Below are positions 1 to 64,000 of a stretch of DNA of 64,000 bases, piece after piece. Location: NCBI GenBank assembly GCA_963696295.1, contig CAVOJR010000001.1:736001-800000 (forward strand). Direction: 5' to 3'. Source of the DNA: an uncultured Chlamydiae bacterium (GTDB lineage: Bacteria > Chlamydiota > Chlamydiia > Chlamydiales > JAJFMB01). The position numbers and the translations under genes are program-made. Under the pieces are notes generated by a model. It saw only the letters and a list, made by a program, of their open reading frames with translations. It ran no database searches and was not told the DNA's origin. Numbering within the stretch: position 1 is the stretch's first letter; each line of letters starts with the position of its first letter.

Positions 1-645
1 CTTATTCAGCAAATCCCAGGGTCTGCCCTGTATTTCCTCAGGTGGAGTCTTTTGCCTCTGATAGTAGTGTTTCAAAGCCATCTCGGCTTTCACTTCCGGC
101 AAGGTTCCCTGAAAAGATAAAGTTTCATCAGGCAACTGCAAAATAACGCTATTCCCTTTTTTGCTCAAAAGCCCTTCCAAAATAAAGTGCTTTTTCAAAT
201 CGGCAAACTTATTCCCGGTCCAGCGTCTGGCGCTCACACCGTAATCCACCATCGAGGCTTCGGAAACAGACTTCTTTAGGTAATCGGCAACTTTTGCCTC
301 CCAAAGGACCCCCACGCCCCTTTTTTTGCTCTCAATGAGCACGACGGACTGCAACAAATCATCGGTTGCTCTAAATGTCCTGCGCCCCTTCTCATCTTTT
401 GAGATTTCGATCAAAACATCACCGGAATCGGTAATCAGAAGAGCGCTTCCTTCCTCAGTTGTCTTCTGCAAAACTTCGGAAATCGATTTGGGGCGCAGGT
501 CGGGTAATAATCGCGAAAGGCTGGTCGTCGCTCCGTCGAGAATCGTAAAGGCAAATTCTGCCGCGCTTTCAGATGCCTGTATCACCTTGCCAGTAAAATA
601 TTTAACACAGGAAGAATCAGCAATTGCTTTAAATGAAACAGACAT
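1..645 (-). CDS. Hypothetical protein, partial (runs off left edge)
   Basis: Manual translation from ATG at 645 (MSVSFKAIADSSCVKYF...) stays open to base 1; AAGGTAGG RBS-like sequence upstream. Missing from the ORF track because it has no stop in the window. Confidence 0.75.
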   Translation of the reverse strand, partial: MSVSFKAIADSSCVKYFTGKVIQASESAAEFAFTILDGATTSLSRLLPDLRPKSISEVLQKTTEEGSALLITDSGDVLIEISKDEKGRRTFRATDDLLQSVVLIESKKRGVGVLWEAKVADYLKKSVSEASMVDYGVSARRWTGNKFADLKKHFILEGLLSKKGNSVILQLPDETLSFQGTLPEVKAEMALKHYYQRQKTPPEEIQGRPWDLLNK

Positions 646-875
646 ATTACCTACCTTTATTTAATTCGGATTAAGTTTATAAACTATAACTATTTTAAAT
701 TCAACACAAAAATGGCACGAAGGCGACAAATCATAATCATTTATTAATAACACCTCTAGCAGTTCAACCTAAAAATAACTCATTAAGATATTATAAACCA
801 ACAAAATAACATATATATTAGTTGACTTTTTAAATAATTTATTTCAAACTTTATTTATAAAGAAGGGGGGGATTT

Positions 876-3800
876 ATGCAACCAACAGAATCATCCAGTA
901 TCTATCTGCACCAAATCCAGGCTGCAGTTGCAGCTGTTGACAACCCGCATACCGCGGGCAGATATTTTGTCATCAAAAATGGTCACTTGGGCACAACTGT
1001 GGAATGCCCTAAGGACATGCAACTCTACGAAAGGGAAATGACAGCCTACATCCGAAAAATCGAAAATATCCCCTACGCCAGCAGCATTCATCAAACCTTA
1101 GGAAGAATGCAGGAACTTGTCAACCAACAACTTAGAATTAGCAAATCCTATCCGACTACTCCAGAGATTAAGCGTAAGCAAAGTATAGATTCTTCCGACT
1201 GGATAATCTCTCTGCATGACCGCTTGAAAGCGACTGAGCATAAACTGGACAGGCCTTACCTGAACTTTGATGAAGGCTGCATTATCACCTCGAGCAAAAA
1301 GCCCGACTCCCCAAGTGATGTCGTGGGAGGCATTTTGGATAAAGTGGAAACTATTCTAACAACTCAAAATTTAACCCCTGAAGAAGAGTCCTCCCTGAAA
1401 TATATTCTGATGTATTTAGCGGAAAAAGAACAACTTAGTAACGTTAAAGACACGCACATTGATCACAGAACAAAACTCATCGACACAATTACAGCAAGAG
1501 AACATGCCCGCGATGTAGCAGAGGGCGGCGAGCTGCCGAAAATAAACCTGGAAGAGCGCGCTCCCACAATCTCCTTGCCAAAAGACCAGGCGATCCTCCC
1601 AGCACTTACAAAAATTGCCTTTGATAATTGTAAGAATGACAAAGACTCGGAAAAAAAGGCGCTTGAAGGGCTGGGAAGTTTGCGCTTTGCCAACTTTGTT
1701 CCTCTAGGTGAACTCAAAGCTGACGTTGAAAGACTGAAGAATCGCCCTAACAAAACCCCGGAACAAAACCAGGATTTAGAGGCAAAACAAGCTATCTTAA
1801 CATGGATGGAAAACCATCCTGGCCCCATTCCCTCCCTTGCGGAATATGCCGGAGACCGATTAGAAGAGATGTCCGATATCGAACAGTTCTATGTTAACTT
1901 GTATCATGACTTTCAAGGGGCGACAAAAGCTGAAATAGAAACCAAAAAAGATCAAATTAAATCTGCCCTCTCCTATCAGGATCTCTATGCTCTGCAGCTC
2001 TTAAGAAGGATGAAGAGAAACGACCCTCCATTAGTTGATATCAACAGCGCCCCAAAAGCGATGCAGCAGAGAGCTGCCGGGGATGCCTACTCCAACAAAT
2101 CGCTGATTGAATTTTATGTAGATAGCTATACAAAGCAACTAAAGGGTACAAAATACAAAGCGAATATAGAGCAATTGGAAAAAGAGGTTTCGACTTTAGA
2201 CAACCTCAAACAAAAGCTCGATGAGATGGATGCCTCAAAGACAGGTTATAAAGAGGCGGCAAGTCAGATAAGAAGGAAAATTGCCGTGCTGGAAAAAGAG
2301 AATCCCCACTCAAAACTTCAGATCCTAATATCTATAATTAAAGAGGAGGCCACCACAAAAGCCGTCAAGGAAAACCTTCCCGTGGTGATTGCGGCCGGCT
2401 TCTATGATCCGAACGAATTCGGTAAAGACATTATTTATTTGCTGGAGGGCGAGGTGCCGATATCAAAGAACCCCCTTCTTTTAATGTCTGAAGACAACCT
2501 GCAAGTCAATGAGAGATCGGATATTTCATTATATGTTGAAGTGATGTTATCGCGTTATGTAGAAACCGGAAAACTAAAGCGGCACCAAAAAGAGGTGATA
2601 CTTGAGGAAGTTGATCATCTCATTGAAAACTATCAAAAAGTTTTCCCGGGCAAGGATCTCAAGCAGATATATAATCTTTGCGTGATGGCCGCAAGAACGA
2701 TGGCCTATCAGGAGTACTACGATAAAGCTGCGTTTACCGGGAGCGATCACGGCACAAAGCACATCCATCACAACATCTTGATGGCGAATCAATTTGTCGA
2801 TGGCATAAAAACGCTAAGCAGCTCGGATGTGAAGAAGAAAGACGTATTTGCGATCCAGCTGGTGCATATTTTCCATGACTTTGGCTACTCCACCGGACTT
2901 GCGGGCATTAATTTTAACGCCTGTAAGGATCACCCCATTGTCAGTGCGGCTTTTTTGAATGCCAACAAACAATTTTTTGTCGATATTTTAGATGAGGATA
3001 CGTATGACGCGGTAGTGCGCTCGGTTCAAAACCACGCCATCATACGACCCGATTTCACACCCGACCAAGGCCGGTTTCTAAGAACGTTTACAAGCAATGT
3101 TCAATCCAATCTTGTTCGTGCGCTCACCTCGACATCCGACTCCTGCGCGCTGACCGCCGACCGCAAGACGCAGGAATTTTGGGAGGATTTGGAGGCTATT
3201 AAAATCGCTGCCCGGTTGAAGGTGTTTGTCACCAACCATCCTGAGTATCAGGACAAGTTCAGTCCTCCGCCGCCTCAAAGCTATAAAGAAAATTATCGGG
3301 ATCAATTATTGAATTCCACAAACCCCATGGACCGTCTTGCTGCTGAGATATATGATAGCGTTCTTGACGATTTGAAAGGCCTGATCCACGATAATCCCAA
3401 CCTGCACCCCGATTTGAAAGAGCGATTTATGCATGCCATTGAGGAGCAGTTCAGTTATTTTGCCGCGAATATGGTAGTCGGCCAATTTGGCGCCGTCCTG
3501 GAAGGAGTCGGCGTCAGACGCAACGAAGGCGCCGGGCCTAAATACTTGCCCGAGTTTGATATCAGCCCCTCCTCGCTATATGCCATTTTGGAGGTAGGAT
3601 TTAGCGAAAAAGAGGCCTTTGCCGCCTTTAAAAAGCTCCTCGATGAATTTTCCGCCAGACCCGATAAGCTTGAGCAAGCGACCAAGGAAACCTCTCAAAA
3701 ATTGAGAGCCATCTACGAAATGAAAGCGGACTTTGAGAAGAAGTATCCATTTTGCAAGCTCGAAGAGGCCGAAGATTTGCACCTCGAAGACTTTGTCCGC

Positions 3801-4853
3801 CGAAAAGTATTTCCAACCAACTCCCAAGTACAGATAAAAAAACCTGAAGAGGTTGAGGAGTTTAACTGGCTAGCTAAAGTAGAACAAAAAAACGTCATAG
3901 TCATCGACGACCCAAGCCTCTACCAGACCTCCCACAGAACACCAAACGACGTCTACTTGTATGTGATAACGCCTGATAACACGAACGATTATATGGCCTT
4001 TGAAAGCGATTATCGGGCAGTCAAACTCAGAATCCGCACTGCCGTCGAGGGATCCGAGCACGACGTTACCGAGGCTAACGCCCACTTCCACGTCCACGCC
4101 CACCCCCAACTCGAAAAACCGGAAGAACACCGCTTCGGCAGCGCCGCCGGCCGCCACCTCGAGCAAGTCCGCCGCCACCAAGCCGTCACGGGTCCGGCCG
4201 CCGCTCCGTTTGCGGAGGTTCTGGAGAGGTTGTCACAAGGAAATAAACGAAAAGGGGAATTAGAAGAAGGTTTAAGAATTGGAAAAGTTAACCCACAATT
4301 AGTAAAAAATGTGGATCTTCAAGCGGCTGAATTCCAAACAGCCCAAGGGTTATTACAAAAAATTAATGCTGATTGGCAAACAGCACTGCAGCCTATAAAA
4401 CAAATGTTTGAAAATAACAAAGATTCACTAGCCTATGAATCCAGTCAAAAAGTCTTAAAGCAATACGTCCGTGAATTAGAAGCGCTCAGAGATAACCCTG
4501 CCAAGTTCACAGAAAAAGCTGTTAAAGATCTGAATGATAAATATAAGAATAAATTTGAAGATATAGACACTTTCTACAACGAGCAGGGTGTAAAGACAAA
4601 TTTTAAGGATACCTTCGACAACAGCACAAAAACACTTGCAGCAATTCTATGTCCTAATGCGAATAAATGGGGAGAAGGAGAAAAACTATTAAAGAATTGC
4701 TTTACATATCTAACAACACAGATGATGAGTGAGAGGAGTTTACTTTTCCTTTTGCCAAATGTGACAGGGACTCAGAATGCTCTAATTGCATTAAAATTAG
4801 ATGCAACAGATAAATTAAAAGCTCAAAGTTTAGTTACTCAAAATGCTCTCTAA
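876..4853 (+). CDS. Large (1325 aa) HD-domain metal-dependent phosphohydrolase-like protein, candidate effector
   Basis: Motifs SDHGTKH...IFHDFGY...DHP...NHA...SD fit the HD superfamily pattern; the N-terminal half is coiled-coil rich; purine-rich RBS. Confidence 0.65.
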   Translation: MQPTESSSIYLHQIQAAVAAVDNPHTAGRYFVIKNGHLGTTVECPKDMQLYEREMTAYIRKIENIPYASSIHQTLGRMQELVNQQLRISKSYPTTPEIKRKQSIDSSDWIISLHDRLKATEHKLDRPYLNFDEGCIITSSKKPDSPSDVVGGILDKVETILTTQNLTPEEESSLKYILMYLAEKEQLSNVKDTHIDHRTKLIDTITAREHARDVAEGGELPKINLEERAPTISLPKDQAILPALTKIAFDNCKNDKDSEKKALEGLGSLRFANFVPLGELKADVERLKNRPNKTPEQNQDLEAKQAILTWMENHPGPIPSLAEYAGDRLEEMSDIEQFYVNLYHDFQGATKAEIETKKDQIKSALSYQDLYALQLLRRMKRNDPPLVDINSAPKAMQQRAAGDAYSNKSLIEFYVDSYTKQLKGTKYKANIEQLEKEVSTLDNLKQKLDEMDASKTGYKEAASQIRRKIAVLEKENPHSKLQILISIIKEEATTKAVKENLPVVIAAGFYDPNEFGKDIIYLLEGEVPISKNPLLLMSEDNLQVNERSDISLYVEVMLSRYVETGKLKRHQKEVILEEVDHLIENYQKVFPGKDLKQIYNLCVMAARTMAYQEYYDKAAFTGSDHGTKHIHHNILMANQFVDGIKTLSSSDVKKKDVFAIQLVHIFHDFGYSTGLAGINFNACKDHPIVSAAFLNANKQFFVDILDEDTYDAVVRSVQNHAIIRPDFTPDQGRFLRTFTSNVQSNLVRALTSTSDSCALTADRKTQEFWEDLEAIKIAARLKVFVTNHPEYQDKFSPPPPQSYKENYRDQLLNSTNPMDRLAAEIYDSVLDDLKGLIHDNPNLHPDLKERFMHAIEEQFSYFAANMVVGQFGAVLEGVGVRRNEGAGPKYLPEFDISPSSLYAILEVGFSEKEAFAAFKKLLDEFSARPDKLEQATKETSQKLRAIYEMKADFEKKYPFCKLEEAEDLHLEDFVRRKVFPTNSQVQIKKPEEVEEFNWLAKVEQKNVIVIDDPSLYQTSHRTPNDVYLYVITPDNTNDYMAFESDYRAVKLRIRTAVEGSEHDVTEANAHFHVHAHPQLEKPEEHRFGSAAGRHLEQVRRHQAVTGPAAAPFAEVLERLSQGNKRKGELEEGLRIGKVNPQLVKNVDLQAAEFQTAQGLLQKINADWQTALQPIKQMFENNKDSLAYESSQKVLKQYVRELEALRDNPAKFTEKAVKDLNDKYKNKFEDIDTFYNEQGVKTNFKDTFDNSTKTLAAILCPNANKWGEGEKLLKNCFTYLTTQMMSERSLLFLLPNVTGTQNALIALKLDATDKLKAQSLVTQNAL

Positions 4854-4971
4854 ATTTTTAAATATATTGTTTATCTTATGAGCTAATAACATTTCTTCGC
4901 AAAGTTGCTTGCCACACTGTAACTACATAAAATTTATTTTATGATTGAACTATATATAGCTTCCTGATATT

Positions 4972-5565
4972 ATGCTTATTTTAATACAACTAATATGTAA
5001 CATGAATACTAATTCCTGTGTAAAGAAAGCATACTTTGAAAAATTACTCAATGCTTACAATATGATTCCGGCATATCATGCCCGAGTTCCTCTAAAACCT
5101 TCAGAAACTTATTACCCTGTTAGGGATACTTTAGGTATTATTGCTGATAGAGCCATTCAATTAGAGCAACAGGCAGGGACTAATCCTCTCCCAAAAAAAG
5201 AAATACTACTTCTAGAGTTAAAGGCTATTGCAGGTAATAAAGATAAAAACAAAGCTATCTATGATATTACTAAAAAAATCCATGAATTAGGCATTGAGGC
5301 AATCTATGCCCATCTTGATAAAGAAATCCACAAACTTGAAAGCGAAGATAAAGAGGATGAAGCTCAAAAATTGAAAAAAGAGAAAAAATATGTTGATAGC
5401 GTAGACCAATGGATTAAAGAACACAGTACATCCATTGACGGAAGCAAATGTGGAATTATCGGAGCTCCTGAAGTCTGCTTACCTAAATGGTACCGAGAAA
5501 TTTATAATCACGAACGTTGTTCATATTTAGAAATGTGGTCTACCTTTGAACCAACGGATTTCTAG
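4972..5565 (+). CDS. Hypothetical protein (true start may be downstream, e.g. MIPAY)
   Basis: 197 aa AT-rich ORF filling the gap between larger genes; no recognisable motif. Confidence 0.55.
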   Translation: MLILIQLICNMNTNSCVKKAYFEKLLNAYNMIPAYHARVPLKPSETYYPVRDTLGIIADRAIQLEQQAGTNPLPKKEILLLELKAIAGNKDKNKAIYDITKKIHELGIEAIYAHLDKEIHKLESEDKEDEAQKLKKEKKYVDSVDQWIKEHSTSIDGSKCGIIGAPEVCLPKWYREIYNHERCSYLEMWSTFEPTDF

Positions 5566-5597
5566 AACATTCCTAAACTAAATATTTATTGTTCTAC

Positions 5598-6149
5598 TTA
5601 ATAATCGGGCTGTAAAATATGTTGAAAATTAGCTTGAACAATGCTTAATGCTTCGTCAAAGGTTTCAATATGTTCTTTCCTATCAAATTTGTTTTCTGGC
5701 GGCTTTGTTACATAATATACTTTATCTTTAATATTCATAACATAATAAATAAATGGATCGTAATAATCAGTGTATATTGAAGTTCTAGAGGCAATGCTGA
5801 TGTCAACATTTTGCAAAGTGAATGGATAGTTAACAAGATATGGCCTAATTTCTTCGTTATTATTTATTTCATTTAAGAATTCAAGTACACAATCTACATA
5901 TATTTCGCGAGCCTCTTCCAGAGTAAGTGGTCGATAAATATGAAACATAACCCCTAATTTGTTTACATTATACATCATTCCATCAATTGTGCCGACAATA
6001 CACATATTGTATTTCCTAGCTAGTCTTTCACTTACTGAAGATCTTATCGCATCAGCTTTGGAGATATATTCAGGGACTGGTCTGCTAGGACCAAACGTAC
6101 AACAGCTAGTTAAGATCAAAACAAGAAAAATAAAATTTATCTTACGCAT
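5598..6149 (-). CDS. Putative RHS immunity protein with lipoprotein-like N-terminus
   Basis: Start overlaps the RHS stop (TAATG at 6147-6151); N-terminus MRKINFIFLVLILTSC resembles a lipobox; AT-rich like the toxin tip. Confidence 0.7.
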   Translation of the reverse strand: MRKINFIFLVLILTSCCTFGPSRPVPEYISKADAIRSSVSERLARKYNMCIVGTIDGMMYNVNKLGVMFHIYRPLTLEEAREIYVDCVLEFLNEINNNEEIRPYLVNYPFTLQNVDISIASRTSIYTDYYDPFIYYVMNIKDKVYYVTKPPENKFDRKEHIETFDEALSIVQANFQHILQPDY

Positions 6150-9100
6150 TAATATCCTCTAAATCGTTTGAATGCAAGTTCAATTGAATCTTCAAATGTA
6201 GGACTCCTAAATGAGTGATCCATATATGAAGCCCCGAATGCCGGTTCTAAAACGTGTAAGGTCCCTTGCTCAATCGCCCTTCTCCTGCCAAAATAATCTA
6301 AGTAGGGTACTATATCACGGGAGCTACAATAATGCGCAACCGAACCTGCTAAGTCCTTATCAATATACGCTCCGCCGGCAATAACGACTACATCTATCTG
6401 CGAGCTGATTTCGGGAGCGCAGTTGCGGAGGGCGTTGCGGACGTGGACGGCTCCTTCGCTGTGGCAAAACATGAGTATGCGCTTGCCGGGGTTGTTTTCG
6501 ACGTAATCAACCCAGGTGGTAAGGAGCTCGGTGGAGGCGTTGCTCATAGTGCCGCTTATGTTGTAAATGAAATAGCGGAGGAAATCGTCGAGCAAACCTT
6601 CGCCATCACAGGTATGCTGATGAATACCAACAATCGGGATTCCTTTACTCATTTGAGCGAGATATTCGAGATTCTTTTGGTACTCCCTTTTATTGTTCCT
6701 GACGCCGTTTTGAAACATGCAGATACCCGTTCCATCCTCATTTTCCTTTATATAGTACTTCGAAACGGTTGATAAATCCCTGGGAGGGCCAAACAGTTTA
6801 TAGGGGCCCGTGAAGGGCGCGGCGTGCGTTTGGCCGTTTTCCGGATTCACTGAAACGGCCAGGCCGCCTTCACTGAAGAGGATGGAGCAAAAGACGGCGC
6901 AAAGACGCCCAATTCCGCTCGAGGATAGGCCAAAGTGATCGACATATATGAGCGGATTGTTGCGGGCATAGGCATAGAGATTCGAACCATCCTCGTAGCC
7001 GGCTGGATCGGGATTCAGAAAGCGGCCGAGATGGGGCACGTAGAAGCGATTCCCAAAATATATAAGACCGCTCTCTTGGTCACGGCGCTTGCCGGCGTAG
7101 CCCCATGGGGTTTTTTGGGGGCTGCTCCCTTCACCAAAAGCCGTATAGGTGCGCTCTTCTACTTTGTTACCGTCGAAATCGAGGAGGGCTACTATGTGCC
7201 CGTTAATATCCTGCAAGGGGACATAGGGCCGCCCATCCATTTCAATGGCAATGGTGGTGCCGATCTCGGTGGCTGGGGTGCGCAGGAGGCGCAAATCGCG
7301 CAGGTGTTCGTCAAGGCTGCCGATCTCGCACTTCTCCATGTATAGGTAATGCAGGGTTGTATCGCCTTTCTTTGTGATGCGGCGGTTAAAGGGGTCATAG
7401 AGGTATTCATACTGCTTGCCGCCCTTGGTCACTTTGGTCAGGCGATTCAAGGCGTCATAGGAGTAGGTGGCCTCGCCGTCGTCTATGAGGTTCCCGTTGA
7501 GGTCGTAGCGATAATCGGCTATCTGATTGAGGTCGTTCAGCTTATAGGCCTTCCCATCCTTCATGCGGCGGTTGTGGAGCGAGTCGTACTCGTAGGTGTG
7601 ACCCTCTTCCGCTATGAGCTGGTTCAGCCCGTCATAGGCAAAAGTCTGGTTGTTATAGCCAATGAGATTGCCGGAAAGATAGTAACCATGCACTTTCTGC
7701 TCCCATAGGGGATGGGCAATCTCCACGGGACGGGAAAGAGCGTCATAGCTATAGGTTATCGCGCCGGCAGCCCCCGGGAGCCGGGCTTTCGTGAGGCGCC
7801 CTTGCGCGTCATACTCCTCATTGACATGGGTATACAAGAGGGCGCCATCGGGGGAATAGCGCTCGATGGTGCGCAAATAAAGGAAATCGTATTTGTAGCG
7901 AACGGAGGAGCGGTCGGGCAGGGTGAAGCGGGTGAGGCGCCCTAAAGGATCGTATTCGTAGAAGAGGCGATGGCTGTTCGCCAGGGTCTCTTCGGTGATT
8001 TTGCCGAAAGGGTCGTACTTCCTTTGGGTTTTCCCGCCATGCGCATCAATGACTTCGATGGGCAAATCGAGTGCGTTGTATTTGTAGGTGTAGTCTATGT
8101 CTTTGGACTTTAGCCGGGACAGGCGCCCTTTTTCGTCGTAGCTGTAATGGAGGCGGAGGCCGTTGGGCTGGATTGTGGTTATTTTTTCTCCGGCCTGGTT
8201 ATACTTGAATGTTGTGATTCTTTGCTCTTTCGACCCGGCAGCTTCGATCATCCTGACAAGGTGCCCCCGGCTATACTCCCAGGTGTTTGTGATCTCCCTC
8301 TCCAACCCCTCTTTGGTCTGCAAAAGCTCCCCCTTTCCATTGTAAAACATCTTCTTTTGGCTCAACAGATGCCCCAAGGGATCCCGCCTTTCCACTTTGG
8401 CATCGTGATTCAAGACGTTCTTCGTCACAATATTCTGATATCCGGATGGTTCTGTCGTGATGACTTGCGCGACTGAGTTGCCAAAATCATCCATTACCCC
8501 ATAACGGTATTCAATATGGGTCACATGTCCCATGGCGTCTTCGATCCTGACGGGGCGCTTAAAATCAAATTCTGTTTTTGTAAGCGACTCGCCTATTTTG
8601 ACGCTGCAGCAGTTGCCGTCGGCATCATAGGCGTAGGTTGTGGTATTTCCGTCCGTGATCTCTTTTGTGATCTGGCCTAAAAAGTCGTATTCTTTGAGGT
8701 GGGCGATATAGCGCGTTTCATCGAGCCACTCCCTAACCTCAGACTGATTTCCGAGGGTATCATAAATATAAGTGGTGCGCCTCCCCTCCCGTTTTTCGGC
8801 GATCAGCCGTCCGGCTCCATCGTATTCATAATAGGTGGTACTCCCCTCTCGATCCGTCTCGGAACAGAGGTGGAAGGCATTGTAATTGTAGGTCTTGTTT
8901 TCATCCTTGATCAAACGCCCAAATAGGTCATACTTATATTTGACGACATGGCCGTTCCGCAGGCAATTTTTGGCGAGCTTTCCTTTAATTGTGTAGAAAT
9001 TTGTCTCGGTAGAATCATCCGGATGCTGGATTTGCAACGGCTGCCCTAAAATGTTATTCTTCTTTTTGGTGATCAATCCGCACTGATCCTGATGCAGAAT

Positions 9101-11305
9101 GACCGCATTGAAAATGTCGTAGGCAAACGTTTCGTATGTGCCGTCAGGATAGGTAATTTGGACCACGCGCCCAAGCTCGTCATACTGATATTTTGTGGCA
9201 TTGCCGTTCCAGTCATGGACGGCGGTGCGGTTTCCGCGCAAATCGTAAGTATAGGAGGTGACAAATGTGCCGTTGACTTTTTCAGCGATGCAGCGATTGG
9301 AAAAATCGTATTCATATTTCTTATGGTAGTTTTCCCATCTTTCTTCAAGGAGATTGTTGTTTTGATCGTAGGCGCGGTGAACGGCTCTGCCAAGGGCGTC
9401 CCTTTCAAGGATCACATTGCCATGCGCATCGTACTCCCAAAACAGGCTGTATTGCTTTTCATTGCGGCTGTCGTAGATCTCTTTTTCCAGCACCCAGCCT
9501 TGGGGGGAATAGTGAATCACGGTCTTCTTGATAAGCTCTTCCTGTTTTGTGGTGAGATTCAAAAACTTCTCTTCGATAATGTGAGGAAGGCCAAAGGGAA
9601 GCTTCCTGCGGGGGGTGACCGTTTCGATGGTGCGCTCGGTCACACCGGTCAAATCATCAATGTCATTCGTGATGCCATCATCCTTGACTGTTTTACACAA
9701 AGTGCAAAATTGGGGATCGTATTCAAAAAAATAACGGATCTTGATGTCGTCATTATCGCAAATAAATTTTGATTTGATCAGATCCGTTCCGGGATAATAG
9801 GTGTATTTAATTTTGAAGCCGGTGACATCGCTTTCGCTCTCAAGAAGATGAGAATCCTTAAAGTAGGTGTAGTTTTTACTATAACAATCGACCTCGCTAC
9901 TAAACGGCAAATGGTTTTCATCAAGCTCTATTTTACCCTCTTTTTTCCCCGTAATTATCCCATACAAATTTTCCACTGTAATGTTTCCGCAATCGTCGTA
10001 TATGAATTGACGGGAAGCATGGGGACGCTTATCGTTTTTGACATGGTGGCAAATAAGCCGGCTCTCATCGTCCCAAACATACCGGTCGCCCTTAAGATTT
10101 TTTAAGACATTGATCAAACGGTATGCCTTGTCATACTCATAGCGCGTGTGGTATCCCAGGGCGTCATAAACATCCGTACAGCCCTTATCTAAATGGTAAA
10201 TAAATTTATGGGTGGTTTCAGCATGATAGGTCGAGCCTACAGGGGCCTTCAAACATTTGACACGATCGATCCGTTTGTCTTTTTTATTGTAATCCCCTGT
10301 GTCGTAGTATTCGATGACACGATAGCGTTGATCGGGAAGAGTGCGTGAGATGATATGCTCTTCACGCCCTTTTTCCGTATCTCTATAGCGGTAAAGAATG
10401 GGAGGGCCGTTCGAGGGAATGGCTTTGGTGATATGAAACCTTTTCTCAACGCCTTTGCGTTTTTCTTTCCAAGAGCGCGGATTATAAGAGGCGTATTCGT
10501 AAACGACGCTGCTCCCGTTGTTGCCATTCACATGATACGTCCCGCGCTCTGAATTGATAACGTTCTGATGAAAGCGCAAGGCAGAGATAGTATTGCCCAA
10601 AGAGTCTATCGAGCGAACCAGCTTTGGTTGATGATTCTCATCATAGAGATAGTGAACTTTCAGACCATTTGGCAGTTGGTTCCACGAGATCTTGTAATGG
10701 AACATCTCAGTTCTGGGATCCAGTAAAGCATCGATAATCTGATCTATTATGCCCGGTTTATACTCTGGGGTATCCTCAAAAATCTCTTTTTTATAATAAT
10801 CAAACGTGTGCCGGCTGCCATCGGGCTGCTTAGCTTCGATCTGTTTATCAATAAAGGAAAGATCGGAATTTATAAGGTTCGTTCTGGCCGAAATAACGCC
10901 TGAACCGCAATTGGTGATGTGCTTGTTAAACTGGTAGTGGAGCTTGGTATCCCCTTTGTAGTGGGCGCTTCGTCCGGATAAATCGGTACAAAACGCATGG
11001 CACGATTCCGTACCTCGGCCCAGCACCTTGATATGGCTGTCGTGATTATGGCGCCATCCGCAAAAAAGAGACCTTGTGAGGTAGTCTGCGCTGGAATAAA
11101 ACCGTTCGTATGAAAGCGGCACGGGCCCAGGTAGTTGGATATCGGCGTGCTGCTCAATATAATCCCCGGTAATGACATTGACGCAGCCGGCTGCGATGGT
11201 AGGCAGCCCTCTTTCCACGTCTGTAATCGGCAGCTCGTAATCAAGCGGAGAATCGGCCCATAAGGGACTAAGAGCCAGGCATAGACAAAAGATTATTTTG
11301 TTCAT
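6149..11305 (-). CDS. RHS/YD-repeat polymorphic toxin with signal peptide and C-terminal alpha/beta-hydrolase-like (DUF687-like) domain
   Basis: Many YD repeats; RHS core end PDPAGYEDGSNLYAYARNNPLIYVDHFGL; C-terminal CHSEG...D...H. Likely start is MNKIIFCLCLALSPLWA at 11305, not 11434. Confidence 0.9.
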   Translation of the reverse strand: MNKIIFCLCLALSPLWADSPLDYELPITDVERGLPTIAAGCVNVITGDYIEQHADIQLPGPVPLSYERFYSSADYLTRSLFCGWRHNHDSHIKVLGRGTESCHAFCTDLSGRSAHYKGDTKLHYQFNKHITNCGSGVISARTNLINSDLSFIDKQIEAKQPDGSRHTFDYYKKEIFEDTPEYKPGIIDQIIDALLDPRTEMFHYKISWNQLPNGLKVHYLYDENHQPKLVRSIDSLGNTISALRFHQNVINSERGTYHVNGNNGSSVVYEYASYNPRSWKEKRKGVEKRFHITKAIPSNGPPILYRYRDTEKGREEHIISRTLPDQRYRVIEYYDTGDYNKKDKRIDRVKCLKAPVGSTYHAETTHKFIYHLDKGCTDVYDALGYHTRYEYDKAYRLINVLKNLKGDRYVWDDESRLICHHVKNDKRPHASRQFIYDDCGNITVENLYGIITGKKEGKIELDENHLPFSSEVDCYSKNYTYFKDSHLLESESDVTGFKIKYTYYPGTDLIKSKFICDNDDIKIRYFFEYDPQFCTLCKTVKDDGITNDIDDLTGVTERTIETVTPRRKLPFGLPHIIEEKFLNLTTKQEELIKKTVIHYSPQGWVLEKEIYDSRNEKQYSLFWEYDAHGNVILERDALGRAVHRAYDQNNNLLEERWENYHKKYEYDFSNRCIAEKVNGTFVTSYTYDLRGNRTAVHDWNGNATKYQYDELGRVVQITYPDGTYETFAYDIFNAVILHQDQCGLITKKKNNILGQPLQIQHPDDSTETNFYTIKGKLAKNCLRNGHVVKYKYDLFGRLIKDENKTYNYNAFHLCSETDREGSTTYYEYDGAGRLIAEKREGRRTTYIYDTLGNQSEVREWLDETRYIAHLKEYDFLGQITKEITDGNTTTYAYDADGNCCSVKIGESLTKTEFDFKRPVRIEDAMGHVTHIEYRYGVMDDFGNSVAQVITTEPSGYQNIVTKNVLNHDAKVERRDPLGHLLSQKKMFYNGKGELLQTKEGLEREITNTWEYSRGHLVRMIEAAGSKEQRITTFKYNQAGEKITTIQPNGLRLHYSYDEKGRLSRLKSKDIDYTYKYNALDLPIEVIDAHGGKTQRKYDPFGKITEETLANSHRLFYEYDPLGRLTRFTLPDRSSVRYKYDFLYLRTIERYSPDGALLYTHVNEEYDAQGRLTKARLPGAAGAITYSYDALSRPVEIAHPLWEQKVHGYYLSGNLIGYNNQTFAYDGLNQLIAEEGHTYEYDSLHNRRMKDGKAYKLNDLNQIADYRYDLNGNLIDDGEATYSYDALNRLTKVTKGGKQYEYLYDPFNRRITKKGDTTLHYLYMEKCEIGSLDEHLRDLRLLRTPATEIGTTIAIEMDGRPYVPLQDINGHIVALLDFDGNKVEERTYTAFGEGSSPQKTPWGYAGKRRDQESGLIYFGNRFYVPHLGRFLNPDPAGYEDGSNLYAYARNNPLIYVDHFGLSSSGIGRLCAVFCSILFSEGGLAVSVNPENGQTHAAPFTGPYKLFGPPRDLSTVSKYYIKENEDGTGICMFQNGVRNNKREYQKNLEYLAQMSKGIPIVGIHQHTCDGEGLLDDFLRYFIYNISGTMSNASTELLTTWVDYVENNPGKRILMFCHSEGAVHVRNALRNCAPEISSQIDVVVIAGGAYIDKDLAGSVAHYCSSRDIVPYLDYFGRRRAIEQGTLHVLEPAFGASYMDHSFRSPTFEDSIELAFKRFRGY

Positions 11306-11372
11306 GAAAACCGCCGGAAAAAAAAATTTCGCAAATCTATATCCGATCCGGCAAATTTTGCGCAAGCAGAAT

Positions 11373-11729
11373 TTATGTTTCCAATTTGTATTTTTGCAAT
11401 CGGCTATTGGGTTTTTCAGGTATGGTATAAGCAATTTTTCCTCGTTTGAGCAGAGAATGAATCACTTTGTTTAAACCGCTGGAAATTTTCTTATGTCCTA
11501 GACTGTTAGCTATTTCCGATTTTGAAAGGTGCCCCTTTTGAAGCAATCTTACTACCCCATCTTCTAATGACTCTTGCCTTGACTCTTGCCTTTGCTTAGC
11601 AGAGACCAGCTCTTCCGATTGAACGCGCACCTCCCAGGTTGGGTCGGGGTTTCCATTTCCTTTGCACCAATCAATTATGCTTAGTGTCCCCATACCCCAT
11701 TTTTCAATCAAACCTGCACGATAAAATAC
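11373..11729 (-). pseudogene. C-terminal remnant of an AlbA/HATPase_c_4 (RecG-C-like) regulator
   Basis: Begins abruptly at VFYRAGLIEKWGMGT and ends IAYTIPEKPNSRLQKY, paralleling the C-terminal half of 17359..19248; 12-bp tandem repeat at 11568-11591. Confidence 0.65.
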
Positions 11730-11773
11730 GAGGTCATATTCCTCTAGAATAAAGATTTAATAGGAAGAAGGTT

Positions 11774-12112
11774 ATGATAGAAGAACGGAATAAATTACTT
11801 ATTGCAATTTTAAATGATCCTGATGCTTCAATAACTGAAAAAGATGATGCAGCAATTCAACTTGGACAGTTCGATGATGAAGTGGCTTTGAATGGTCTTA
11901 TTTCTTTTGGAATGAAGAGAAACGAAGATAAAACTGTGTTAAACTCCTGTGGCGAATAAATAGGTGAAATTTGGGTAAATAGAAACATATTTAACATTCA
12001 AATTTATCACACTTTATCTGGTGCAACACGGTATGGAATATATTATGTTATTAGGCATGATAAACCTGAATGGATTCAAAAATTCATGCTGGACAAGGAC
12101 CAATTCCTTTAA
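11774..12112 (+). pseudogene. Orphan immunity-like (HEAT-like) gene with one in-frame stop
   Basis: Frame continues after TAA at 11957-11959 (SCGE*IGEIWVNRNIF...KDQFL*), 113 codons in total; AGGAAGAAGG RBS. Confidence 0.6.
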
Positions 12113-12192
12113 ATGGCGTAGCATACCTTCTGTAAAAAAGAGTAAAAATAATTATAATTTTACCCTAAAAAAACTGTTCCAATTTTTTCTGG

Positions 12193-12717
12193 TTATTGAA
12201 CAGTTGGGCTCCCTCCTTGAGGTGAAAGCCGAATTCGCTTTCTGGCCGAGTTGACTTGATGCAAGGATAGGCAGAGCATCCAGAAATATATATCTATCCC
12301 TGACGCAAATAAATTCAAAATCAAATCTGGCAGATCGTTCAATCCCTCTTTCCAGAACTCGAATAACACCCTTACAGGAATAGATATCATTATCCACTTT
12401 AACCAAGCTGTTCCTTTATTTCTGTAAGAACATCTAAAAGTGATTAAGAACCAAGGAAGGCTAATAAGAACAGAAAACAATATGCAAATAAACACGCCGA
12501 AGGCAAATCCCGTCTCCATTGAAATGGCTCCTAAGAGTCCTTTTTCAACACAATCTAAAAAAAACGAAAGCTGAGAAATCAAGGTCATAATGACAAATGA
12601 AATCAACCATTGTTTTCGGACTTTTTCTTCATAAGATTGAGTAAACTCCGTTCGCTTTCTTCTAATGAACCCATAAAGCCCTAGCAGAGAAATGAAAATA
12701 ATAGCTGTGATCATCAT
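12193..12717 (-). CDS. Hypothetical integral membrane protein
   Basis: 174 aa with about 5 hydrophobic segments; AGGAA RBS. Confidence 0.7.
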   Translation of the reverse strand: MMITAIIFISLLGLYGFIRRKRTEFTQSYEEKVRKQWLISFVIMTLISQLSFFLDCVEKGLLGAISMETGFAFGVFICILFSVLISLPWFLITFRCSYRNKGTAWLKWIMISIPVRVLFEFWKEGLNDLPDLILNLFASGIDIYFWMLCLSLHQVNSARKRIRLSPQGGSPTVQ

Positions 12718-12840
12718 ATTCCTACTTATTGCAAATTTAAAAAATGTACGTAAACGGTATATTTTTTTCCGTTGTGTGTCAAACCAATTTCTCTTGCAAA
12801 ATATTGTTGAAAAAACTGAAATAGGTCTCTTTTTGGGGAT

Positions 12841-14910
12841 ATGATGAGATTTTTTTTTCTGCTACTTCCTTTTTTCGGACTGGCTTCAGAATATTTTGGA
12901 CAACTAACGGTGGGTGAGGATGTTGTAGTCTCCGAGCCCTATATGCACGGCCCTGTCAATGTCATAACAGGCGATTATGTCGAGAGCAATATAGATATCG
13001 TCCTTCCGGGTCCAAGAGCCATGGTGCTTTGCCAGCGGTATTGCAGCGGAGAGGAGGCGGCGCCTGTCGATGCTCGCTCTAAAGTCTATCCCAATGGGCA
13101 TTACGATTCTGTAAAACGGTATAATGTCCTCACCACCATTGATTTCTATGGAGCAGGGTCGTTATGGTTCAGCAACTTTACAATCGTGAATAGACATCGA
13201 AAGATAATTGTGAAGGCCTCCAACGGCCGCGAGGTGATTTATCAACTGGAATCGCAAAAAGAGGGGCTCTTAAAGTTATTTAGCAAAAAGACTTTTGCCC
13301 CGGGTGAAACTGCCCCTTTTTACCTTTGCCGCTATATTTTTGGAGCAAATGGAAAATTGCGATATAAGATCGAACCTTTGGGGCGCATTTTAAAAATAGA
13401 ATATGAAGAGGGCAAAGTCAAATCATTAAGCCGTTCCGGAGAATGTCACCGGTTTGACTACGATGAGGGAAAAACCACTGTCACCGACCCTTATGGCCGG
13501 ATAACCGTTTACTGGCATGAAAAAAATCAATTGCTCAATATAGACAAGTTTTTAGATCAAAAAGCTTATTATTCCACCTATTTTACTTGGGTAAACGATA
13601 AGCTCGCAAAAAAGGAAATCATTGACTTCCAACAACGGGAAGTGATTTTATCCCAATCTTATTTCTATGATGAGCAGGGCAACCTGATCGAAGAAATACT
13701 TGAGGGAAATTTGACCGGCAGGGGGTGGTCAAGCGACACCAAAACTTACACCTACACCGGTAATCTGCTGCAGACTATCACCACAGCGAGATTAAAAACA
13801 ACGATGCACTATCTACCCGATAGCGATCTCGTGGATGCGATTTATATTCAGGGCGCCCCTTTTCAAAAAAGGGAATTTTTCTTCTACGATGAGAACCACC
13901 TGCTCATCAGGACAATCCAGGATGACGGCAGCGGTCAGAAAGCAGAAGATTATACCGGAGTCACTTTTCGCAAAAGTGAAGAGCGGGAACTGAAAAATGG
14001 TTTGCCCGCTTCAATAATCATTAAGTACTGGAACGAACCCTCTGAAAATGGGGCGACTTTCATAAATTCATCACTGGATTTGGACGAGCGAGGCAAAGCC
14101 GGATCGAAGCGAAGCGGTCCGCATGAGGAGTCCATAGCGTTAGCTATGGACGACGAAGAGGATCGATCCGGCAAAGCCGCAGCCGGCCGAATCCCTGATG
14201 AATTTATGAAAGTGGCCCAAAAAAAGGAGTATCTTTATAACTATGACGGCAAACCGCTTTGTGAGAAAGTTTATACTTACGATAAGAGCTGGGTATTGGA
14301 ATCTGAGCAGCATTGGCATTATGATGCTGCCGGCCGCTGCGTTCAAGAAACAAATGGAACCTATTCCTATGATTGCCTGGGAAATCTCGTGCAGGAAAAC
14401 CAGGCAGAGCACTTCTACGACAAACTCAATCGCAGAGTCAAAACGGTCCGGAACAATTTAGTTGAATCCTGGGAATACGACCTTCTTGGCAACGTCTTGA
14501 GTCACACCGATATATTCCATAACAAAACGGCCTACGCGTACGATGATCTCAACCGCTTGATCGCCATTCGGGACCCTCAGGGGAATACGGAAGAATTCAC
14601 TTACGATGTGCTGAACTATATAACCTCTATCAAGGACAAAATGGGGCGGCGCACGAGTTATCAGAGAACTATCCGCGGAGAGATCTGCTCAACGACCCGC
14701 CCGGACGGCTCGGTGGAATGGCGCAGCTATACCACTGACGGCCTTTTGGCAGAGGAGGGCTTTCCCGGCGGCCTCACCATCCGTTACGCCTACGATGCCT
14801 TTCAGCGCGTGACAGAGCAAGAATGGTTTTTGCATGGTAAGCCGCAAAGGAAAATCACTAACCGCTACAGCGCATTTTTCAAGCTGGGAACTGAGGAGAA
14901 GCCGATTTGA
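12841..14910 (+). CDS. Secreted YD-repeat protein lacking RHS core and toxin tip, with an in-frame palindromic insertion
   Basis: Signal-like MMRFFFLLLPFFGLA; N-terminus VNVITGDY..DIVLPG matches the neighbouring RHS; YD repeats; no DPxG core. Confidence 0.8.
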   Translation: MMRFFFLLLPFFGLASEYFGQLTVGEDVVVSEPYMHGPVNVITGDYVESNIDIVLPGPRAMVLCQRYCSGEEAAPVDARSKVYPNGHYDSVKRYNVLTTIDFYGAGSLWFSNFTIVNRHRKIIVKASNGREVIYQLESQKEGLLKLFSKKTFAPGETAPFYLCRYIFGANGKLRYKIEPLGRILKIEYEEGKVKSLSRSGECHRFDYDEGKTTVTDPYGRITVYWHEKNQLLNIDKFLDQKAYYSTYFTWVNDKLAKKEIIDFQQREVILSQSYFYDEQGNLIEEILEGNLTGRGWSSDTKTYTYTGNLLQTITTARLKTTMHYLPDSDLVDAIYIQGAPFQKREFFFYDENHLLIRTIQDDGSGQKAEDYTGVTFRKSEERELKNGLPASIIIKYWNEPSENGATFINSSLDLDERGKAGSKRSGPHEESIALAMDDEEDRSGKAAAGRIPDEFMKVAQKKEYLYNYDGKPLCEKVYTYDKSWVLESEQHWHYDAAGRCVQETNGTYSYDCLGNLVQENQAEHFYDKLNRRVKTVRNNLVESWEYDLLGNVLSHTDIFHNKTAYAYDDLNRLIAIRDPQGNTEEFTYDVLNYITSIKDKMGRRTSYQRTIRGEICSTTRPDGSVEWRSYTTDGLLAEEGFPGGLTIRYAYDAFQRVTEQEWFLHGKPQRKITNRYSAFFKLGTEEKPI
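14051..14218. repeat. Palindromic element copy 1 (MITE/RPE-like), in frame in a CDS
   Basis: 23-bp terminal IR with 1 mismatch (14051-14073 / 14196-14218); inner 10-bp IR (14098-14107 / 14163-14172); central 9-bp hairpin 14130-14151; length 168 bp. Confidence 0.85.
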
Positions 14911-15745
14911 CTTTGGGAACTTTCGTGGGATCGGAAAGCTTCAACGTATCAAAAATCCCCCAATTTGTCATCAGGGAATCATAGCTTCCGTCTTGGATGA
15001 TTTTATGTAAGCCTTCATTGAACTTCAAAATGAACGCAGAGGAATCAGGATCTTTTTTAGCCATCAAACGCAAACCTTCATCAGTCAGCGGCCTGCCGAC
15101 AATCTTCAGTTTTCCGGCATAAACGCTTTCGATATTGGCATAGGCTGGTAATGCCTCCATAATCACCGCGTCGATTTCGTCCTCCTGCAAATCATCCAGG
15201 GCCTCACGCATATTTTCATAAGTTCTAAAGAGAATAGTGGGATAGTCGCGTATGCGGAAAACTAAGGGGGAACCCGATTGAATAGCTACCATTTCCCCGC
15301 CCAAATCAGCAAAGGAACGGATGTCGGAATTCTTCATGACTACTATCAATGGGCCGGTCAAATAAATCGGATCGGAGAAGACATACCTGGCCTCGAGCAT
15401 AGGGTTTGGATCCATTGAAGTCACAATGGCATCATATATTCCGCGATTCAATCCATCCATAAGATCGTCCCTGCTGGCGGAATAGAGAAGGATCTTTAAA
15501 TGTTCCTCCTTGGCGATCATCCCAAAAAGATCGTTGCTGAAAGCGACCATGTTGCGCTCTTTGCCCATGAAATCTAGCGGATACCAGCTGGGGTCGCGCC
15601 CTATGCGATAGATCTTTTCCTGATGCCCTTTCCCCGTGCAGGAACGGACCAGAAGTCCTAATAGCAGCAGGACAATCACGGCGAGGCCGATAATTTTCAT
15701 CGCTCTGCTGGAAAATTTTCTCTCTTTCTTTTTTTGCTTTGCCAT
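14879..15745 (-). CDS. Amino-acid ABC transporter substrate-binding protein (family 3, FliY/GlnH-like)
   Basis: N-terminal membrane anchor; motifs IGRDPSWYPLDF, FSDPIY, IDAVI, GSYDSLMTNW; divergent from hemH. Confidence 0.85.
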   Translation of the reverse strand: MAKQKKKERKFSSRAMKIIGLAVIVLLLLGLLVRSCTGKGHQEKIYRIGRDPSWYPLDFMGKERNMVAFSNDLFGMIAKEEHLKILLYSASRDDLMDGLNRGIYDAIVTSMDPNPMLEARYVFSDPIYLTGPLIVVMKNSDIRSFADLGGEMVAIQSGSPLVFRIRDYPTILFRTYENMREALDDLQEDEIDAVIMEALPAYANIESVYAGKLKIVGRPLTDEGLRLMAKKDPDSSAFILKFNEGLHKIIQDGSYDSLMTNWGIFDTLKLSDPTKVPKVKSASPQFPA

Positions 15746-15802
15746 AAAGACTCGTTTCCGTTTAGATTTATCATATTCATAAATTAGCATAAAAATCCAG
15801 TC

Positions 15803-16777
15803 ATGAAAAAAAAAATCGCCTATATCATCGCCAATTTCGGCGGTCCGAGAGACCTCAACGAGATCAAACCCTTCCTAACAGAACTGCTCACCGACCGGGA
15901 CGTCATCCGCACACGCTTGCCGCTGTGGCTGCAAACCATTATCTTCAAACGCGTTGCAAAAAAAAGAGCCAAATCGATTGCTAAAGATTACCAGTTAATC
16001 GGCGGAAAATCGCCCATCTTTGCCGATACGGAAGCCATTGCCAAAAAGCTCCCTTTGGATGGACCGGTAATCCCCTTCCATCGCTATTTGCCCGCCACTC
16101 ATGCGGAATTTAAGAAACGGCTGGCCAACATTCCTTGCGACGAAATACGGTGTTTTCCGATGTTTCCCCAGTTTACTTATGGGACCACAGGGAGCATCGC
16201 GCGCTGGTTTCAAGAAAATTTGCCAAAAGAGACGGTGGTGAAAATGAGGTGGGTCAAATCGTATGCGAGCGATCCAGGCTTTGTCTCTATTTACCAGAAG
16301 CTGATCCGGGAGTATATGGAAGGGCACAATCTCAAAGAGGAAGAGAGCATCCTGCTCTTTTCTGCGCATGGCGTCCCTCAAACGTTCGTATCCGAAGGGG
16401 ATATTTACCTGGATGAATGCGAATACTCTTATGAGCTCGTGAAAGCCGCCTTTCCCAAATGCCTCCCCCGCTTGTCCTTTCAGTCCCAATTCGGCAAGGA
16501 GGCGTGGATTAAGCCCTACACCAGCGAAGTCTGCCAAGAGATTCTGCAATGGAATGAGGGGCGTAAGGCGGTGCTTTTTATTCCGATCGCCTTCACCTCA
16601 GACCACATCGAGACTCTCTTTGAAGTTGAAGAGCAGTACATGACAGTGATCCGGGAAAAAGGGCTTGAGGCCTACCGCGTTCCAGCCCTGAACCAGGATG
16701 CCGGATGGCTGGAGGCTATCTCCAAGATGTTGAACGGCAAAGACTTTTGCAATAACCAAATGCTTATTAGAAATTAA
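15803..16777 (+). CDS. hemH: Ferrochelatase
   Basis: NFGGP, IGGKSPI, LLFSAHGVP, FQSQFG..WIKP, FTSDHIETLFE motifs. Confidence 0.95.
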   Translation: MKKKIAYIIANFGGPRDLNEIKPFLTELLTDRDVIRTRLPLWLQTIIFKRVAKKRAKSIAKDYQLIGGKSPIFADTEAIAKKLPLDGPVIPFHRYLPATHAEFKKRLANIPCDEIRCFPMFPQFTYGTTGSIARWFQENLPKETVVKMRWVKSYASDPGFVSIYQKLIREYMEGHNLKEEESILLFSAHGVPQTFVSEGDIYLDECEYSYELVKAAFPKCLPRLSFQSQFGKEAWIKPYTSEVCQEILQWNEGRKAVLFIPIAFTSDHIETLFEVEEQYMTVIREKGLEAYRVPALNQDAGWLEAISKMLNGKDFCNNQMLIRN

Positions 16778-17280
16778 GGATATAGCAGCGTCCCTTTTTT
16801 CACTTTTAAGAAGGGGGTGAGGTGGTGCGTCTTGACATTTTTTTCATTGAGGATATGCATGACCTTCCACTTTCGCAAAGTCAGGGCATCGGCGATAAGG
16901 GAACGATGGCAGCGCCACGGAACGGCTTCGGCGCACAGGATGGCGGCCTTCTCTTTTTTTCCGATGTTTTCCAGCTCTTCAATCCCTTCCCAAAAATCGT
17001 CCGTTTGCATGTAGTCGGCAAAGCCGCGAAAAGAGAGATTCCGCCATCCCAAATTGACTGAGTCTTTAGCCGCGTGGCGAAGTCCTCCCAATTTCTCAAG
17101 ATGCCGGTATTGAATGCCCGCTTCCTTTAAAGAGGCTTCCAAGTCTTCGTCATTAAATTGGGGATTGTGCCGCGATTTCGGCACCGTTCTGACATCGACG
17201 ACTATTTTAATCCCGAAACTTTTCAGGAGAGAGATGAACTCTTCGATAGAGCGGGTAGAGTGGCCTATTGTGTAAATCAT
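16774..17280 (-). CDS. DUF488 family protein
   Basis: MIYTIGHSTR, VDVRTVPKSRHNPQFN, LGGLR, LCAEAVPWRCHRSLIAD. Confidence 0.9.
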   Translation of the reverse strand: MIYTIGHSTRSIEEFISLLKSFGIKIVVDVRTVPKSRHNPQFNDEDLEASLKEAGIQYRHLEKLGGLRHAAKDSVNLGWRNLSFRGFADYMQTDDFWEGIEELENIGKKEKAAILCAEAVPWRCHRSLIADALTLRKWKVMHILNEKNVKTHHLTPFLKVKKGTLLYP

Positions 17281-17358
17281 ATTTCCATTTATTGAAATTC
17301 CGCTTTTCCTTGCAATGTAAAACGTGATAGAATTTTGCGGGTCAAAAGGAGCTGTCAA

Positions 17359-19248
17359 ATGAATTCCATGGAGTTTAACGAGCTATTCCATCTACTCCAG
17401 AGCGGCGATGAAATGGATAGGATTGAAGCCAAATCAGCTGCGCATGGTATTGGAAAAAGTTTCCTTGAAACAGTTTCTGCTTATAGTAACGAGCCTGGAT
17501 TAGGTGGTGGCTATATTTTGCTGGGTATTACGGAAAATGAAGAAACCGATGTCTCTAAATACCGCATTACAGGCATTGCGGATCCTGATAAACTCCAAAA
17601 CGAAATCGCTTCTCAATGCAGGCAATGCTTTAATTTTCCTATTCGGCCCATTATCAAAGTGATTTCCCAACCTCAAGGATGTATTCTTCTGGTTTACATT
17701 TCCGAGTCTAATACGCACGAAAAGCCCGTTTACATCAAAAGTAGAGGGATCGATGAGGGAGCCTATCGTCGTATAGGATCTTCTGATCAGATTTGTACGC
17801 GTGAAGATTTGGACTTATTATATCAGCTTCGTTCCAAGCGTAAATATGATGAAACGCTTGTAGAGAACGCATCTTTTGAAGACTTTGAGCCGGAAGCAAT
17901 TAAACAATACCGACATGAAAGAGCCAAAATCAAATTGGATGCTCAGGAGTTGAGCTACAGCGATGAAGACTTGTTGAAAGCCGTTCGCGCGATTGAAACG
18001 GAAAAAGGCGTTACACTGCCGACTATAGGAGGTCTTCTTCTTTTTGGTAAGAAAATGGCGCTGCGGCGACTATTTCCTCTCAAGAATCAAGTAGATTATA
18101 TGCTTGTTGAAGGAAGGGATTGGGTAACCGATTCAGAGAAGCGTTATACGGCTTTTGAAATGTGCGAAGCTCTGATCACTGGTATCCCTCGCCTCATTAG
18201 CCAGATCATGACTGATATCCGGCAAGTTTTTGCCTTGGAAGAAGATAAAATACGAAGGAAGGATAACCCTGTCATCCCTAGGATGGTCATTCGAGAATCT
18301 GTGGTCAATGCATTAATGCATAAGGATTACAGAGTGACCAGTCCTACACAAATCATAAAATACGCCAATCGAACTGAATTTCGCAATGTGGGTTATTCTT
18401 TAAAACCTCAGGAGCAATTGGGTTTACCAGGATCAATGCTGAGAAATCCCATTCTTGCCCAAGTGTTTCGCGATATTCATTATGCAGAAGGAAAAGGGAC
18501 AGGCATTGGGACGATGCGCGATGAGATGAAAAAAGCAAATCTTTCTGTCCCTCTGATTGAATCGGACCGATTCAGCAACCTTTTCGTATTGACCCTGCTG
18601 CCACACCATCTCTTTGACAAAGAGGACATTCAATGGCTTCATTCTTTCAAGCAGCATCACCTGACAGATGAGGAGGCCCGTACTTTAATCGTTATTCGAG
18701 AAAAAGGGTCTATTTCAAATGCCGAATATCGCACCATTAATGGTGTTGACACTCTTGCTGCCAGCTCTCATTTACGCAGGCTCCGCGATCTTGGTCTTTT
18801 GGATCAAAAAGGTAGGGGAAATACTACTTTTTACGTTCCCTCCAAAAAGTTGCTTGTTTCATCCGAAACCCCTCATACAAGCTCGTTATCTGAGGGGTTA
18901 ACCCCTCATATATCTGAGGGGTTAACTCCCCATATAAGGTCTTTGCCAGAGGAGTTGATGGGGCTTAGCCAGGACTTAAAAGAAATAATTCAAAAAATTG
19001 GCATAAGAACTCCTCATGCTAGGATTCGAGAAGCGATTAAACGTCTATGTTCATCACGCCCTTTTAAACCAAGTGAAATAGCCCTTCTTTTGAAAAGAAA
19101 TCAACGACATATGCGCGATTATTACTTAACTCCTATGGTTGAATTGGGAGAGCTAGAATTAGTGTTTCCCGATAATCCAGCACATCCTCAACAGGCCTAC
19201 CAAGTCAATTCAGCTCGTGCATCAATTATAACAACAGAAAGTGATTGA
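17359..19248 (+). CDS. AlbA_2 (Schlafen-like) + HATPase_c_4 + HTH protein
   Basis: N-terminal E...IEAK...SAYSN...GGYILLG; RESVVNALMHKDY; RNPILAQVF...EGKGTG; C-terminal FPDNPAHPQQAY; AGGAG RBS before ATG 17359. Confidence 0.85.
   Translation: MNSMEFNELFHLLQSGDEMDRIEAKSAAHGIGKSFLETVSAYSNEPGLGGGYILLGITENEETDVSKYRITGIADPDKLQNEIASQCRQCFNFPIRPIIKVISQPQGCILLVYISESNTHEKPVYIKSRGIDEGAYRRIGSSDQICTREDLDLLYQLRSKRKYDETLVENASFEDFEPEAIKQYRHERAKIKLDAQELSYSDEDLLKAVRAIETEKGVTLPTIGGLLLFGKKMALRRLFPLKNQVDYMLVEGRDWVTDSEKRYTAFEMCEALITGIPRLISQIMTDIRQVFALEEDKIRRKDNPVIPRMVIRESVVNALMHKDYRVTSPTQIIKYANRTEFRNVGYSLKPQEQLGLPGSMLRNPILAQVFRDIHYAEGKGTGIGTMRDEMKKANLSVPLIESDRFSNLFVLTLLPHHLFDKEDIQWLHSFKQHHLTDEEARTLIVIREKGSISNAEYRTINGVDTLAASSHLRRLRDLGLLDQKGRGNTTFYVPSKKLLVSSETPHTSSLSEGLTPHISEGLTPHIRSLPEELMGLSQDLKEIIQKIGIRTPHARIREAIKRLCSSRPFKPSEIALLLKRNQRHMRDYYLTPMVELGELELVFPDNPAHPQQAYQVNSARASIITTESD
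18887..18934. repeat. 24-bp coding tandem repeat containing a perfect 18-bp palindrome
   Basis: tatctgaggggttaacccctcata followed by tatctgaggggttaactccccata; TGAGGGGTTAACCCCTCA at 18891-18908. Confidence 0.85.
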
Positions 19249-19280
19249 TTTCAGACTGCCAAAAACCATTGCCCTGCACA

Positions 19281-19318
19281 CATGGATTCTTGCCAATCCA
19301 TGGCTAGCATGCTATCAT
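19281..19318 (+). promoter_or_regulatory. Sigma70-type promoter overlapped by an 8-bp inverted repeat
   Basis: TTGCCA (19290-95) N17 TATCAT (19313-18); IR catggatt / aatccatg at 19281-19302. Confidence 0.45.
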
Positions 19319-19341
19319 CCATGCATTAATAGGTAAGTCAT

Positions 19342-19917
19342 ATGGCTTTCAGAAATTCTTTGTTGTTTTTACATGTGGAGGAGTTAAGGGAGATAGCCCG
19401 CAGACTTTCCCTCGCAGATAAGGGAAATAAGATCGCCCTCATTATGCGTATTGTGCATTTTTTGAAAACGGGGCAAAAGCTGGCCATCCCAAAGTTCCCC
19501 GAAAAGTCCTGCGCAAAGCGGGGGGTTTATCCCTTGAACGAAGACGCCTTGATGTTAAAAGGGGCTTATAAAAATGACTTAAAAACAAGGTTGTTTTTCA
19601 AACAGATGATTGGCGATCATTTTCATTTTACGGCCTTTGGCATCGACTGGTTAAATGAGCGGTGGATGGAAGGCAATCCCCCGACTTACCGGGAATTTGC
19701 CAAGATGTGGCAAGAAGAATTCGAAAAGCGCCAAAAAACGCCGGCTGCCCCTAAAGAAGAATGGGCCTACATTAACTTCGTACAAAAGTTTTTGCTAACT
19801 TCCCCTGCAGCTTCACGAGAAAGCATCCAACACGCATGGGAACTTGAGCGGGAGAGACATAAAACAATCGTATATAACGACATAAAAAAGCTCACGGAAC
19901 TTTCCGTGAGCCATTGA
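19342..19917 (+). CDS. SAP-like / DUF6434-like small protein
   Basis: N-terminal ELREIARRLSL..KGNK..LI.RI (SAP-like); YKND..TRLFFKQMIG.HFHF. Confidence 0.65.
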   Translation: MAFRNSLLFLHVEELREIARRLSLADKGNKIALIMRIVHFLKTGQKLAIPKFPEKSCAKRGVYPLNEDALMLKGAYKNDLKTRLFFKQMIGDHFHFTAFGIDWLNERWMEGNPPTYREFAKMWQEEFEKRQKTPAAPKEEWAYINFVQKFLLTSPAASRESIQHAWELERERHKTIVYNDIKKLTELSVSH

Positions 19918-20330
19918 TGGAGGTGGAGAGAGTCGAACTCTCGTCCTAAGCAAACTCCATACTAATCTCTACATGCTTAATGCCCTAAAATTTCATTGCT
20001 CCCGACGTAGGGCACCCCGCTAGAAGCAACCTGTTTCATTTGATCTCGACTTGCCGCCCCTAGAAACGACGGAACCGCAAGCCATACCAAGTAAATGACG
20101 ATAGACCCTAAGACCCTCGGTCCAATCTTAGGCTATCGGGCAGTTTAAGTCAGTTAAGTCTTAAGCTGCAACAAGTTCGCAGTTCATTTCTTCAACATGA
20201 TTGAAGTTAAGAGCTACGACTTTTGTGCTATTTCTGGCACTTAATTGTTCACCGGTTTTTTTAGGAGGCCAACCGATATCCTCCGCATGCAACTAATACT
20301 TTGTTCCCCAGTCGAAACCTTTACACCCCC
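19918..20330 (-). ncRNA. ssrA: tmRNA
   Basis: 5' GGGGGTGTAAAGGTTTCGAC; 3' T-arm/acceptor GAGAGTTCGACTCTCTCCACCTCCA; tag ORF 20238..20161 reads ARNSTKVVALNFNHVEEMNCELVAA*. Confidence 0.95.
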
Positions 20331-20405
20331 ACTAGAATTTTACCACAATCCCCCTTTATTTGAAAAGTGTAGACTTTTAGAGGCAAATCCGTATAATTTC
20401 TCCTT

Positions 20406-23400
20406 ATGTTCCACGAAATAGCCAACGAAAGTTTTGATGAAAGAGAAAAGCGGATCCTGAAATTCTGGCAGGAGAAGCGCGTTTTCGAGCGCTCCGTCGA
20501 GGGGCGGAAGGACCACCCCGTCTTCACCATCTACGACGGCCCCCCCTTCGCCACCGGCCTGCCCCACTACGGCCACCTGCTGGCAGGCACCATCAAAGAT
20601 GTCGTCCCCCGCTACAAAACCATGAAAGGCTTTTGCGTGCCGCGCCGCTTCGGCTGGGATTGCCACGGCCTGCCGATCGAAAACGAAATCGAGAAAGCCC
20701 ACGGCCTGTCCGGAGCCAAATCGATCGAGGAGTTCGGCATCGCCAAATTCAACGAAGAGTGCCGCAGCATCGTCCTCCGCTACACCGAAGAGTGGAAATC
20801 CACGGTCCATCGCATGGGCCGCTGCGTCGATTTCAGCCAAACCTACCGCACCATGGACCTCTCCTTTATGGAATCGGTCTGGTGGGTCTTCAAGCGCCTC
20901 TTTGAGAAAGGGCTTGTCTATGAAGGGTTTAGAGTTATGCCCTTCTCGGCCAAATTAGGCACCCCCCTATCGAATTTCGAGGCCGGCGAAAACTACAAAG
21001 ATGTCGACGATCCGGCTTTAACCGTCACTTTCCCCCTCCTCGACGATCCGGAAACCGCCCTGCTCGCCTGGACGACCACCCCCTGGACCCTCGTTTCCAA
21101 CCTGGCCGTCATGGCCGGACCCGATATCGACTACGTCCGCATCCTCGACCGCGCCTCGGGAAAAAAATACATTTTGGCCAAAAATTGCCTCCCCTCCTTC
21201 TATAAAAATGAAAGCGACTACGCTATAGAAGCCGAATTCAAAGGGCAGAAACTGCAGCACGTGCGCTATCTGCCCATTTTGCCCTATTTCGCCCACCAGA
21301 CCGAGGCGTTCAAAGTCATCCTCGAGGAGAATGTCGCCACCGACGAGGGCACCGGCCTCGTGCATTCTGCGCCGGCCTTCGGCGAGATGGACTTTTACGC
21401 CTGCCAGCGGGAAGGGATCCCGCTCGTTTGCCCCGTGGACAACAATGGCCGCTTCAGCGACGAAATCGCCGAATACAAGGGCCTCTTTGTCAAAGACGCC
21501 GACAAAGAGATCATCAAGAGGCTCAAACACGAGGGGCGCGTCTTCCACCACTCTACCATCCGCCACCGCTACCCCTTCTGCTGGCGCTCCGACACCCCGC
21601 TGATCTATAAAGCCGTCAGCACCTGGTTTGTCGCCGTAGAACAGCTAAAAAGCGCCATGCTGCGGGCCAATACGCAGATCCACTGGACCCCCGAACACCT
21701 CAAATACGGCCGTTTCGGCAAATGGCTGGAGGGAGCGCGAGACTGGAACATCAGCCGCAACCGCTACTGGGGAACCCCCATCCCGATCTGGCGCGCGGAG
21801 GATGGAGAACTCCTGGTGGTCGGCAGCATCGCCGAGCTTGAAACGCTCGCCAAGACTAAAGTGACCGACCTGCACCGCCACTTCATCGACGATATCCCGA
21901 TCGAAAAAGGGGGCAAAATCTACCGGCGCATTCCCGAAGTGTTCGACTGCTGGTTCGAGTCGGGCTCGATGCCGTATGCCCAAAACCACTACCCCTTTGA
22001 AAATCAGGAGCTCTTTGAGAAAAATTTCCCGGCCGACTTTATCGCCGAAGGGCTCGATCAGACGCGCGGCTGGTTCTACACCCTGACTGTGCTGGCGGCG
22101 GCCCTCTTCGACAAACCCGCTTTTAACAACGTGATCTGCAACGGCATCATGCTCGCCGAAGACGGCGCCAAGATGTCAAAACGGCTGCGCAACTACCCGG
22201 ACCCCCTGCACGTCATCGAAAAGTATGGCGCCGACGCCGTCCGCCTCTATATGATGCACAGCCCCGCCGTCAAAGCCGACGACCTCCGCTTCAAAGAGAG
22301 CGGCGTCGAACTCGTTTTGCGGCAGATTTTGATCCCCCTCTGGAACGCCTACAGCTTCTTCATCACCTACGCCAGGCTCTATCACTGGAAGCCGCCCTCC
22401 ACCTTCACCAAACCAAAAGCCGTCATCGACCGCTGGGTGCTCTCCGTCCTGCATCAGCTCATCCACGAAGTGGAAGAGGGGATGGACGCCTACGATTTGA
22501 GCCGGGCTGTCGAGCCCTTTGTCGCCTTCATCGACAACTTGACCAACTGGTATATCCGCCGCAGCCGCCGCCGCTTCTGGGAAGAGGACAACCTGCCCGA
22601 CCGCGACCTCGCTTTTGAAACGCTCTACCAGGTGCTGCTCCAGCTGACGAAGATCACCGCGCCTTTTGTTCCCTTCATCAGCGACGCGATCTATCGCAAC
22701 CTGCGCACCCCTGAAATGCCCGAATCGGTGCACCTTTGCGACTACCCGAAATACCTGCATGACGTGCGCGATGTCCACCTCGAACAGGCGATGGACGCCG
22801 TGATGCAAACCGTTTCCCTGGGCCATTCGCTGCGGAAAGAAAATAAAATCAAAGTGCGTCAGCCATTAAGAGAGGCGCATGTCGCTTCCGACGACCCCAA
22901 CCTGCTCGTGCTCCTGAAAGAGCAGCAGGGCCTGATCGCCGATGAATTGAATGTGAAGCAAGTGCACTTCAGCTCGCACGAGAGTCAGTTCGTCTCCCTC
23001 ATTGTCAAACCGAACTTCCGCGTCCTTGGAAAAAAGGTGGGCAAAAACATGCGGGAAGCGCAGGAAAAAATCGCTAAAATCGACCGCAAACAGATCCTCT
23101 CCCTCTTCCAGGGGAAAGAGATCGCGATCGATTTAGAAGGAGAGCCTTTTACCATCACCCCCGACGATGTGCAGATCGAGCGCAAAGTGCACGACGGGAT
23201 TATCGCCGCCAACGTCGGCAACATCACCATTGCCCTGGACACCGAGCTTTCCGAAGAGCTTTTAAGCGAGGGACTTGCGCGCGAGATCGTCAACAAAATC
23301 AACACCATGCGCCGCGAGGGGAACTTCGACGTCGCCGAACGGATCCATGTCAAGATGCAAACAACCGAGCGGGTGAAACAATGTGTCGAGAGCTACCGCG

Positions 23401-23510
23401 ACTACATTTCCAAAGAAATATTAGCCCTCTCCTTCGACTTCGCCCCTTGCGCCGGGACCGAATGGGACCTGAACGGCGAACCGGCTATCATCGAACTTAA
23501 AAAGAACTGA
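20406..23510 (+). CDS. ileS: Isoleucine--tRNA ligase (type 2)
   Basis: DGPPFATGLPHYGH, GWDCHGLP, WTTTPWTL, ISRNRYWGTPIP, KMSKR; long type-2 C-terminus. Confidence 0.98.
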   Translation: MFHEIANESFDEREKRILKFWQEKRVFERSVEGRKDHPVFTIYDGPPFATGLPHYGHLLAGTIKDVVPRYKTMKGFCVPRRFGWDCHGLPIENEIEKAHGLSGAKSIEEFGIAKFNEECRSIVLRYTEEWKSTVHRMGRCVDFSQTYRTMDLSFMESVWWVFKRLFEKGLVYEGFRVMPFSAKLGTPLSNFEAGENYKDVDDPALTVTFPLLDDPETALLAWTTTPWTLVSNLAVMAGPDIDYVRILDRASGKKYILAKNCLPSFYKNESDYAIEAEFKGQKLQHVRYLPILPYFAHQTEAFKVILEENVATDEGTGLVHSAPAFGEMDFYACQREGIPLVCPVDNNGRFSDEIAEYKGLFVKDADKEIIKRLKHEGRVFHHSTIRHRYPFCWRSDTPLIYKAVSTWFVAVEQLKSAMLRANTQIHWTPEHLKYGRFGKWLEGARDWNISRNRYWGTPIPIWRAEDGELLVVGSIAELETLAKTKVTDLHRHFIDDIPIEKGGKIYRRIPEVFDCWFESGSMPYAQNHYPFENQELFEKNFPADFIAEGLDQTRGWFYTLTVLAAALFDKPAFNNVICNGIMLAEDGAKMSKRLRNYPDPLHVIEKYGADAVRLYMMHSPAVKADDLRFKESGVELVLRQILIPLWNAYSFFITYARLYHWKPPSTFTKPKAVIDRWVLSVLHQLIHEVEEGMDAYDLSRAVEPFVAFIDNLTNWYIRRSRRRFWEEDNLPDRDLAFETLYQVLLQLTKITAPFVPFISDAIYRNLRTPEMPESVHLCDYPKYLHDVRDVHLEQAMDAVMQTVSLGHSLRKENKIKVRQPLREAHVASDDPNLLVLLKEQQGLIADELNVKQVHFSSHESQFVSLIVKPNFRVLGKKVGKNMREAQEKIAKIDRKQILSLFQGKEIAIDLEGEPFTITPDDVQIERKVHDGIIAANVGNITIALDTELSEELLSEGLAREIVNKINTMRREGNFDVAERIHVKMQTTERVKQCVESYRDYISKEILALSFDFAPCAGTEWDLNGEPAIIELKKN

Positions 23511-23515
23511 AATTC

Positions 23516-23959
23516 TCAGCGACAGGGATCATAGACCCCAAGCCACTTATTTTTACCGAGCTGCAATAGCTTTTCATCATGGGTAACTAAAATGGCATTA
23601 GATTCACAAGCAGTTGCTACGAGGATTCTGTCGGCAGGATCTCCATGGGGATTGCCCGGCAAACGGAAACTTTGTATAGCTATACGAGGAGAAAGCGGAA
23701 GGAGATTAACTCCAGGCTTACCCAGACTTTCCTCTATCCAATCAATACAATCCATCTCCAATTCGATCCTTTTTCTCTCCACCAACATACCTATTTCCCA
23801 AATTGTGATAGCAGAGATGAAAATCAAACTATTTTCTTGGCTCTCATCTATGGCTCGCCTAAAATTTCGACTCAATCTCTCGTCTCCCATTATAAGCCAA
23901 ATCCAGACATGAGTATCGAGCAGCAATTTGTGTTTTTTTACACTTTTAAGAACAGGCAT
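23516..23959 (-). CDS. vapC: PIN-domain toxin
   Basis: LLLDTHVWIW, SAITIWEI, HGDPADRILVATA, LVTHD. Confidence 0.9.
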   Translation of the reverse strand: MPVLKSVKKHKLLLDTHVWIWLIMGDERLSRNFRRAIDESQENSLIFISAITIWEIGMLVERKRIELEMDCIDWIEESLGKPGVNLLPLSPRIAIQSFRLPGNPHGDPADRILVATACESNAILVTHDEKLLQLGKNKWLGVYDPCR

Positions 23960-24176
23960 CCCAATCTTCTCCAATAGGTAGAATCAAGTCTCCCTTAATG
24001 TGTATAGTGCCTTTCATGATTCCGAATAGCGATTGCTTTTCTGTTTCAATCGGTACAAGTTTAGCAATAGGCTGATTGCGCTTAGTGATAATCACGCTGT
24101 TTTTTTTTGCATGAACTTCATCCATAATTTTTAAACATTCCGCTTTAAATTTGCCCGCCTGGATAATGCGCCTCAT
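23946..24176 (-). CDS. Phd/YefM-family antitoxin
   Basis: IQAGKFKAECLKIMDEV...IITKRNQPIAKLVP; GGAGG RBS; overlaps the vapC start. Confidence 0.9.
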   Translation of the reverse strand: MRRIIQAGKFKAECLKIMDEVHAKKNSVIITKRNQPIAKLVPIETEKQSLFGIMKGTIHIKGDLILPIGEDWDACS

Positions 24177-24395
24177 CCTTAACCTCCTATTACGTCTATA
24201 GTCAGATCCATAGTCATGATATAATGCTTTAAAAAAATAGAATTGTGGTATAATAAAAACATGAAAAGAAAGTTTTACAAAACTGTTCATACCATAAAAA
24301 CTTTTATTCAAAGGTTGAAAGACCCTTTTCGCCATATCCACTTTTAATTGACTTAATAAAACCTTTATGTTATTATTTTCTTTTTATGAGGTTTT

Positions 24396-26129
24396 ATGTC
24401 GTCAATTACTAATTCCATTCCGCTTCCCCTCGCCTTTTGGAAGCCGGCCGTAAAACAAGGTCAAGTGGATCAAATATCTATTCTTGCGCGGACCGGTCTT
24501 GTGGCCGCGGTGGCCTTTTCCGCTTTGATCAGAGCGCTGTCCAGGCCAAACCCAGCAGCCGCGCTTCTGATTTACCCGGGTGTTTATGGGGTATTTGGGC
24601 TTTCATGGCTTGTCATGAGTTTTGAAGATTGGCGCGCCCGCCGTGAAATTTACCGCATTGCCGTAGAATTTCTTGTAAAACCGGCCTCCGATCCTTCTTA
24701 CGATGCCGCTTCTGCGCTAAAACTTCTTCAATCCATGGCAGAAAATCCGGCAGCTCTTAAAGCCTATTTGAATCACCCTAAGACCAGGGCAGAGGACCTT
24801 GACAGAATTTTGGAACATCTCCTTAAATATCCATCAGCTTACAAAGAGAAGGAAAAACTTGAGTCATTCCAACTTCTGGTGGATCATGCCGTTTTCAAAG
24901 CAAAACATTTTGAAAAATTGGTTAACAAAAGTAATGCCTTCAATTATATTCTCTACGCTTTGACAAAAGGGAAATTTGAGTTAAGCGAATTTACCCCAAA
25001 GCAGCAATTTCTCCTTTGGACAAGCGCTTGCCAAGAAAAAACGTTAGCTCCCCTGCTGAAAAAAAGGGGGATCGGCATCGATTCAACCAATGAGAAGGGA
25101 ATAACTCCGCTTGCCTTTGCGATTGAGCAAAAAGATATCAACGCCGTTTGCCTTCTTTTGAAGTATGGAGCAGCCACCCCGGAAACAATCAAAATTAAAG
25201 AGAAAGAGGTCGCCACAAGAGAGTATCTTAAAGACAGCCCCCTTCTTCTGGCCGCGCTGGATCAGGCAAGCCGCCCCTCAACCCCTTTTGTATGCGCTGA
25301 AAATGACCCTCATACCTTCTCCTTAAAACCCCCTATTTCGATAAGCCACAGGTTCAATACCTTTGAGGTTAGTCATTTTCCTATTGTTTTCCAAACCTAT
25401 ATAGCCACATCGGCGGCTATTATACTGGGAGCATTAACTGTTGTAAAGCACCCTATTATGTATTTCGCCGCTCTCGGCTTCAGTTCCCTTTGTGGCTATC
25501 AATTCCAAAAGCAAAGAGCCGCTGACAAACTGAATGAGATCGCTCTTAAGGAATTTGCCACCAACTACCCCTTTCACGGCGCCACAAAATACATCTCAGG
25601 AAACAAGACGGTATTTGAGCAAATTTCGGACCTGAACAAGTTAGACGACGAGGGAATGACCCTCTGGAGCACCCTTTGCGAATCCAAGGACCTTAACGAA
25701 GATCAGCTTTCCAATTTTAAACGACTGGCGGATAAGATCTTCGCCGAACAAAAATTCCCCTATTTCATCCAGGCGATCCGGAGCAAAAAGCCCCCATTTG
25801 TCGAGTATCTTCTGGAGAAAGTAAAAGATTTCTCCGAGAAGCAGCAATTCGAATGCTGGATGGAATTAAAGGACAGAAATACTCTTGCTCTACTTAAAAA
25901 GGGAGGCTTTAATATCAATGTACAAGACGAGCAGGGATATACTCCTTTATACCGCCTTCTAAAATCCCCTTTTCCTGGCCAAGACATAATTCAGGGGCTG
26001 TTAGCAAACGGAGCCGCCTTAAACCGCGATCACGTGGTAGAAGGTAAAACCGTGGCAGAGCTTATCGATAAATCCTCAAATGGAGTACAATTCATCATCA
26101 GCAGTTGGGAAAAAAAACAGGAAAAGTGA
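24396..26129 (+). CDS. Ankyrin-repeat membrane protein with internal duplication
   Basis: GITPLAFAI and GYTPLYRLL ankyrin motifs; two hydrophobic hairpins. Confidence 0.75.
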   Translation: MSSITNSIPLPLAFWKPAVKQGQVDQISILARTGLVAAVAFSALIRALSRPNPAAALLIYPGVYGVFGLSWLVMSFEDWRARREIYRIAVEFLVKPASDPSYDAASALKLLQSMAENPAALKAYLNHPKTRAEDLDRILEHLLKYPSAYKEKEKLESFQLLVDHAVFKAKHFEKLVNKSNAFNYILYALTKGKFELSEFTPKQQFLLWTSACQEKTLAPLLKKRGIGIDSTNEKGITPLAFAIEQKDINAVCLLLKYGAATPETIKIKEKEVATREYLKDSPLLLAALDQASRPSTPFVCAENDPHTFSLKPPISISHRFNTFEVSHFPIVFQTYIATSAAIILGALTVVKHPIMYFAALGFSSLCGYQFQKQRAADKLNEIALKEFATNYPFHGATKYISGNKTVFEQISDLNKLDDEGMTLWSTLCESKDLNEDQLSNFKRLADKIFAEQKFPYFIQAIRSKKPPFVEYLLEKVKDFSEKQQFECWMELKDRNTLALLKKGGFNINVQDEQGYTPLYRLLKSPFPGQDIIQGLLANGAALNRDHVVEGKTVAELIDKSSNGVQFIISSWEKKQEK

Positions 26130-26169
26130 AGGGGCGCGTCCCAGCTACCCCCTTATGTACAAGTGAAGC

Positions 26170-26535
26170 CTATTTTTTTATCAGCTTCTCGCTGCCGACC
26201 AAATTCTTATTCAAAAGAACAAAAGGGCCTTCCAGAGTTTTATCACTGATTTTGTAGATTTGCAGACCCAGTTCATCTTGGCCGGCCGAGGTATTTCTAA
26301 AGACAAAGCTGACTTCGCCGCCTCTTTTGAGGCCCGTGCCGGTGTAGGTAAATTTTTGACCCTCTTCGGTGATATTCCAGCTCGCCTGGTAGACCTCGTT
26401 TTTATCTTTTGTGATCGCGATAGTGCCGGTATAAGGCTTTTTATCGTACGGGTCGTACCCCGTAAGGTCGTAATTTCCTTCGATGGCTTTCAAAGAACTT
26501 GCTAAAATAAGAAACAATCCAATCAGTTTTTTCAT
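26170..26535 (-). CDS. Small secreted hypothetical protein (beta-rich)
   Basis: Signal peptide MKKLIGLFLILASSLKA; AAGGAG RBS. Confidence 0.75.
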   Translation of the reverse strand: MKKLIGLFLILASSLKAIEGNYDLTGYDPYDKKPYTGTIAITKDKNEVYQASWNITEEGQKFTYTGTGLKRGGEVSFVFRNTSAGQDELGLQIYKISDKTLEGPFVLLNKNLVGSEKLIKK

Positions 26536-26576
26536 AGAAAACTCCTTGTTTCCCATCTTCTAGCAGATGTGGAGTT

Positions 26577-27908
26577 TTAAGACAACTTCAAATTATCGAG
26601 TTCTTTCAAAAATGCATTGATGAGATCCACGCTATTGCCAAGAGAATAGTTCGTATCCGTCAACCGAACGCGTTCCGAGTGGGCATGAAACTGCCGGCTT
26701 CTTTGAACAATCAGATTAGCTGTCTCGAACGACGATTCCATTTTTTTCAGGAATTCTTTCAGAGATTCAATCTGCTTTTTCTTATCGCGCACATCTGATT
26801 GACTTTCAAACATTTCGAGATAAATCAGCTCAACATCGGATGAGGTAAACTTTAAGCCCCCTTCTTGCGTAAAGCGAGCAAATATCTCCAGAATATCCTT
26901 TCTAAAGAACATCTCCTTCTTTTCTAACTCTGCCCCCATTAAAGACATAAAGCCAGAGACGTCTACGTTGGCAGTTTCTGCTAAGCGGCGCTGGAATTCG
27001 TCGAGATAGAGTTTCTTTTGCTCCGGGGTTTTCAGAGAAGAGACGAGAGCCCAAGGGAGCTTCTCCCTTTCTGTTGTCAACTGACGAATTGTATCGTTAA
27101 TTCGTTTGCACTCTATCGGATAGTTCTTGATCACTTCAGCGGCTTTTTCCAGTTCCTTAGAAGAAGGAGTCAAAATTTCATTGTTGTTCGATTCAATCAG
27201 CTTATCGAGCATCCCTTTTAATTGAATCAGGTTCCCTTCCAGAATTTCCAGCTTTTCCGAGAGAGATTCTCTTTCTTCCGCTCTTATTTTTTTCATTTGC
27301 TTTAAAAACGAACTTACAGACCGGATGTATTGCCATCCAAACTTATCGACCAACTTCCGGTCCAAACCAAATTCATAGTTGATTTTATCAAGCTGCTGGT
27401 TCAAGAGGTTGAAATCGACTTCGGTTTGATAACTCATGACTTCCAGTTCAAGGAGGGTTGACTCTTTTTCCAGCTGGTTTCTGGAAGACTGCAATCCCTC
27501 GGCATCCTCCTTAAACTTCACTAATGCAGGTGTGAAATAATTTTTCAGGACTTCTGCCTGACCTTTTATCTCCCCAATCAGAGTTGTGAAATGATCCCTC
27601 CAAAGAGTCCGGCATCTATTGATTTTATCCGCCAGCTCGTCATAATCTGCGGTATCAAGGTCTGCTTCCTGGATCCTTTTTGCTTCAATGGAGGCAAGGC
27701 GCTTAAGCAGGGAACCGTTAAGGACCATATTTTGCTCAAAATCAGCCTGGGTTTGCTGCAGACATTCCAAAGCATTGGCTATCACTATCAGATGATGCGC
27801 CGGGACGCCAGACGGGGTGTCGGAACGGGATGGCACTTCGTCATGATTCAACGGGGAGTAAGGCGGCGTGCTTGGGCCGGAAACAAGGATAAGGCGGCGA
27901 TTTAACAT
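26577..27908 (-). CDS. Coiled-coil hypothetical protein
   Basis: Long E/K/L-rich ORF with Ser/Pro-rich N-terminus. Confidence 0.7.
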   Translation of the reverse strand: MLNRRLILVSGPSTPPYSPLNHDEVPSRSDTPSGVPAHHLIVIANALECLQQTQADFEQNMVLNGSLLKRLASIEAKRIQEADLDTADYDELADKINRCRTLWRDHFTTLIGEIKGQAEVLKNYFTPALVKFKEDAEGLQSSRNQLEKESTLLELEVMSYQTEVDFNLLNQQLDKINYEFGLDRKLVDKFGWQYIRSVSSFLKQMKKIRAEERESLSEKLEILEGNLIQLKGMLDKLIESNNNEILTPSSKELEKAAEVIKNYPIECKRINDTIRQLTTEREKLPWALVSSLKTPEQKKLYLDEFQRRLAETANVDVSGFMSLMGAELEKKEMFFRKDILEIFARFTQEGGLKFTSSDVELIYLEMFESQSDVRDKKKQIESLKEFLKKMESSFETANLIVQRSRQFHAHSERVRLTDTNYSLGNSVDLINAFLKELDNLKLS

Positions 27909-28042
27909 AAAAACCCATTTTTTTTTGAAATTTGCCACTATTTTAACATATCCGGTAAATTAATTAAACATAAATTTCATATAAATCTTATTTGATTTAA
28001 TTAAAATAAATGCTATAATTAGTAATAAAATGAAAGGTTAAT

Positions 28043-30088
28043 ATGGAAATTAATGCAAAAAATCTTCCTGACAAACTTAATGATGCAAATACCGAAATCG
28101 TCGGGGGAAAACTAAGAGACAAAGCTTTGGAAGTAAATACTAATTTGCGACCCCGAATTGTAGATATGATGCCCCTTTCTTCCACTCCGAGTGATAAACC
28201 CCTTGTTCAGAAAAAAACATTTGATGATACGAGGTTTAACCTGACATTTGATAACCCTGAGAAACTCTATAAAGCGCGGCATGCAGTACTTTATGACGAC
28301 CGATTTCGTAAGAATGAATATAAAAGAAAAAATCTTTGTGAAATAGAAGATTTAAAATTAACAGATGTTTTTAATTTGGATGAAAAAACATTAAATTTCC
28401 TTTTCATCAATTCAAATACAAAAATTGCCGACTGCCTGACAAGAGCTTACGTCTCTGAAGAAGGGGAAGAAACCATACGATTTGCCATTCTTTATAACAA
28501 AAAAAATCGTCAAGCAGCGTATAAAAAAAACAACTTAAATGATATCAAAGATAAAAAATTAAATGAAGTGCTTAACCTGGATGATAGAACGTTAAAAGCC
28601 CTTTATAAAAATCCCGATATGACGGTTGCAGAATGCATGCAGCAGATTAATACCAAGGAAGTCGATAAACAAATATCAAATGCTTTAATGCAATATAACG
28701 GACGAAAAACAGATAAGGTAGAAATTAATGGCCGTAAATATACACAGACAACGCGTCATTTTGAAGCGGTACCCACTCAAGAAAAGGCCGGCGTTTCCCT
28801 CTTCGGCGTCTTTTACAAATTAGTCAGAGGAACCACGCTAAGCAGCGTTGCCATTAAAAATAAACAATACGATCGGGAGATGAAAGATTTTAATGCCAAC
28901 AATGCCGTAGTCAGAGGATCCGATGGGACGCACTATTGCGCCCGTTCAGCCCGCAGCGACACCCCCGGCAGGATTTACGAGCTCATGATGACCAATTATC
29001 TCTCGGCTAAAGGAAAAGGAGTGGGGATTAGCAAAGACGGCGAGGGTAAAACGCGCTTTACCTTTAGCATCACCAGCGGCCAGGACAGAAATATTTTCAA
29101 ATATTTATTGTCAAAGATTGGTTTCGGCGAAGATGAGTTGACGTCTGTGAAAAACATTGAGAAATCAATCCAGGAAATTTGGGGAGATAAAGAATTTATC
29201 CTCATGACAGACCAGGAATCCGGCGAAGAAATACGCGTCAATAGACCCTTATTTAAAACTCAGGTTTTTAGCGCTTATTCCGGAGACAGGGCATACACAG
29301 ATAGCACCCGGCAAGATAATATGAAAGCCTCTCTGCAACAAAAAGAGTTGCTTTCAGCCAAGATAATCGATGAAGTATTTACCAAATCAACCATCTCTGA
29401 AGAGGCTAAAAATATCCTGTTAGAGCTGAAAGAAATGGAAAATAAAGATACCGGAAATCCTGAAAAAGTCCAAGCTTTGCTTGCAAGAATTGAGAAGTGT
29501 GAAGAAAAAGCCCAGCTGATGAAATATTACCTGGCTCTCGAAGCCGTGCACATCAACACCACCGGCTATAATCTCTCAGGCATCCCTATGGATGGGGAAT
29601 TCGATCAGGGTAAAATCGTTCTTCTCGATATGCAACTGAATGAGTTATTAAACATCGCCGATTCCTATCAATGCAAGAGCGGCTGCGATCGCACCCTTCA
29701 AATGGTGGCCATGAAGATGGCCCTGGTGGAATATGAGAAAAAGAATGGAACCCCTTTCAACCCGCTGACAGACATAAAAGGGGAATATGCTAATTTGACG
29801 TCAGACGATGCAAAGCAGATGGAATTTGCAGACTATTTCCAAAAATTCGCGGTTGGTCTTGGCGCCAGCATTGTCAACAGCGCCCGCGGAATAAATCAGG
29901 TGAAATGGGAACATCAAAAGATCGTGCGTTTATTCTGCGATCCAATGGCCGGAAGCACTGCGGCAATTCCCGGTTTAATTATTGACTTCGGCGACAGGTG
30001 GAAAGGCTTTTTGATTTCCATCCACCTCTCTTACGCCTCAGCCAGAAACTGGTTTTCTCACCGTAAAATCAGGCAGATAAAGGTCTAA
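28043..30088 (+). CDS. Putative phosphoinositide phosphatase effector (CX5R, SopB/IpgD/INPP4-like motif)
   Basis: CKSGCDRT at 29672-29695; N-terminal duplicated module. Confidence 0.65.
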   Translation: MEINAKNLPDKLNDANTEIVGGKLRDKALEVNTNLRPRIVDMMPLSSTPSDKPLVQKKTFDDTRFNLTFDNPEKLYKARHAVLYDDRFRKNEYKRKNLCEIEDLKLTDVFNLDEKTLNFLFINSNTKIADCLTRAYVSEEGEETIRFAILYNKKNRQAAYKKNNLNDIKDKKLNEVLNLDDRTLKALYKNPDMTVAECMQQINTKEVDKQISNALMQYNGRKTDKVEINGRKYTQTTRHFEAVPTQEKAGVSLFGVFYKLVRGTTLSSVAIKNKQYDREMKDFNANNAVVRGSDGTHYCARSARSDTPGRIYELMMTNYLSAKGKGVGISKDGEGKTRFTFSITSGQDRNIFKYLLSKIGFGEDELTSVKNIEKSIQEIWGDKEFILMTDQESGEEIRVNRPLFKTQVFSAYSGDRAYTDSTRQDNMKASLQQKELLSAKIIDEVFTKSTISEEAKNILLELKEMENKDTGNPEKVQALLARIEKCEEKAQLMKYYLALEAVHINTTGYNLSGIPMDGEFDQGKIVLLDMQLNELLNIADSYQCKSGCDRTLQMVAMKMALVEYEKKNGTPFNPLTDIKGEYANLTSDDAKQMEFADYFQKFAVGLGASIVNSARGINQVKWEHQKIVRLFCDPMAGSTAAIPGLIIDFGDRWKGFLISIHLSYASARNWFSHRKIRQIKV

Positions 30089-30741
30089 GACTTCCTGCCA
30101 TAAGCGCGGTCGCCGGCATCACCTAAACCCGGTACGATATAGCCATTCTCATTCAAAACAGGATCAACGGCCGCCGAAAAAACTTTAATGTCCGGGTTAT
30201 ATTGCGCCACGCGGGCAAGTCCCGGCTCCGCGGCAATGGCCGTGACCACGAAGATCCTCTTCGGTCCATAAGATTCGATAATTTGAATGGCATTAAGCAG
30301 CGATCCGCCGGTCGCGAGCATTGTGTCGGCCAGGATCACGGTCCTGCCTTTAAGATCGGGCAGGGCGATATATTCCACTTTCGCCTTCAACGTCTTATCG
30401 TCGCGGGACATTGAAATAAAGCCGACTTCCGCATTTGGGAAAACTTTGTGCACGCCTGCCGTCAGCGGAAGCCCGGCGCGCAGGATAGTCACTAACACAG
30501 GCATTTCATCGATCAGCTGATGTTTAGCCTCGGCCCCGGTCAGGGTTTTGATCGCGGTTTCCTGAGCGCTCAGCTCTTCTAAGATATTCAGCGCTAAATA
30601 CTCGCCGATTTTTTCCACCGCCTGCCTAAAATGGGCCGCATCGGTTTGAGGATTGCGGATTTCGTAAACGAGCTGGCTTAAGGCCTGTGTCTGGGCAAAA
30701 GCTGCCGCAGTGAAGAGAGTCAATAGAAAAAAGAATTTCAT
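30085..30741 (-). CDS. upp: Uracil phosphoribosyltransferase with signal-peptide-like N-terminus
   Basis: ILRAG, DTMLATGGS, GYIVPGLGDAGDRAYG; N-terminus MKFFFLLTLFTAAAFA; GGAGG RBS. Confidence 0.92.
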   Translation of the reverse strand: MKFFFLLTLFTAAAFAQTQALSQLVYEIRNPQTDAAHFRQAVEKIGEYLALNILEELSAQETAIKTLTGAEAKHQLIDEMPVLVTILRAGLPLTAGVHKVFPNAEVGFISMSRDDKTLKAKVEYIALPDLKGRTVILADTMLATGGSLLNAIQIIESYGPKRIFVVTAIAAEPGLARVAQYNPDIKVFSAAVDPVLNENGYIVPGLGDAGDRAYGRKS

Positions 30742-30871
30742 AAGGGTGCCTCCATCAAATCTGGGAAGATACTATATACCGGCCTATTTTTTTGGAAGTA
30801 AAAGTTATGGGCTTGTCAAAAATATTGTTAAGTTATAGATTGGGTGTTTTCAAGCTATTTAGAGAAATGAG

Positions 30872-31093
30872 ATGGAAACTTATAAAATTGAAGAAGCTAA
30901 CCTGGCCAAACTGATCGAAAAGGTCTCTTTAGATCAAAATCTGTGCCGCATCACCTCTGACAACGGCAATGCCGTTCTGCTCTCCGAGGAAACGTACGAT
31001 AATCTGCTGATCACCCTGGAGCTGCTCTCTACGCCCGGTTTGATCGATGGGCTGAAAGAGCTCGAACCCAACGACACCCTTTCTATCAACTGA
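30872..31093 (+). CDS. Orphan Phd/YefM-family antitoxin
   Basis: NLAKLIEKV...ITSDNGNAVLLSEETYDNL..TLELLSTPG; no toxin follows. Confidence 0.8.
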   Translation: METYKIEEANLAKLIEKVSLDQNLCRITSDNGNAVLLSEETYDNLLITLELLSTPGLIDGLKELEPNDTLSIN

Positions 31094-31098
31094 CCGCT

Positions 31099-32478
31099 AT
31101 GGACGTCGAAATATTAGCCAGGCTGCAATTCGCCCTCACCATCATCTTCCACTACATCTACCCCCCTCTCAGCATAGGCCTTGGGCTGTGCATGGTGATC
31201 ATCGAAGGGATATATGTCAAAACCGGCGATGAGCGCTATAAGACCATCGCCAAGTTCTGGACCAAGATCTTTGCCCTCACCTTCGCTATCGGGGTCGCCA
31301 CAGGTATTGTCATGGAATTTGAATTCGGCACCAATTGGGCTGCCTACTCCCGCTATGTCGGGGATGTGTTCGGCAGCGCTTTGGCCGCCGAAGGGATCTT
31401 CGCTTTCTTTCTCGAATCGGGATTTTTGGCCCTGCTGCTCTTCGGCTGGAACCGCCTGAGCGCAAAAATGCATTTTTTTTCCACCCTGATGGTGTGCCTC
31501 GGCTCCCATTTCAGCGCGGTTTGGATCGTGGTCGCAAACTCCTGGATGCAAACGCCCGCCGGCTACCATATCGCAGGCGAGGGGCTGAACGCGAGAGCGG
31601 AGATCACCTCGTTCTGGGGAATGGTGTTCAACCCCTCATCGGTAGAGCGCCTCGCCCATGTCATCGTCGGCACGTGGCTTGCCGGCGCGTTTTTAGTGAT
31701 CAGCGTCTCCGCCTACTATCTTTTGAAAAGACGCCATCTCGATTTTGCGAAAACCTCGCTCAAAGTAGGCCTCAGCGTCGCTTTCGTTTCGGTGATCCTG
31801 CAGGCCATTGCAGGCGATGCCGCCGGCAGAACCATTGCCAAATACCAGCCGATGAAGCTCGCGGCCCTGGAAGGGCTGTTCCGCACGACAAAAGGCGCCC
31901 CCTTTACCATTTTGGGGATAGTCAACACGGAAAAAGAAAAAGTGGACTACGCCATCCAGATTCCGAAATTGCTCAGTTTTCTCTCCTTTCGCGACTTTGA
32001 CGCCACCGTAAAGGGTCTGGAAAGCGTGCCTAAGAAAGATTGGCCGAAAACCGCCGCCCTATTCCAACTCTATCGCGTGATGATCGGCCTTTGGATATTG
32101 ATGCTGCTTTTGGCTTTGGCCGGCGTTTACTTCTGGCGCAAAGGAACGCTCTTTGAAAAAAGATGGCTGCTGCACTGTTTTGCGTGGTCGGTCCTCTTTC
32201 CCCAAATTGCCAACCAGGTGGGCTGGATCTGCACGGAAATGGGCCGCTACCCTTGGATTGTGCAGGACCTCCTGCGCATCTCAGAGGGCCTTTCCAAATC
32301 CGTGGTGGCAAGCCAAGTCCTCTTCTCGATCATCATGTTCGGCGTGGTCTACACGTTTTTGTTTATTTTGTTTATCTATCTGCTCAATGAAAAAATCAAA
32401 CATGGGCCCGATGAACATGAGGCCGCCACACCCTACCACCTGGGCCAGGCTTACGTGAAGGGGATGGCCGATGTTTGA
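31099..32478 (+). CDS. cydA: Cytochrome bd ubiquinol oxidase subunit I
   Basis: LARLQFA...[35 protein letters not shown]. Confidence 0.97.
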
Positions 32479-33487
32479 GTTTATCTGGTATGTCGTGCTG
32501 GTGATCCTCGTGACGGGCTATGCTATTTTAGATGGTTTTGATCTGGGTGTCGGCATGCTCCACCTCTTTTCCAAAAAGGATGAAGAGCGGCGTCTGATGC
32601 TCAATTCGATCGGCCCCGTGTGGGACGGGAACGAAGTGTGGCTGGTTTCGGCCGGCGGCGCTCTCTTTGCGGGCTTCCCCAATGCCTATGCTACGATCGC
32701 CTCCGGTTTTTACGAAGCGGTGATGCTCTTTTTGGCGGGCATCATCTTTCGCGCCGTCGCCATTGAATTTCGCAGCAAGCAGCCCATGGCGTGGTGGCGC
32801 TGGATGTGGGACATTTTTTTCAGCTTTGCGAGTTTCACGATAGCGCTTGGGCTCGGCGTGGTGCTGGGCAACCTGATCCGCGGCATTCCTATAAACGCTC
32901 AAGGGGACTTCACAGGCCACTTCCTCTCTTTCCTCAATCCCTATTCCCTCTTAATGGGTTTGACATCGGTGGCTCTCTTTTGCATGCACGGCGCGATCTA
33001 CATCGTCATGAAAACGGAAGGGGAACTGCATGATAAAATGCGCGAAAGAATCAACCCATCGATCATTTTCTTCATTATCTGCTATGTCTCCGCCACCATG
33101 GCCACGCTGATCTATCAGCCCCATATGGTTGAAATTGTGAAAAATAACCCTGCCCTTTTTATCCTGGCCCTGGCCACCATGCTGCTGATTGCGAATATCC
33201 CACGGGAGATTCATAAAGGGCATGACGGCCTGGCGTTTGGCTCTTCATGCCTCACCATCGTTTGCCTGATGGCGCTTTTTGCGATCGGCACCTTTCCCAA
33301 CCTGGTGCGGGCGAGTAACGACCCTGAGCACTTAAGTTTGACGATTTACAATGCCGCCTCCTCGGTCAAGACGTTAAAAATCCTGCTTACCATCACGGCT
33401 ATCGGCATCCCGCTCGTCCTCTCCTATACTTTTGGCATTTACTACCTCTTTCACGGCAAAGTGAAGCTAGAGGAAACAAGTTATTAA
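32471..33487 (+). CDS. cydB: Cytochrome bd ubiquinol oxidase subunit II
   Basis: LDGFDLGVG, IGPVWDGNEVWLV; overlaps cydA. Confidence 0.97.
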   Translation: MFEFIWYVVLVILVTGYAILDGFDLGVGMLHLFSKKDEERRLMLNSIGPVWDGNEVWLVSAGGALFAGFPNAYATIASGFYEAVMLFLAGIIFRAVAIEFRSKQPMAWWRWMWDIFFSFASFTIALGLGVVLGNLIRGIPINAQGDFTGHFLSFLNPYSLLMGLTSVALFCMHGAIYIVMKTEGELHDKMRERINPSIIFFIICYVSATMATLIYQPHMVEIVKNNPALFILALATMLLIANIPREIHKGHDGLAFGSSCLTIVCLMALFAIGTFPNLVRASNDPEHLSLTIYNAASSVKTLKILLTITAIGIPLVLSYTFGIYYLFHGKVKLEETSY

Positions 33488-33545
33488 TTTATATTGCCTT
33501 TATATTGATATAGAGTAATACTGCTTAATCTATAAAAGGTAATAG

Positions 33546-35984
33546 ATGAGCTCTTCCATACAACCTGTATCTCACCAATTATCTCAATCCTCCTTTTTCC
33601 CGGCCTCTGAAAACCTTCTGCAAAATCAGGAGATCGATCAAGCGGGCGCTTACAACATCTGGAATTCGTCATTCAGAAATGCCACCGTCATCACTCTTGG
33701 CAATAGGGAAAATCGGATAACCGCCACCTCCGGTAATGCCATGCGGGCTTTGATTGCCGCCTTAAATGCCAACAGAATAGAGAATTTAGACGTGACAGGC
33801 ATCCGGTTTACCCCTGAGACACTGGGTATATTTTTTTTCCATATCACCTCCACTTCAGTTAAATCCCTAAAAATAACTATCGATGACGCCCCGTTTCTGC
33901 AAAATTTCGCCGATCAAATCTTCCTTTCCAAGATAACAGAGCTTTGCCTGATCCTGGAAAAGGGGGATGAACGCTATTCGCTGGTCGATTCCTTGAATCG
34001 GTTATTACAAAATGCCCCCCTGCTGGAAGCTTTTGAAATTGCGAACTGGTCATTGACCGATGAGGAACTGGCGCGCGTCTTTCAGAATAACGCGCCGAAT
34101 CTGGCCTTTCTTTCCCTTGGCAAAAACAAATTAACGGAAAAAACGCTCCACTATCTCGCCTCTGAACAGAATGCCTTGTTACAACAAGCCTTCAGTTTAG
34201 ATTTTTCCGATAATCAGATCCAGGCGATTCCAAAAGAGTTCCTCATCAGCGCGGCAAAACCGGGTTTGATCCTGAACCTGAGAAATAATTTGCTTTCACA
34301 AGAGCAAGTTGAGGCCTTTTTCAGCGCGTTGCCAAAAAGAAACCGGGATCTGGAAATGGATATCTCTCTCTTTCCGCAAAAAGTTCAGCTGCCTTTCAGC
34401 TTACCCCAGAGACTGAAATATCGGCTCACCCCCAATCAGCCGGCCGCTCCCGAACCAAATGATTCCTATGCCCGCCTGTTTAAAAAGCAGTTTAAAGTGA
34501 CAAACACTTTTTGCCATATCGGTGATAACCTCGTGCCTTTAAGTTCAGAAATGATCCGCTCTTTGCTCTTCCACTATTTTCAGGGGAAAAGAGTCAGTGA
34601 AGGGGATGAGCAAAAAGCCTTAGGCCATATTTTCACCAAAAACGGGAACACCGCCCTGCTGATGCCCCCTTATGACCCTCCCCCCGCTAAGGATTCCTTT
34701 GCCTCCATTATTACCGATGAGGCGCTAACCCCCTCCAACGCTTCTTTACGCTTTTGGAAATTGCCGACAAAGGAAGAGGGCGTATTGGATTTGGATGGTC
34801 CTTTTACTTCAGTACCCGCCGTTTTGGGATTAATCGAGCTCCTATCCTATCCTGACAGCCCCATTAAGGAACTCATTTTAGGCCCTGAGATTTCGGATCC
34901 CTGCTGGGAAGCGCTGATGGCCCATTTACCCCTCGTGCAATCGCTAAAAGCCCTTAACCTCCCCGAAATTTCGGCAAAGCGCCTGCAGGATTTAGCCGCC
35001 CATGGAAAATCGCTATTATCCCGGGTGGAATATGCCGACTTTAGCGGCGAACCCGAAAGGGGATTTTTGGAGGCGCTGCTTCCAATCGTAGAGCTGGCCC
35101 CCCTGAAGTACCTGGATCTCTCCGGCCGGAAGATCGGCGACGAGGGAACCATCCGGCTGCTCCAGTTAAAGCAGCCCGAATACCTATCCCTGAATGATAA
35201 TAATATTACTGATGAGGGATTTGAAAACCTCTGCGAAACCTATGGGAAAACGGGAAATTTAAAAGAACTGGAATTAGACGAAAATCCCATCACTACCCCG
35301 CTGCCCCTCTTGTTCCTCCATCACCTTCAGCCGCTAACCGTTTCCATGCCGAATGTGCGTATATCCTCTGCGGAAATAATCGTTTATTACGATTTGCTGC
35401 TAATGGCACGCAAAGAGTCCTATATTGATCTGGTCAAACATGAGTTCCGCTATCACTTATATAGCCTGAATGCGTTAGCGGCAATTCTTGCGCGGCAGCA
35501 CCTTTTAAATGTAAAAGGAGACAAAAGACCCCTTCCTCTATTCCCAGGGACAGAGGAGATTCAACCTCACCTGGAAACCATGAACGTCTTGTATGGCAAA
35601 TCGGAATACACAGGGAGAGATATACAGTTTATCAATGGAAACCCCAACAATAACTACCTCATTGCTCATTTATTATCTATTGTTTACACCCCTCAATCCA
35701 CCCCTGCGACTCTGCTCGACATACTCGCTCAAGAAATGGGCATTGATAAAAAGGAGCTTTCCGAAAGGCTGGAGCAAGCCGCTGACGCCCCCCATTTAGA
35801 TCAAGAGGAGCGCTACCTTTTAGGCCTAAAAAAACTAGACCCCTTTCCGGTGTTTGTCTACCACAAGAATTCCCAATTTGTCATCACTAATGGCAGCCTT
35901 CATCCCGCCGGCGAATTTACCACCCTGCATTATGCGATTCTCCTTTATCGCACCCAAGAAGGCCGCTACTACCTGCTAAAATAG
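33546..35984 (+). CDS. Leucine-rich repeat (RNI-like) protein, candidate effector
   Basis: Repeated LxxLxLxxNxI/L units (LSLGKNKL, LDFSDNQI, LDLSGRKIGDEG, LSLNDNNITDEG). Confidence 0.75.
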   Translation: MSSSIQPVSHQLSQSSFFPASENLLQNQEIDQAGAYNIWNSSFRNATVITLGNRENRITATSGNAMRALIAALNANRIENLDVTGIRFTPETLGIFFFHITSTSVKSLKITIDDAPFLQNFADQIFLSKITELCLILEKGDERYSLVDSLNRLLQNAPLLEAFEIANWSLTDEELARVFQNNAPNLAFLSLGKNKLTEKTLHYLASEQNALLQQAFSLDFSDNQIQAIPKEFLISAAKPGLILNLRNNLLSQEQVEAFFSALPKRNRDLEMDISLFPQKVQLPFSLPQRLKYRLTPNQPAAPEPNDSYARLFKKQFKVTNTFCHIGDNLVPLSSEMIRSLLFHYFQGKRVSEGDEQKALGHIFTKNGNTALLMPPYDPPPAKDSFASIITDEALTPSNASLRFWKLPTKEEGVLDLDGPFTSVPAVLGLIELLSYPDSPIKELILGPEISDPCWEALMAHLPLVQSLKALNLPEISAKRLQDLAAHGKSLLSRVEYADFSGEPERGFLEALLPIVELAPLKYLDLSGRKIGDEGTIRLLQLKQPEYLSLNDNNITDEGFENLCETYGKTGNLKELELDENPITTPLPLLFLHHLQPLTVSMPNVRISSAEIIVYYDLLLMARKESYIDLVKHEFRYHLYSLNALAAILARQHLLNVKGDKRPLPLFPGTEEIQPHLETMNVLYGKSEYTGRDIQFINGNPNNNYLIAHLLSIVYTPQSTPATLLDILAQEMGIDKKELSERLEQAADAPHLDQEERYLLGLKKLDPFPVFVYHKNSQFVITNGSLHPAGEFTTLHYAILLYRTQEGRYYLLK

Positions 35985-35985
35985 C

Positions 35986-37869
35986 TTATTTCACAATCGG
36001 CGTTTTCAGGCTCTTCCTGTAGTACCAATACCAAACCAGGAAAGTGATCAGCGCTATCGCCCAAATAATCCCGCGGGCCATATTCATGAAAGGATAGGGC
36101 TTTTGCGCCGGCGGGCCGATCCGCTCGCCGGGAGGCCACAGAATGAGACTCGGCGCCCCTTCCAGATTATTCTCAGGCACAAAGCCGAAAATCCTGCTGT
36201 CTGCGCTCATGGCATGGTTGTCGCCTAAGACAAGATAATGCCCCGCCGGAACATTCACGCCAAAGGTGCGAATATAATCTGCGTCGTAGCTGCCATCCGC
36301 TTTAACAGGCGGCCCGTAGTCTTTAAAAGGCGTATAAGGGCGGCTTTGGGAAGAGCGGTTGCTCCTCGCCTCTTCCTTCTCCAAAAAGCCTTTTAAAGCC
36401 AGATCATCCTTCTTTAAAATCGGCGCTCCCATCAAATAAAGGTCGCCATCGCGAAAATAGGCGTAGCGGTGGGGAAAAATATTCGGATGGTTAGAAGAGG
36501 GTTGAAAATAGGTATTCATCTCAATACCTAAATTAAAGAGCTTTTGCACATTGGCAGGGTCGTGTTTGTATATGGGATTGTCCTTGGCTACCATCGAAGG
36601 TACCCCTTGCCAGTTGATCTTTTCGGCTTTACCAAAATAAAATTCATATCTGCCATCGGGAACGCCCGGAAACTGCGGGCTGTAAGACCCATAGGGAGTG
36701 TGGTCCACGTCATAGCGCTTGGCCCGGCCGTTTTCAATATCAAACCGCGCCGTATACAGATGATTCATGATCTCATCCAGGTGGCTCTGCTGCAGCGGAA
36801 TAATAGACTTGAAGGGGTTCAGCACCGGAACCACCCCATGATTCGTCTGATAAAATTGAGGCCTGGGATAGGTCATGCTGGGGTGGTGGCTCAGTTCCAG
36901 GTAGAGAACGCCCTCACCAATTGTGCTCGTATCTACCGGCTGCATTTTAGCGAGCTCATCCTTGGTCAACAGCCTGGCCATGGCAAAATTGCCAATGCCG
37001 AAGACATCGCTGTAGGTTTGGACCTGATCGTGCTTCTCGTTAGTAGGCCGGTCGGTCACCCACTCCTTGCCGTTGAACACCTCCCCCTTCTCCTCGCCAA
37101 ACGGGGAAACAGTGATGCGGCCGACACCCTCATTCATCTGGTGGAACAGAAATTGCGTGGGGCTAGGATTGGTGACTCTCCCTTCAAATTCGAGGAATGG
37201 TATATGGTCCAAATGGGCCATCCAGGGGGCGTCGTTCAATTCCCTCAAAGGATTTCCCTCTTTATCGACTCCATAGAGCAGCCCGCCGTAGAAATAGATC
37301 GCATCGCCCGGTTTTCCGATCAGGCGTTTGATATATCTTTTTTTGGCCGGGAAAATCCAAAAGTAGGACCCTTCCGTGTCGGGCAAGGGGATATTGTCGG
37401 CGGAAAAAATCACCACCCCAGTCCTTTGGACAAGCGAGGGATCAAAATAGAAATGTTTGGTCTGCAAAGGGACATTGATGCCGAAGGCGGTTTTGGTCAC
37501 GGTCAAGCGATCTTTTTCGCGAAATGTGGGGCGCATCGAGCCGGTGGGGATTTCATAGGGTTCAAACCACATCTGCCGCACGATGGTGGCCACGATGAGC
37601 GCGAAGGCGAGTGCGCCTACCAATTCGATCAAATAGACCAGCGGGGATTTTTTCATATGCTCTTTGCCGAAGGCTTCAATTTCTTTGATCAGGCGGCTGG
37701 CCTCAACCCGGTTTTGATCCAGAAGGGCCTGGTCGGCCTGCTTCATGAGCTGCTCGATCTCCCCTTTCGCGTTTTTAGGAAGGGTATCCCCATATTTCAA
37801 AAAACATTTATAGTTTTTCTTGAGGATTTGGCGGCTTTTATGCAGGGTATAGGGGCGATTAAAAAACAT
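35986..37869 (-). CDS. lepB: Signal peptidase I (large chlamydial type)
   Basis: IPTGSMRPT (Ser), YIKRLIGKPGD (Lys), LGDNHAMSADSRIFGFVP. Confidence 0.95.
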   Translation of the reverse strand: MFFNRPYTLHKSRQILKKNYKCFLKYGDTLPKNAKGEIEQLMKQADQALLDQNRVEASRLIKEIEAFGKEHMKKSPLVYLIELVGALAFALIVATIVRQMWFEPYEIPTGSMRPTFREKDRLTVTKTAFGINVPLQTKHFYFDPSLVQRTGVVIFSADNIPLPDTEGSYFWIFPAKKRYIKRLIGKPGDAIYFYGGLLYGVDKEGNPLRELNDAPWMAHLDHIPFLEFEGRVTNPSPTQFLFHQMNEGVGRITVSPFGEEKGEVFNGKEWVTDRPTNEKHDQVQTYSDVFGIGNFAMARLLTKDELAKMQPVDTSTIGEGVLYLELSHHPSMTYPRPQFYQTNHGVVPVLNPFKSIIPLQQSHLDEIMNHLYTARFDIENGRAKRYDVDHTPYGSYSPQFPGVPDGRYEFYFGKAEKINWQGVPSMVAKDNPIYKHDPANVQKLFNLGIEMNTYFQPSSNHPNIFPHRYAYFRDGDLYLMGAPILKKDDLALKGFLEKEEARSNRSSQSRPYTPFKDYGPPVKADGSYDADYIRTFGVNVPAGHYLVLGDNHAMSADSRIFGFVPENNLEGAPSLILWPPGERIGPPAQKPYPFMNMARGIIWAIALITFLVWYWYYRKSLKTPIVK

Positions 37870-38046
37870 TTGAAACCTTGAGAAATTCACAACCTTCAAT
37901 CGTAAGAAATAAACCCGCAAAAAGCAATCAAAAACACACCACCGCCTTTTGTACGCCATTTCCCCCTAAACGATTGATCATAAACCTGTTTTTCTGTGGA
38001 GAAACTGTAGATAAACGCCCTGCAAACAATATATATCTCTTTATAT

Positions 38047-38159
38047 ATCAACATTTTATGCCTGTATAAATTTGTCGATAGAAATATGCACGAGGAGTTT
38101 ATAGCGCTAGCTATGGACGGCGAGCCCGAAATGCTCTGCAAGAAAAACTAAATGTTGAT
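38047..38159. repeat. Palindromic element copy 2 (degenerate, intergenic)
   Basis: Core gcacgaggagtttatagcgctagctatggacggcga (38088-38123) nearly matches the copy 1 core; flanked by 10-bp IR atcaacattt / aaatgttgat. Confidence 0.7.
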
Positions 38160-38210
38160 TAATTAATAATATATTGATACTATATTTTATTACAATTAAT
38201 AAGGTGAGTT

Positions 38211-38612
38211 ATGAGTTCAATAGTTCAGGTTTGCGGCAATCTCGTTGCTGGATCGATGCAATTATTACCGTTTCTTCCCATACACAAGTCGTTTATAAAT
38301 GAAAAAAATAAAAAATTTACAGCTATTTACCGGAAGTATTTATTTCCTTACTGCGGAGCATCTATGGGCGTGATGGCCTACCAAGCTATTGCTCTAACCG
38401 GTAACCGCTCACTTTTAGCCAATAAAGCGATCATCAGCCTAGGTGTCGCAGCCGCCGGAGCACTCACCTTAAAAATAGCTAAGGATAAACAAAAATTTGT
38501 GCTCGTTAACCTTATGGCAAACGCCATACTGGGAGCCGCCTCTATTTATAAAGGCCACTACGCTTACGGCCTCTCCGCCTTGGCTTCTCCGGCTCTGATG
38601 ATCATTCTATAA
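38211..38612 (+). CDS. Hypothetical membrane protein
   Basis: 133 aa, several hydrophobic segments, AAGGTG RBS. Confidence 0.65.
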   Translation: MSSIVQVCGNLVAGSMQLLPFLPIHKSFINEKNKKFTAIYRKYLFPYCGASMGVMAYQAIALTGNRSLLANKAIISLGVAAAGALTLKIAKDKQKFVLVNLMANAILGAASIYKGHYAYGLSALASPALMIIL

Positions 38613-39308
38613 CTTCATATCCCGGCCCGAATCGACAATCCTGAGTTTGGCCCTTTCCACCATGCCGCTGACCTGCAGCCAGAAAGGAAAATAGGAAGGA
38701 TACTTGTCGCTCTCCGCAGGGATGTAAACCAGAATCTCCTTGCCCCCCAAATCGCTGCCGTCGCGCGGCCAATAGGTTTTCCAGGCTTCAAACGGCACAT
38801 TCACAACGGTTTGCCCGTCGACGACCATTTTTGGCTGCCACAAGTTGCGCATCTCATCCCCTCCCGCGCGCGCGATCTTTTTCCTGTCGTGATAGGGGAC
38901 ATGGATCAGCCTCAGATTGAGCAGCGTCGATAAAAACACATTGGCCTTCGAGGTATCCAGCCTCTGGTTCAACGTGCGGGAATAGTAGTTTTGCAAAGTT
39001 CCCGTCTCACCGTTAATGACATAGCGCACCCAGCAGCAGTTATTGGGCGCTCCCTGAGAGACCCACCCTTTCCAGTTAAAACGCTCTTTGGAAACGTAAT
39101 TCCCCGGCACTGATATTTCTTCAATCGAAATCATCCCGCCCGCCTTATCATGGATCAGCATGACCGTGTATGTTTTATTTTGATAGGTCACGATAAAATC
39201 GCCCGGTTTCGCGCGATCGAAATTTTCTTTTAAATAAAGATCTCCAAAACACTTACAGCAAAAAAGGACAAAAATAGAGAAAAAAATCGTTTTTTGAAAC
39301 ATGCGCAT
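38607..39308 (-). CDS. Conserved chlamydial exported protein (CT021-like)
   Basis: Signal-like N-terminus; AKPGDFIV...IEEI...WP.DGS.L...FPFW...DSG pattern recalled from chlamydial CT021; lies upstream of lepB. Confidence 0.6.
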   Translation of the reverse strand: MRMFQKTIFFSIFVLFCCKCFGDLYLKENFDRAKPGDFIVTYQNKTYTVMLIHDKAGGMISIEEISVPGNYVSKERFNWKGWVSQGAPNNCCWVRYVINGETGTLQNYYSRTLNQRLDTSKANVFLSTLLNLRLIHVPYHDRKKIARAGGDEMRNLWQPKMVVDGQTVVNVPFEAWKTYWPRDGSDLGGKEILVYIPAESDKYPSYFPFWLQVSGMVERAKLRIVDSGRDMKL

Positions 39309-39374
39309 CCTATATGAAAGGTAATATAGCCTTCAGTATACCAAATACCATTTTAACATGGGGAGACTAATTTT

Positions 39375-39917
39375 ATGGAATCCGTTCACCAATTTCTTTC
39401 AACCAAAGTCATTATAAAAAAAGGGGATATCACAAAGGAAAAAGTTGAGGCGATCGTCAACGCCGCGAATGGCGGCCTGCTCGGCGGACTCAACATCGAC
39501 AACTCGATCCACCGCGCAGGGGGGCTCGCCCTCTTTGAAGAGTGTAAACGGATTAAGGAACAGCAGGGGCGCTGTCCCACCGGCGAAGCGGTAATCACCA
39601 CCGCCGGAAATTTGCCCGCCAAATTTGTCATCCACGCCGTAGGTCCTGTCTGGCGCGGCGGTGATTTCCAGGAGGATGAAATGCTGGAGAAAACATACCT
39701 TAGCAGCATGAATCTCGCCCTGGAACACCGCGTGCAAACCATCGCCTTTCCGCCTATCAGCGTCGGCCCCTACGGCTATCCGGCCGACCGGGCGGCCAAG
39801 ATCACTTTCCAGACGATTAAGGATTTTATCGTACAAAAAAGCTTTCCTCTTGAGGAAATGCGCTTTGTCCTCTACGAGGATGCCGATTATCACGCCTATA
39901 TAGGAGCTTTTGCTTGA
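39375..39917 (+). CDS. Macro domain protein (YmdB/MacroD-like)
   Basis: GDIT...AIVNAAN, IHAVGP, IAFPPIS.G.YGYP. Confidence 0.9.
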   Translation: MESVHQFLSTKVIIKKGDITKEKVEAIVNAANGGLLGGLNIDNSIHRAGGLALFEECKRIKEQQGRCPTGEAVITTAGNLPAKFVIHAVGPVWRGGDFQEDEMLEKTYLSSMNLALEHRVQTIAFPPISVGPYGYPADRAAKITFQTIKDFIVQKSFPLEEMRFVLYEDADYHAYIGAFA

Positions 39918-41044
39918 AGATCATTATCGCGCCGCAGGCGTTTAAAGGAAACATCTCCGCTTTTGATGCCGCTAAGGCCATCCAAAAGGGCATTCAGCGG
40001 GTTTACCCCGCTGCCGAAACAATTCTTAACCCCGTTGCTGACGGAGGCGACGGGACGCTAGACGCTCTCATGCGCACGCTGGGAGGCACTCTCAAAATGG
40101 CCGAGGCCATCAACGCCGCGGGAGACCCTTGCCGCGTCATCTGGGGCGTGCTGCCCGACGGAACAACAGCGGTGATCGAGATGGCCAAAGTGTGCGGCCT
40201 CGCCAATATGAAAAAGCCGAACCCTCTGCACGCCACCACCTTTGGATTAGGGATGGTGATAAAAAAAGCCTTAGACGCAGGCTTCCGCGAGTTTATCATC
40301 GGCCTAGGAGGCAGCGCGACCAACGACGCCGGCGCTGGCATGGCTGAAGCGCTAGGCGCCAAGTTTTTGGATCAGAATAATCAGCCTCTCGCAAAAGGGG
40401 GCCTCGCTTTGCAAAATCTCTCCCGCATCGATTTGAGCAGCCTCGACCCAAGAATCAAGGAGTCCCATTTTCTGATAGCCTGCGATGTGAACAACCCAAT
40501 GATTGGCCAAGAAGGGGCTTCCCGTATTTACGCTCCCCAAAAAGGGGCCGGACCGGCGGAAGTCGAGGAGCTGGAAAAAGCTTTAACCCGCTTTGCCGCC
40601 ATCGCTGGCAAGGATAGTGGCACCCTGAAGTGGGGCGGGTCTGCCGGCGGAACGGCTGCCGGAGCGGCTCTTTTTCTCAATGGACAGCTCATGCCGGGCA
40701 TCGATCTTATTTTGGAGAAGCAAAATTTTGATCAGCTGCTGCAAAACGCCAATCTGGTAATCGTCGGAGAAGGGCGGCTGGACAATCAGACGGCGAACTA
40801 TAAAGCCCCCTTTGGGATTGCCAAAAGGGCCAAAGCGAAGAACATCCCCGTGATCGCGATCGTGGGGTCCGCAGACATTGCCAGGCCCGATGGAATAGAC
40901 GCGGTGATGCCCCTCACCTTCGCCCCTCATGCGAAGATCCCCCGGCATACCGCCGAACTGATCACAGAGGCCGCGGAGCAGGCGATGCTGCTCACAACCT
41001 TGTTAGTCGGGCCTGAACCCCCCCTTGCTATGAAAAAAAAATAA
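39914..41044 (+). CDS. Glycerate kinase (GlxK/GarK family)
   Basis: IIIAPQAFKG, PVADGGDGT, GLGGSATNDAG, APQKGA, GEGRLD.QT. Confidence 0.93.
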   Translation: MKIIIAPQAFKGNISAFDAAKAIQKGIQRVYPAAETILNPVADGGDGTLDALMRTLGGTLKMAEAINAAGDPCRVIWGVLPDGTTAVIEMAKVCGLANMKKPNPLHATTFGLGMVIKKALDAGFREFIIGLGGSATNDAGAGMAEALGAKFLDQNNQPLAKGGLALQNLSRIDLSSLDPRIKESHFLIACDVNNPMIGQEGASRIYAPQKGAGPAEVEELEKALTRFAAIAGKDSGTLKWGGSAGGTAAGAALFLNGQLMPGIDLILEKQNFDQLLQNANLVIVGEGRLDNQTANYKAPFGIAKRAKAKNIPVIAIVGSADIARPDGIDAVMPLTFAPHAKIPRHTAELITEAAEQAMLLTTLLVGPEPPLAMKKK

Positions 41045-41152
41045 ACTTTGTTCGTCGTCCAACCCTTCCAGGGTTGAACGACTCACAAATCTCATTTTTC
41101 ATTTCACAAATCTCTATTTTTTTTCATTCGCAAGGGTTTCTCAGGCCCGACT
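41005..41152. repeat. Palindromic element copy 3 (reverse orientation), overlapping the glycerate kinase 3' end
   Basis: Perfect 12-bp terminal IR agtcgggcctga / tcaggcccgact, extending imperfectly to about 40 bp; central hairpin 41054-41082 reads gagtcgttca...tggacgacgaa on the minus strand. Confidence 0.8.
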
Positions 41153-41154
41153 CG

Positions 41155-41610
41155 CTATAACTTACTGTGCACCCTACTCTGCACTTTGGCCGCCATCTCC
41201 TTTACTTTTGCGCTTAAGGCATAGTAAAGCCGCTCGGTGACGCCCGGGTCGCCAAGGTGCCACTCAGAGGGGAGCTGCGCCAGGGCCCACCGCTCGCAGT
41301 CATCGATCAATGCCCGCTGCGTTCTGAGGGAAGGGTCTTCCCGCCCCTTTTGCGCCAGGGTTCTGATTTCCGCCTCGGCAATCTTGCGAATGATGCGGGA
41401 ACAATACATTCCCCGCAGTATCAGCTGCTGCACAACAGTCACCTCATGCAATTCGCCGCTCAAAGGATCTCTTCCAGGCGAATCCATAATCGTTTGCGCT
41501 ATCAGATGAATTTCTTCATCCACATTCACATTTTTTTCTTTGGCTTTTTTAATCCATTGATCAGTTGTCAACGTTAATTGTTGCAAATCCCAAGTTGTTT
41601 TAGGTTCCAT
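41155..41610 (-). CDS. Hypothetical protein
   Basis: 151 aa ORF with GGGAGG RBS. Confidence 0.7.
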   Translation of the reverse strand: MEPKTTWDLQQLTLTTDQWIKKAKEKNVNVDEEIHLIAQTIMDSPGRDPLSGELHEVTVVQQLILRGMYCSRIIRKIAEAEIRTLAQKGREDPSLRTQRALIDDCERWALAQLPSEWHLGDPGVTERLYYALSAKVKEMAAKVQSRVHSKL

Positions 41611-41658
41611 TTTCTACCTCCCTTGGTGAAAATGTCTGCCTCCAGAATACCCCCTGAA

Positions 41659-41919
41659 TCACTTTTTATGGAATAAAATATTTATTTGATAATCGGTTCT
41701 TATGAGGAGGGTCTTTTCCCGAGAGGTGTGACCCCGCACGATGGTGATTAATGATTTTGCAATCTTAAGTTCGCGGCTCAAAAAACGGATCAATTCCTCA
41801 TTCGCTTCCCCTTTTTCCGGGACAGCTTTGAGGCGCACCTTCAGGACTTCACCTTCCCACCCCACAATTTCGCTCCGGCTCGCTTTTGGAATCACTTTGA
41901 CATGCAACAGGTTATCCAT
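41659..41919 (-). CDS. DUF167 / YggU family protein
   Basis: VKVIPKASRSEI, AVPEKGEANEELI, GHTSREK. Confidence 0.9.
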   Translation of the reverse strand: MDNLLHVKVIPKASRSEIVGWEGEVLKVRLKAVPEKGEANEELIRFLSRELKIAKSLITIVRGHTSREKTLLIRTDYQINILFHKK

Positions 41920-42400
41920 GGCGTTTGCAGATAAGCTTGATCTCCAATCCCACATCCTGATGCTGCACGTCAAAACCGTCAAGCAAACGGGTAATAGCCT
42001 CTTTTTGAGCAGCCGGAAATGAAAGGTATAAGGTGCCGTTCTTACCCAGGATCCGTTTGATATTTTCCAGGGCCTTTACCTGGTCCTCTTCGGAAAGCTT
42101 GGCAAAAAAACCTGTCAGCCAAACCCCCTGGAACGCGTCCGCTTCATATTTGACACTCAGCGCACTCCCCACCACAAATTCTAAATCTATGAGCGTATGG
42201 CGAGCGGTCTCAATTTTCACCCGGTCATTATCAAGCCCGATCACTTTAAAACCCTCCTGGCTGATATCGAAATTAATTTTCCCGTCGCCGCATCCCACGA
42301 CGAGAATCAAGGATTTTTTGGGGATCTGCTCTAAAAACTTCATAATGAAGGTTTTATGGGGACTCAAAGTATAGGGCTGAAATTCGGTAACGGCTAACAT
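41912..42400 (-). CDS. Class I SAM-dependent methyltransferase
   Basis: ILVVGCGDG, VIGLD, RILGKNG. Confidence 0.8.
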   Translation of the reverse strand: MLAVTEFQPYTLSPHKTFIMKFLEQIPKKSLILVVGCGDGKINFDISQEGFKVIGLDNDRVKIETARHTLIDLEFVVGSALSVKYEADAFQGVWLTGFFAKLSEEDQVKALENIKRILGKNGTLYLSFPAAQKEAITRLLDGFDVQHQDVGLEIKLICKRHG

Positions 42401-42469
42401 GTAAGATCTTTTGGTATAAAAGAAAAACGATTATAGATTAAAGTAAGCATTACTTGCAATGGAGCTGAG

Positions 42470-42661
42470 ATGGAAAAGAATTTAGCTTTGATAACGGCCG
42501 GCCTCGTGTTCTTTCTGGTCGCCATGATTCATCTATATCGGCTGATCCACCCCTTTAACCTGACGGTCGGAACCTATTCCGTCCCTTTATGGGTCAACGC
42601 GGCTGCCTTTGTCGTCACAGGTCTTTTGTCCCTGTGGATGTTTTACTCCCTGAAGGGATGA
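42470..42661 (+). CDS. Small two-TM membrane protein
   Basis: 63 aa hydrophobic ORF; GGAG RBS. Confidence 0.65.
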   Translation: MEKNLALITAGLVFFLVAMIHLYRLIHPFNLTVGTYSVPLWVNAAAFVVTGLLSLWMFYSLKG

Positions 42662-44141
42662 TATAGGAGTGGGCCCTTTTAAACCGCACGTTCTCAACCA
42701 GTTTGATTTTTAAATCATAGAGTGATTTTTCCATTCCCACGACATATTGATGCGGATTCAAAAAGCGCTTGACGCCGGCGTAAAATTGGTCGAGATCCTC
42801 TTTCGCTTTTTTCTGAATATCCTGCAGTTTGGGCAAAGCGTACACGAGCTCCCCCTCTCTGAATACCGGGACAAGCAAATCCTGCCCTTCGACATTCCTC
42901 GTCAATATTTTCTGCCGGGTGGCGTCGAACGGATCGATCAAATGGCACCCTTCGCTCAAATCGGTATGCACGTCGTAAATCACGTCGGCAATAAACTCAT
43001 TGTTTTTCTTAAACCTTTTTACCTGCAAAATGCCGGGATTTGAAATCTTGGCCATCTGCTCCGACAGCTTGATTTTGTACTTCCAGGGGCCTCCGGGATC
43101 GCGGATCGCAGAGAGTTTGTAAACCCCATCGAGAGCCGGCTGCTGGTCCCCTGTGACCAGTTTCGTGCCGATCCCCCACACGGTAATTTGCGCCCCCTGC
43201 CGCTTCAGATCGGCGATCAGCGTTTCATCCAGTTCATTAGTGGCAAAAATGCTGGTCTCTGTAAAGCCCGCCTGGTCCAGCAGTTCACGGCTTTTTTTGC
43301 TTAAGTAATAAAGATCCCCAGAATCAAGCCTGACGCCGATGAGTTTTTTCCCCCTTTCCGCAAGCCACTTGCCCACCTCGATCGCCTTCTCTACCCCTTC
43401 AAGGGTGTTGTACGTATCGACCAGGAGGACCACATTGTCCGGAATCATCTTGGCATAGGTCTCAAAGGAAGCGAGTTCGTCGTCGAACACCATCACCCAG
43501 CTATGGGAATGGGTCCCTTTGACCGGAATATTAAATAATTTGGCCGCCAGCACATTGGAAGTGCTGTTGCAGCCGCCGATATAGGCCGCCCTGGCCGCCG
43601 TTAACGCTCCGTCGATCCCTTGCGCCCGCCTAAGGCCGAACTCCATCAGGTAATCTTCCTCAGCTGCGATGCGCATGCGGGCCGCCTTAGTGGCGATCAG
43701 TGTGGGAAAGTTGATCAGATTGAGCAGAGGGCTTTCTAAAATCTGGCATTGGATCAAAGGCCCCCGCACTCTGACCATGGGCTCATAAGGGAATACCACA
43801 GTCCCTTCTGGCATCGCGTCGACATCGCAAGTGAATACCAAATCGCCCAAATACGCGAGGAAGTCATCGCTGAAAAGGCGTTCTCCATTGTCTGTTTCCT
43901 GCTTGGCCAAAAATTTCAAATCGCTTTGATCGAAGCGAAAATTGGCCAGAAAATTGACAATGCCTTCCAGACCGGCTGCGATTGTAAAGCCCCCCTTGAA
44001 AGTCGGACGGCGAAAAAAGAGGTGGAAGACCGCCTCCTTTTTATCCAGGCCCGCTTTCCAATAGGCATAGGACATCGTCAATTGATAGAAGTCGGTCAAA
44101 AGCGCCAACGATTGATTATAAATATTTGAACTGATAGTCAT
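42615..44141 (-). CDS. pncB: Nicotinate phosphoribosyltransferase
   Basis: LLTDFYQLTM, EFGLRRAQG, GTHSHSW, LVDTY, VRLDSGDL, GVYKL. Confidence 0.95.
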   Translation of the reverse strand: MTISSNIYNQSLALLTDFYQLTMSYAYWKAGLDKKEAVFHLFFRRPTFKGGFTIAAGLEGIVNFLANFRFDQSDLKFLAKQETDNGERLFSDDFLAYLGDLVFTCDVDAMPEGTVVFPYEPMVRVRGPLIQCQILESPLLNLINFPTLIATKAARMRIAAEEDYLMEFGLRRAQGIDGALTAARAAYIGGCNSTSNVLAAKLFNIPVKGTHSHSWVMVFDDELASFETYAKMIPDNVVLLVDTYNTLEGVEKAIEVGKWLAERGKKLIGVRLDSGDLYYLSKKSRELLDQAGFTETSIFATNELDETLIADLKRQGAQITVWGIGTKLVTGDQQPALDGVYKLSAIRDPGGPWKYKIKLSEQMAKISNPGILQVKRFKKNNEFIADVIYDVHTDLSEGCHLIDPFDATRQKILTRNVEGQDLLVPVFREGELVYALPKLQDIQKKAKEDLDQFYAGVKRFLNPHQYVVGMEKSLYDLKIKLVENVRFKRAHSYIIPSGSKTSTGTKDL

Positions 44142-44192
44142 GTCAACAAAGTAGCACTCACCTCCCATTTCGGTAAAGCCCAAATTCACTGT

Positions 44193-44222
44193 TTGACAAA
44201 AAATCACAGCTTTTTATATAAT
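44193..44222 (+). promoter_or_regulatory. Consensus sigma70/sigma66 promoter
   Basis: TTGACA (44193-98) N18 TATAAT (44217-22). Confidence 0.65.
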
Positions 44223-44249
44223 TTCGAGCGAATTTTAATACAGGCTTAT

Positions 44250-44609
44250 ATGAGTATTAATAACTTCACTGATGAAGCTGCTTTTAATAATATTTCAAGG
44301 TTGATTAATCATACAAAAACGGAATTGGCAAGATTAAACACTGAGCTTGAGTCCTGTAAACCAAAAATGATTTTGATAATAGAGGGGGGCAGCCCCATCT
44401 CCGAGTTTCTCCCAATCACAGAGTTTGAAGGGACTCTCCAAAAAATTGCCAAAATTAAATCTGCCGTGGAACTGCTGGAAAGCAAATTAAACGATGCGGT
44501 CAGACAGGAAATATTCAAAAGACTGATTAAGCCCGTTGCCGAATCAATCGCCCTATTGCGTCGCACCTGCGTTATCTACTCGGAAGCGCATCGAGCGATG
44601 TCTTCTTGA
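44250..44609 (+). CDS. Hypothetical coiled-coil protein, paralogue 1
   Basis: ISRLINHTKTELARLNTEL...PK shared with the next gene. Confidence 0.65.
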   Translation: MSINNFTDEAAFNNISRLINHTKTELARLNTELESCKPKMILIIEGGSPISEFLPITEFEGTLQKIAKIKSAVELLESKLNDAVRQEIFKRLIKPVAESIALLRRTCVIYSEAHRAMSS

Positions 44610-44656
44610 CAAATTAAACTCATTATTTTATTTTTATCGCTTCACAGGAGTAGAAG

Positions 44657-45037
44657 ATGAGTTCGATTATAAGACCCGCCACAACGACTATCATTAACTT
44701 TTTTGATCTCGAGCGGATCTCATCAGTTATTGATCACACAAAAATCGAACTGGAGAAGTTGGATAAAGAACTTCAATTCTATCGTCCTAAGAACGGCCGC
44801 ACCATAACGGATTTGAATTCGGGACAAGCCGGTTACCTTCCCATCCTCAAACAGAAAGACCCAAACGCACTGGCTGCGATAGAGAACATCAAACTTTCTA
44901 TTGAAAAACTATCCGAACAATTTGCGAGGGACACGAAAGGCTTTGAGAAATCATTGGAGGGGCAAATAACGCCCATCCTCGACCTGATCGAAGGCCTGAC
45001 AATCGCCTGCGGCAGCTATAGAGCCGGCCACCGGTGA
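44657..45037 (+). CDS. Hypothetical coiled-coil protein, paralogue 2
   Basis: ISSVIDHTKIELEKLDKEL...PK; AGGAG RBS. Confidence 0.7.
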   Translation: MSSIIRPATTTIINFFDLERISSVIDHTKIELEKLDKELQFYRPKNGRTITDLNSGQAGYLPILKQKDPNALAAIENIKLSIEKLSEQFARDTKGFEKSLEGQITPILDLIEGLTIACGSYRAGHR

Positions 45038-45237
45038 AAATTATATTTGTCTCCCATAGCACTACCTTTGACAATGAGCAAAAGATCGCCTCGGGCTGGT
45101 CCGACGCGCCCCTATCCCCTTTGGGCCAAAAACAGGCCGCCGCCCTTGGCGACACCTATAGATACACCGCTCTTGACGCCATTTATCCCTGGACGCGAGA
45201 AAACTCGGTCCTTTAGGTCCGAGATGAATCGCGCCAA

Positions 45238-45657
45238 TTAAATTTGGGGAGATTGTTGTTGCTCAATATATTGCCTTATTACCTCGAGTGGTGCTCCTCC
45301 GCAAGCCCCTGCAAAATAACTGGGGGACCAAAGACTTCCTTCCCACAAAGCATGTCGAATGCTTGGATACTCTTGTTTGCGAATTAATCTTGAAGAAACA
45401 CCTTTCAAACAATTCACTAATTTTGAGACGGCTACTTTGGGTGGATAGTTGACAAGAAGATGAACATGATCATCTTCTCCTTCAAATTCAACCAATTGGG
45501 CTTCAAAGTCATTACATACATTAACGAAAATTGTTCTTAATTCCTCGAGTATCTGCCTGGTAAAAACTTTTCTTCGAAATTTTGTGACAAAGACCAAATG
45601 AACATGCATGAGAAAAACACACGTTCTACCTCTTCTTAAATCTGTTGACGTATTCAT
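45238..45657 (-). CDS. tnpA: Y1 HUH transposase
   Basis: HLVFVTKFRR, DHVHLL, KGVSSR, LWSPSYF, QYIEQQ. Confidence 0.95.
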   Translation of the reverse strand: MNTSTDLRRGRTCVFLMHVHLVFVTKFRRKVFTRQILEELRTIFVNVCNDFEAQLVEFEGEDDHVHLLVNYPPKVAVSKLVNCLKGVSSRLIRKQEYPSIRHALWEGSLWSPSYFAGACGGAPLEVIRQYIEQQQSPQI

Positions 45658-45680
45658 AGGCCAAAGCATATCATGCTCCT

Positions 45681-46801
45681 ATGATAGTTCGGAAATCATT
45701 TCAATACAGATTGAACCCGACAAAGAAGCAAGCCAAGATGCTACAAGCCCAGCTTGACGAGTGTCGATGGCTTTACAATGAGCTGCTTAGTCAACGTAAA
45801 TTGGCTTACGAAGAACTCGATATCACTTTGTCCAAATATCAACAAAGCATGCTATTGCCTCTATTAAAAAATGAAAGGCCCTCTCTTGACCAAGTACATT
45901 CCCAGGTATTACAAAATGTTGTAGATCGATTGGATAAAGGTTTTCAAGCATTTTTTCGAAGATGCAGGCAGGGAGAAAAGCCTGGTTTTCCCCGGTTTCG
46001 CGGTATGCATAGATACAATAGTTTTTGCTATCCACAGAGTGGATTTTCACTTATTGGGAAAGAACTTAAACTATCGAAAATCGGTAATATCCGTTTAAAA
46101 ATGCATCGTCCAATTGAAGGAGAGGTAAAGACTTGCACATTGAGAAGAAACGCCTCGGGAGATTGGGATGTTTCTTTGTCATGCGAAGTTAATATAGAAC
46201 CCCAAGTTGCTAAACAAGAAGCAATAGGCATCGATGTTGGGCTTGAGCATTTTGCTACTTTGTCCGACGGAGGTCAAATTGCCAATCCGAGATTTTTTAA
46301 ATTTGAAGAACAAGCACTTGCAAAAGCTCAGCGTAAGCTAGAAAAAATGGATAAAGGGACAAAAGAAAGGCGAAAACAAGGGAAAGTTGTAGCAAAGATT
46401 CATGAACGAATCAGCAACAAAAGAAAAGATTTTTGTCACAAAGAATCTAAAAAAATCGTCGATCGATATCAATATATTTGCGTAGAGGACCTGGATATCA
46501 AAAAAATGGTAGAAGGGTCGTTTCTTGCAAAAAGCATTACAGACGCAAGTTGGAATCAATTTCGTCAATTCCTCACCTACAAAGCGGCAGAAGCTGGTAG
46601 GAAGCTAGGATTGGTGAATCCTGCCTATACAACACAAGATTGCAATCGATGTGGACATCGGGAGGAAAAAAAACTCAGCGAAAGAACGCATTGTTGTGTC
46701 ATTGTGGGTATAAAACCTCAAGGGATTTCAACGCAGCGCAAAATATTTTGGCCCTCGGATTAGATGGCCTGGGAGTAATCCCTAGAAGCCTTCGCCTTTA
46801 G
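45681..46801 (+). pseudogene. tnpB: TnpB RNA-guided endonuclease, frameshifted near 46698
   Basis: IGIDVG, VEDL, TTQDCNRCG; the shifted frame continues HCGYKTSRDFNAAQNIL to TAG at 46801. Confidence 0.88.
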
Positions 46802-47223
46802 GCGAGGGAGTAATCACTGTTCCGATCTGCAGCGCTCCTACCGGACAGGAGAGATCGCCTTTCCCCATCTCCCCCTCATCAAAGATAAACGATTGCGCGA
46901 ATGCGATTATGGCGATTTGAACGGCCGCCCCCTCGAAAAGATCATTAAAATAAACCATATCGACCGCCCTTTTCCGAACGGGGAGAGCTACCGCGATACC
47001 GTCAAGAGGATGGAGAGCTTTCTCGCCGAGCTCCCTCGAGGTAAAACGGTCATGCTCATCGGCCATCGCGCCACCCAATACGCCCTGGAGCACCTGATCA
47101 ACAAACAACCCCTGCAAGACGCCATCCAGGCCCCCTGGCAATGGCAGCCCGGCTGGATCTACAGCCCATAAAAAAGCTTGCCTTTTGGCCCCTGCCTTGC
47201 TATCCTCTACCCTACAAACAGAC

Positions 47224-47296
<73 letters not shown>

Positions 47297-47645
47297 CTCT
47301 TTTCCTCCTTTCTTAAATAACTCTGGCTTAGTGAAAATTAAATCAGAGGCTATCATGTATCAACGCGAAATTTACGCATATTTTCCGCAAATGACTGGAA
47401 CAAACCAGCATCAAAAAATGTTTTATTCAAATCTCAACTCACAAGCTCAAAAAGTCGCCAAATTTTTTCTCAAATGCGGAAAATCGACCAAACCAGGTAT
47501 CAATCAGCACTCACTACACAAGATGAGAACCATTAGGAACAACGGACTAACAATCCGATTCCATATTATTCCTCAATGTTTTAACCTTTCCAACTTGGTT
47601 CGGTGACACACTAAGACTCTATACTATTAAGCCTTTCAGGCTCTT

Positions 47646-47700
47646 TTTAACTTAATAATAAAACCCAGTTGATAAAATTGGGTGTTTTTGTTAAGTTAAA
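47646..47700 (+). promoter_or_regulatory. abiE promoter inside a 22-bp inverted-repeat operator
   Basis: Arms 47646-47667 and 47679-47700 match 19/22; TTGATA (47669-74) N17 TAAGTT (47692-97). Confidence 0.7.
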
Positions 47701-47718
47701 GAAAAAGGCAGATACTCC

Positions 47719-48315
47719 ATGAGACCTCAAGCCTGCTTACAGCTGCTTACCCCATTACTTAACCAACCATCCTTCACATCGAAGGAAGCGAAGATTCTTG
47801 GAGTTCCAGCCTCAGTATTATGCTATTACGTTAAAACTGAAAAACTGAAAAGGATTCGTCGCGGAGTGTACCAAGCTATTGATTATCAAAATCCTGAGGC
47901 TTTCCGTTGGACAGATCTTATTGAAGTTGTTCATTCTATTAATGGTGGGGTGGTATGCCTAATTTCCGCCCTGGCTGTTTATGATTTAACCGAAGAGATC
48001 CCTCGTCAACATTGGATTGGGATTCGACATGGCACTTCAGTTCGAAGTAGCCGTCAAATTAAGATCGTTCGCTTTCGTGACCTCGATTTAGGCAAAATCG
48101 AAATCGAACTAGAAGGTGCTCGTATTCCAATTTTTGATCGGGAACGCACAATTGTAGATGCGTTTCGCCTGCTGAGTCGAGAAACCGCTATTAAGGCTTT
48201 AAAATCAGCTGTAGCGCAGGGCGGAAAAAATCGCCTCGATCTAATAAAGCTCGAAGCATATGCTAAAAAGCTTCAATTCGACATTTCACCTTATTTAATG
48301 AGTATAACCATTTGA
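47719..48315 (+). CDS. abiEi: Type IV TA antitoxin, AbiEi family
   Basis: N-terminal wHTH (RIRRGVY); CLISALAVYDLTEEIP; DRERTIVD. Confidence 0.88.
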   Translation: MRPQACLQLLTPLLNQPSFTSKEAKILGVPASVLCYYVKTEKLKRIRRGVYQAIDYQNPEAFRWTDLIEVVHSINGGVVCLISALAVYDLTEEIPRQHWIGIRHGTSVRSSRQIKIVRFRDLDLGKIEIELEGARIPIFDRERTIVDAFRLLSRETAIKALKSAVAQGGKNRLDLIKLEAYAKKLQFDISPYLMSITI

Positions 48316-49160
48316 TAAATGAACAAGCCCTCAAAGATAGACTTCAAATCATTGCCAAAGAAAAAGAGATCCCTTTCAACGCTTGTTGGAAGCAACTTCT
48401 CCTAGAAAGGTTTTTGGCACGATTAGCACGGTCCTCACACGTCAACAAATTTATATTTAAGGGCGGGTTTCTGCTTTCTTACATGATGAAAATAGGAAGA
48501 GAAACGGTAGACCTCGATTTTCTTTTGACGCGTATGAATGCCGAAGTAAAAGGGCTTCAAGAGGTCTTTGAAGAAATTGTATCGACATCATCAGACGATG
48601 GATTTACCTTTTCATTTGAAGGCATAGAGCTACTTTCTCAGCCGCATATGGAATATCCTGGGTATCGCACAACTTTTAAAGCTTCTTTTGCAAAGATGAA
48701 AGACAAAATCCATGTCGATATTGGAATTGGCGATATCGTAGAACCACAGAATCGAGAAATTAAGCTTTTTGAATATCGTGGAAAGCCATTCTTTGAAGAA
48801 TCGATTTCTCTTTTAGTTTATCCCATCGAAACGATTTTCGCAGAAAAACTGGAGACAGTGCTTTCCAAAGGTTCACGAAATAGCCGAATGAAAGACTTTC
48901 ATGATCTGCTTTTACTCCTAAGAGATAAAAGTTTGCAGACCGCTAAAAAACTGCATGAAAATGTGCAAAAAACATTTAAGAATCGGGGAACAATATTGAA
49001 GCCTATTCAATTCGATGAAGCAGGTTATAAGGCCCTTCAGCGACTTTGGACCGCCCATCTACAAGGTCTTGGCGATATAGCCGAAGATCTTGATCTTCCT
49101 GAAAATATGCTAGAAATTATAGATAATATTAACACATCTATATCTGAAATAATTAAATAA
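48312..49160 (+). CDS. abiEii: Nucleotidyltransferase toxin, AbiEii family
   Basis: LERFLARL, FIFKGG, RETVDLD, FAEKL, NSRMKDFHD. Confidence 0.9.
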   Translation: MINEQALKDRLQIIAKEKEIPFNACWKQLLLERFLARLARSSHVNKFIFKGGFLLSYMMKIGRETVDLDFLLTRMNAEVKGLQEVFEEIVSTSSDDGFTFSFEGIELLSQPHMEYPGYRTTFKASFAKMKDKIHVDIGIGDIVEPQNREIKLFEYRGKPFFEESISLLVYPIETIFAEKLETVLSKGSRNSRMKDFHDLLLLLRDKSLQTAKKLHENVQKTFKNRGTILKPIQFDEAGYKALQRLWTAHLQGLGDIAEDLDLPENMLEIIDNINTSISEIIK

Positions 49161-49625
49161 TGGATATAGATTAGGATTATGTCAAAAAATCGAAACAAAA
49201 AACAACAGCCCGAAGTCATTTCAATCCAAGATGGACCTAAGAAAGGGGCAAGGTCAAACTGTTAGTTTTGATTTAAATAAAATTTCATCATCGTCCGTAT
49301 TATCGATTTATCCAGAGAATTCCATAAAGGCTTCATCATAGGTCTACTTATTTTAAACAACTTAAGCAATCCAACCTTTTGATTTCGAAGCCATATATTA
49401 AAATCACAATTTGCATGTATTTTATCGATTTATTGTGATAATAATGCACTTTTTTGGTACATCAATATCATGAACCGTTTGCATAAAAATATACAGATCC
49501 AGATGAGAGTTGGATTACATCATGACGTATATCCACAGGTACTTATTTTCGAAGCGAATGGAACAAAAAAGATGTCCAACAGGGACAGAAATACGTCGGC
49601 GCCCATTGAACTAATGGTCTAAATC

Positions 49626-50582
49626 ATGATTAAATGCCTATTTATCACTTTTGTGAGTGTGCTAATGTTTACAGAAAATGCCCAAGCTCAGTCGTATTGG
49701 GATATGAAACCGCATGAGGTTCGAGATTTGATTAATGGGAAGATCATGGCTATTAAAGCCGAGAGGCCTGATGTTCGCAATGTAAATGACATAACGATAA
49801 AACGTGGCGAGCGAGAAACCCCTTTGCGCATTTACACACCAAAAGAATTAGAAGACCTTCCTATCATTCTTTTCATTCATGGAGGAGCATGGGTGGGTGG
49901 TAACTTAGATACTCATGACAACATGGCCCGTTACCTTTGCAAAGAAGTACAAGCATTGGTTGTTTCTGTTGGTTACCTGAATTCACCAGAGGGAAAGTTT
50001 CCACTACCACTGGAACAATGTTACGATGCGCTACTTTGGATTGTCGATCATGCTCAAGAATTTCATGCGGACATTAAGCGTTTAGCTGTAGTCGGAGACA
50101 GTGCCGGTGGCAATATGGCGGCGGCATTATGTTTATTAGATCGTGATCGGAAAGGTCCGAGAATTGACTTGCAGGTATTAATCAATCCGGCTCCTGATCT
50201 CACAGGAAATGGAACAATTCAGCGTCAGAACGATGCACTTGATACTGTACGGTGGTATGCTACTCAATATGTAGCAGATCCAAACGATGTCAATAGTCCA
50301 TATGTGTCTCCGATCATGGCTAAAGATTTGACTCATCTTCCTCCAGCCGTCATTATTTTAGCTGAGAAAGATGATTTGCGTAAGGATGGTCAGAGATATG
50401 CAGACAAATTAATATCAGCAGGAATACCCACGAATGTTTATATTCAGTGGGACATTGGGCATTTAGGTGCGAATGGGGCTCGTGCTTCTATATTAGCGCA
50501 AGAATCACTAAATGTGGCGGTAGCCTCCCTTCGAGGGGCATTTTTTAGAGGCTCAATTCCTTATCAAAGTAAAGAAATTTAG
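49626..50582 (+). CDS. Alpha/beta hydrolase (HSL-family esterase) with signal peptide
   Basis: HGGAW, GDSAGG, D and H positions; N-terminus ending AQA. Confidence 0.9.
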   Translation: MIKCLFITFVSVLMFTENAQAQSYWDMKPHEVRDLINGKIMAIKAERPDVRNVNDITIKRGERETPLRIYTPKELEDLPIILFIHGGAWVGGNLDTHDNMARYLCKEVQALVVSVGYLNSPEGKFPLPLEQCYDALLWIVDHAQEFHADIKRLAVVGDSAGGNMAAALCLLDRDRKGPRIDLQVLINPAPDLTGNGTIQRQNDALDTVRWYATQYVADPNDVNSPYVSPIMAKDLTHLPPAVIILAEKDDLRKDGQRYADKLISAGIPTNVYIQWDIGHLGANGARASILAQESLNVAVASLRGAFFRGSIPYQSKEI

Positions 50583-51145
50583 CAATTGTTTGGTGTTTTT
50601 TTCCCTGAACCTGAGATTAACATTTATTCAAACCAAAAAGTGGCCAAACTTTGTGGTCTAAATTGGAAAACCTATTTTTCAGGAGGAAATTAATCATTCG
50701 CAATGAGATTGAGCCACCCGCTTTGTCTCGCAGTCAATAAAGGTCCAGTGGGAGTTTCACTATACTAAACTCCCGCAAAGCAGAAAAAATAAGCCTAAAA
50801 GCAAAAGAACCTCAGCCAAGGACTTCAAATTTTCTTTTTGACTCGGTTTAGGAGAGTTGGATTCCCCGCTGGATCTTTTACATAGGTTTTTTCATTTTGG
50901 AAATAAGGCAAATTGATTTGACGTCTTTTCACACTCATAGGCTTCCCTATAGATTCGCCCATCATCCTAATCTCGTTCGGACAACAATCTGCATATAACC
51001 CACCATTTGTTATTACATAAATGTAAACAGTTTGTTAATTATAATTACAAATAATTTGCCGCCTTGGTCCGAAGCGGCTTGCTGGATTTTTGACTTTAAA
51101 AGAGTAAAGTTGTACTGTTTTTTGAATTCAAACTGGAGATAAACC

Positions 51146-52156
51146 ATGATATCTTGCAACTACTCCTCTCTATACTTAACCGGATCGACCGAAGGTCTCA
51201 ATGACAAACATCGCTTTATCTTTTCCGGCCCCCCGCAGCACGAGGTCATTTCGATGGAGCGACGAGTGGCGCGAGGACTTGCTTTCGACTACAACCTGAC
51301 ATCGAAAGGCCCCCTCATGAAGCCAGGCAATGACCAGATCGTCAATAACGAAACCACGCTGTGGGAGAAAATCAACCAATTCCGCTTGAATCATGAGGAT
51401 GCTTTATTTTTTGGGGGCTTCGCACTTTCAAGTACTGTCTTGGGGATCTGTTCGTGGGTGAATGAAACCGTCAATGAGGGAGAGCGCTTTGAAAGAGATG
51501 CGGGAAGAGGGTTGTTAGGGGTAGCCGGTGTGGGTCTGCTTTATTACCTCTCCGACTATTTGCCTAAATATTATGAAAACCTCGCAGATAGTTTCTTCAA
51601 TCGTCAATGGAAGGTCATCCAGCTAGAGAAAGTCGATATGCCGAAAAAGCAAATCTCTGCCTCAGGGTGTTTTATCGATCCGCTCACCTCTCAAGTGATT
51701 CCCCGCGAGGAGATCGATTCCCCTTCCGTGATCAAAATCGGGAATTTGATCTACCGCTGCACCTCTGTTTTGCAAGCGATCTTAACCAAAGATGTGGCGG
51801 ATATAAAAGGGGAGATTCCCCATCCGCAAGAGGAAAGGAGCATGACGGCGCAGGAAAAGAGCGACTTCCTCAACCATATCTCCCTGATCAGCGGTTATGC
51901 GGTATCGCTCCTTGAAGCCTGTTGGAATAATGAATCCACCGAGCTTGCAGGTTTTGCCACAAGTTTTTTTCAAGATATGAAACAAAGCCGCTATCCCATC
52001 TTTCGCAGATTGTCTAAAGCTGATCAGGAGGACTTGAACCGCAATTTGAGCAAATATTTCATAGAGTGGAGATCGCGGGAGCGGTTTGCCCTGCTCCTTT
52101 ATTCCCAAAAAGTGTTCGCCTTAGTTCCCCCAGATGAGGAAGATAAAAATCAGTGA
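51146..52156 (+). CDS. Membrane-anchored hypothetical protein with U-box-like segment
   Basis: Two hydrophobic segments, then FIDPLT...P......Y...HP; GGAG RBS. Confidence 0.55.
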   Translation: MISCNYSSLYLTGSTEGLNDKHRFIFSGPPQHEVISMERRVARGLAFDYNLTSKGPLMKPGNDQIVNNETTLWEKINQFRLNHEDALFFGGFALSSTVLGICSWVNETVNEGERFERDAGRGLLGVAGVGLLYYLSDYLPKYYENLADSFFNRQWKVIQLEKVDMPKKQISASGCFIDPLTSQVIPREEIDSPSVIKIGNLIYRCTSVLQAILTKDVADIKGEIPHPQEERSMTAQEKSDFLNHISLISGYAVSLLEACWNNESTELAGFATSFFQDMKQSRYPIFRRLSKADQEDLNRNLSKYFIEWRSRERFALLLYSQKVFALVPPDEEDKNQ

Positions 52157-52288
52157 ATGGCAACCCCGCTATGATTATTGGGTATTAGATCTAAATTTTG
52201 TAATTTGAGCACGCTTGAAAAAACAAGTGATTGTTATGGGTGTTTATGTTAGATTTTTGGGTTCCATGAAACATTTCGAGATGAATGT

Positions 52289-52687
52289 ATGAAAATGAAA
52301 TTTTTATGCAAAAAGCTGGTGAGAGATCTTTGCCATTGCACTTTAGAGAGAAAAAATATCAAAGCCGTAACTGTTTCTTTGGAAAGGGAAGCATTGGTTG
52401 AGGCTTTTAGGGCTAAAATTGTCGAAGAAGCTGCTGAGGTGGCAGAAGCGAAAAATAGAGTGGAATTGATCGAAGAGCTGGCCGATCTTCAAGAGGTGAT
52501 TGAGTCATTTATTAAATTTTGCGACATCAGCCCTGCTCTTATTGAAGAGATACGAAAAGCAAAAAGGGAAAATATGGGGGGATTCGATGAGGGACTCTAT
52601 ATTGATCATATTGAAGTGCCGCACGATTCTCCCCATCTTAACGATTATTCATTACGGCCTCATAAGTATCCGCCGTTAGAGGCCTGA
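52289..52687 (+). CDS. MazG-like / PRA-PH family nucleoside triphosphate pyrophosphohydrolase
   Basis: KLVRD, KIVEEAAE, EELADLQEVI, RKAKRENMGGF. Confidence 0.88.
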   Translation: MKMKFLCKKLVRDLCHCTLERKNIKAVTVSLEREALVEAFRAKIVEEAAEVAEAKNRVELIEELADLQEVIESFIKFCDISPALIEEIRKAKRENMGGFDEGLYIDHIEVPHDSPHLNDYSLRPHKYPPLEA

Positions 52688-52691
52688 AAGG

Positions 52692-53324
52692 TTATGGGAC
52701 TAATTGTTTGATAAAGTCAATACAACCTTGAGAGTTTCTGATAATCATATCAGCATATTGTTTACTTGGTTCCACATATTTTTCATGCATCGGCTTCACC
52801 TCTTCCGTATATTGCGACTTGACATGATCTAAAGAGCGCCCTCTTTCTTGCATATCCCGATCGATGCGGCGAAGCAACCGGATATCCCCATCTGTATCAA
52901 CAAAGATTTTGCAATTGAGCAGCTCTCTAATTTCGGATAGAGCCAAAATCAAAAATCCCTCCACAATAACAATCTCTGCAGGCTCTTTCAGCTGGGTAAA
53001 GGGTTCCCGTTTAGAAACGGTGAAATTATAAACCGGGCTATTAACCGGCTGGCCGGCCGCCAAAGCGATGAGATCCTTTTTTAAAAGCGCAACATCGATC
53101 GCCTCAGGGCATGCGTAGTTAGGCTTCCCAAATTCATTCAGGGGAATTTCCTGTTTGCTTCTATAATAGTCATCCTGATGAACAATGACAACTCGATCGC
53201 CAAAAAGGGTTTTCAAGTTATTTGCCAAAGTGGTTTTACCTGACGCTGAACCTCCGGCTATGCCGATCATAAATGCGGGTAATTCCCTACAGAAGAGAAG
53301 CAATAAGATTAAAATGCGGATCAT
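52692..53324 (-). CDS. udk: Uridine kinase with signal-peptide-like N-terminus
   Basis: IGIAGGSASGKTT, QDDYY, IVEG, RRIDRDMQERGR, VKPMH...PSK.YAD. Confidence 0.9.
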   Translation of the reverse strand: MIRILILLLLFCRELPAFMIGIAGGSASGKTTLANNLKTLFGDRVVIVHQDDYYRSKQEIPLNEFGKPNYACPEAIDVALLKKDLIALAAGQPVNSPVYNFTVSKREPFTQLKEPAEIVIVEGFLILALSEIRELLNCKIFVDTDGDIRLLRRIDRDMQERGRSLDHVKSQYTEEVKPMHEKYVEPSKQYADMIIRNSQGCIDFIKQLVP

Positions 53325-54082
53325 TGGCAACTCTCCGAAAAATCTTCCACAGTTCCTGAAAAGTCCTTGACCTGTCCGGCAAAAAGGGAATATTTATCAA
53401 GGCAAAGAGGAAGGGGTTCAGCCGTGGAGAAAGAGATGTGGGGGAAACAACGGGTTACTTGAGTATATAAAAATGGTTCCACATCGGATCGATACTCGCG
53501 TATTCTTTTTTCAATCACTTCAGGGGTATCATTTATCCTAAATTTAAGGGGGGATTGGCATGCATTGCATATTCCTGAAACTAAAGGTATTGCGCTTTTT
53601 TTGTTATATACATGATTGCAGACGGGACATACCATGCGCTGCGCTATCCTTTCCATACACTGTGCGTTATCGGCCTCGAGAAAGATTGCCAAGGCGCGGA
53701 CGCGCAGATTAAGGGTGTCCAGCAATTGACACAAAAAAGCCAAATCTTCTTCCGAACGGGCAAACCCGTCGATGATAAAGGGACCGCCTTGCTCTGCCAA
53801 GATATGGATCTCCTTGCCGATCAAATCGTACATGATGCTTTTTTGAATGTAATTTCCCTTCCTGACAACTTCTGCTATCTCAATGCCAATCGGGGTTTGC
53901 TGATCGATTTCCCGACGAACCAGATCTCCTGCGCTAACATGGTGATAATAATGATTGTCACAAAGATGTTGCGAAAATGTGCCTTTTCCGGCGCCCGGAG
54001 GCCCTAATAGGATAATCACAGGCTCCAAAGCAGAAAGGAGCGAAGCGGCGGCAACGAACAAAAATACAAGATACTTTTTCAT
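53321..54082 (-). CDS. adk: Adenylate-kinase-family NMP kinase (Zn-LID) with signal-peptide-like N-terminus
   Basis: LLGPPGAGKGT, SAGDLVR, IDGFAR, CPVC...CNAC, R.ND. Confidence 0.85.
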   Translation of the reverse strand: MKKYLVFLFVAAASLLSALEPVIILLGPPGAGKGTFSQHLCDNHYYHHVSAGDLVRREIDQQTPIGIEIAEVVRKGNYIQKSIMYDLIGKEIHILAEQGGPFIIDGFARSEEDLAFLCQLLDTLNLRVRALAIFLEADNAQCMERIAQRMVCPVCNHVYNKKSAIPLVSGICNACQSPLKFRINDTPEVIEKRIREYRSDVEPFLYTQVTRCFPHISFSTAEPLPLCLDKYSLFAGQVKDFSGTVEDFSESCQ

Positions 54083-55704
54083 AAACTATTCCTTGTTATC
54101 CATTTCTTAAGTTCAGGGTATTTATCTGAATCGGAATTTAAAAGTGTGTGATAAACCTCCATGGATCGCTCTACGGATTGCAATTGGAAGTGGATGATAT
54201 TTTTTTCCACTACAGGTTCTTGCAAATTGCCCAGCAGATCCAAGACGAGAAATTCTCTTTTTAAAAAACTTTTATAAAAATTACGGGGTGCTTCTTTGAT
54301 ATGCTCCCGATCAATAGGCGCAAGGAGGTAATGCTTTTTATGAGAATCTTTTAATATGAAATGGGAGAATTGACCCATGTAAGTAATCAGTTCATCGGTA
54401 GTTTTATAAAAATAATGTTCCTCCCCTTCTAACTTTAGATGTTCAAGCAGGTCGAAAGGCAGCTGATCGCCATTGGTGAGAAATTCGAAGATTCCTTTAT
54501 TTTGGCCATGAAATAAAAGGACTAAGTATTTCGGATCGATCACTACTTCGTTGTCAGTCAGATACAACATATTGCGATCAATCCCTTCGCTGTACAATTT
54601 TTTAATATAAGGATGCAATTCCGTGGAAAAAGGGATTCTAAAGCCTTGCAAAAATGCGCTTTTTAAAATATGCGCTTCTTTAAAAAGAATAGGAAAATAT
54701 TTTTTTTCGAGAATATGATCGTTTAAAGGAATCGATTTCTTTTCAATAAAAACCGAAAGGACTTCCCTCTCCTCTTTAGAGAGGTTATTCAAATTTAAAT
54801 CATCCTTAAAATGGTAATCTTCGACAAAACCGGAGGAGAAGTAATTAGATAAATACATCAAATAATGTCTTTGAATTTCAGCAATCAACCCCTTAGGCGC
54901 TTCAATGGAAAAGTTTTTCGAGTAGTCGATATGGGGCGAGGGAGTTTGGAGAAACTCATCCAAACTCATTTGTTTGCACTGGGTGTTATTATCCTGAAGG
55001 TAGAGATTAAACTTAATCTTTGAAAAATCGTAGATCAAGGGTTTGCTGCACTCATTGCGGTAGTCGCGTAAAAGACTGAACTTGCGATCGAAAAACTTGG
55101 TTAAAAAAAGAGTGGCGTAATATTTTGCCATATCTTTTTTGAAGATCATCGTGCACTGGGTCCAGGGATCATCGACCCATTTCGGATCCCGATAAATAAA
55201 TACACCCTCTTTCTCCAATACGCGGCAAATCTCCGTCACGAATTGATCCAGGGGCCCCTTATTCATCACATAGGAGAATACTTCGTGAGCCAAAGCGGAG
55301 GCTCCAACACCTGAAATGGTACTATCCCTGATCTGCTTCATATCGGTAGCTGACATAGTGGCAAGTTCTATCTTAGGTCCTGCGAGGCTATTGATATAAG
55401 ATTTGACTATAGGTCTTCTGATGGGAATAGAATTAATCACTAGCGGATCAATATCTGCAGCTATCAAGGTAGGACGAACGGTTTTTGGAAGCTGCAGCAC
55501 CATTTCAGCAATAGCATCCCCTCCGGTTCCAATATCGATAAATGTTCCATTGGTGTTTTTCTGAATATATTCAAGGAGCTGTGTCTTCTCAGACATATTT
55601 TTACTGATATTTGATAAATAGAAATCAATATAATCGTGCTTATGTTCCACGCTGCCATGCAACAAAGAACTCAATAGAAAAAGGAAGATATGCAAGTATT
55701 TCAT
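54079..55704 (-). CDS. Large class I SAM-dependent methyltransferase-like protein with signal-peptide-like N-terminus
   Basis: FIDIGTGG, AADID, HEVFSY, RVLEKEGVFIYRD; long unknown C-terminal region. Confidence 0.7.
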   Translation of the reverse strand: MKYLHIFLFLLSSLLHGSVEHKHDYIDFYLSNISKNMSEKTQLLEYIQKNTNGTFIDIGTGGDAIAEMVLQLPKTVRPTLIAADIDPLVINSIPIRRPIVKSYINSLAGPKIELATMSATDMKQIRDSTISGVGASALAHEVFSYVMNKGPLDQFVTEICRVLEKEGVFIYRDPKWVDDPWTQCTMIFKKDMAKYYATLFLTKFFDRKFSLLRDYRNECSKPLIYDFSKIKFNLYLQDNNTQCKQMSLDEFLQTPSPHIDYSKNFSIEAPKGLIAEIQRHYLMYLSNYFSSGFVEDYHFKDDLNLNNLSKEEREVLSVFIEKKSIPLNDHILEKKYFPILFKEAHILKSAFLQGFRIPFSTELHPYIKKLYSEGIDRNMLYLTDNEVVIDPKYLVLLFHGQNKGIFEFLTNGDQLPFDLLEHLKLEGEEHYFYKTTDELITYMGQFSHFILKDSHKKHYLLAPIDREHIKEAPRNFYKSFLKREFLVLDLLGNLQEPVVEKNIIHFQLQSVERSMEVYHTLLNSDSDKYPELKKWITRNSL

Positions 55705-55804
55705 GTTGAATAATTAATAAAAATGAAAGGCTAACAAACAGGGCAATATTTTGCAAATGAAACTTAAGTTGACAAATCGGAATATACGATGCCAAGATGT
55801 TAAT

Positions 55805-56785
55805 ATGACCGAATTTTCCAGAAAAGAATTTGAACTCTTAGGGGAGCCCGACGGTCCCTGGCCGGTCGATGATATAAGGACTTCTAAATGGCTCCCGAAG
55901 GGTCCTGTCGAAAAGGAGGAATCCCAGGCAGTGCACCGGTGGCTTTCGAGGTTCGTCATCCTGGCGTTAGGAAAAAAACCACAGGCTTTCGAACGGCAAA
56001 ATAAACTGATTTCCTTTGGCGCGCGATATATCTTAATCCCCGTCGAAGAAGGGGCGTTTATGAAACTCACTTTAGTGTGCAGCCGCAATTGCGATGAAGG
56101 GTGCCGCGTTTACCTTTACTCTCCGGGCAATTTTGAAACACTGGATGATTGGGAGGACCTGCTGAACCATGGAGTATTAGCCGGTCAACTTGGAGCCAAA
56201 GGGGTGATTCTGGATTACCGCCTCTATGATGAGAAGGGGGAAAAGCTATCTAAGGGCATCAGCAAAGGCCTGGCCCTCAAAATCCATCGGCTGGGTTTAT
56301 GCTTCATCGAAGAAGAGCTGCTGGGAAGGGAAATTATCCTGATAGGGCGATCGCTTGGGGCGGGCATTCAGGCCGAATCTTTGCGCGGGCTGGAATTAAA
56401 ACCGGAGAGCCGCTATGTGGCTGTCAGCACCGATGCCTTCAGCGATTACTCAGAGGCGGCGAGCGAGCTGCTTTCCAGTTTTGCCGGGCGCTTAATCCGG
56501 TATTTTAACTGGAATCTCAGAACCGCGGAAGCTTTAAACGGCGTGATGATCAACCGCGTTGTGATTCAATCCATAGAAGGGGAAAAAGTCACTATTGAAA
56601 ATCAATTCACGCAAAAAGTGAAGGACGACGGGCTGATCAAGCCAAAAGCCGCCCTGGCTCCCGCCCTGGAGGCTAATGGTCGAACGACCTACTACTTCGG
56701 CATCCCCAATCGGGAGCATAATGATCCTCTCTATCTGGAGGAATGGGGAGTGAACGACAAAATAATCGCCCTGTTGGAAAAATAA
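55805..56785 (+). CDS. Alpha/beta hydrolase fold protein (chlamydial CPn0927/0928-like)
   Basis: PGN, GRSLGA nucleophile elbow, DGLI, HND. Confidence 0.65.
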   Translation: MTEFSRKEFELLGEPDGPWPVDDIRTSKWLPKGPVEKEESQAVHRWLSRFVILALGKKPQAFERQNKLISFGARYILIPVEEGAFMKLTLVCSRNCDEGCRVYLYSPGNFETLDDWEDLLNHGVLAGQLGAKGVILDYRLYDEKGEKLSKGISKGLALKIHRLGLCFIEEELLGREIILIGRSLGAGIQAESLRGLELKPESRYVAVSTDAFSDYSEAASELLSSFAGRLIRYFNWNLRTAEALNGVMINRVVIQSIEGEKVTIENQFTQKVKDDGLIKPKAALAPALEANGRTTYYFGIPNREHNDPLYLEEWGVNDKIIALLEK

Positions 56786-56824
56786 TTTCGGGAAGTAAAT
56801 GGGTGATTTTGATTTAATGAGGTC

Positions 56825-58459
56825 ATGGGAATTTTATTGCTTTTTTCTTTTTTGGCGGGCATTTTCACGGCGCTCTCACCCTGCATTCTGCCCGTCCTGC
56901 CGGCCATTTTGGCATCCGGGGTCTCCGAAGGGCGCCTGCGCCCCCTTGGGACTATCCTCGGCCTGATCTTGAGCTTCAGCTTTTTTACTTTGAGTCTCAC
57001 CTGGCTCGTTCAGGAAACCGGCCTCTCCCCGGCCATCTTAAGATATTTGGCGATCGCGCTGATTTTTTTCTTCGGCCTCGTGATGATCTTCCCGAAACTC
57101 TCCAACTGGTTTTCGAGTGTGACGGCGCCTATTGCTGGCCTCGGCCAGTCGATCCAGGGCTCCAAACCCCGCTCCGGCTTTCTTGGGGGATTTCTCTTTG
57201 GCATCGCCCTCGGCCTGATCTGGACGCCCTGCGCCGGCCCCATCCTGGCTGCGATCACCACACTCGTCGCTTCCCACGCCCTGAACGGAACGGCGGTTCT
57301 GATGACGCTGGCCTATAGCCTCGGGGCGGCGATTCCCCTCTTTCTCTTCGCCTATGGAGGAGGCAAGCTGGTCAAATCGTCCCGCTCCCTCTCCCGCCAT
57401 ACCGAGAGAATCAGGCAATTTTTTGGCGCTCTGATGGTGCTTTTCGCCCTGGTGCTGCTCTTTAACTGGGATATGCTGCTCAACCAGCAGCTCGCGCGCC
57501 TTTTTCCGGAAATTCTGTCGGAAAAGAATCTGCCCATCCAGTCTCAGCTGCAAAAAGTGATCGGCGGTGAAAGCCTGTCGGCCGGGGAAAAAGCGCCCGA
57601 GCTTACCGGCATCGTCACTTGGGTCAATACGCCTCCGCTGACTCTTTCTGAGTTGAAAGGGAAAGTGGTCCTGATCGATTTTTGGACCTACAGCTGCATC
57701 AACTGCCTCAGAACACTCCCCTATCTGGAAAGCTGGGATAAAAAATATAGAAAAGAGGGCCTGGTCATCATTGGGGTGCACACGCCCGAATTTGAGTTTG
57801 AAAAGAATCCGGACAATGTCAAAAAAGCCGCAGAAAATTTGGGGGTCGCCTATCCAGTCGCCCTGGACAGCAACTACGCCACCTGGAACGCTTACCACAA
57901 TCAATTTTGGCCGGCCCACTATCTGATCGATCAGCAAGGGAAAATCAGCCAGGTCCACTTTGGCGAGGGAAGTTATGTCGAGACTGAAAATGAAATTCGA
58001 AAGCTTCTGGGATTGAAAGCGTTGAATATGAAAGAACCGGAAGTGAACACCTTGCCCATGTCCCCTGAGACTTACTTAGGGCTTGAGAGAGGGCGGAGCT
58101 ATAAAATGCCCATAGTTCCTTTCGAGACCAAAGAGTACAGCTACGAACCACCTTTAGGCGAAGACCAGGCGGCCCTAAGGGGCCCCTGGCTGGTAGAGAA
58201 AGAATACATCGAGTCGGAAAGCGGTCATAGCTATCTGGATTATAACTTCCTCGCCGAACACGTCTACCTTGTCCTCGGGGGATCAAGCTCTGAACCGGTC
58301 GAGGTGGAGCTGGATGGAAAGCCCTACGGGCAAATCAGGATAAACGGGGACAAGAAGTACGATATCGTTCACACCACCTATAAACGCCACCACCTCTCCT
58401 TAAAAGTGCCCCAAGGAGTCAGGGCTTACGCCTTCACCTTTGGCAACGGAGCTTCCTGA
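56825..58459 (+). CDS. dipZ: DipZ-like CcdA/DsbD + thioredoxin fusion
   Basis: SPCILPVLP, WTPCAGP, DFWTYSCINC, VHTPEF, PETYLG. Confidence 0.92.
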   Translation: MGILLLFSFLAGIFTALSPCILPVLPAILASGVSEGRLRPLGTILGLILSFSFFTLSLTWLVQETGLSPAILRYLAIALIFFFGLVMIFPKLSNWFSSVTAPIAGLGQSIQGSKPRSGFLGGFLFGIALGLIWTPCAGPILAAITTLVASHALNGTAVLMTLAYSLGAAIPLFLFAYGGGKLVKSSRSLSRHTERIRQFFGALMVLFALVLLFNWDMLLNQQLARLFPEILSEKNLPIQSQLQKVIGGESLSAGEKAPELTGIVTWVNTPPLTLSELKGKVVLIDFWTYSCINCLRTLPYLESWDKKYRKEGLVIIGVHTPEFEFEKNPDNVKKAAENLGVAYPVALDSNYATWNAYHNQFWPAHYLIDQQGKISQVHFGEGSYVETENEIRKLLGLKALNMKEPEVNTLPMSPETYLGLERGRSYKMPIVPFETKEYSYEPPLGEDQAALRGPWLVEKEYIESESGHSYLDYNFLAEHVYLVLGGSSSEPVEVELDGKPYGQIRINGDKKYDIVHTTYKRHHLSLKVPQGVRAYAFTFGNGAS

Positions 58460-58905
58460 TGAAGATTGAATTTGTCGATAAACTCTCCGAAGCTGAAGAG
58501 GAAAAAATGCGCCGCGACCTCGCCGCCTATGAAAGCAGCCACGGCATCGATGTCAATTACCGCAGGTTTACCATCGCTCTTAAGGATGAGCACGGCCTCA
58601 TTGGCGCTCTGAACGCCTTTACGGCCTACGCGGAGATCTATATCGACGATATTTGGATCGCTGCTCCCTACCGGGGCCGGGGACTTGGAAAAAAACTGGT
58701 GGAGGCGCTCGAAGAGCATTTCAAAGGGCAGGGATTCAACAATATCAACCTGGTGACAAGCGCTTTTCAGGCACCTCAGTTTTATAAGAAATGCGGCTTT
58801 AAGCCCGAATTTGTGAGAGAAAATAAAAAAAATCCCCAGCTGACAAAGACGTTTTTTGTGAAGTTCTTCGACGAGGAGATCCAAACGCAGGGTCTGCTAA
58901 GCTGA
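58459..58905 (+). CDS. GNAT family N-acetyltransferase
   Basis: YRGRGLGKKL, FQAPQFYKKCGF. Confidence 0.9.
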   Translation: MKIEFVDKLSEAEEEKMRRDLAAYESSHGIDVNYRRFTIALKDEHGLIGALNAFTAYAEIYIDDIWIAAPYRGRGLGKKLVEALEEHFKGQGFNNINLVTSAFQAPQFYKKCGFKPEFVRENKKNPQLTKTFFVKFFDEEIQTQGLLS

Positions 58906-58961
58906 TTTTACATATTGTCTAATTTTTACATATTGACAAATTTACTCAGGATAGGCATACT
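58906..58961 (+). promoter_or_regulatory. Promoter with direct repeats over the -35
   Basis: ttttacatattg at 58906-17 and 58924-35; TTGACA (58933-38) N17 CATACT. Confidence 0.55.
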
Positions 58962-58984
58962 TTCAGAAAAATCAGGAGATTGTC

Positions 58985-60151
58985 ATGCCCAGATTATCAA
59001 GAGTATCCCGGTTAGCCGATGTCCCGGGCATTGGAGTGGACAAGATGGGAAATGCGGCCGATGCCGCTCATGACCCTGATATATTGCGGCTCGAGAACCT
59101 CGACACCGATATCCCGCCGCCGCCCGCAGCTATTGAAGCCACCCGGCAGGCCATCGGACGCGATGAAAATAACAGCTATCTCCCCTTTCTTGGCCAGGAA
59201 GCTTTAAGAAAAGCCGCGAAAGACCGGGTTTTTAGGGCGAGCGGCGTCGACTATGAGTGGCAGACGGAATGCCTTATCACGGCCGGCGGAATGTCGGGCA
59301 TTTTGAACTGCTTCCTCGCCCTGCTCGAGACAGGCGATGAAGTCATTGTCACCGATCCCGTCTATGCCGGCATTATCAACCGCATCCGCCTGGCAGGGGG
59401 CGTGCCCGTTTACGCACCGCTCATTCCCTCCAAAGAGGGGTGGCGTCTGGACACAAACGCCCTGGAAAAAGCCGCCTCGCCCCGCACGCGCATGATAGTC
59501 ATGAGCCCGGGAATGCCCTCAGGCCACATATTGACGATGGCAGAGTGGGAAGCAGTAGCCAGAATCTGCATTCAGACAGATGCGTGGCTATTATATGACG
59601 CTGCCATGGAGCGGATACTCTATGATCAAAGGTCTGTGATCCATCCCGCCTCCTTACTCGGCATGAAGGAGCGCACCGTCACTGTCGGAGCGGCTTCCAA
59701 AGAGCTGAGGATGATCGGATGGCGGGTCGGCTGGGTGGTGGGACCAAAGAGCATCATGAATGAAATTGGGCTCGTCAGCATCTCCAACGTCGTTTGTCAA
59801 ACGGGGATCAGCATGGCGGGAGTCGCTGCGGGCTTGAACGCTCAAGACGACGGATTGCCCGCGGCCCTGGCGATATGGGAAGAGAGGCGCAACACTTTGC
59901 TGCTGGAACTGAGCGGCCTGCCGGTCATCCCTCCCCATGGCGGATGGTCATTACTGCTGGAAGCCACTCCCTTTGGCATGACTTCTCAAGAGCTGGCCGA
60001 AAAGCTGTTTAAAGAGGCCAAAATTGCCGCGACACCGATGATCGGCTGGGGCCAAACAGCCGCGAAATATGTGCGTTTTGTCTTTTCAAATGAACCCAAA
60101 GAGCGCCTGGCAGGCCTCGGCAGGAGGGTAAATAAACTCTTAGGATCTTAG
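58985..60151 (+). CDS. Class I/II PLP-dependent aminotransferase
   Basis: GDEVIVTDPVY, YDAAME, SKELRMIGWRVG, YVRF. Confidence 0.9.
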   Translation: MPRLSRVSRLADVPGIGVDKMGNAADAAHDPDILRLENLDTDIPPPPAAIEATRQAIGRDENNSYLPFLGQEALRKAAKDRVFRASGVDYEWQTECLITAGGMSGILNCFLALLETGDEVIVTDPVYAGIINRIRLAGGVPVYAPLIPSKEGWRLDTNALEKAASPRTRMIVMSPGMPSGHILTMAEWEAVARICIQTDAWLLYDAAMERILYDQRSVIHPASLLGMKERTVTVGAASKELRMIGWRVGWVVGPKSIMNEIGLVSISNVVCQTGISMAGVAAGLNAQDDGLPAALAIWEERRNTLLLELSGLPVIPPHGGWSLLLEATPFGMTSQELAEKLFKEAKIAATPMIGWGQTAAKYVRFVFSNEPKERLAGLGRRVNKLLGS

Positions 60152-60239
60152 CATTAAATTTATATTACTCCATACATATTTATAATTAATTAATTAAATA
60201 TTCTTTTATAATTATATATAAATATTATGGGGTAATTGA

Positions 60240-62369
60240 ATGGACCCTTTAAAAGTAGGCGAGCCCAAAGTCATTACTGAAACAGCCGCATCAACGGAAG
60301 TTACCTCTACGCACATAACCGAAAAAAAGCCGGCAGCGGAATTCAGAGAAGAAGTCACTGGTGAACTCAAAGACACAAATCATATCACTTTTTTGGCGCG
60401 GAGCGATGCCGTCTGGAACAAAATCATTGAAAGAAAACCTGAGCTAAAGGAAAAAATTAATGCCTTTAATGAAAAACACAAAGATAAAATGCAAACCATG
60501 CAGAACAAATCGTGGAAGGAGCTAAAAAGCGAACTGGGAAACCAGATGGCCCAAGGCGACGATTCCTGGGAGAATTTCCGGAAAGAAGCAAACGCGTTAG
60601 TCAATGAATTATTGGCTGAGGCCTTAACAGAAATGGATTTGCCGCAAGTAACATGGACTGCCTGCGGCACAGTGGGATACAACTCGGATGTCGATACCAG
60701 CATGCTGGGCAGGCTTACCCTAGACCAAGCTTATACCATTAAGTGTCTTAGGGATACAACACACGCCTTTGTATTTAGAGGGCTCTCCGGAACACAGCTT
60801 GATACCGAATGTTATACTCCCCACCCTGCGAAAGACAACACAGCGAGTCAACTCACAACCACCCTATGCAAGTCGCAATTCGCGACATCGGAATGCTCTA
60901 TGGCTTTACTGCAAGGGAAGGTTGGGCTGCAGCATCAGCCTGAAGTCTGGAGGAAATTTTGCCAAGAAGAAGTTAACAATAGCGGAGATAGAAGAGAAAC
61001 GACAAGGGCGACTATCAACACTATCGATAATTGGCATGACGCCATGCATTTCGATACGCTGAAAGAAATCATTATTGAAAATGAACATTTGAGCCGGGAA
61101 GCCGTCAACGGGATGGGAAAAGAAGAGATCTTTGAAAGAGCGGAAAAGATCACCGCAAATGATAAGGAAGCCTACAAAAGAGCCGCTCTTAACTACCGCG
61201 CACCCATTATGCTGCAATTGAGCAGTCAATGCAATCGGCTGAATAATCAACTTTCTGGATTGCGTAATCAACAACAGCAGTATGAGAAAACATTAATTGA
61301 AATGGATACCTTGAGTAAAATGCTAAACAGCCTCCAGGATGAAGGCACCTTTTCACAAGCCGAAGGCAACGTGACACTTTTTGCAGAAGGCGGCCAGCAA
61401 GATGCCAGCGCCAAAGCACAAGTGCCCAAACTAATTAAGCGTTCCGAAAGCGTGGCCCATATAAATGTTATACGCGAAGAAGCAAGAGCAAAAATACCCC
61501 AAAAAAAACCCCCTACCGTTAGAGAATTAACCCATGCGGCCTATGAAGAACAGCAGCAATTTAAACATGTCATGCAAGACGGTTTACAAAGGGCTGCAGA
61601 AATGCAGGAACCTGAAAAAGCAGCGGCACAGGCTGGCAAAACAGCGATTGCCGCAGGGAAGTATTGTTTGAGAACGATAAGAAACAAGCGGCGCGCTATG
61701 GAGTCAGTAGAGAAATTATACAAACATGAGAATAAGAAGTTGCCGGAGGGATTTTCCGATCTTCTGGCAAGAATGAAAAATATGGAAGATAAAGCACTTC
61801 ACCTGGAACAATGCAAACGAAGAAACGTTCTGAATAAGGAATCGGCGCTTGTGCTTCTTAAGAAGGCCTTACCAGAAGCAGATCCCAAAAAACTGGAAGA
61901 GATTGTCGATCGACACCAACAAACACTTTCAGACGAAACCTTGCTGAAAAGGGAAAAATTAAACATACTGGTCAAAGATTTAACGGAACATATTGGTGAG
62001 ATTGATACGATCAGACCAACTAAAGCGCCCCACCTGGGAGACAAGTTGTTACCAAGACAGGAAACTGTCAGGAACGTGCTTCAAGGGATGGTGGGATATT
62101 CCCAAGTTAAGGAAAAACATACGGGTCTGGCTCCCCTGTTTGATGATGCCGAAAAGATTACACTCGAAACATTTGATTTAACCACGTTAGAAAAGGTAAA
62201 AGAATTTGAACAAGAGGTCGAACAGTTATCCAGAGATTGGCAAAATATGGCTTTTGAAATGAAAGTCTTGGATAGTCTGACTGGACCCGAATGGGTGAAT
62301 GAGAATATGAACTATAATGAGATCTGGCAATCAGCAAAGCATGACGCTCTGGAAAGGAGGGTAACATGA
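60240..62369 (+). CDS. Hypothetical protein with NTase-like GT...SDVD motif and coiled coils
   Basis: ACGTVGYNSDVD (60666-60695), then LDTECY. Confidence 0.6.
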   Translation: MDPLKVGEPKVITETAASTEVTSTHITEKKPAAEFREEVTGELKDTNHITFLARSDAVWNKIIERKPELKEKINAFNEKHKDKMQTMQNKSWKELKSELGNQMAQGDDSWENFRKEANALVNELLAEALTEMDLPQVTWTACGTVGYNSDVDTSMLGRLTLDQAYTIKCLRDTTHAFVFRGLSGTQLDTECYTPHPAKDNTASQLTTTLCKSQFATSECSMALLQGKVGLQHQPEVWRKFCQEEVNNSGDRRETTRATINTIDNWHDAMHFDTLKEIIIENEHLSREAVNGMGKEEIFERAEKITANDKEAYKRAALNYRAPIMLQLSSQCNRLNNQLSGLRNQQQQYEKTLIEMDTLSKMLNSLQDEGTFSQAEGNVTLFAEGGQQDASAKAQVPKLIKRSESVAHINVIREEARAKIPQKKPPTVRELTHAAYEEQQQFKHVMQDGLQRAAEMQEPEKAAAQAGKTAIAAGKYCLRTIRNKRRAMESVEKLYKHENKKLPEGFSDLLARMKNMEDKALHLEQCKRRNVLNKESALVLLKKALPEADPKKLEEIVDRHQQTLSDETLLKREKLNILVKDLTEHIGEIDTIRPTKAPHLGDKLLPRQETVRNVLQGMVGYSQVKEKHTGLAPLFDDAEKITLETFDLTTLEKVKEFEQEVEQLSRDWQNMAFEMKVLDSLTGPEWVNENMNYNEIWQSAKHDALERRVT

Positions 62370-63274
62370 ATACCGCTGTTAGTCTAGCTGTTGAAGAATT
62401 TACCACCCAAAGCTATGCCGGGGCCGCCGAGCTGCAAAAATCCCCTGATTACAACCACAAAATCAGCGCCATAAGAGAAAACCTGGCAGCAATACCCCCC
62501 GACCGTTTCAAGAAGATGAACATTTCCGTACAAAAAGAAGTGCTGAAAAATCTCAACAAAACGGATATCCCCATATTTCCTTATGTTTGCTTTGAAACGC
62601 AGAAGACACTCTTTGAAAATCAGTTCTACCGCACACAAATCGCGAAAGGACTCTGCAAGTGGAACGAAAATAAAACCTCCCTCCGTATTGCTGATAACTC
62701 ATTAACGCACGACCAGATTGGCCATATGCTGCTTGAAATGGCTCCGGAAGAAAAAAGCAATGCGGAAACGTTAGATCTCAGCTCATGCATCGCGCTTGAA
62801 AGTCTCGCGCTGGATAACAGATCCATCCTGGAAGGATTTGACCGGTTAACTACCCTGATCCTCCCCAATTGGACATTCTTTGCCGAACCAAAAGGCATTA
62901 ACGCTGTCTGCAATCATCTGGAAACCCTGGATATCTCAGGCTCAGGCGTGGAATCTCTGGAATTTTTAGAGGGATTCTCCAGTCTCAAGGTATTTAAAGC
63001 CAACAGGTGCGGCAAGCTTAAGGATGTTGCCGGCCTCAAGCACTGCCCCGAGTTGACAGAGCTGGTTTTGACCGGATGCTCTCAAGTGCATCAATCCAAA
63101 TTCTCTGTGATAGCAACGCTTGCCAACCTGGAAAGATGCAATATGCATAATACCGTTTCTCTTAACAGTTTAGAGCCATTTAAAGAATTGAGAAAACTGA
63201 CGCAACTGGACATAAGCGGCACAAGAGTGCCACAAAAGGAGTGCTTGTCCAGCAAAGTTTCCATTACTCGTTGA
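62366..63274 (+). CDS. Leucine-rich repeat protein
   Basis: LDLSSC, LETLDISGS, LVLTGC, LDISGT; ATGA overlap with the upstream gene. Confidence 0.8.
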   Translation: MNTAVSLAVEEFTTQSYAGAAELQKSPDYNHKISAIRENLAAIPPDRFKKMNISVQKEVLKNLNKTDIPIFPYVCFETQKTLFENQFYRTQIAKGLCKWNENKTSLRIADNSLTHDQIGHMLLEMAPEEKSNAETLDLSSCIALESLALDNRSILEGFDRLTTLILPNWTFFAEPKGINAVCNHLETLDISGSGVESLEFLEGFSSLKVFKANRCGKLKDVAGLKHCPELTELVLTGCSQVHQSKFSVIATLANLERCNMHNTVSLNSLEPFKELRKLTQLDISGTRVPQKECLSSKVSITR

Positions 63275-64000
63275 GTTGTTCCGCCCTTTTCATCTCAAAG
63301 ACTCCTTTCTCCTGCAGATATCTGTTCACCGGCATGCTGACGAAATAGGAGACTTCCCTTTTGGAAACGGTAATATCCGGGGGAACGGATGAGGGGATTT
63401 TTGCGATTGAGGGGAGATACAGGCAGCAATCAAACTTCCCCTCTTTCGTATGCTCTTCCCTGAATTGTTGAATGGTGCGCGGCTCTTTTTGCTTTTTGCT
63501 GTAAAAATCGCGGATCACATACATTTGCGCAAGACCGGCATCTTTGGGATAAATTTGTTCGGTATAACTCCATTCGAGAGGAAGGTGAAATTCCGTCCGG
63601 TCAACTTTAAGCTCTTCCAGAATGGCTTTTAGGTTTTCCGGCTGGTTTTTCTTAATCCATAAAAGGGCATTTCTTAAGAGCGTGACAGCGCCAATGCGGC
63701 AAGAATTCATGTCGGCCTGGCGTTCGGTCTTGGCTTTATAAACAGATATCCCTTTAGACTTGAGATAGTCATCAACTGGTTCATCAAACAGCCTGAATTT
63801 GAATTTGGCCTTGATCACATCCAGGATATAACACTCCTCGTGATCTTGGGAAAAATGGCATAAAATGGGGCAGACGTGGCCATAGTGTTTATCGGGGTGC
63901 CTGAGTATAATCCCCATAAACAAGGGCTTATCCCTTTTGAGTTTGCTCCAGAGGGAGGGGAAAAGGGTCGATTCGATGACTTCGATCTGAATGCCGTATT
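63264..64000 (-). CDS. CE-clan (Ulp1/YopJ-like) protease or acetyltransferase, partial (start beyond right edge)
   Basis: Frame is open to the window edge; H(VCP)...ILD...RQADMNSC has the CE-clan H-D-Q-C order. Confidence 0.55.
   Translation of the reverse strand, partial: YGIQIEVIESTLFPSLWSKLKRDKPLFMGIILRHPDKHYGHVCPILCHFSQDHEECYILDVIKAKFKFRLFDEPVDDYLKSKGISVYKAKTERQADMNSCRIGAVTLLRNALLWIKKNQPENLKAILEELKVDRTEFHLPLEWSYTEQIYPKDAGLAQMYVIRDFYSKKQKEPRTIQQFREEHTKEGKFDCCLYLPSIAKIPSSVPPDITVSKREVSYFVSMPVNRYLQEKGVFEMKRAEQLNE

Follow-up and report, generated by a model that had tools for sequence, protein, structure and literature searches.

A chlamydial uracil phosphoribosyltransferase with a predicted Sec-type leader, and similar leaders on other nucleotide-salvage enzymes

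Chlamydiae are described in PMC13328217 and PMC4333871 as nucleotide parasites that do no more than take up NTPs from the host; PMC4333871 also cites work on the nucleotide specificity of the NTT carriers of other chlamydiae. A close precedent is Ndk2 of Waddlia chondrophila, which has a predicted signal peptide and was detected in the host-cytosol fraction (PMC7143554, Table 1), as was a signal-peptide-bearing FMN reductase. The same list includes the periplasmic proteins Skp, HtrA and Mip, so release by secretion cannot be told apart there from leakage or vesicles. Expression in a surrogate host showed Ndk2 leaving the inclusion in a leader-dependent manner; in native infection its authors could not detect it in the host, and they allow that overexpression may have produced artefacts (PMC13318545). 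The genome studied here resembles Waddlia in having an ndk1-ndk2 pair, that is, leaderless and signal-peptide copies of a nucleotide enzyme (PMC13318545; PMC7143554). The Waddlia protein is, however, described as a lone effector that may act in the nucleus (PMC13318545), whereas here the leader spans a whole salvage route.

Two further comparisons are instructive. Microsporidia, also obligate intracellular parasites, place a signal peptide on a cytosolic enzyme, hexokinase, and the proposal is that it boosts host metabolism close to the surface of the parasite (PMC3514677, PMC6460350, in the parts available); they differ in using the eukaryotic secretory route and in exporting one glycolytic enzyme, and the likeness is one of analogy, not homology. 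CPAF, which passes through Sec and type II secretion according to the relevant part of PMC7143554, shares with the present case a signal peptide and the presence of a type II secretion system (T2SS), a possible route to the inclusion lumen or host cytosol; CPAF is a protease with experimental support, whereas T2SS dependence of the enzyme described here is conjectured by comparison. A Dependentiae parasite carries signal peptides on 44% of its genes (PMC6561590), and the signal-peptide passages of that paper name no salvage enzymes. The available parts of PMC13328217 and PMC11495043 contain nothing on exported salvage, and the words 'phosphoribosyl' and 'uracil' are absent from the main text of PMC13318545. 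A search of the literature, mostly of open-access main texts, gave no report of a secreted or periplasmic uracil phosphoribosyltransferase (UPRTase), APRTase or Prs. The present locus is of a known kind, a cytosolic enzyme to which an intracellular parasite has added a signal peptide, while neither an exported UPRTase nor a whole exported nucleotide route was found in the literature searched.

The window, the whole stretch of 64,000 nucleotides analysed, comes from an uncultured chlamydial bacterium, which the names of its homologues and its NTT, T2SS and Pom genes mark as an environmental chlamydia. Its upp locus has the following features, in window coordinates.

30085..30741, minus strand: UPRTase (Upp) open reading frame of 218 amino acids, N-terminus MKFFFLLTLFTAAAFA followed by QTQ
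30749..30753, minus strand: ribosome-binding site GGAGG, 7 nt ahead of the leader ATG, read from the sequence
30694..30741, minus strand: predicted Sec/SPase I signal peptide, residues 1-16, consisting of MK, a hydrophobic core and A-F-A (heuristic and conservation)
30085..30693, minus strand: predicted mature UPRTase, residues 17-218, with stop codon
30301..30336, minus strand: PRPP-binding motif ILADTMLATGGS, the canonical Pro replaced by Thr140 (alignment)
30106..30144, minus strand: canonical motif GYIVPGLGDAGDR (alignment), which we take to bind uracil as in UPRTase structures

The body of the protein is that of a UPRTase. It scores 209.8 bits against the curated model NF001097 (cut-off 114), which matches from residue 22, and 205.4 bits against TIGR01091, slightly below the cut-off of 208.35. 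UPRTases in the PDB match at E 5.5e-39, with alignments starting from residues 14-32. An AlphaFold model built on a 67-row alignment has a mean pLDDT of 90.6, and its top Foldseek matches are UPRTases (TM 0.79-0.84; type I PRTase fold, UPRTase type). In common with bacterial Upp (PRK00129/TIGR01091, PF14681; PDB 2e55, 1i5e) are the fold, the canonical ILRAG loop and uracil motif GY[IV]xPGLGDAGDR, and a whole-family score over the PRK00129 cut-off. Unlike bacterial Upp, the protein has a Sec-type leader, lacks the first strand in its predicted mature form, has no internal start that would give a cytoplasmic form and bears a Pro-to-Thr change in the PRPP motif. A preliminary description of this DNA had taken both substrate motifs to be intact; this holds for the uracil motif but not wholly for the PRPP motif, where DPMLATGG reads DTMLATGG across the whole Upp clade. 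Of 131 more distant representatives, mostly leaderless, 12 also have Thr at this site, and elsewhere the catalytic motifs vary little or not at all among homologues. We conclude that Upp is, as judged by its sequence, a true member of its family whose leader, predicted to direct export, is new and was gained repeatedly, and we predict with good confidence that it is active as a UPRTase.

The AxA leader and the ribosome-binding site reported earlier at the upp start are both confirmed, the leader being Sec-type, 16 residues long and ending in A-F-A before Q. Leaders were recognised by a heuristic of our own, backed by conservation, which looks for Lys or Arg followed by eight uncharged hydrophobic residues. 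The Upp leader matches the signal-peptide pattern, with a basic n-region at K2, an h-score of 2.74 and A14 and A16 at positions -3 and -1; neither a twin-arginine motif nor a lipobox cysteine was found in it. Its h-score lies within the range of 2.31-3.84 of 25 outer-membrane or periplasmic proteins of the same genome, which were themselves chosen among heuristic passers. The heuristic fires at 36 of 9241 internal Met positions, whereas it passes 180 of 211 Upp homologues, more than chance would give; nine more homologues show the h-region only, 10 fail, and in the other 12 the start is called too short or too late for the leader to be judged.

Across these homologues the leader is kept in character and not in sequence. 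The majority-residue share is 0.36 at positions 2-16 and 0.73 at positions 30-215, and Ala, Ser or Gly occupies position -1 in 107 of at least 114 counted. In 26 of 33 clade loci a Shine-Dalgarno (SD)-like motif stands ahead of the leader start, where the background is 16%, and in none of the 33 does an internal SD with a start lie behind the leader. Among the best 150 Upp clusters (50% identity) the leader test is passed by 9 of the top 19 but by 6 of the 131 that follow, and leaders are thus uncommon on Upp as a whole. No gene neighbour of clade upp is common to more than three of the 33 loci.

The leader might nevertheless not be a working export signal but a remodelled first strand, an uncleaved tether or the product of a wrong start, leaving the enzyme in the cytoplasm. 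Residues 9-16 do share register with the canonical first strand, the leader predictor is a heuristic, and 30 of 40 clade genomes have no other upp match (E<=1e-20), as a housekeeping role could explain. A wrong start call is, however, ruled out by the SD ahead of the leader ATG and the lack of an internal SD and start. As for the first strand, the alignment shows no sequence likeness to it despite the overlap in register, and AlphaFold models the first 20 residues as a helix (pLDDT 68-69) without a first strand; identity of leader and strand is therefore rejected as homology, and the doubt expressed earlier on this point survives only as the overlap at residues 9-16. Moreover, leaderless chlamydial Upps also lack the first strand, whereas another leader-bearing lineage retains the strand behind its leader, and the leader scores as envelope proteins do. 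We therefore regard a cytoplasmic Upp as very improbable. The leader is predicted to route the enzyme out through Sec, an export that is well supported by sequence, and cleavage after Ala16 is highly probable.

In a survey of 400 genomes of the phylum, 133 besides the present one contain a upp match (E<=1e-20). The close clade of leader-bearing Upps, delimited at E<=1e-43 by a gap picked after the list was seen, comprises 40 of the 400 genomes and spans 10 families and 26 genera. The present genome also has a second, leaderless upp at C1:165063-165650. In a quick tree of 87 rows, leader-bearing Upps fall in at least three places: the present clade, which adjoins two Bacteroidota rows; a second clade embedded in the leaderless chlamydial Upps; and rows among canonical bacterial Upps, a genus named Chlamydia included. 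A single clade for all of them is rejected by the AU test (p 2.45e-07; 37 rows, 21 versus 16), in which the group was set by leader status and the rows were chosen after the 87-row tree, whose careful search did not finish. Since leader-bearing Upps do not form one clade, the leader was gained repeatedly. The nearest named outgroup is a Bacteroidota Upp on a long branch, with only seven outgroup rows, and this thin outgroup leads us to name no donor. Left out of the trees were G093 and G319 (frame broken), G080 (truncated call), one G397 duplicate and Fusobacterium (no frame extracted).

Four genomes of a genus that takes the name Chlamydia from one of them carry a leader-bearing Upp, which is lengthened by a long extension in three. 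Prs gave no match in three of the four genomes; the other has one Prs, which bears a leader. In three genomes of one genus, a leader-bearing HGPRT-like gene (167.9 bits, TIGR01203) adjoins the leader-bearing upp.

The preliminary description had also placed upp 22 kb from a leader-bearing kinase operon, and the distance from upp to udk is indeed 21,951 bp. The operon comprises three genes.

52692..53330, minus strand: uridine kinase (Udk) with leader, the only udk of the genome by tblastn (NF004018, 221 bits against a cut-off of 180)
53321..54082, minus strand: adenylate-kinase-like NMP kinase with leader (TIGR01351, 156.8 bits, under the cut-off of 168; leader score)
54079..55704, minus strand: 541-residue leader-bearing protein heading the operon, with a methyltransferase-like DIGTGG motif seen by eye

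The udk leader recurs in five of six relatives' loci examined, and the 541-residue protein has no NCBIfam or Pfam match. The G+C content of the operon (52692-55704) is 0.38-0.45, compared with 0.52 for upp and 0.47 for the chromosome, and may reflect separate acquisition.

A scan of the 3039 called genes returned 370 soluble proteins that pass a loose form of the heuristic, a list that includes false positives (IspD, MetK, AtpG) and misses leaders without Lys or Arg; the 360 passers outside the window were scanned against Pfam over their first 330 residues. Leaders were found beyond the pyrimidine enzymes, on purine salvage and on many other cytosol-type enzymes. The salvage enzymes concerned are Prs (two copies), Apt, Cdd (cytidine deaminase), Ndk2 and Adk, assigned by NCBIfam, together with Upp, Udk and the second Adk-like kinase inside the window, and as a set they form a connected route from base to NTP. 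By tblastn, Apt, Cdd, Udk and both Adks exist in this genome as leader-bearing copies only, while Upp, Prs and Ndk also have leaderless paralogues, and PyrH and PyrG motifs sit in leaderless genes. The leaderless upp, prs and ndk mean that some salvage takes place in the cytoplasm, and uracil may also enter the cell by an unrecognised route. Accordingly, the earlier suggestion that both routes to UMP, through Upp and through Udk, are exported holds in that both enzymes have leaders whose sequences support export, but the Upp concerned is a second copy beside a leaderless one.

Other proteins with leaders include glycosyltransferases, sulfotransferases, FkbM and other methyltransferases, NDP-sugar epimerases and SAM decarboxylase; glyoxalase II, FMN reductase, thioredoxins, phytochelatin synthase and a choline-kinase-like protein; and HAD and Nudix hydrolases and three ClpB-like AAA proteins. 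The main chlamydial adk (here C1:187004-187738, minus strand) frequently carries a leader, behind which an SD-like motif and a start were seen at 8 of the 12 such loci examined; the present gene has two ATGs at the leader and only a weak SD-like motif. From these sequences, one gene is likely to give both an exported and a cytoplasmic form, which suggests one simple way of gaining leaders.

The genome encodes four NTT/TLC nucleotide carriers and a type II secretion cluster, gspD/E/F, in which GspF scores over its cut-off and the secretin-ATPase-pseudopilin arrangement is recognisable by eye; Pom genes are also present. In this genome, 97.4% complete and with positive controls, there is no match to OMPdecase (pyrF) or Amidohydro_1 (pyrC family), nor to the NCS2, CNT, NupG and NCS1 base and nucleoside transporters. 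The only PyrB (aspartate carbamoyltransferase; C1:1592507-1593469, plus strand) starts with a leader, seen in only 2 of 11 matches, as does a dihydroorotate-dehydrogenase-like PyrD protein (C1:430448-431515, minus strand), but CarAB (C1:2391964-2395642) does not, a distribution that exported salvage does not explain. A full exported de novo pathway was considered and rejected, CarAB being leaderless and pyrC-family, pyrE-like and pyrF matches absent.

An exported Upp would need PRPP, and from this the preliminary description had argued for the host compartment. In the present genome that argument fails, since two leader-bearing PRPP synthetases are encoded which could make PRPP wherever Upp goes, and a host location is not forced; it fares better in relatives without Prs. 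As Prs needs ATP and ribose-5-phosphate, host metabolites would be required either way. The second leader-bearing Prs (C1:2726119-2727102, plus strand) scores low, at 196 bits against 407, its motifs look degenerate by eye, and it is possibly a non-catalytic partner.

The leader-Prs clade occurs in 48 of 399 other genomes, and of 30 loci read 22 pass the heuristic, seven more show a leader by eye and one is cut off. It is found in 19 of 40 Upp-clade genomes (10 of the 26 genera) and 29 of 359 others, counts that are inflated by kinship; the 21 clade genomes without a match speak against an exported chain. Apt matches occur in 10 of 40 Upp-clade genomes and 33 of 359 others, a leader being visible by eye at 29 of 30 loci read, and apt adjoins leader-prs in three genomes. 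Among 43 genomes of leader-Upp lineages, chosen for lacking a leader-Prs match, 13 have no Prs match, three of them 99% complete and of the genus named Chlamydia (G037, G048 and G059); the 28 Prs loci read in the 43 are leaderless except for one. Both arrangements are thus seen, so PRPP may be made alongside Upp or drawn from the host.

We give about even chances to the proposal that the leader-bearing Upp works with the other leader-bearing salvage enzymes on the host side and feeds NTT uptake. The exported enzymes would draw on the uracil, uridine, cytidine and adenine of the host to make nucleotides for the carriers: Prs would supply PRPP, Upp and Apt (and Cdd with Udk) would form NMPs, the NMP kinases would raise these to NDPs and Ndk2 to NTPs, and the NTPs would be taken up by NTT. 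Because many unrelated cytosol-type enzymes also have leaders, we infer this purpose and do not read it from the leaders themselves. Onward passage to the host cytosol or inclusion surface, by type II secretion or membrane vesicles, is slightly favoured.

A Sec leader by itself delivers only to the periplasm, and the enzymes may, after Sec export, stay there or in the inclusion lumen, assembling porin-passed host ATP, ribose-5-phosphate, bases and nucleosides before the inner-membrane NTT carriers. The leader-bearing Prs, which co-occurs with the Upp clade, could supply PRPP locally; the NTT carriers suggest that nucleotides already reach the periplasm; and the host cytosol has its own Prs, so that exporting one there is less needed. 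On the other hand, the near-complete, Prs-less G037, G048 and G059 would then depend on PRPP, a labile compound, reaching the periplasm from the host. A cofactor-rich compartment is also the better setting for those leader-bearing enzymes that use SAM, PAPS, NDP-sugars or NADPH, and in Waddlia the signal-peptide proteins Ndk2 and FMN reductase were recovered with the host cytosol (PMC7143554). We consider retention in the periplasm or lumen rather unlikely.

Upp might instead be secreted mainly to alter the host, by depleting its uracil or PRPP, by changing nucleotide signalling or through a non-enzymatic activity, and not for feeding. Such a role is in keeping with Ndk2, which in surrogate systems reaches the host nucleus and Golgi and for which host-modulating roles are proposed (available parts of PMC13318545), and with the altered PRPP motif and the degenerate look of the second leader-bearing Prs. 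Yet the leader-bearing set links base to NTP, the remaining catalytic motifs of Upp are conserved, and the same Thr is found in distant Upps that mostly lack leaders, and we judge a primarily host-altering Upp to be improbable.

If host-side salvage that feeds NTT is correct, what is secreted is a metabolic pathway and not a single effector, which would explain the use of upp in Chlamydia genomes without PRPP synthetase, suggest a reason for the retention of upp in some genomes that have no PRPP synthetase or uracil permease, and link the single Waddlia Ndk2 result to a pathway. If the leaders work, many chlamydiae would also raise or reshape the host NTP supply from outside their own cytoplasm, and reconstructions of metabolism that assign these enzymes to the bacterial cytoplasm would have the wrong compartment. 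More tentatively, and with less than even odds in our estimate, many chlamydiae may outsource salvage, leaders having repeatedly been put on Upp, Apt, Hpt, Prs, Cdd, Udk, Adk and Ndk, with the route running in the host and NTPs returning through NTT.

Several other genes of the window were noted by eye. cydAB-like genes (31099-33487, plus strand) are divergent from upp, and a leaderless nicotinate phosphoribosyltransferase lies at 42615-44207 (minus strand). Long Rhs/YD-repeat-like proteins with leaders are encoded at 6149-11434 (minus strand) and 12841-14910 (plus strand), the first being followed by a small lipoprotein-like gene (5598-6149, minus strand) that may be an immunity gene. A Macro-domain protein stands beside a glycerate kinase (39375-39917 and 39914-41044, both plus strand), and translations of 45238-46763 and 47719-49160 suggest a putative TnpA/TnpB-like IS200/IS605 element and an AbiE-like gene pair.
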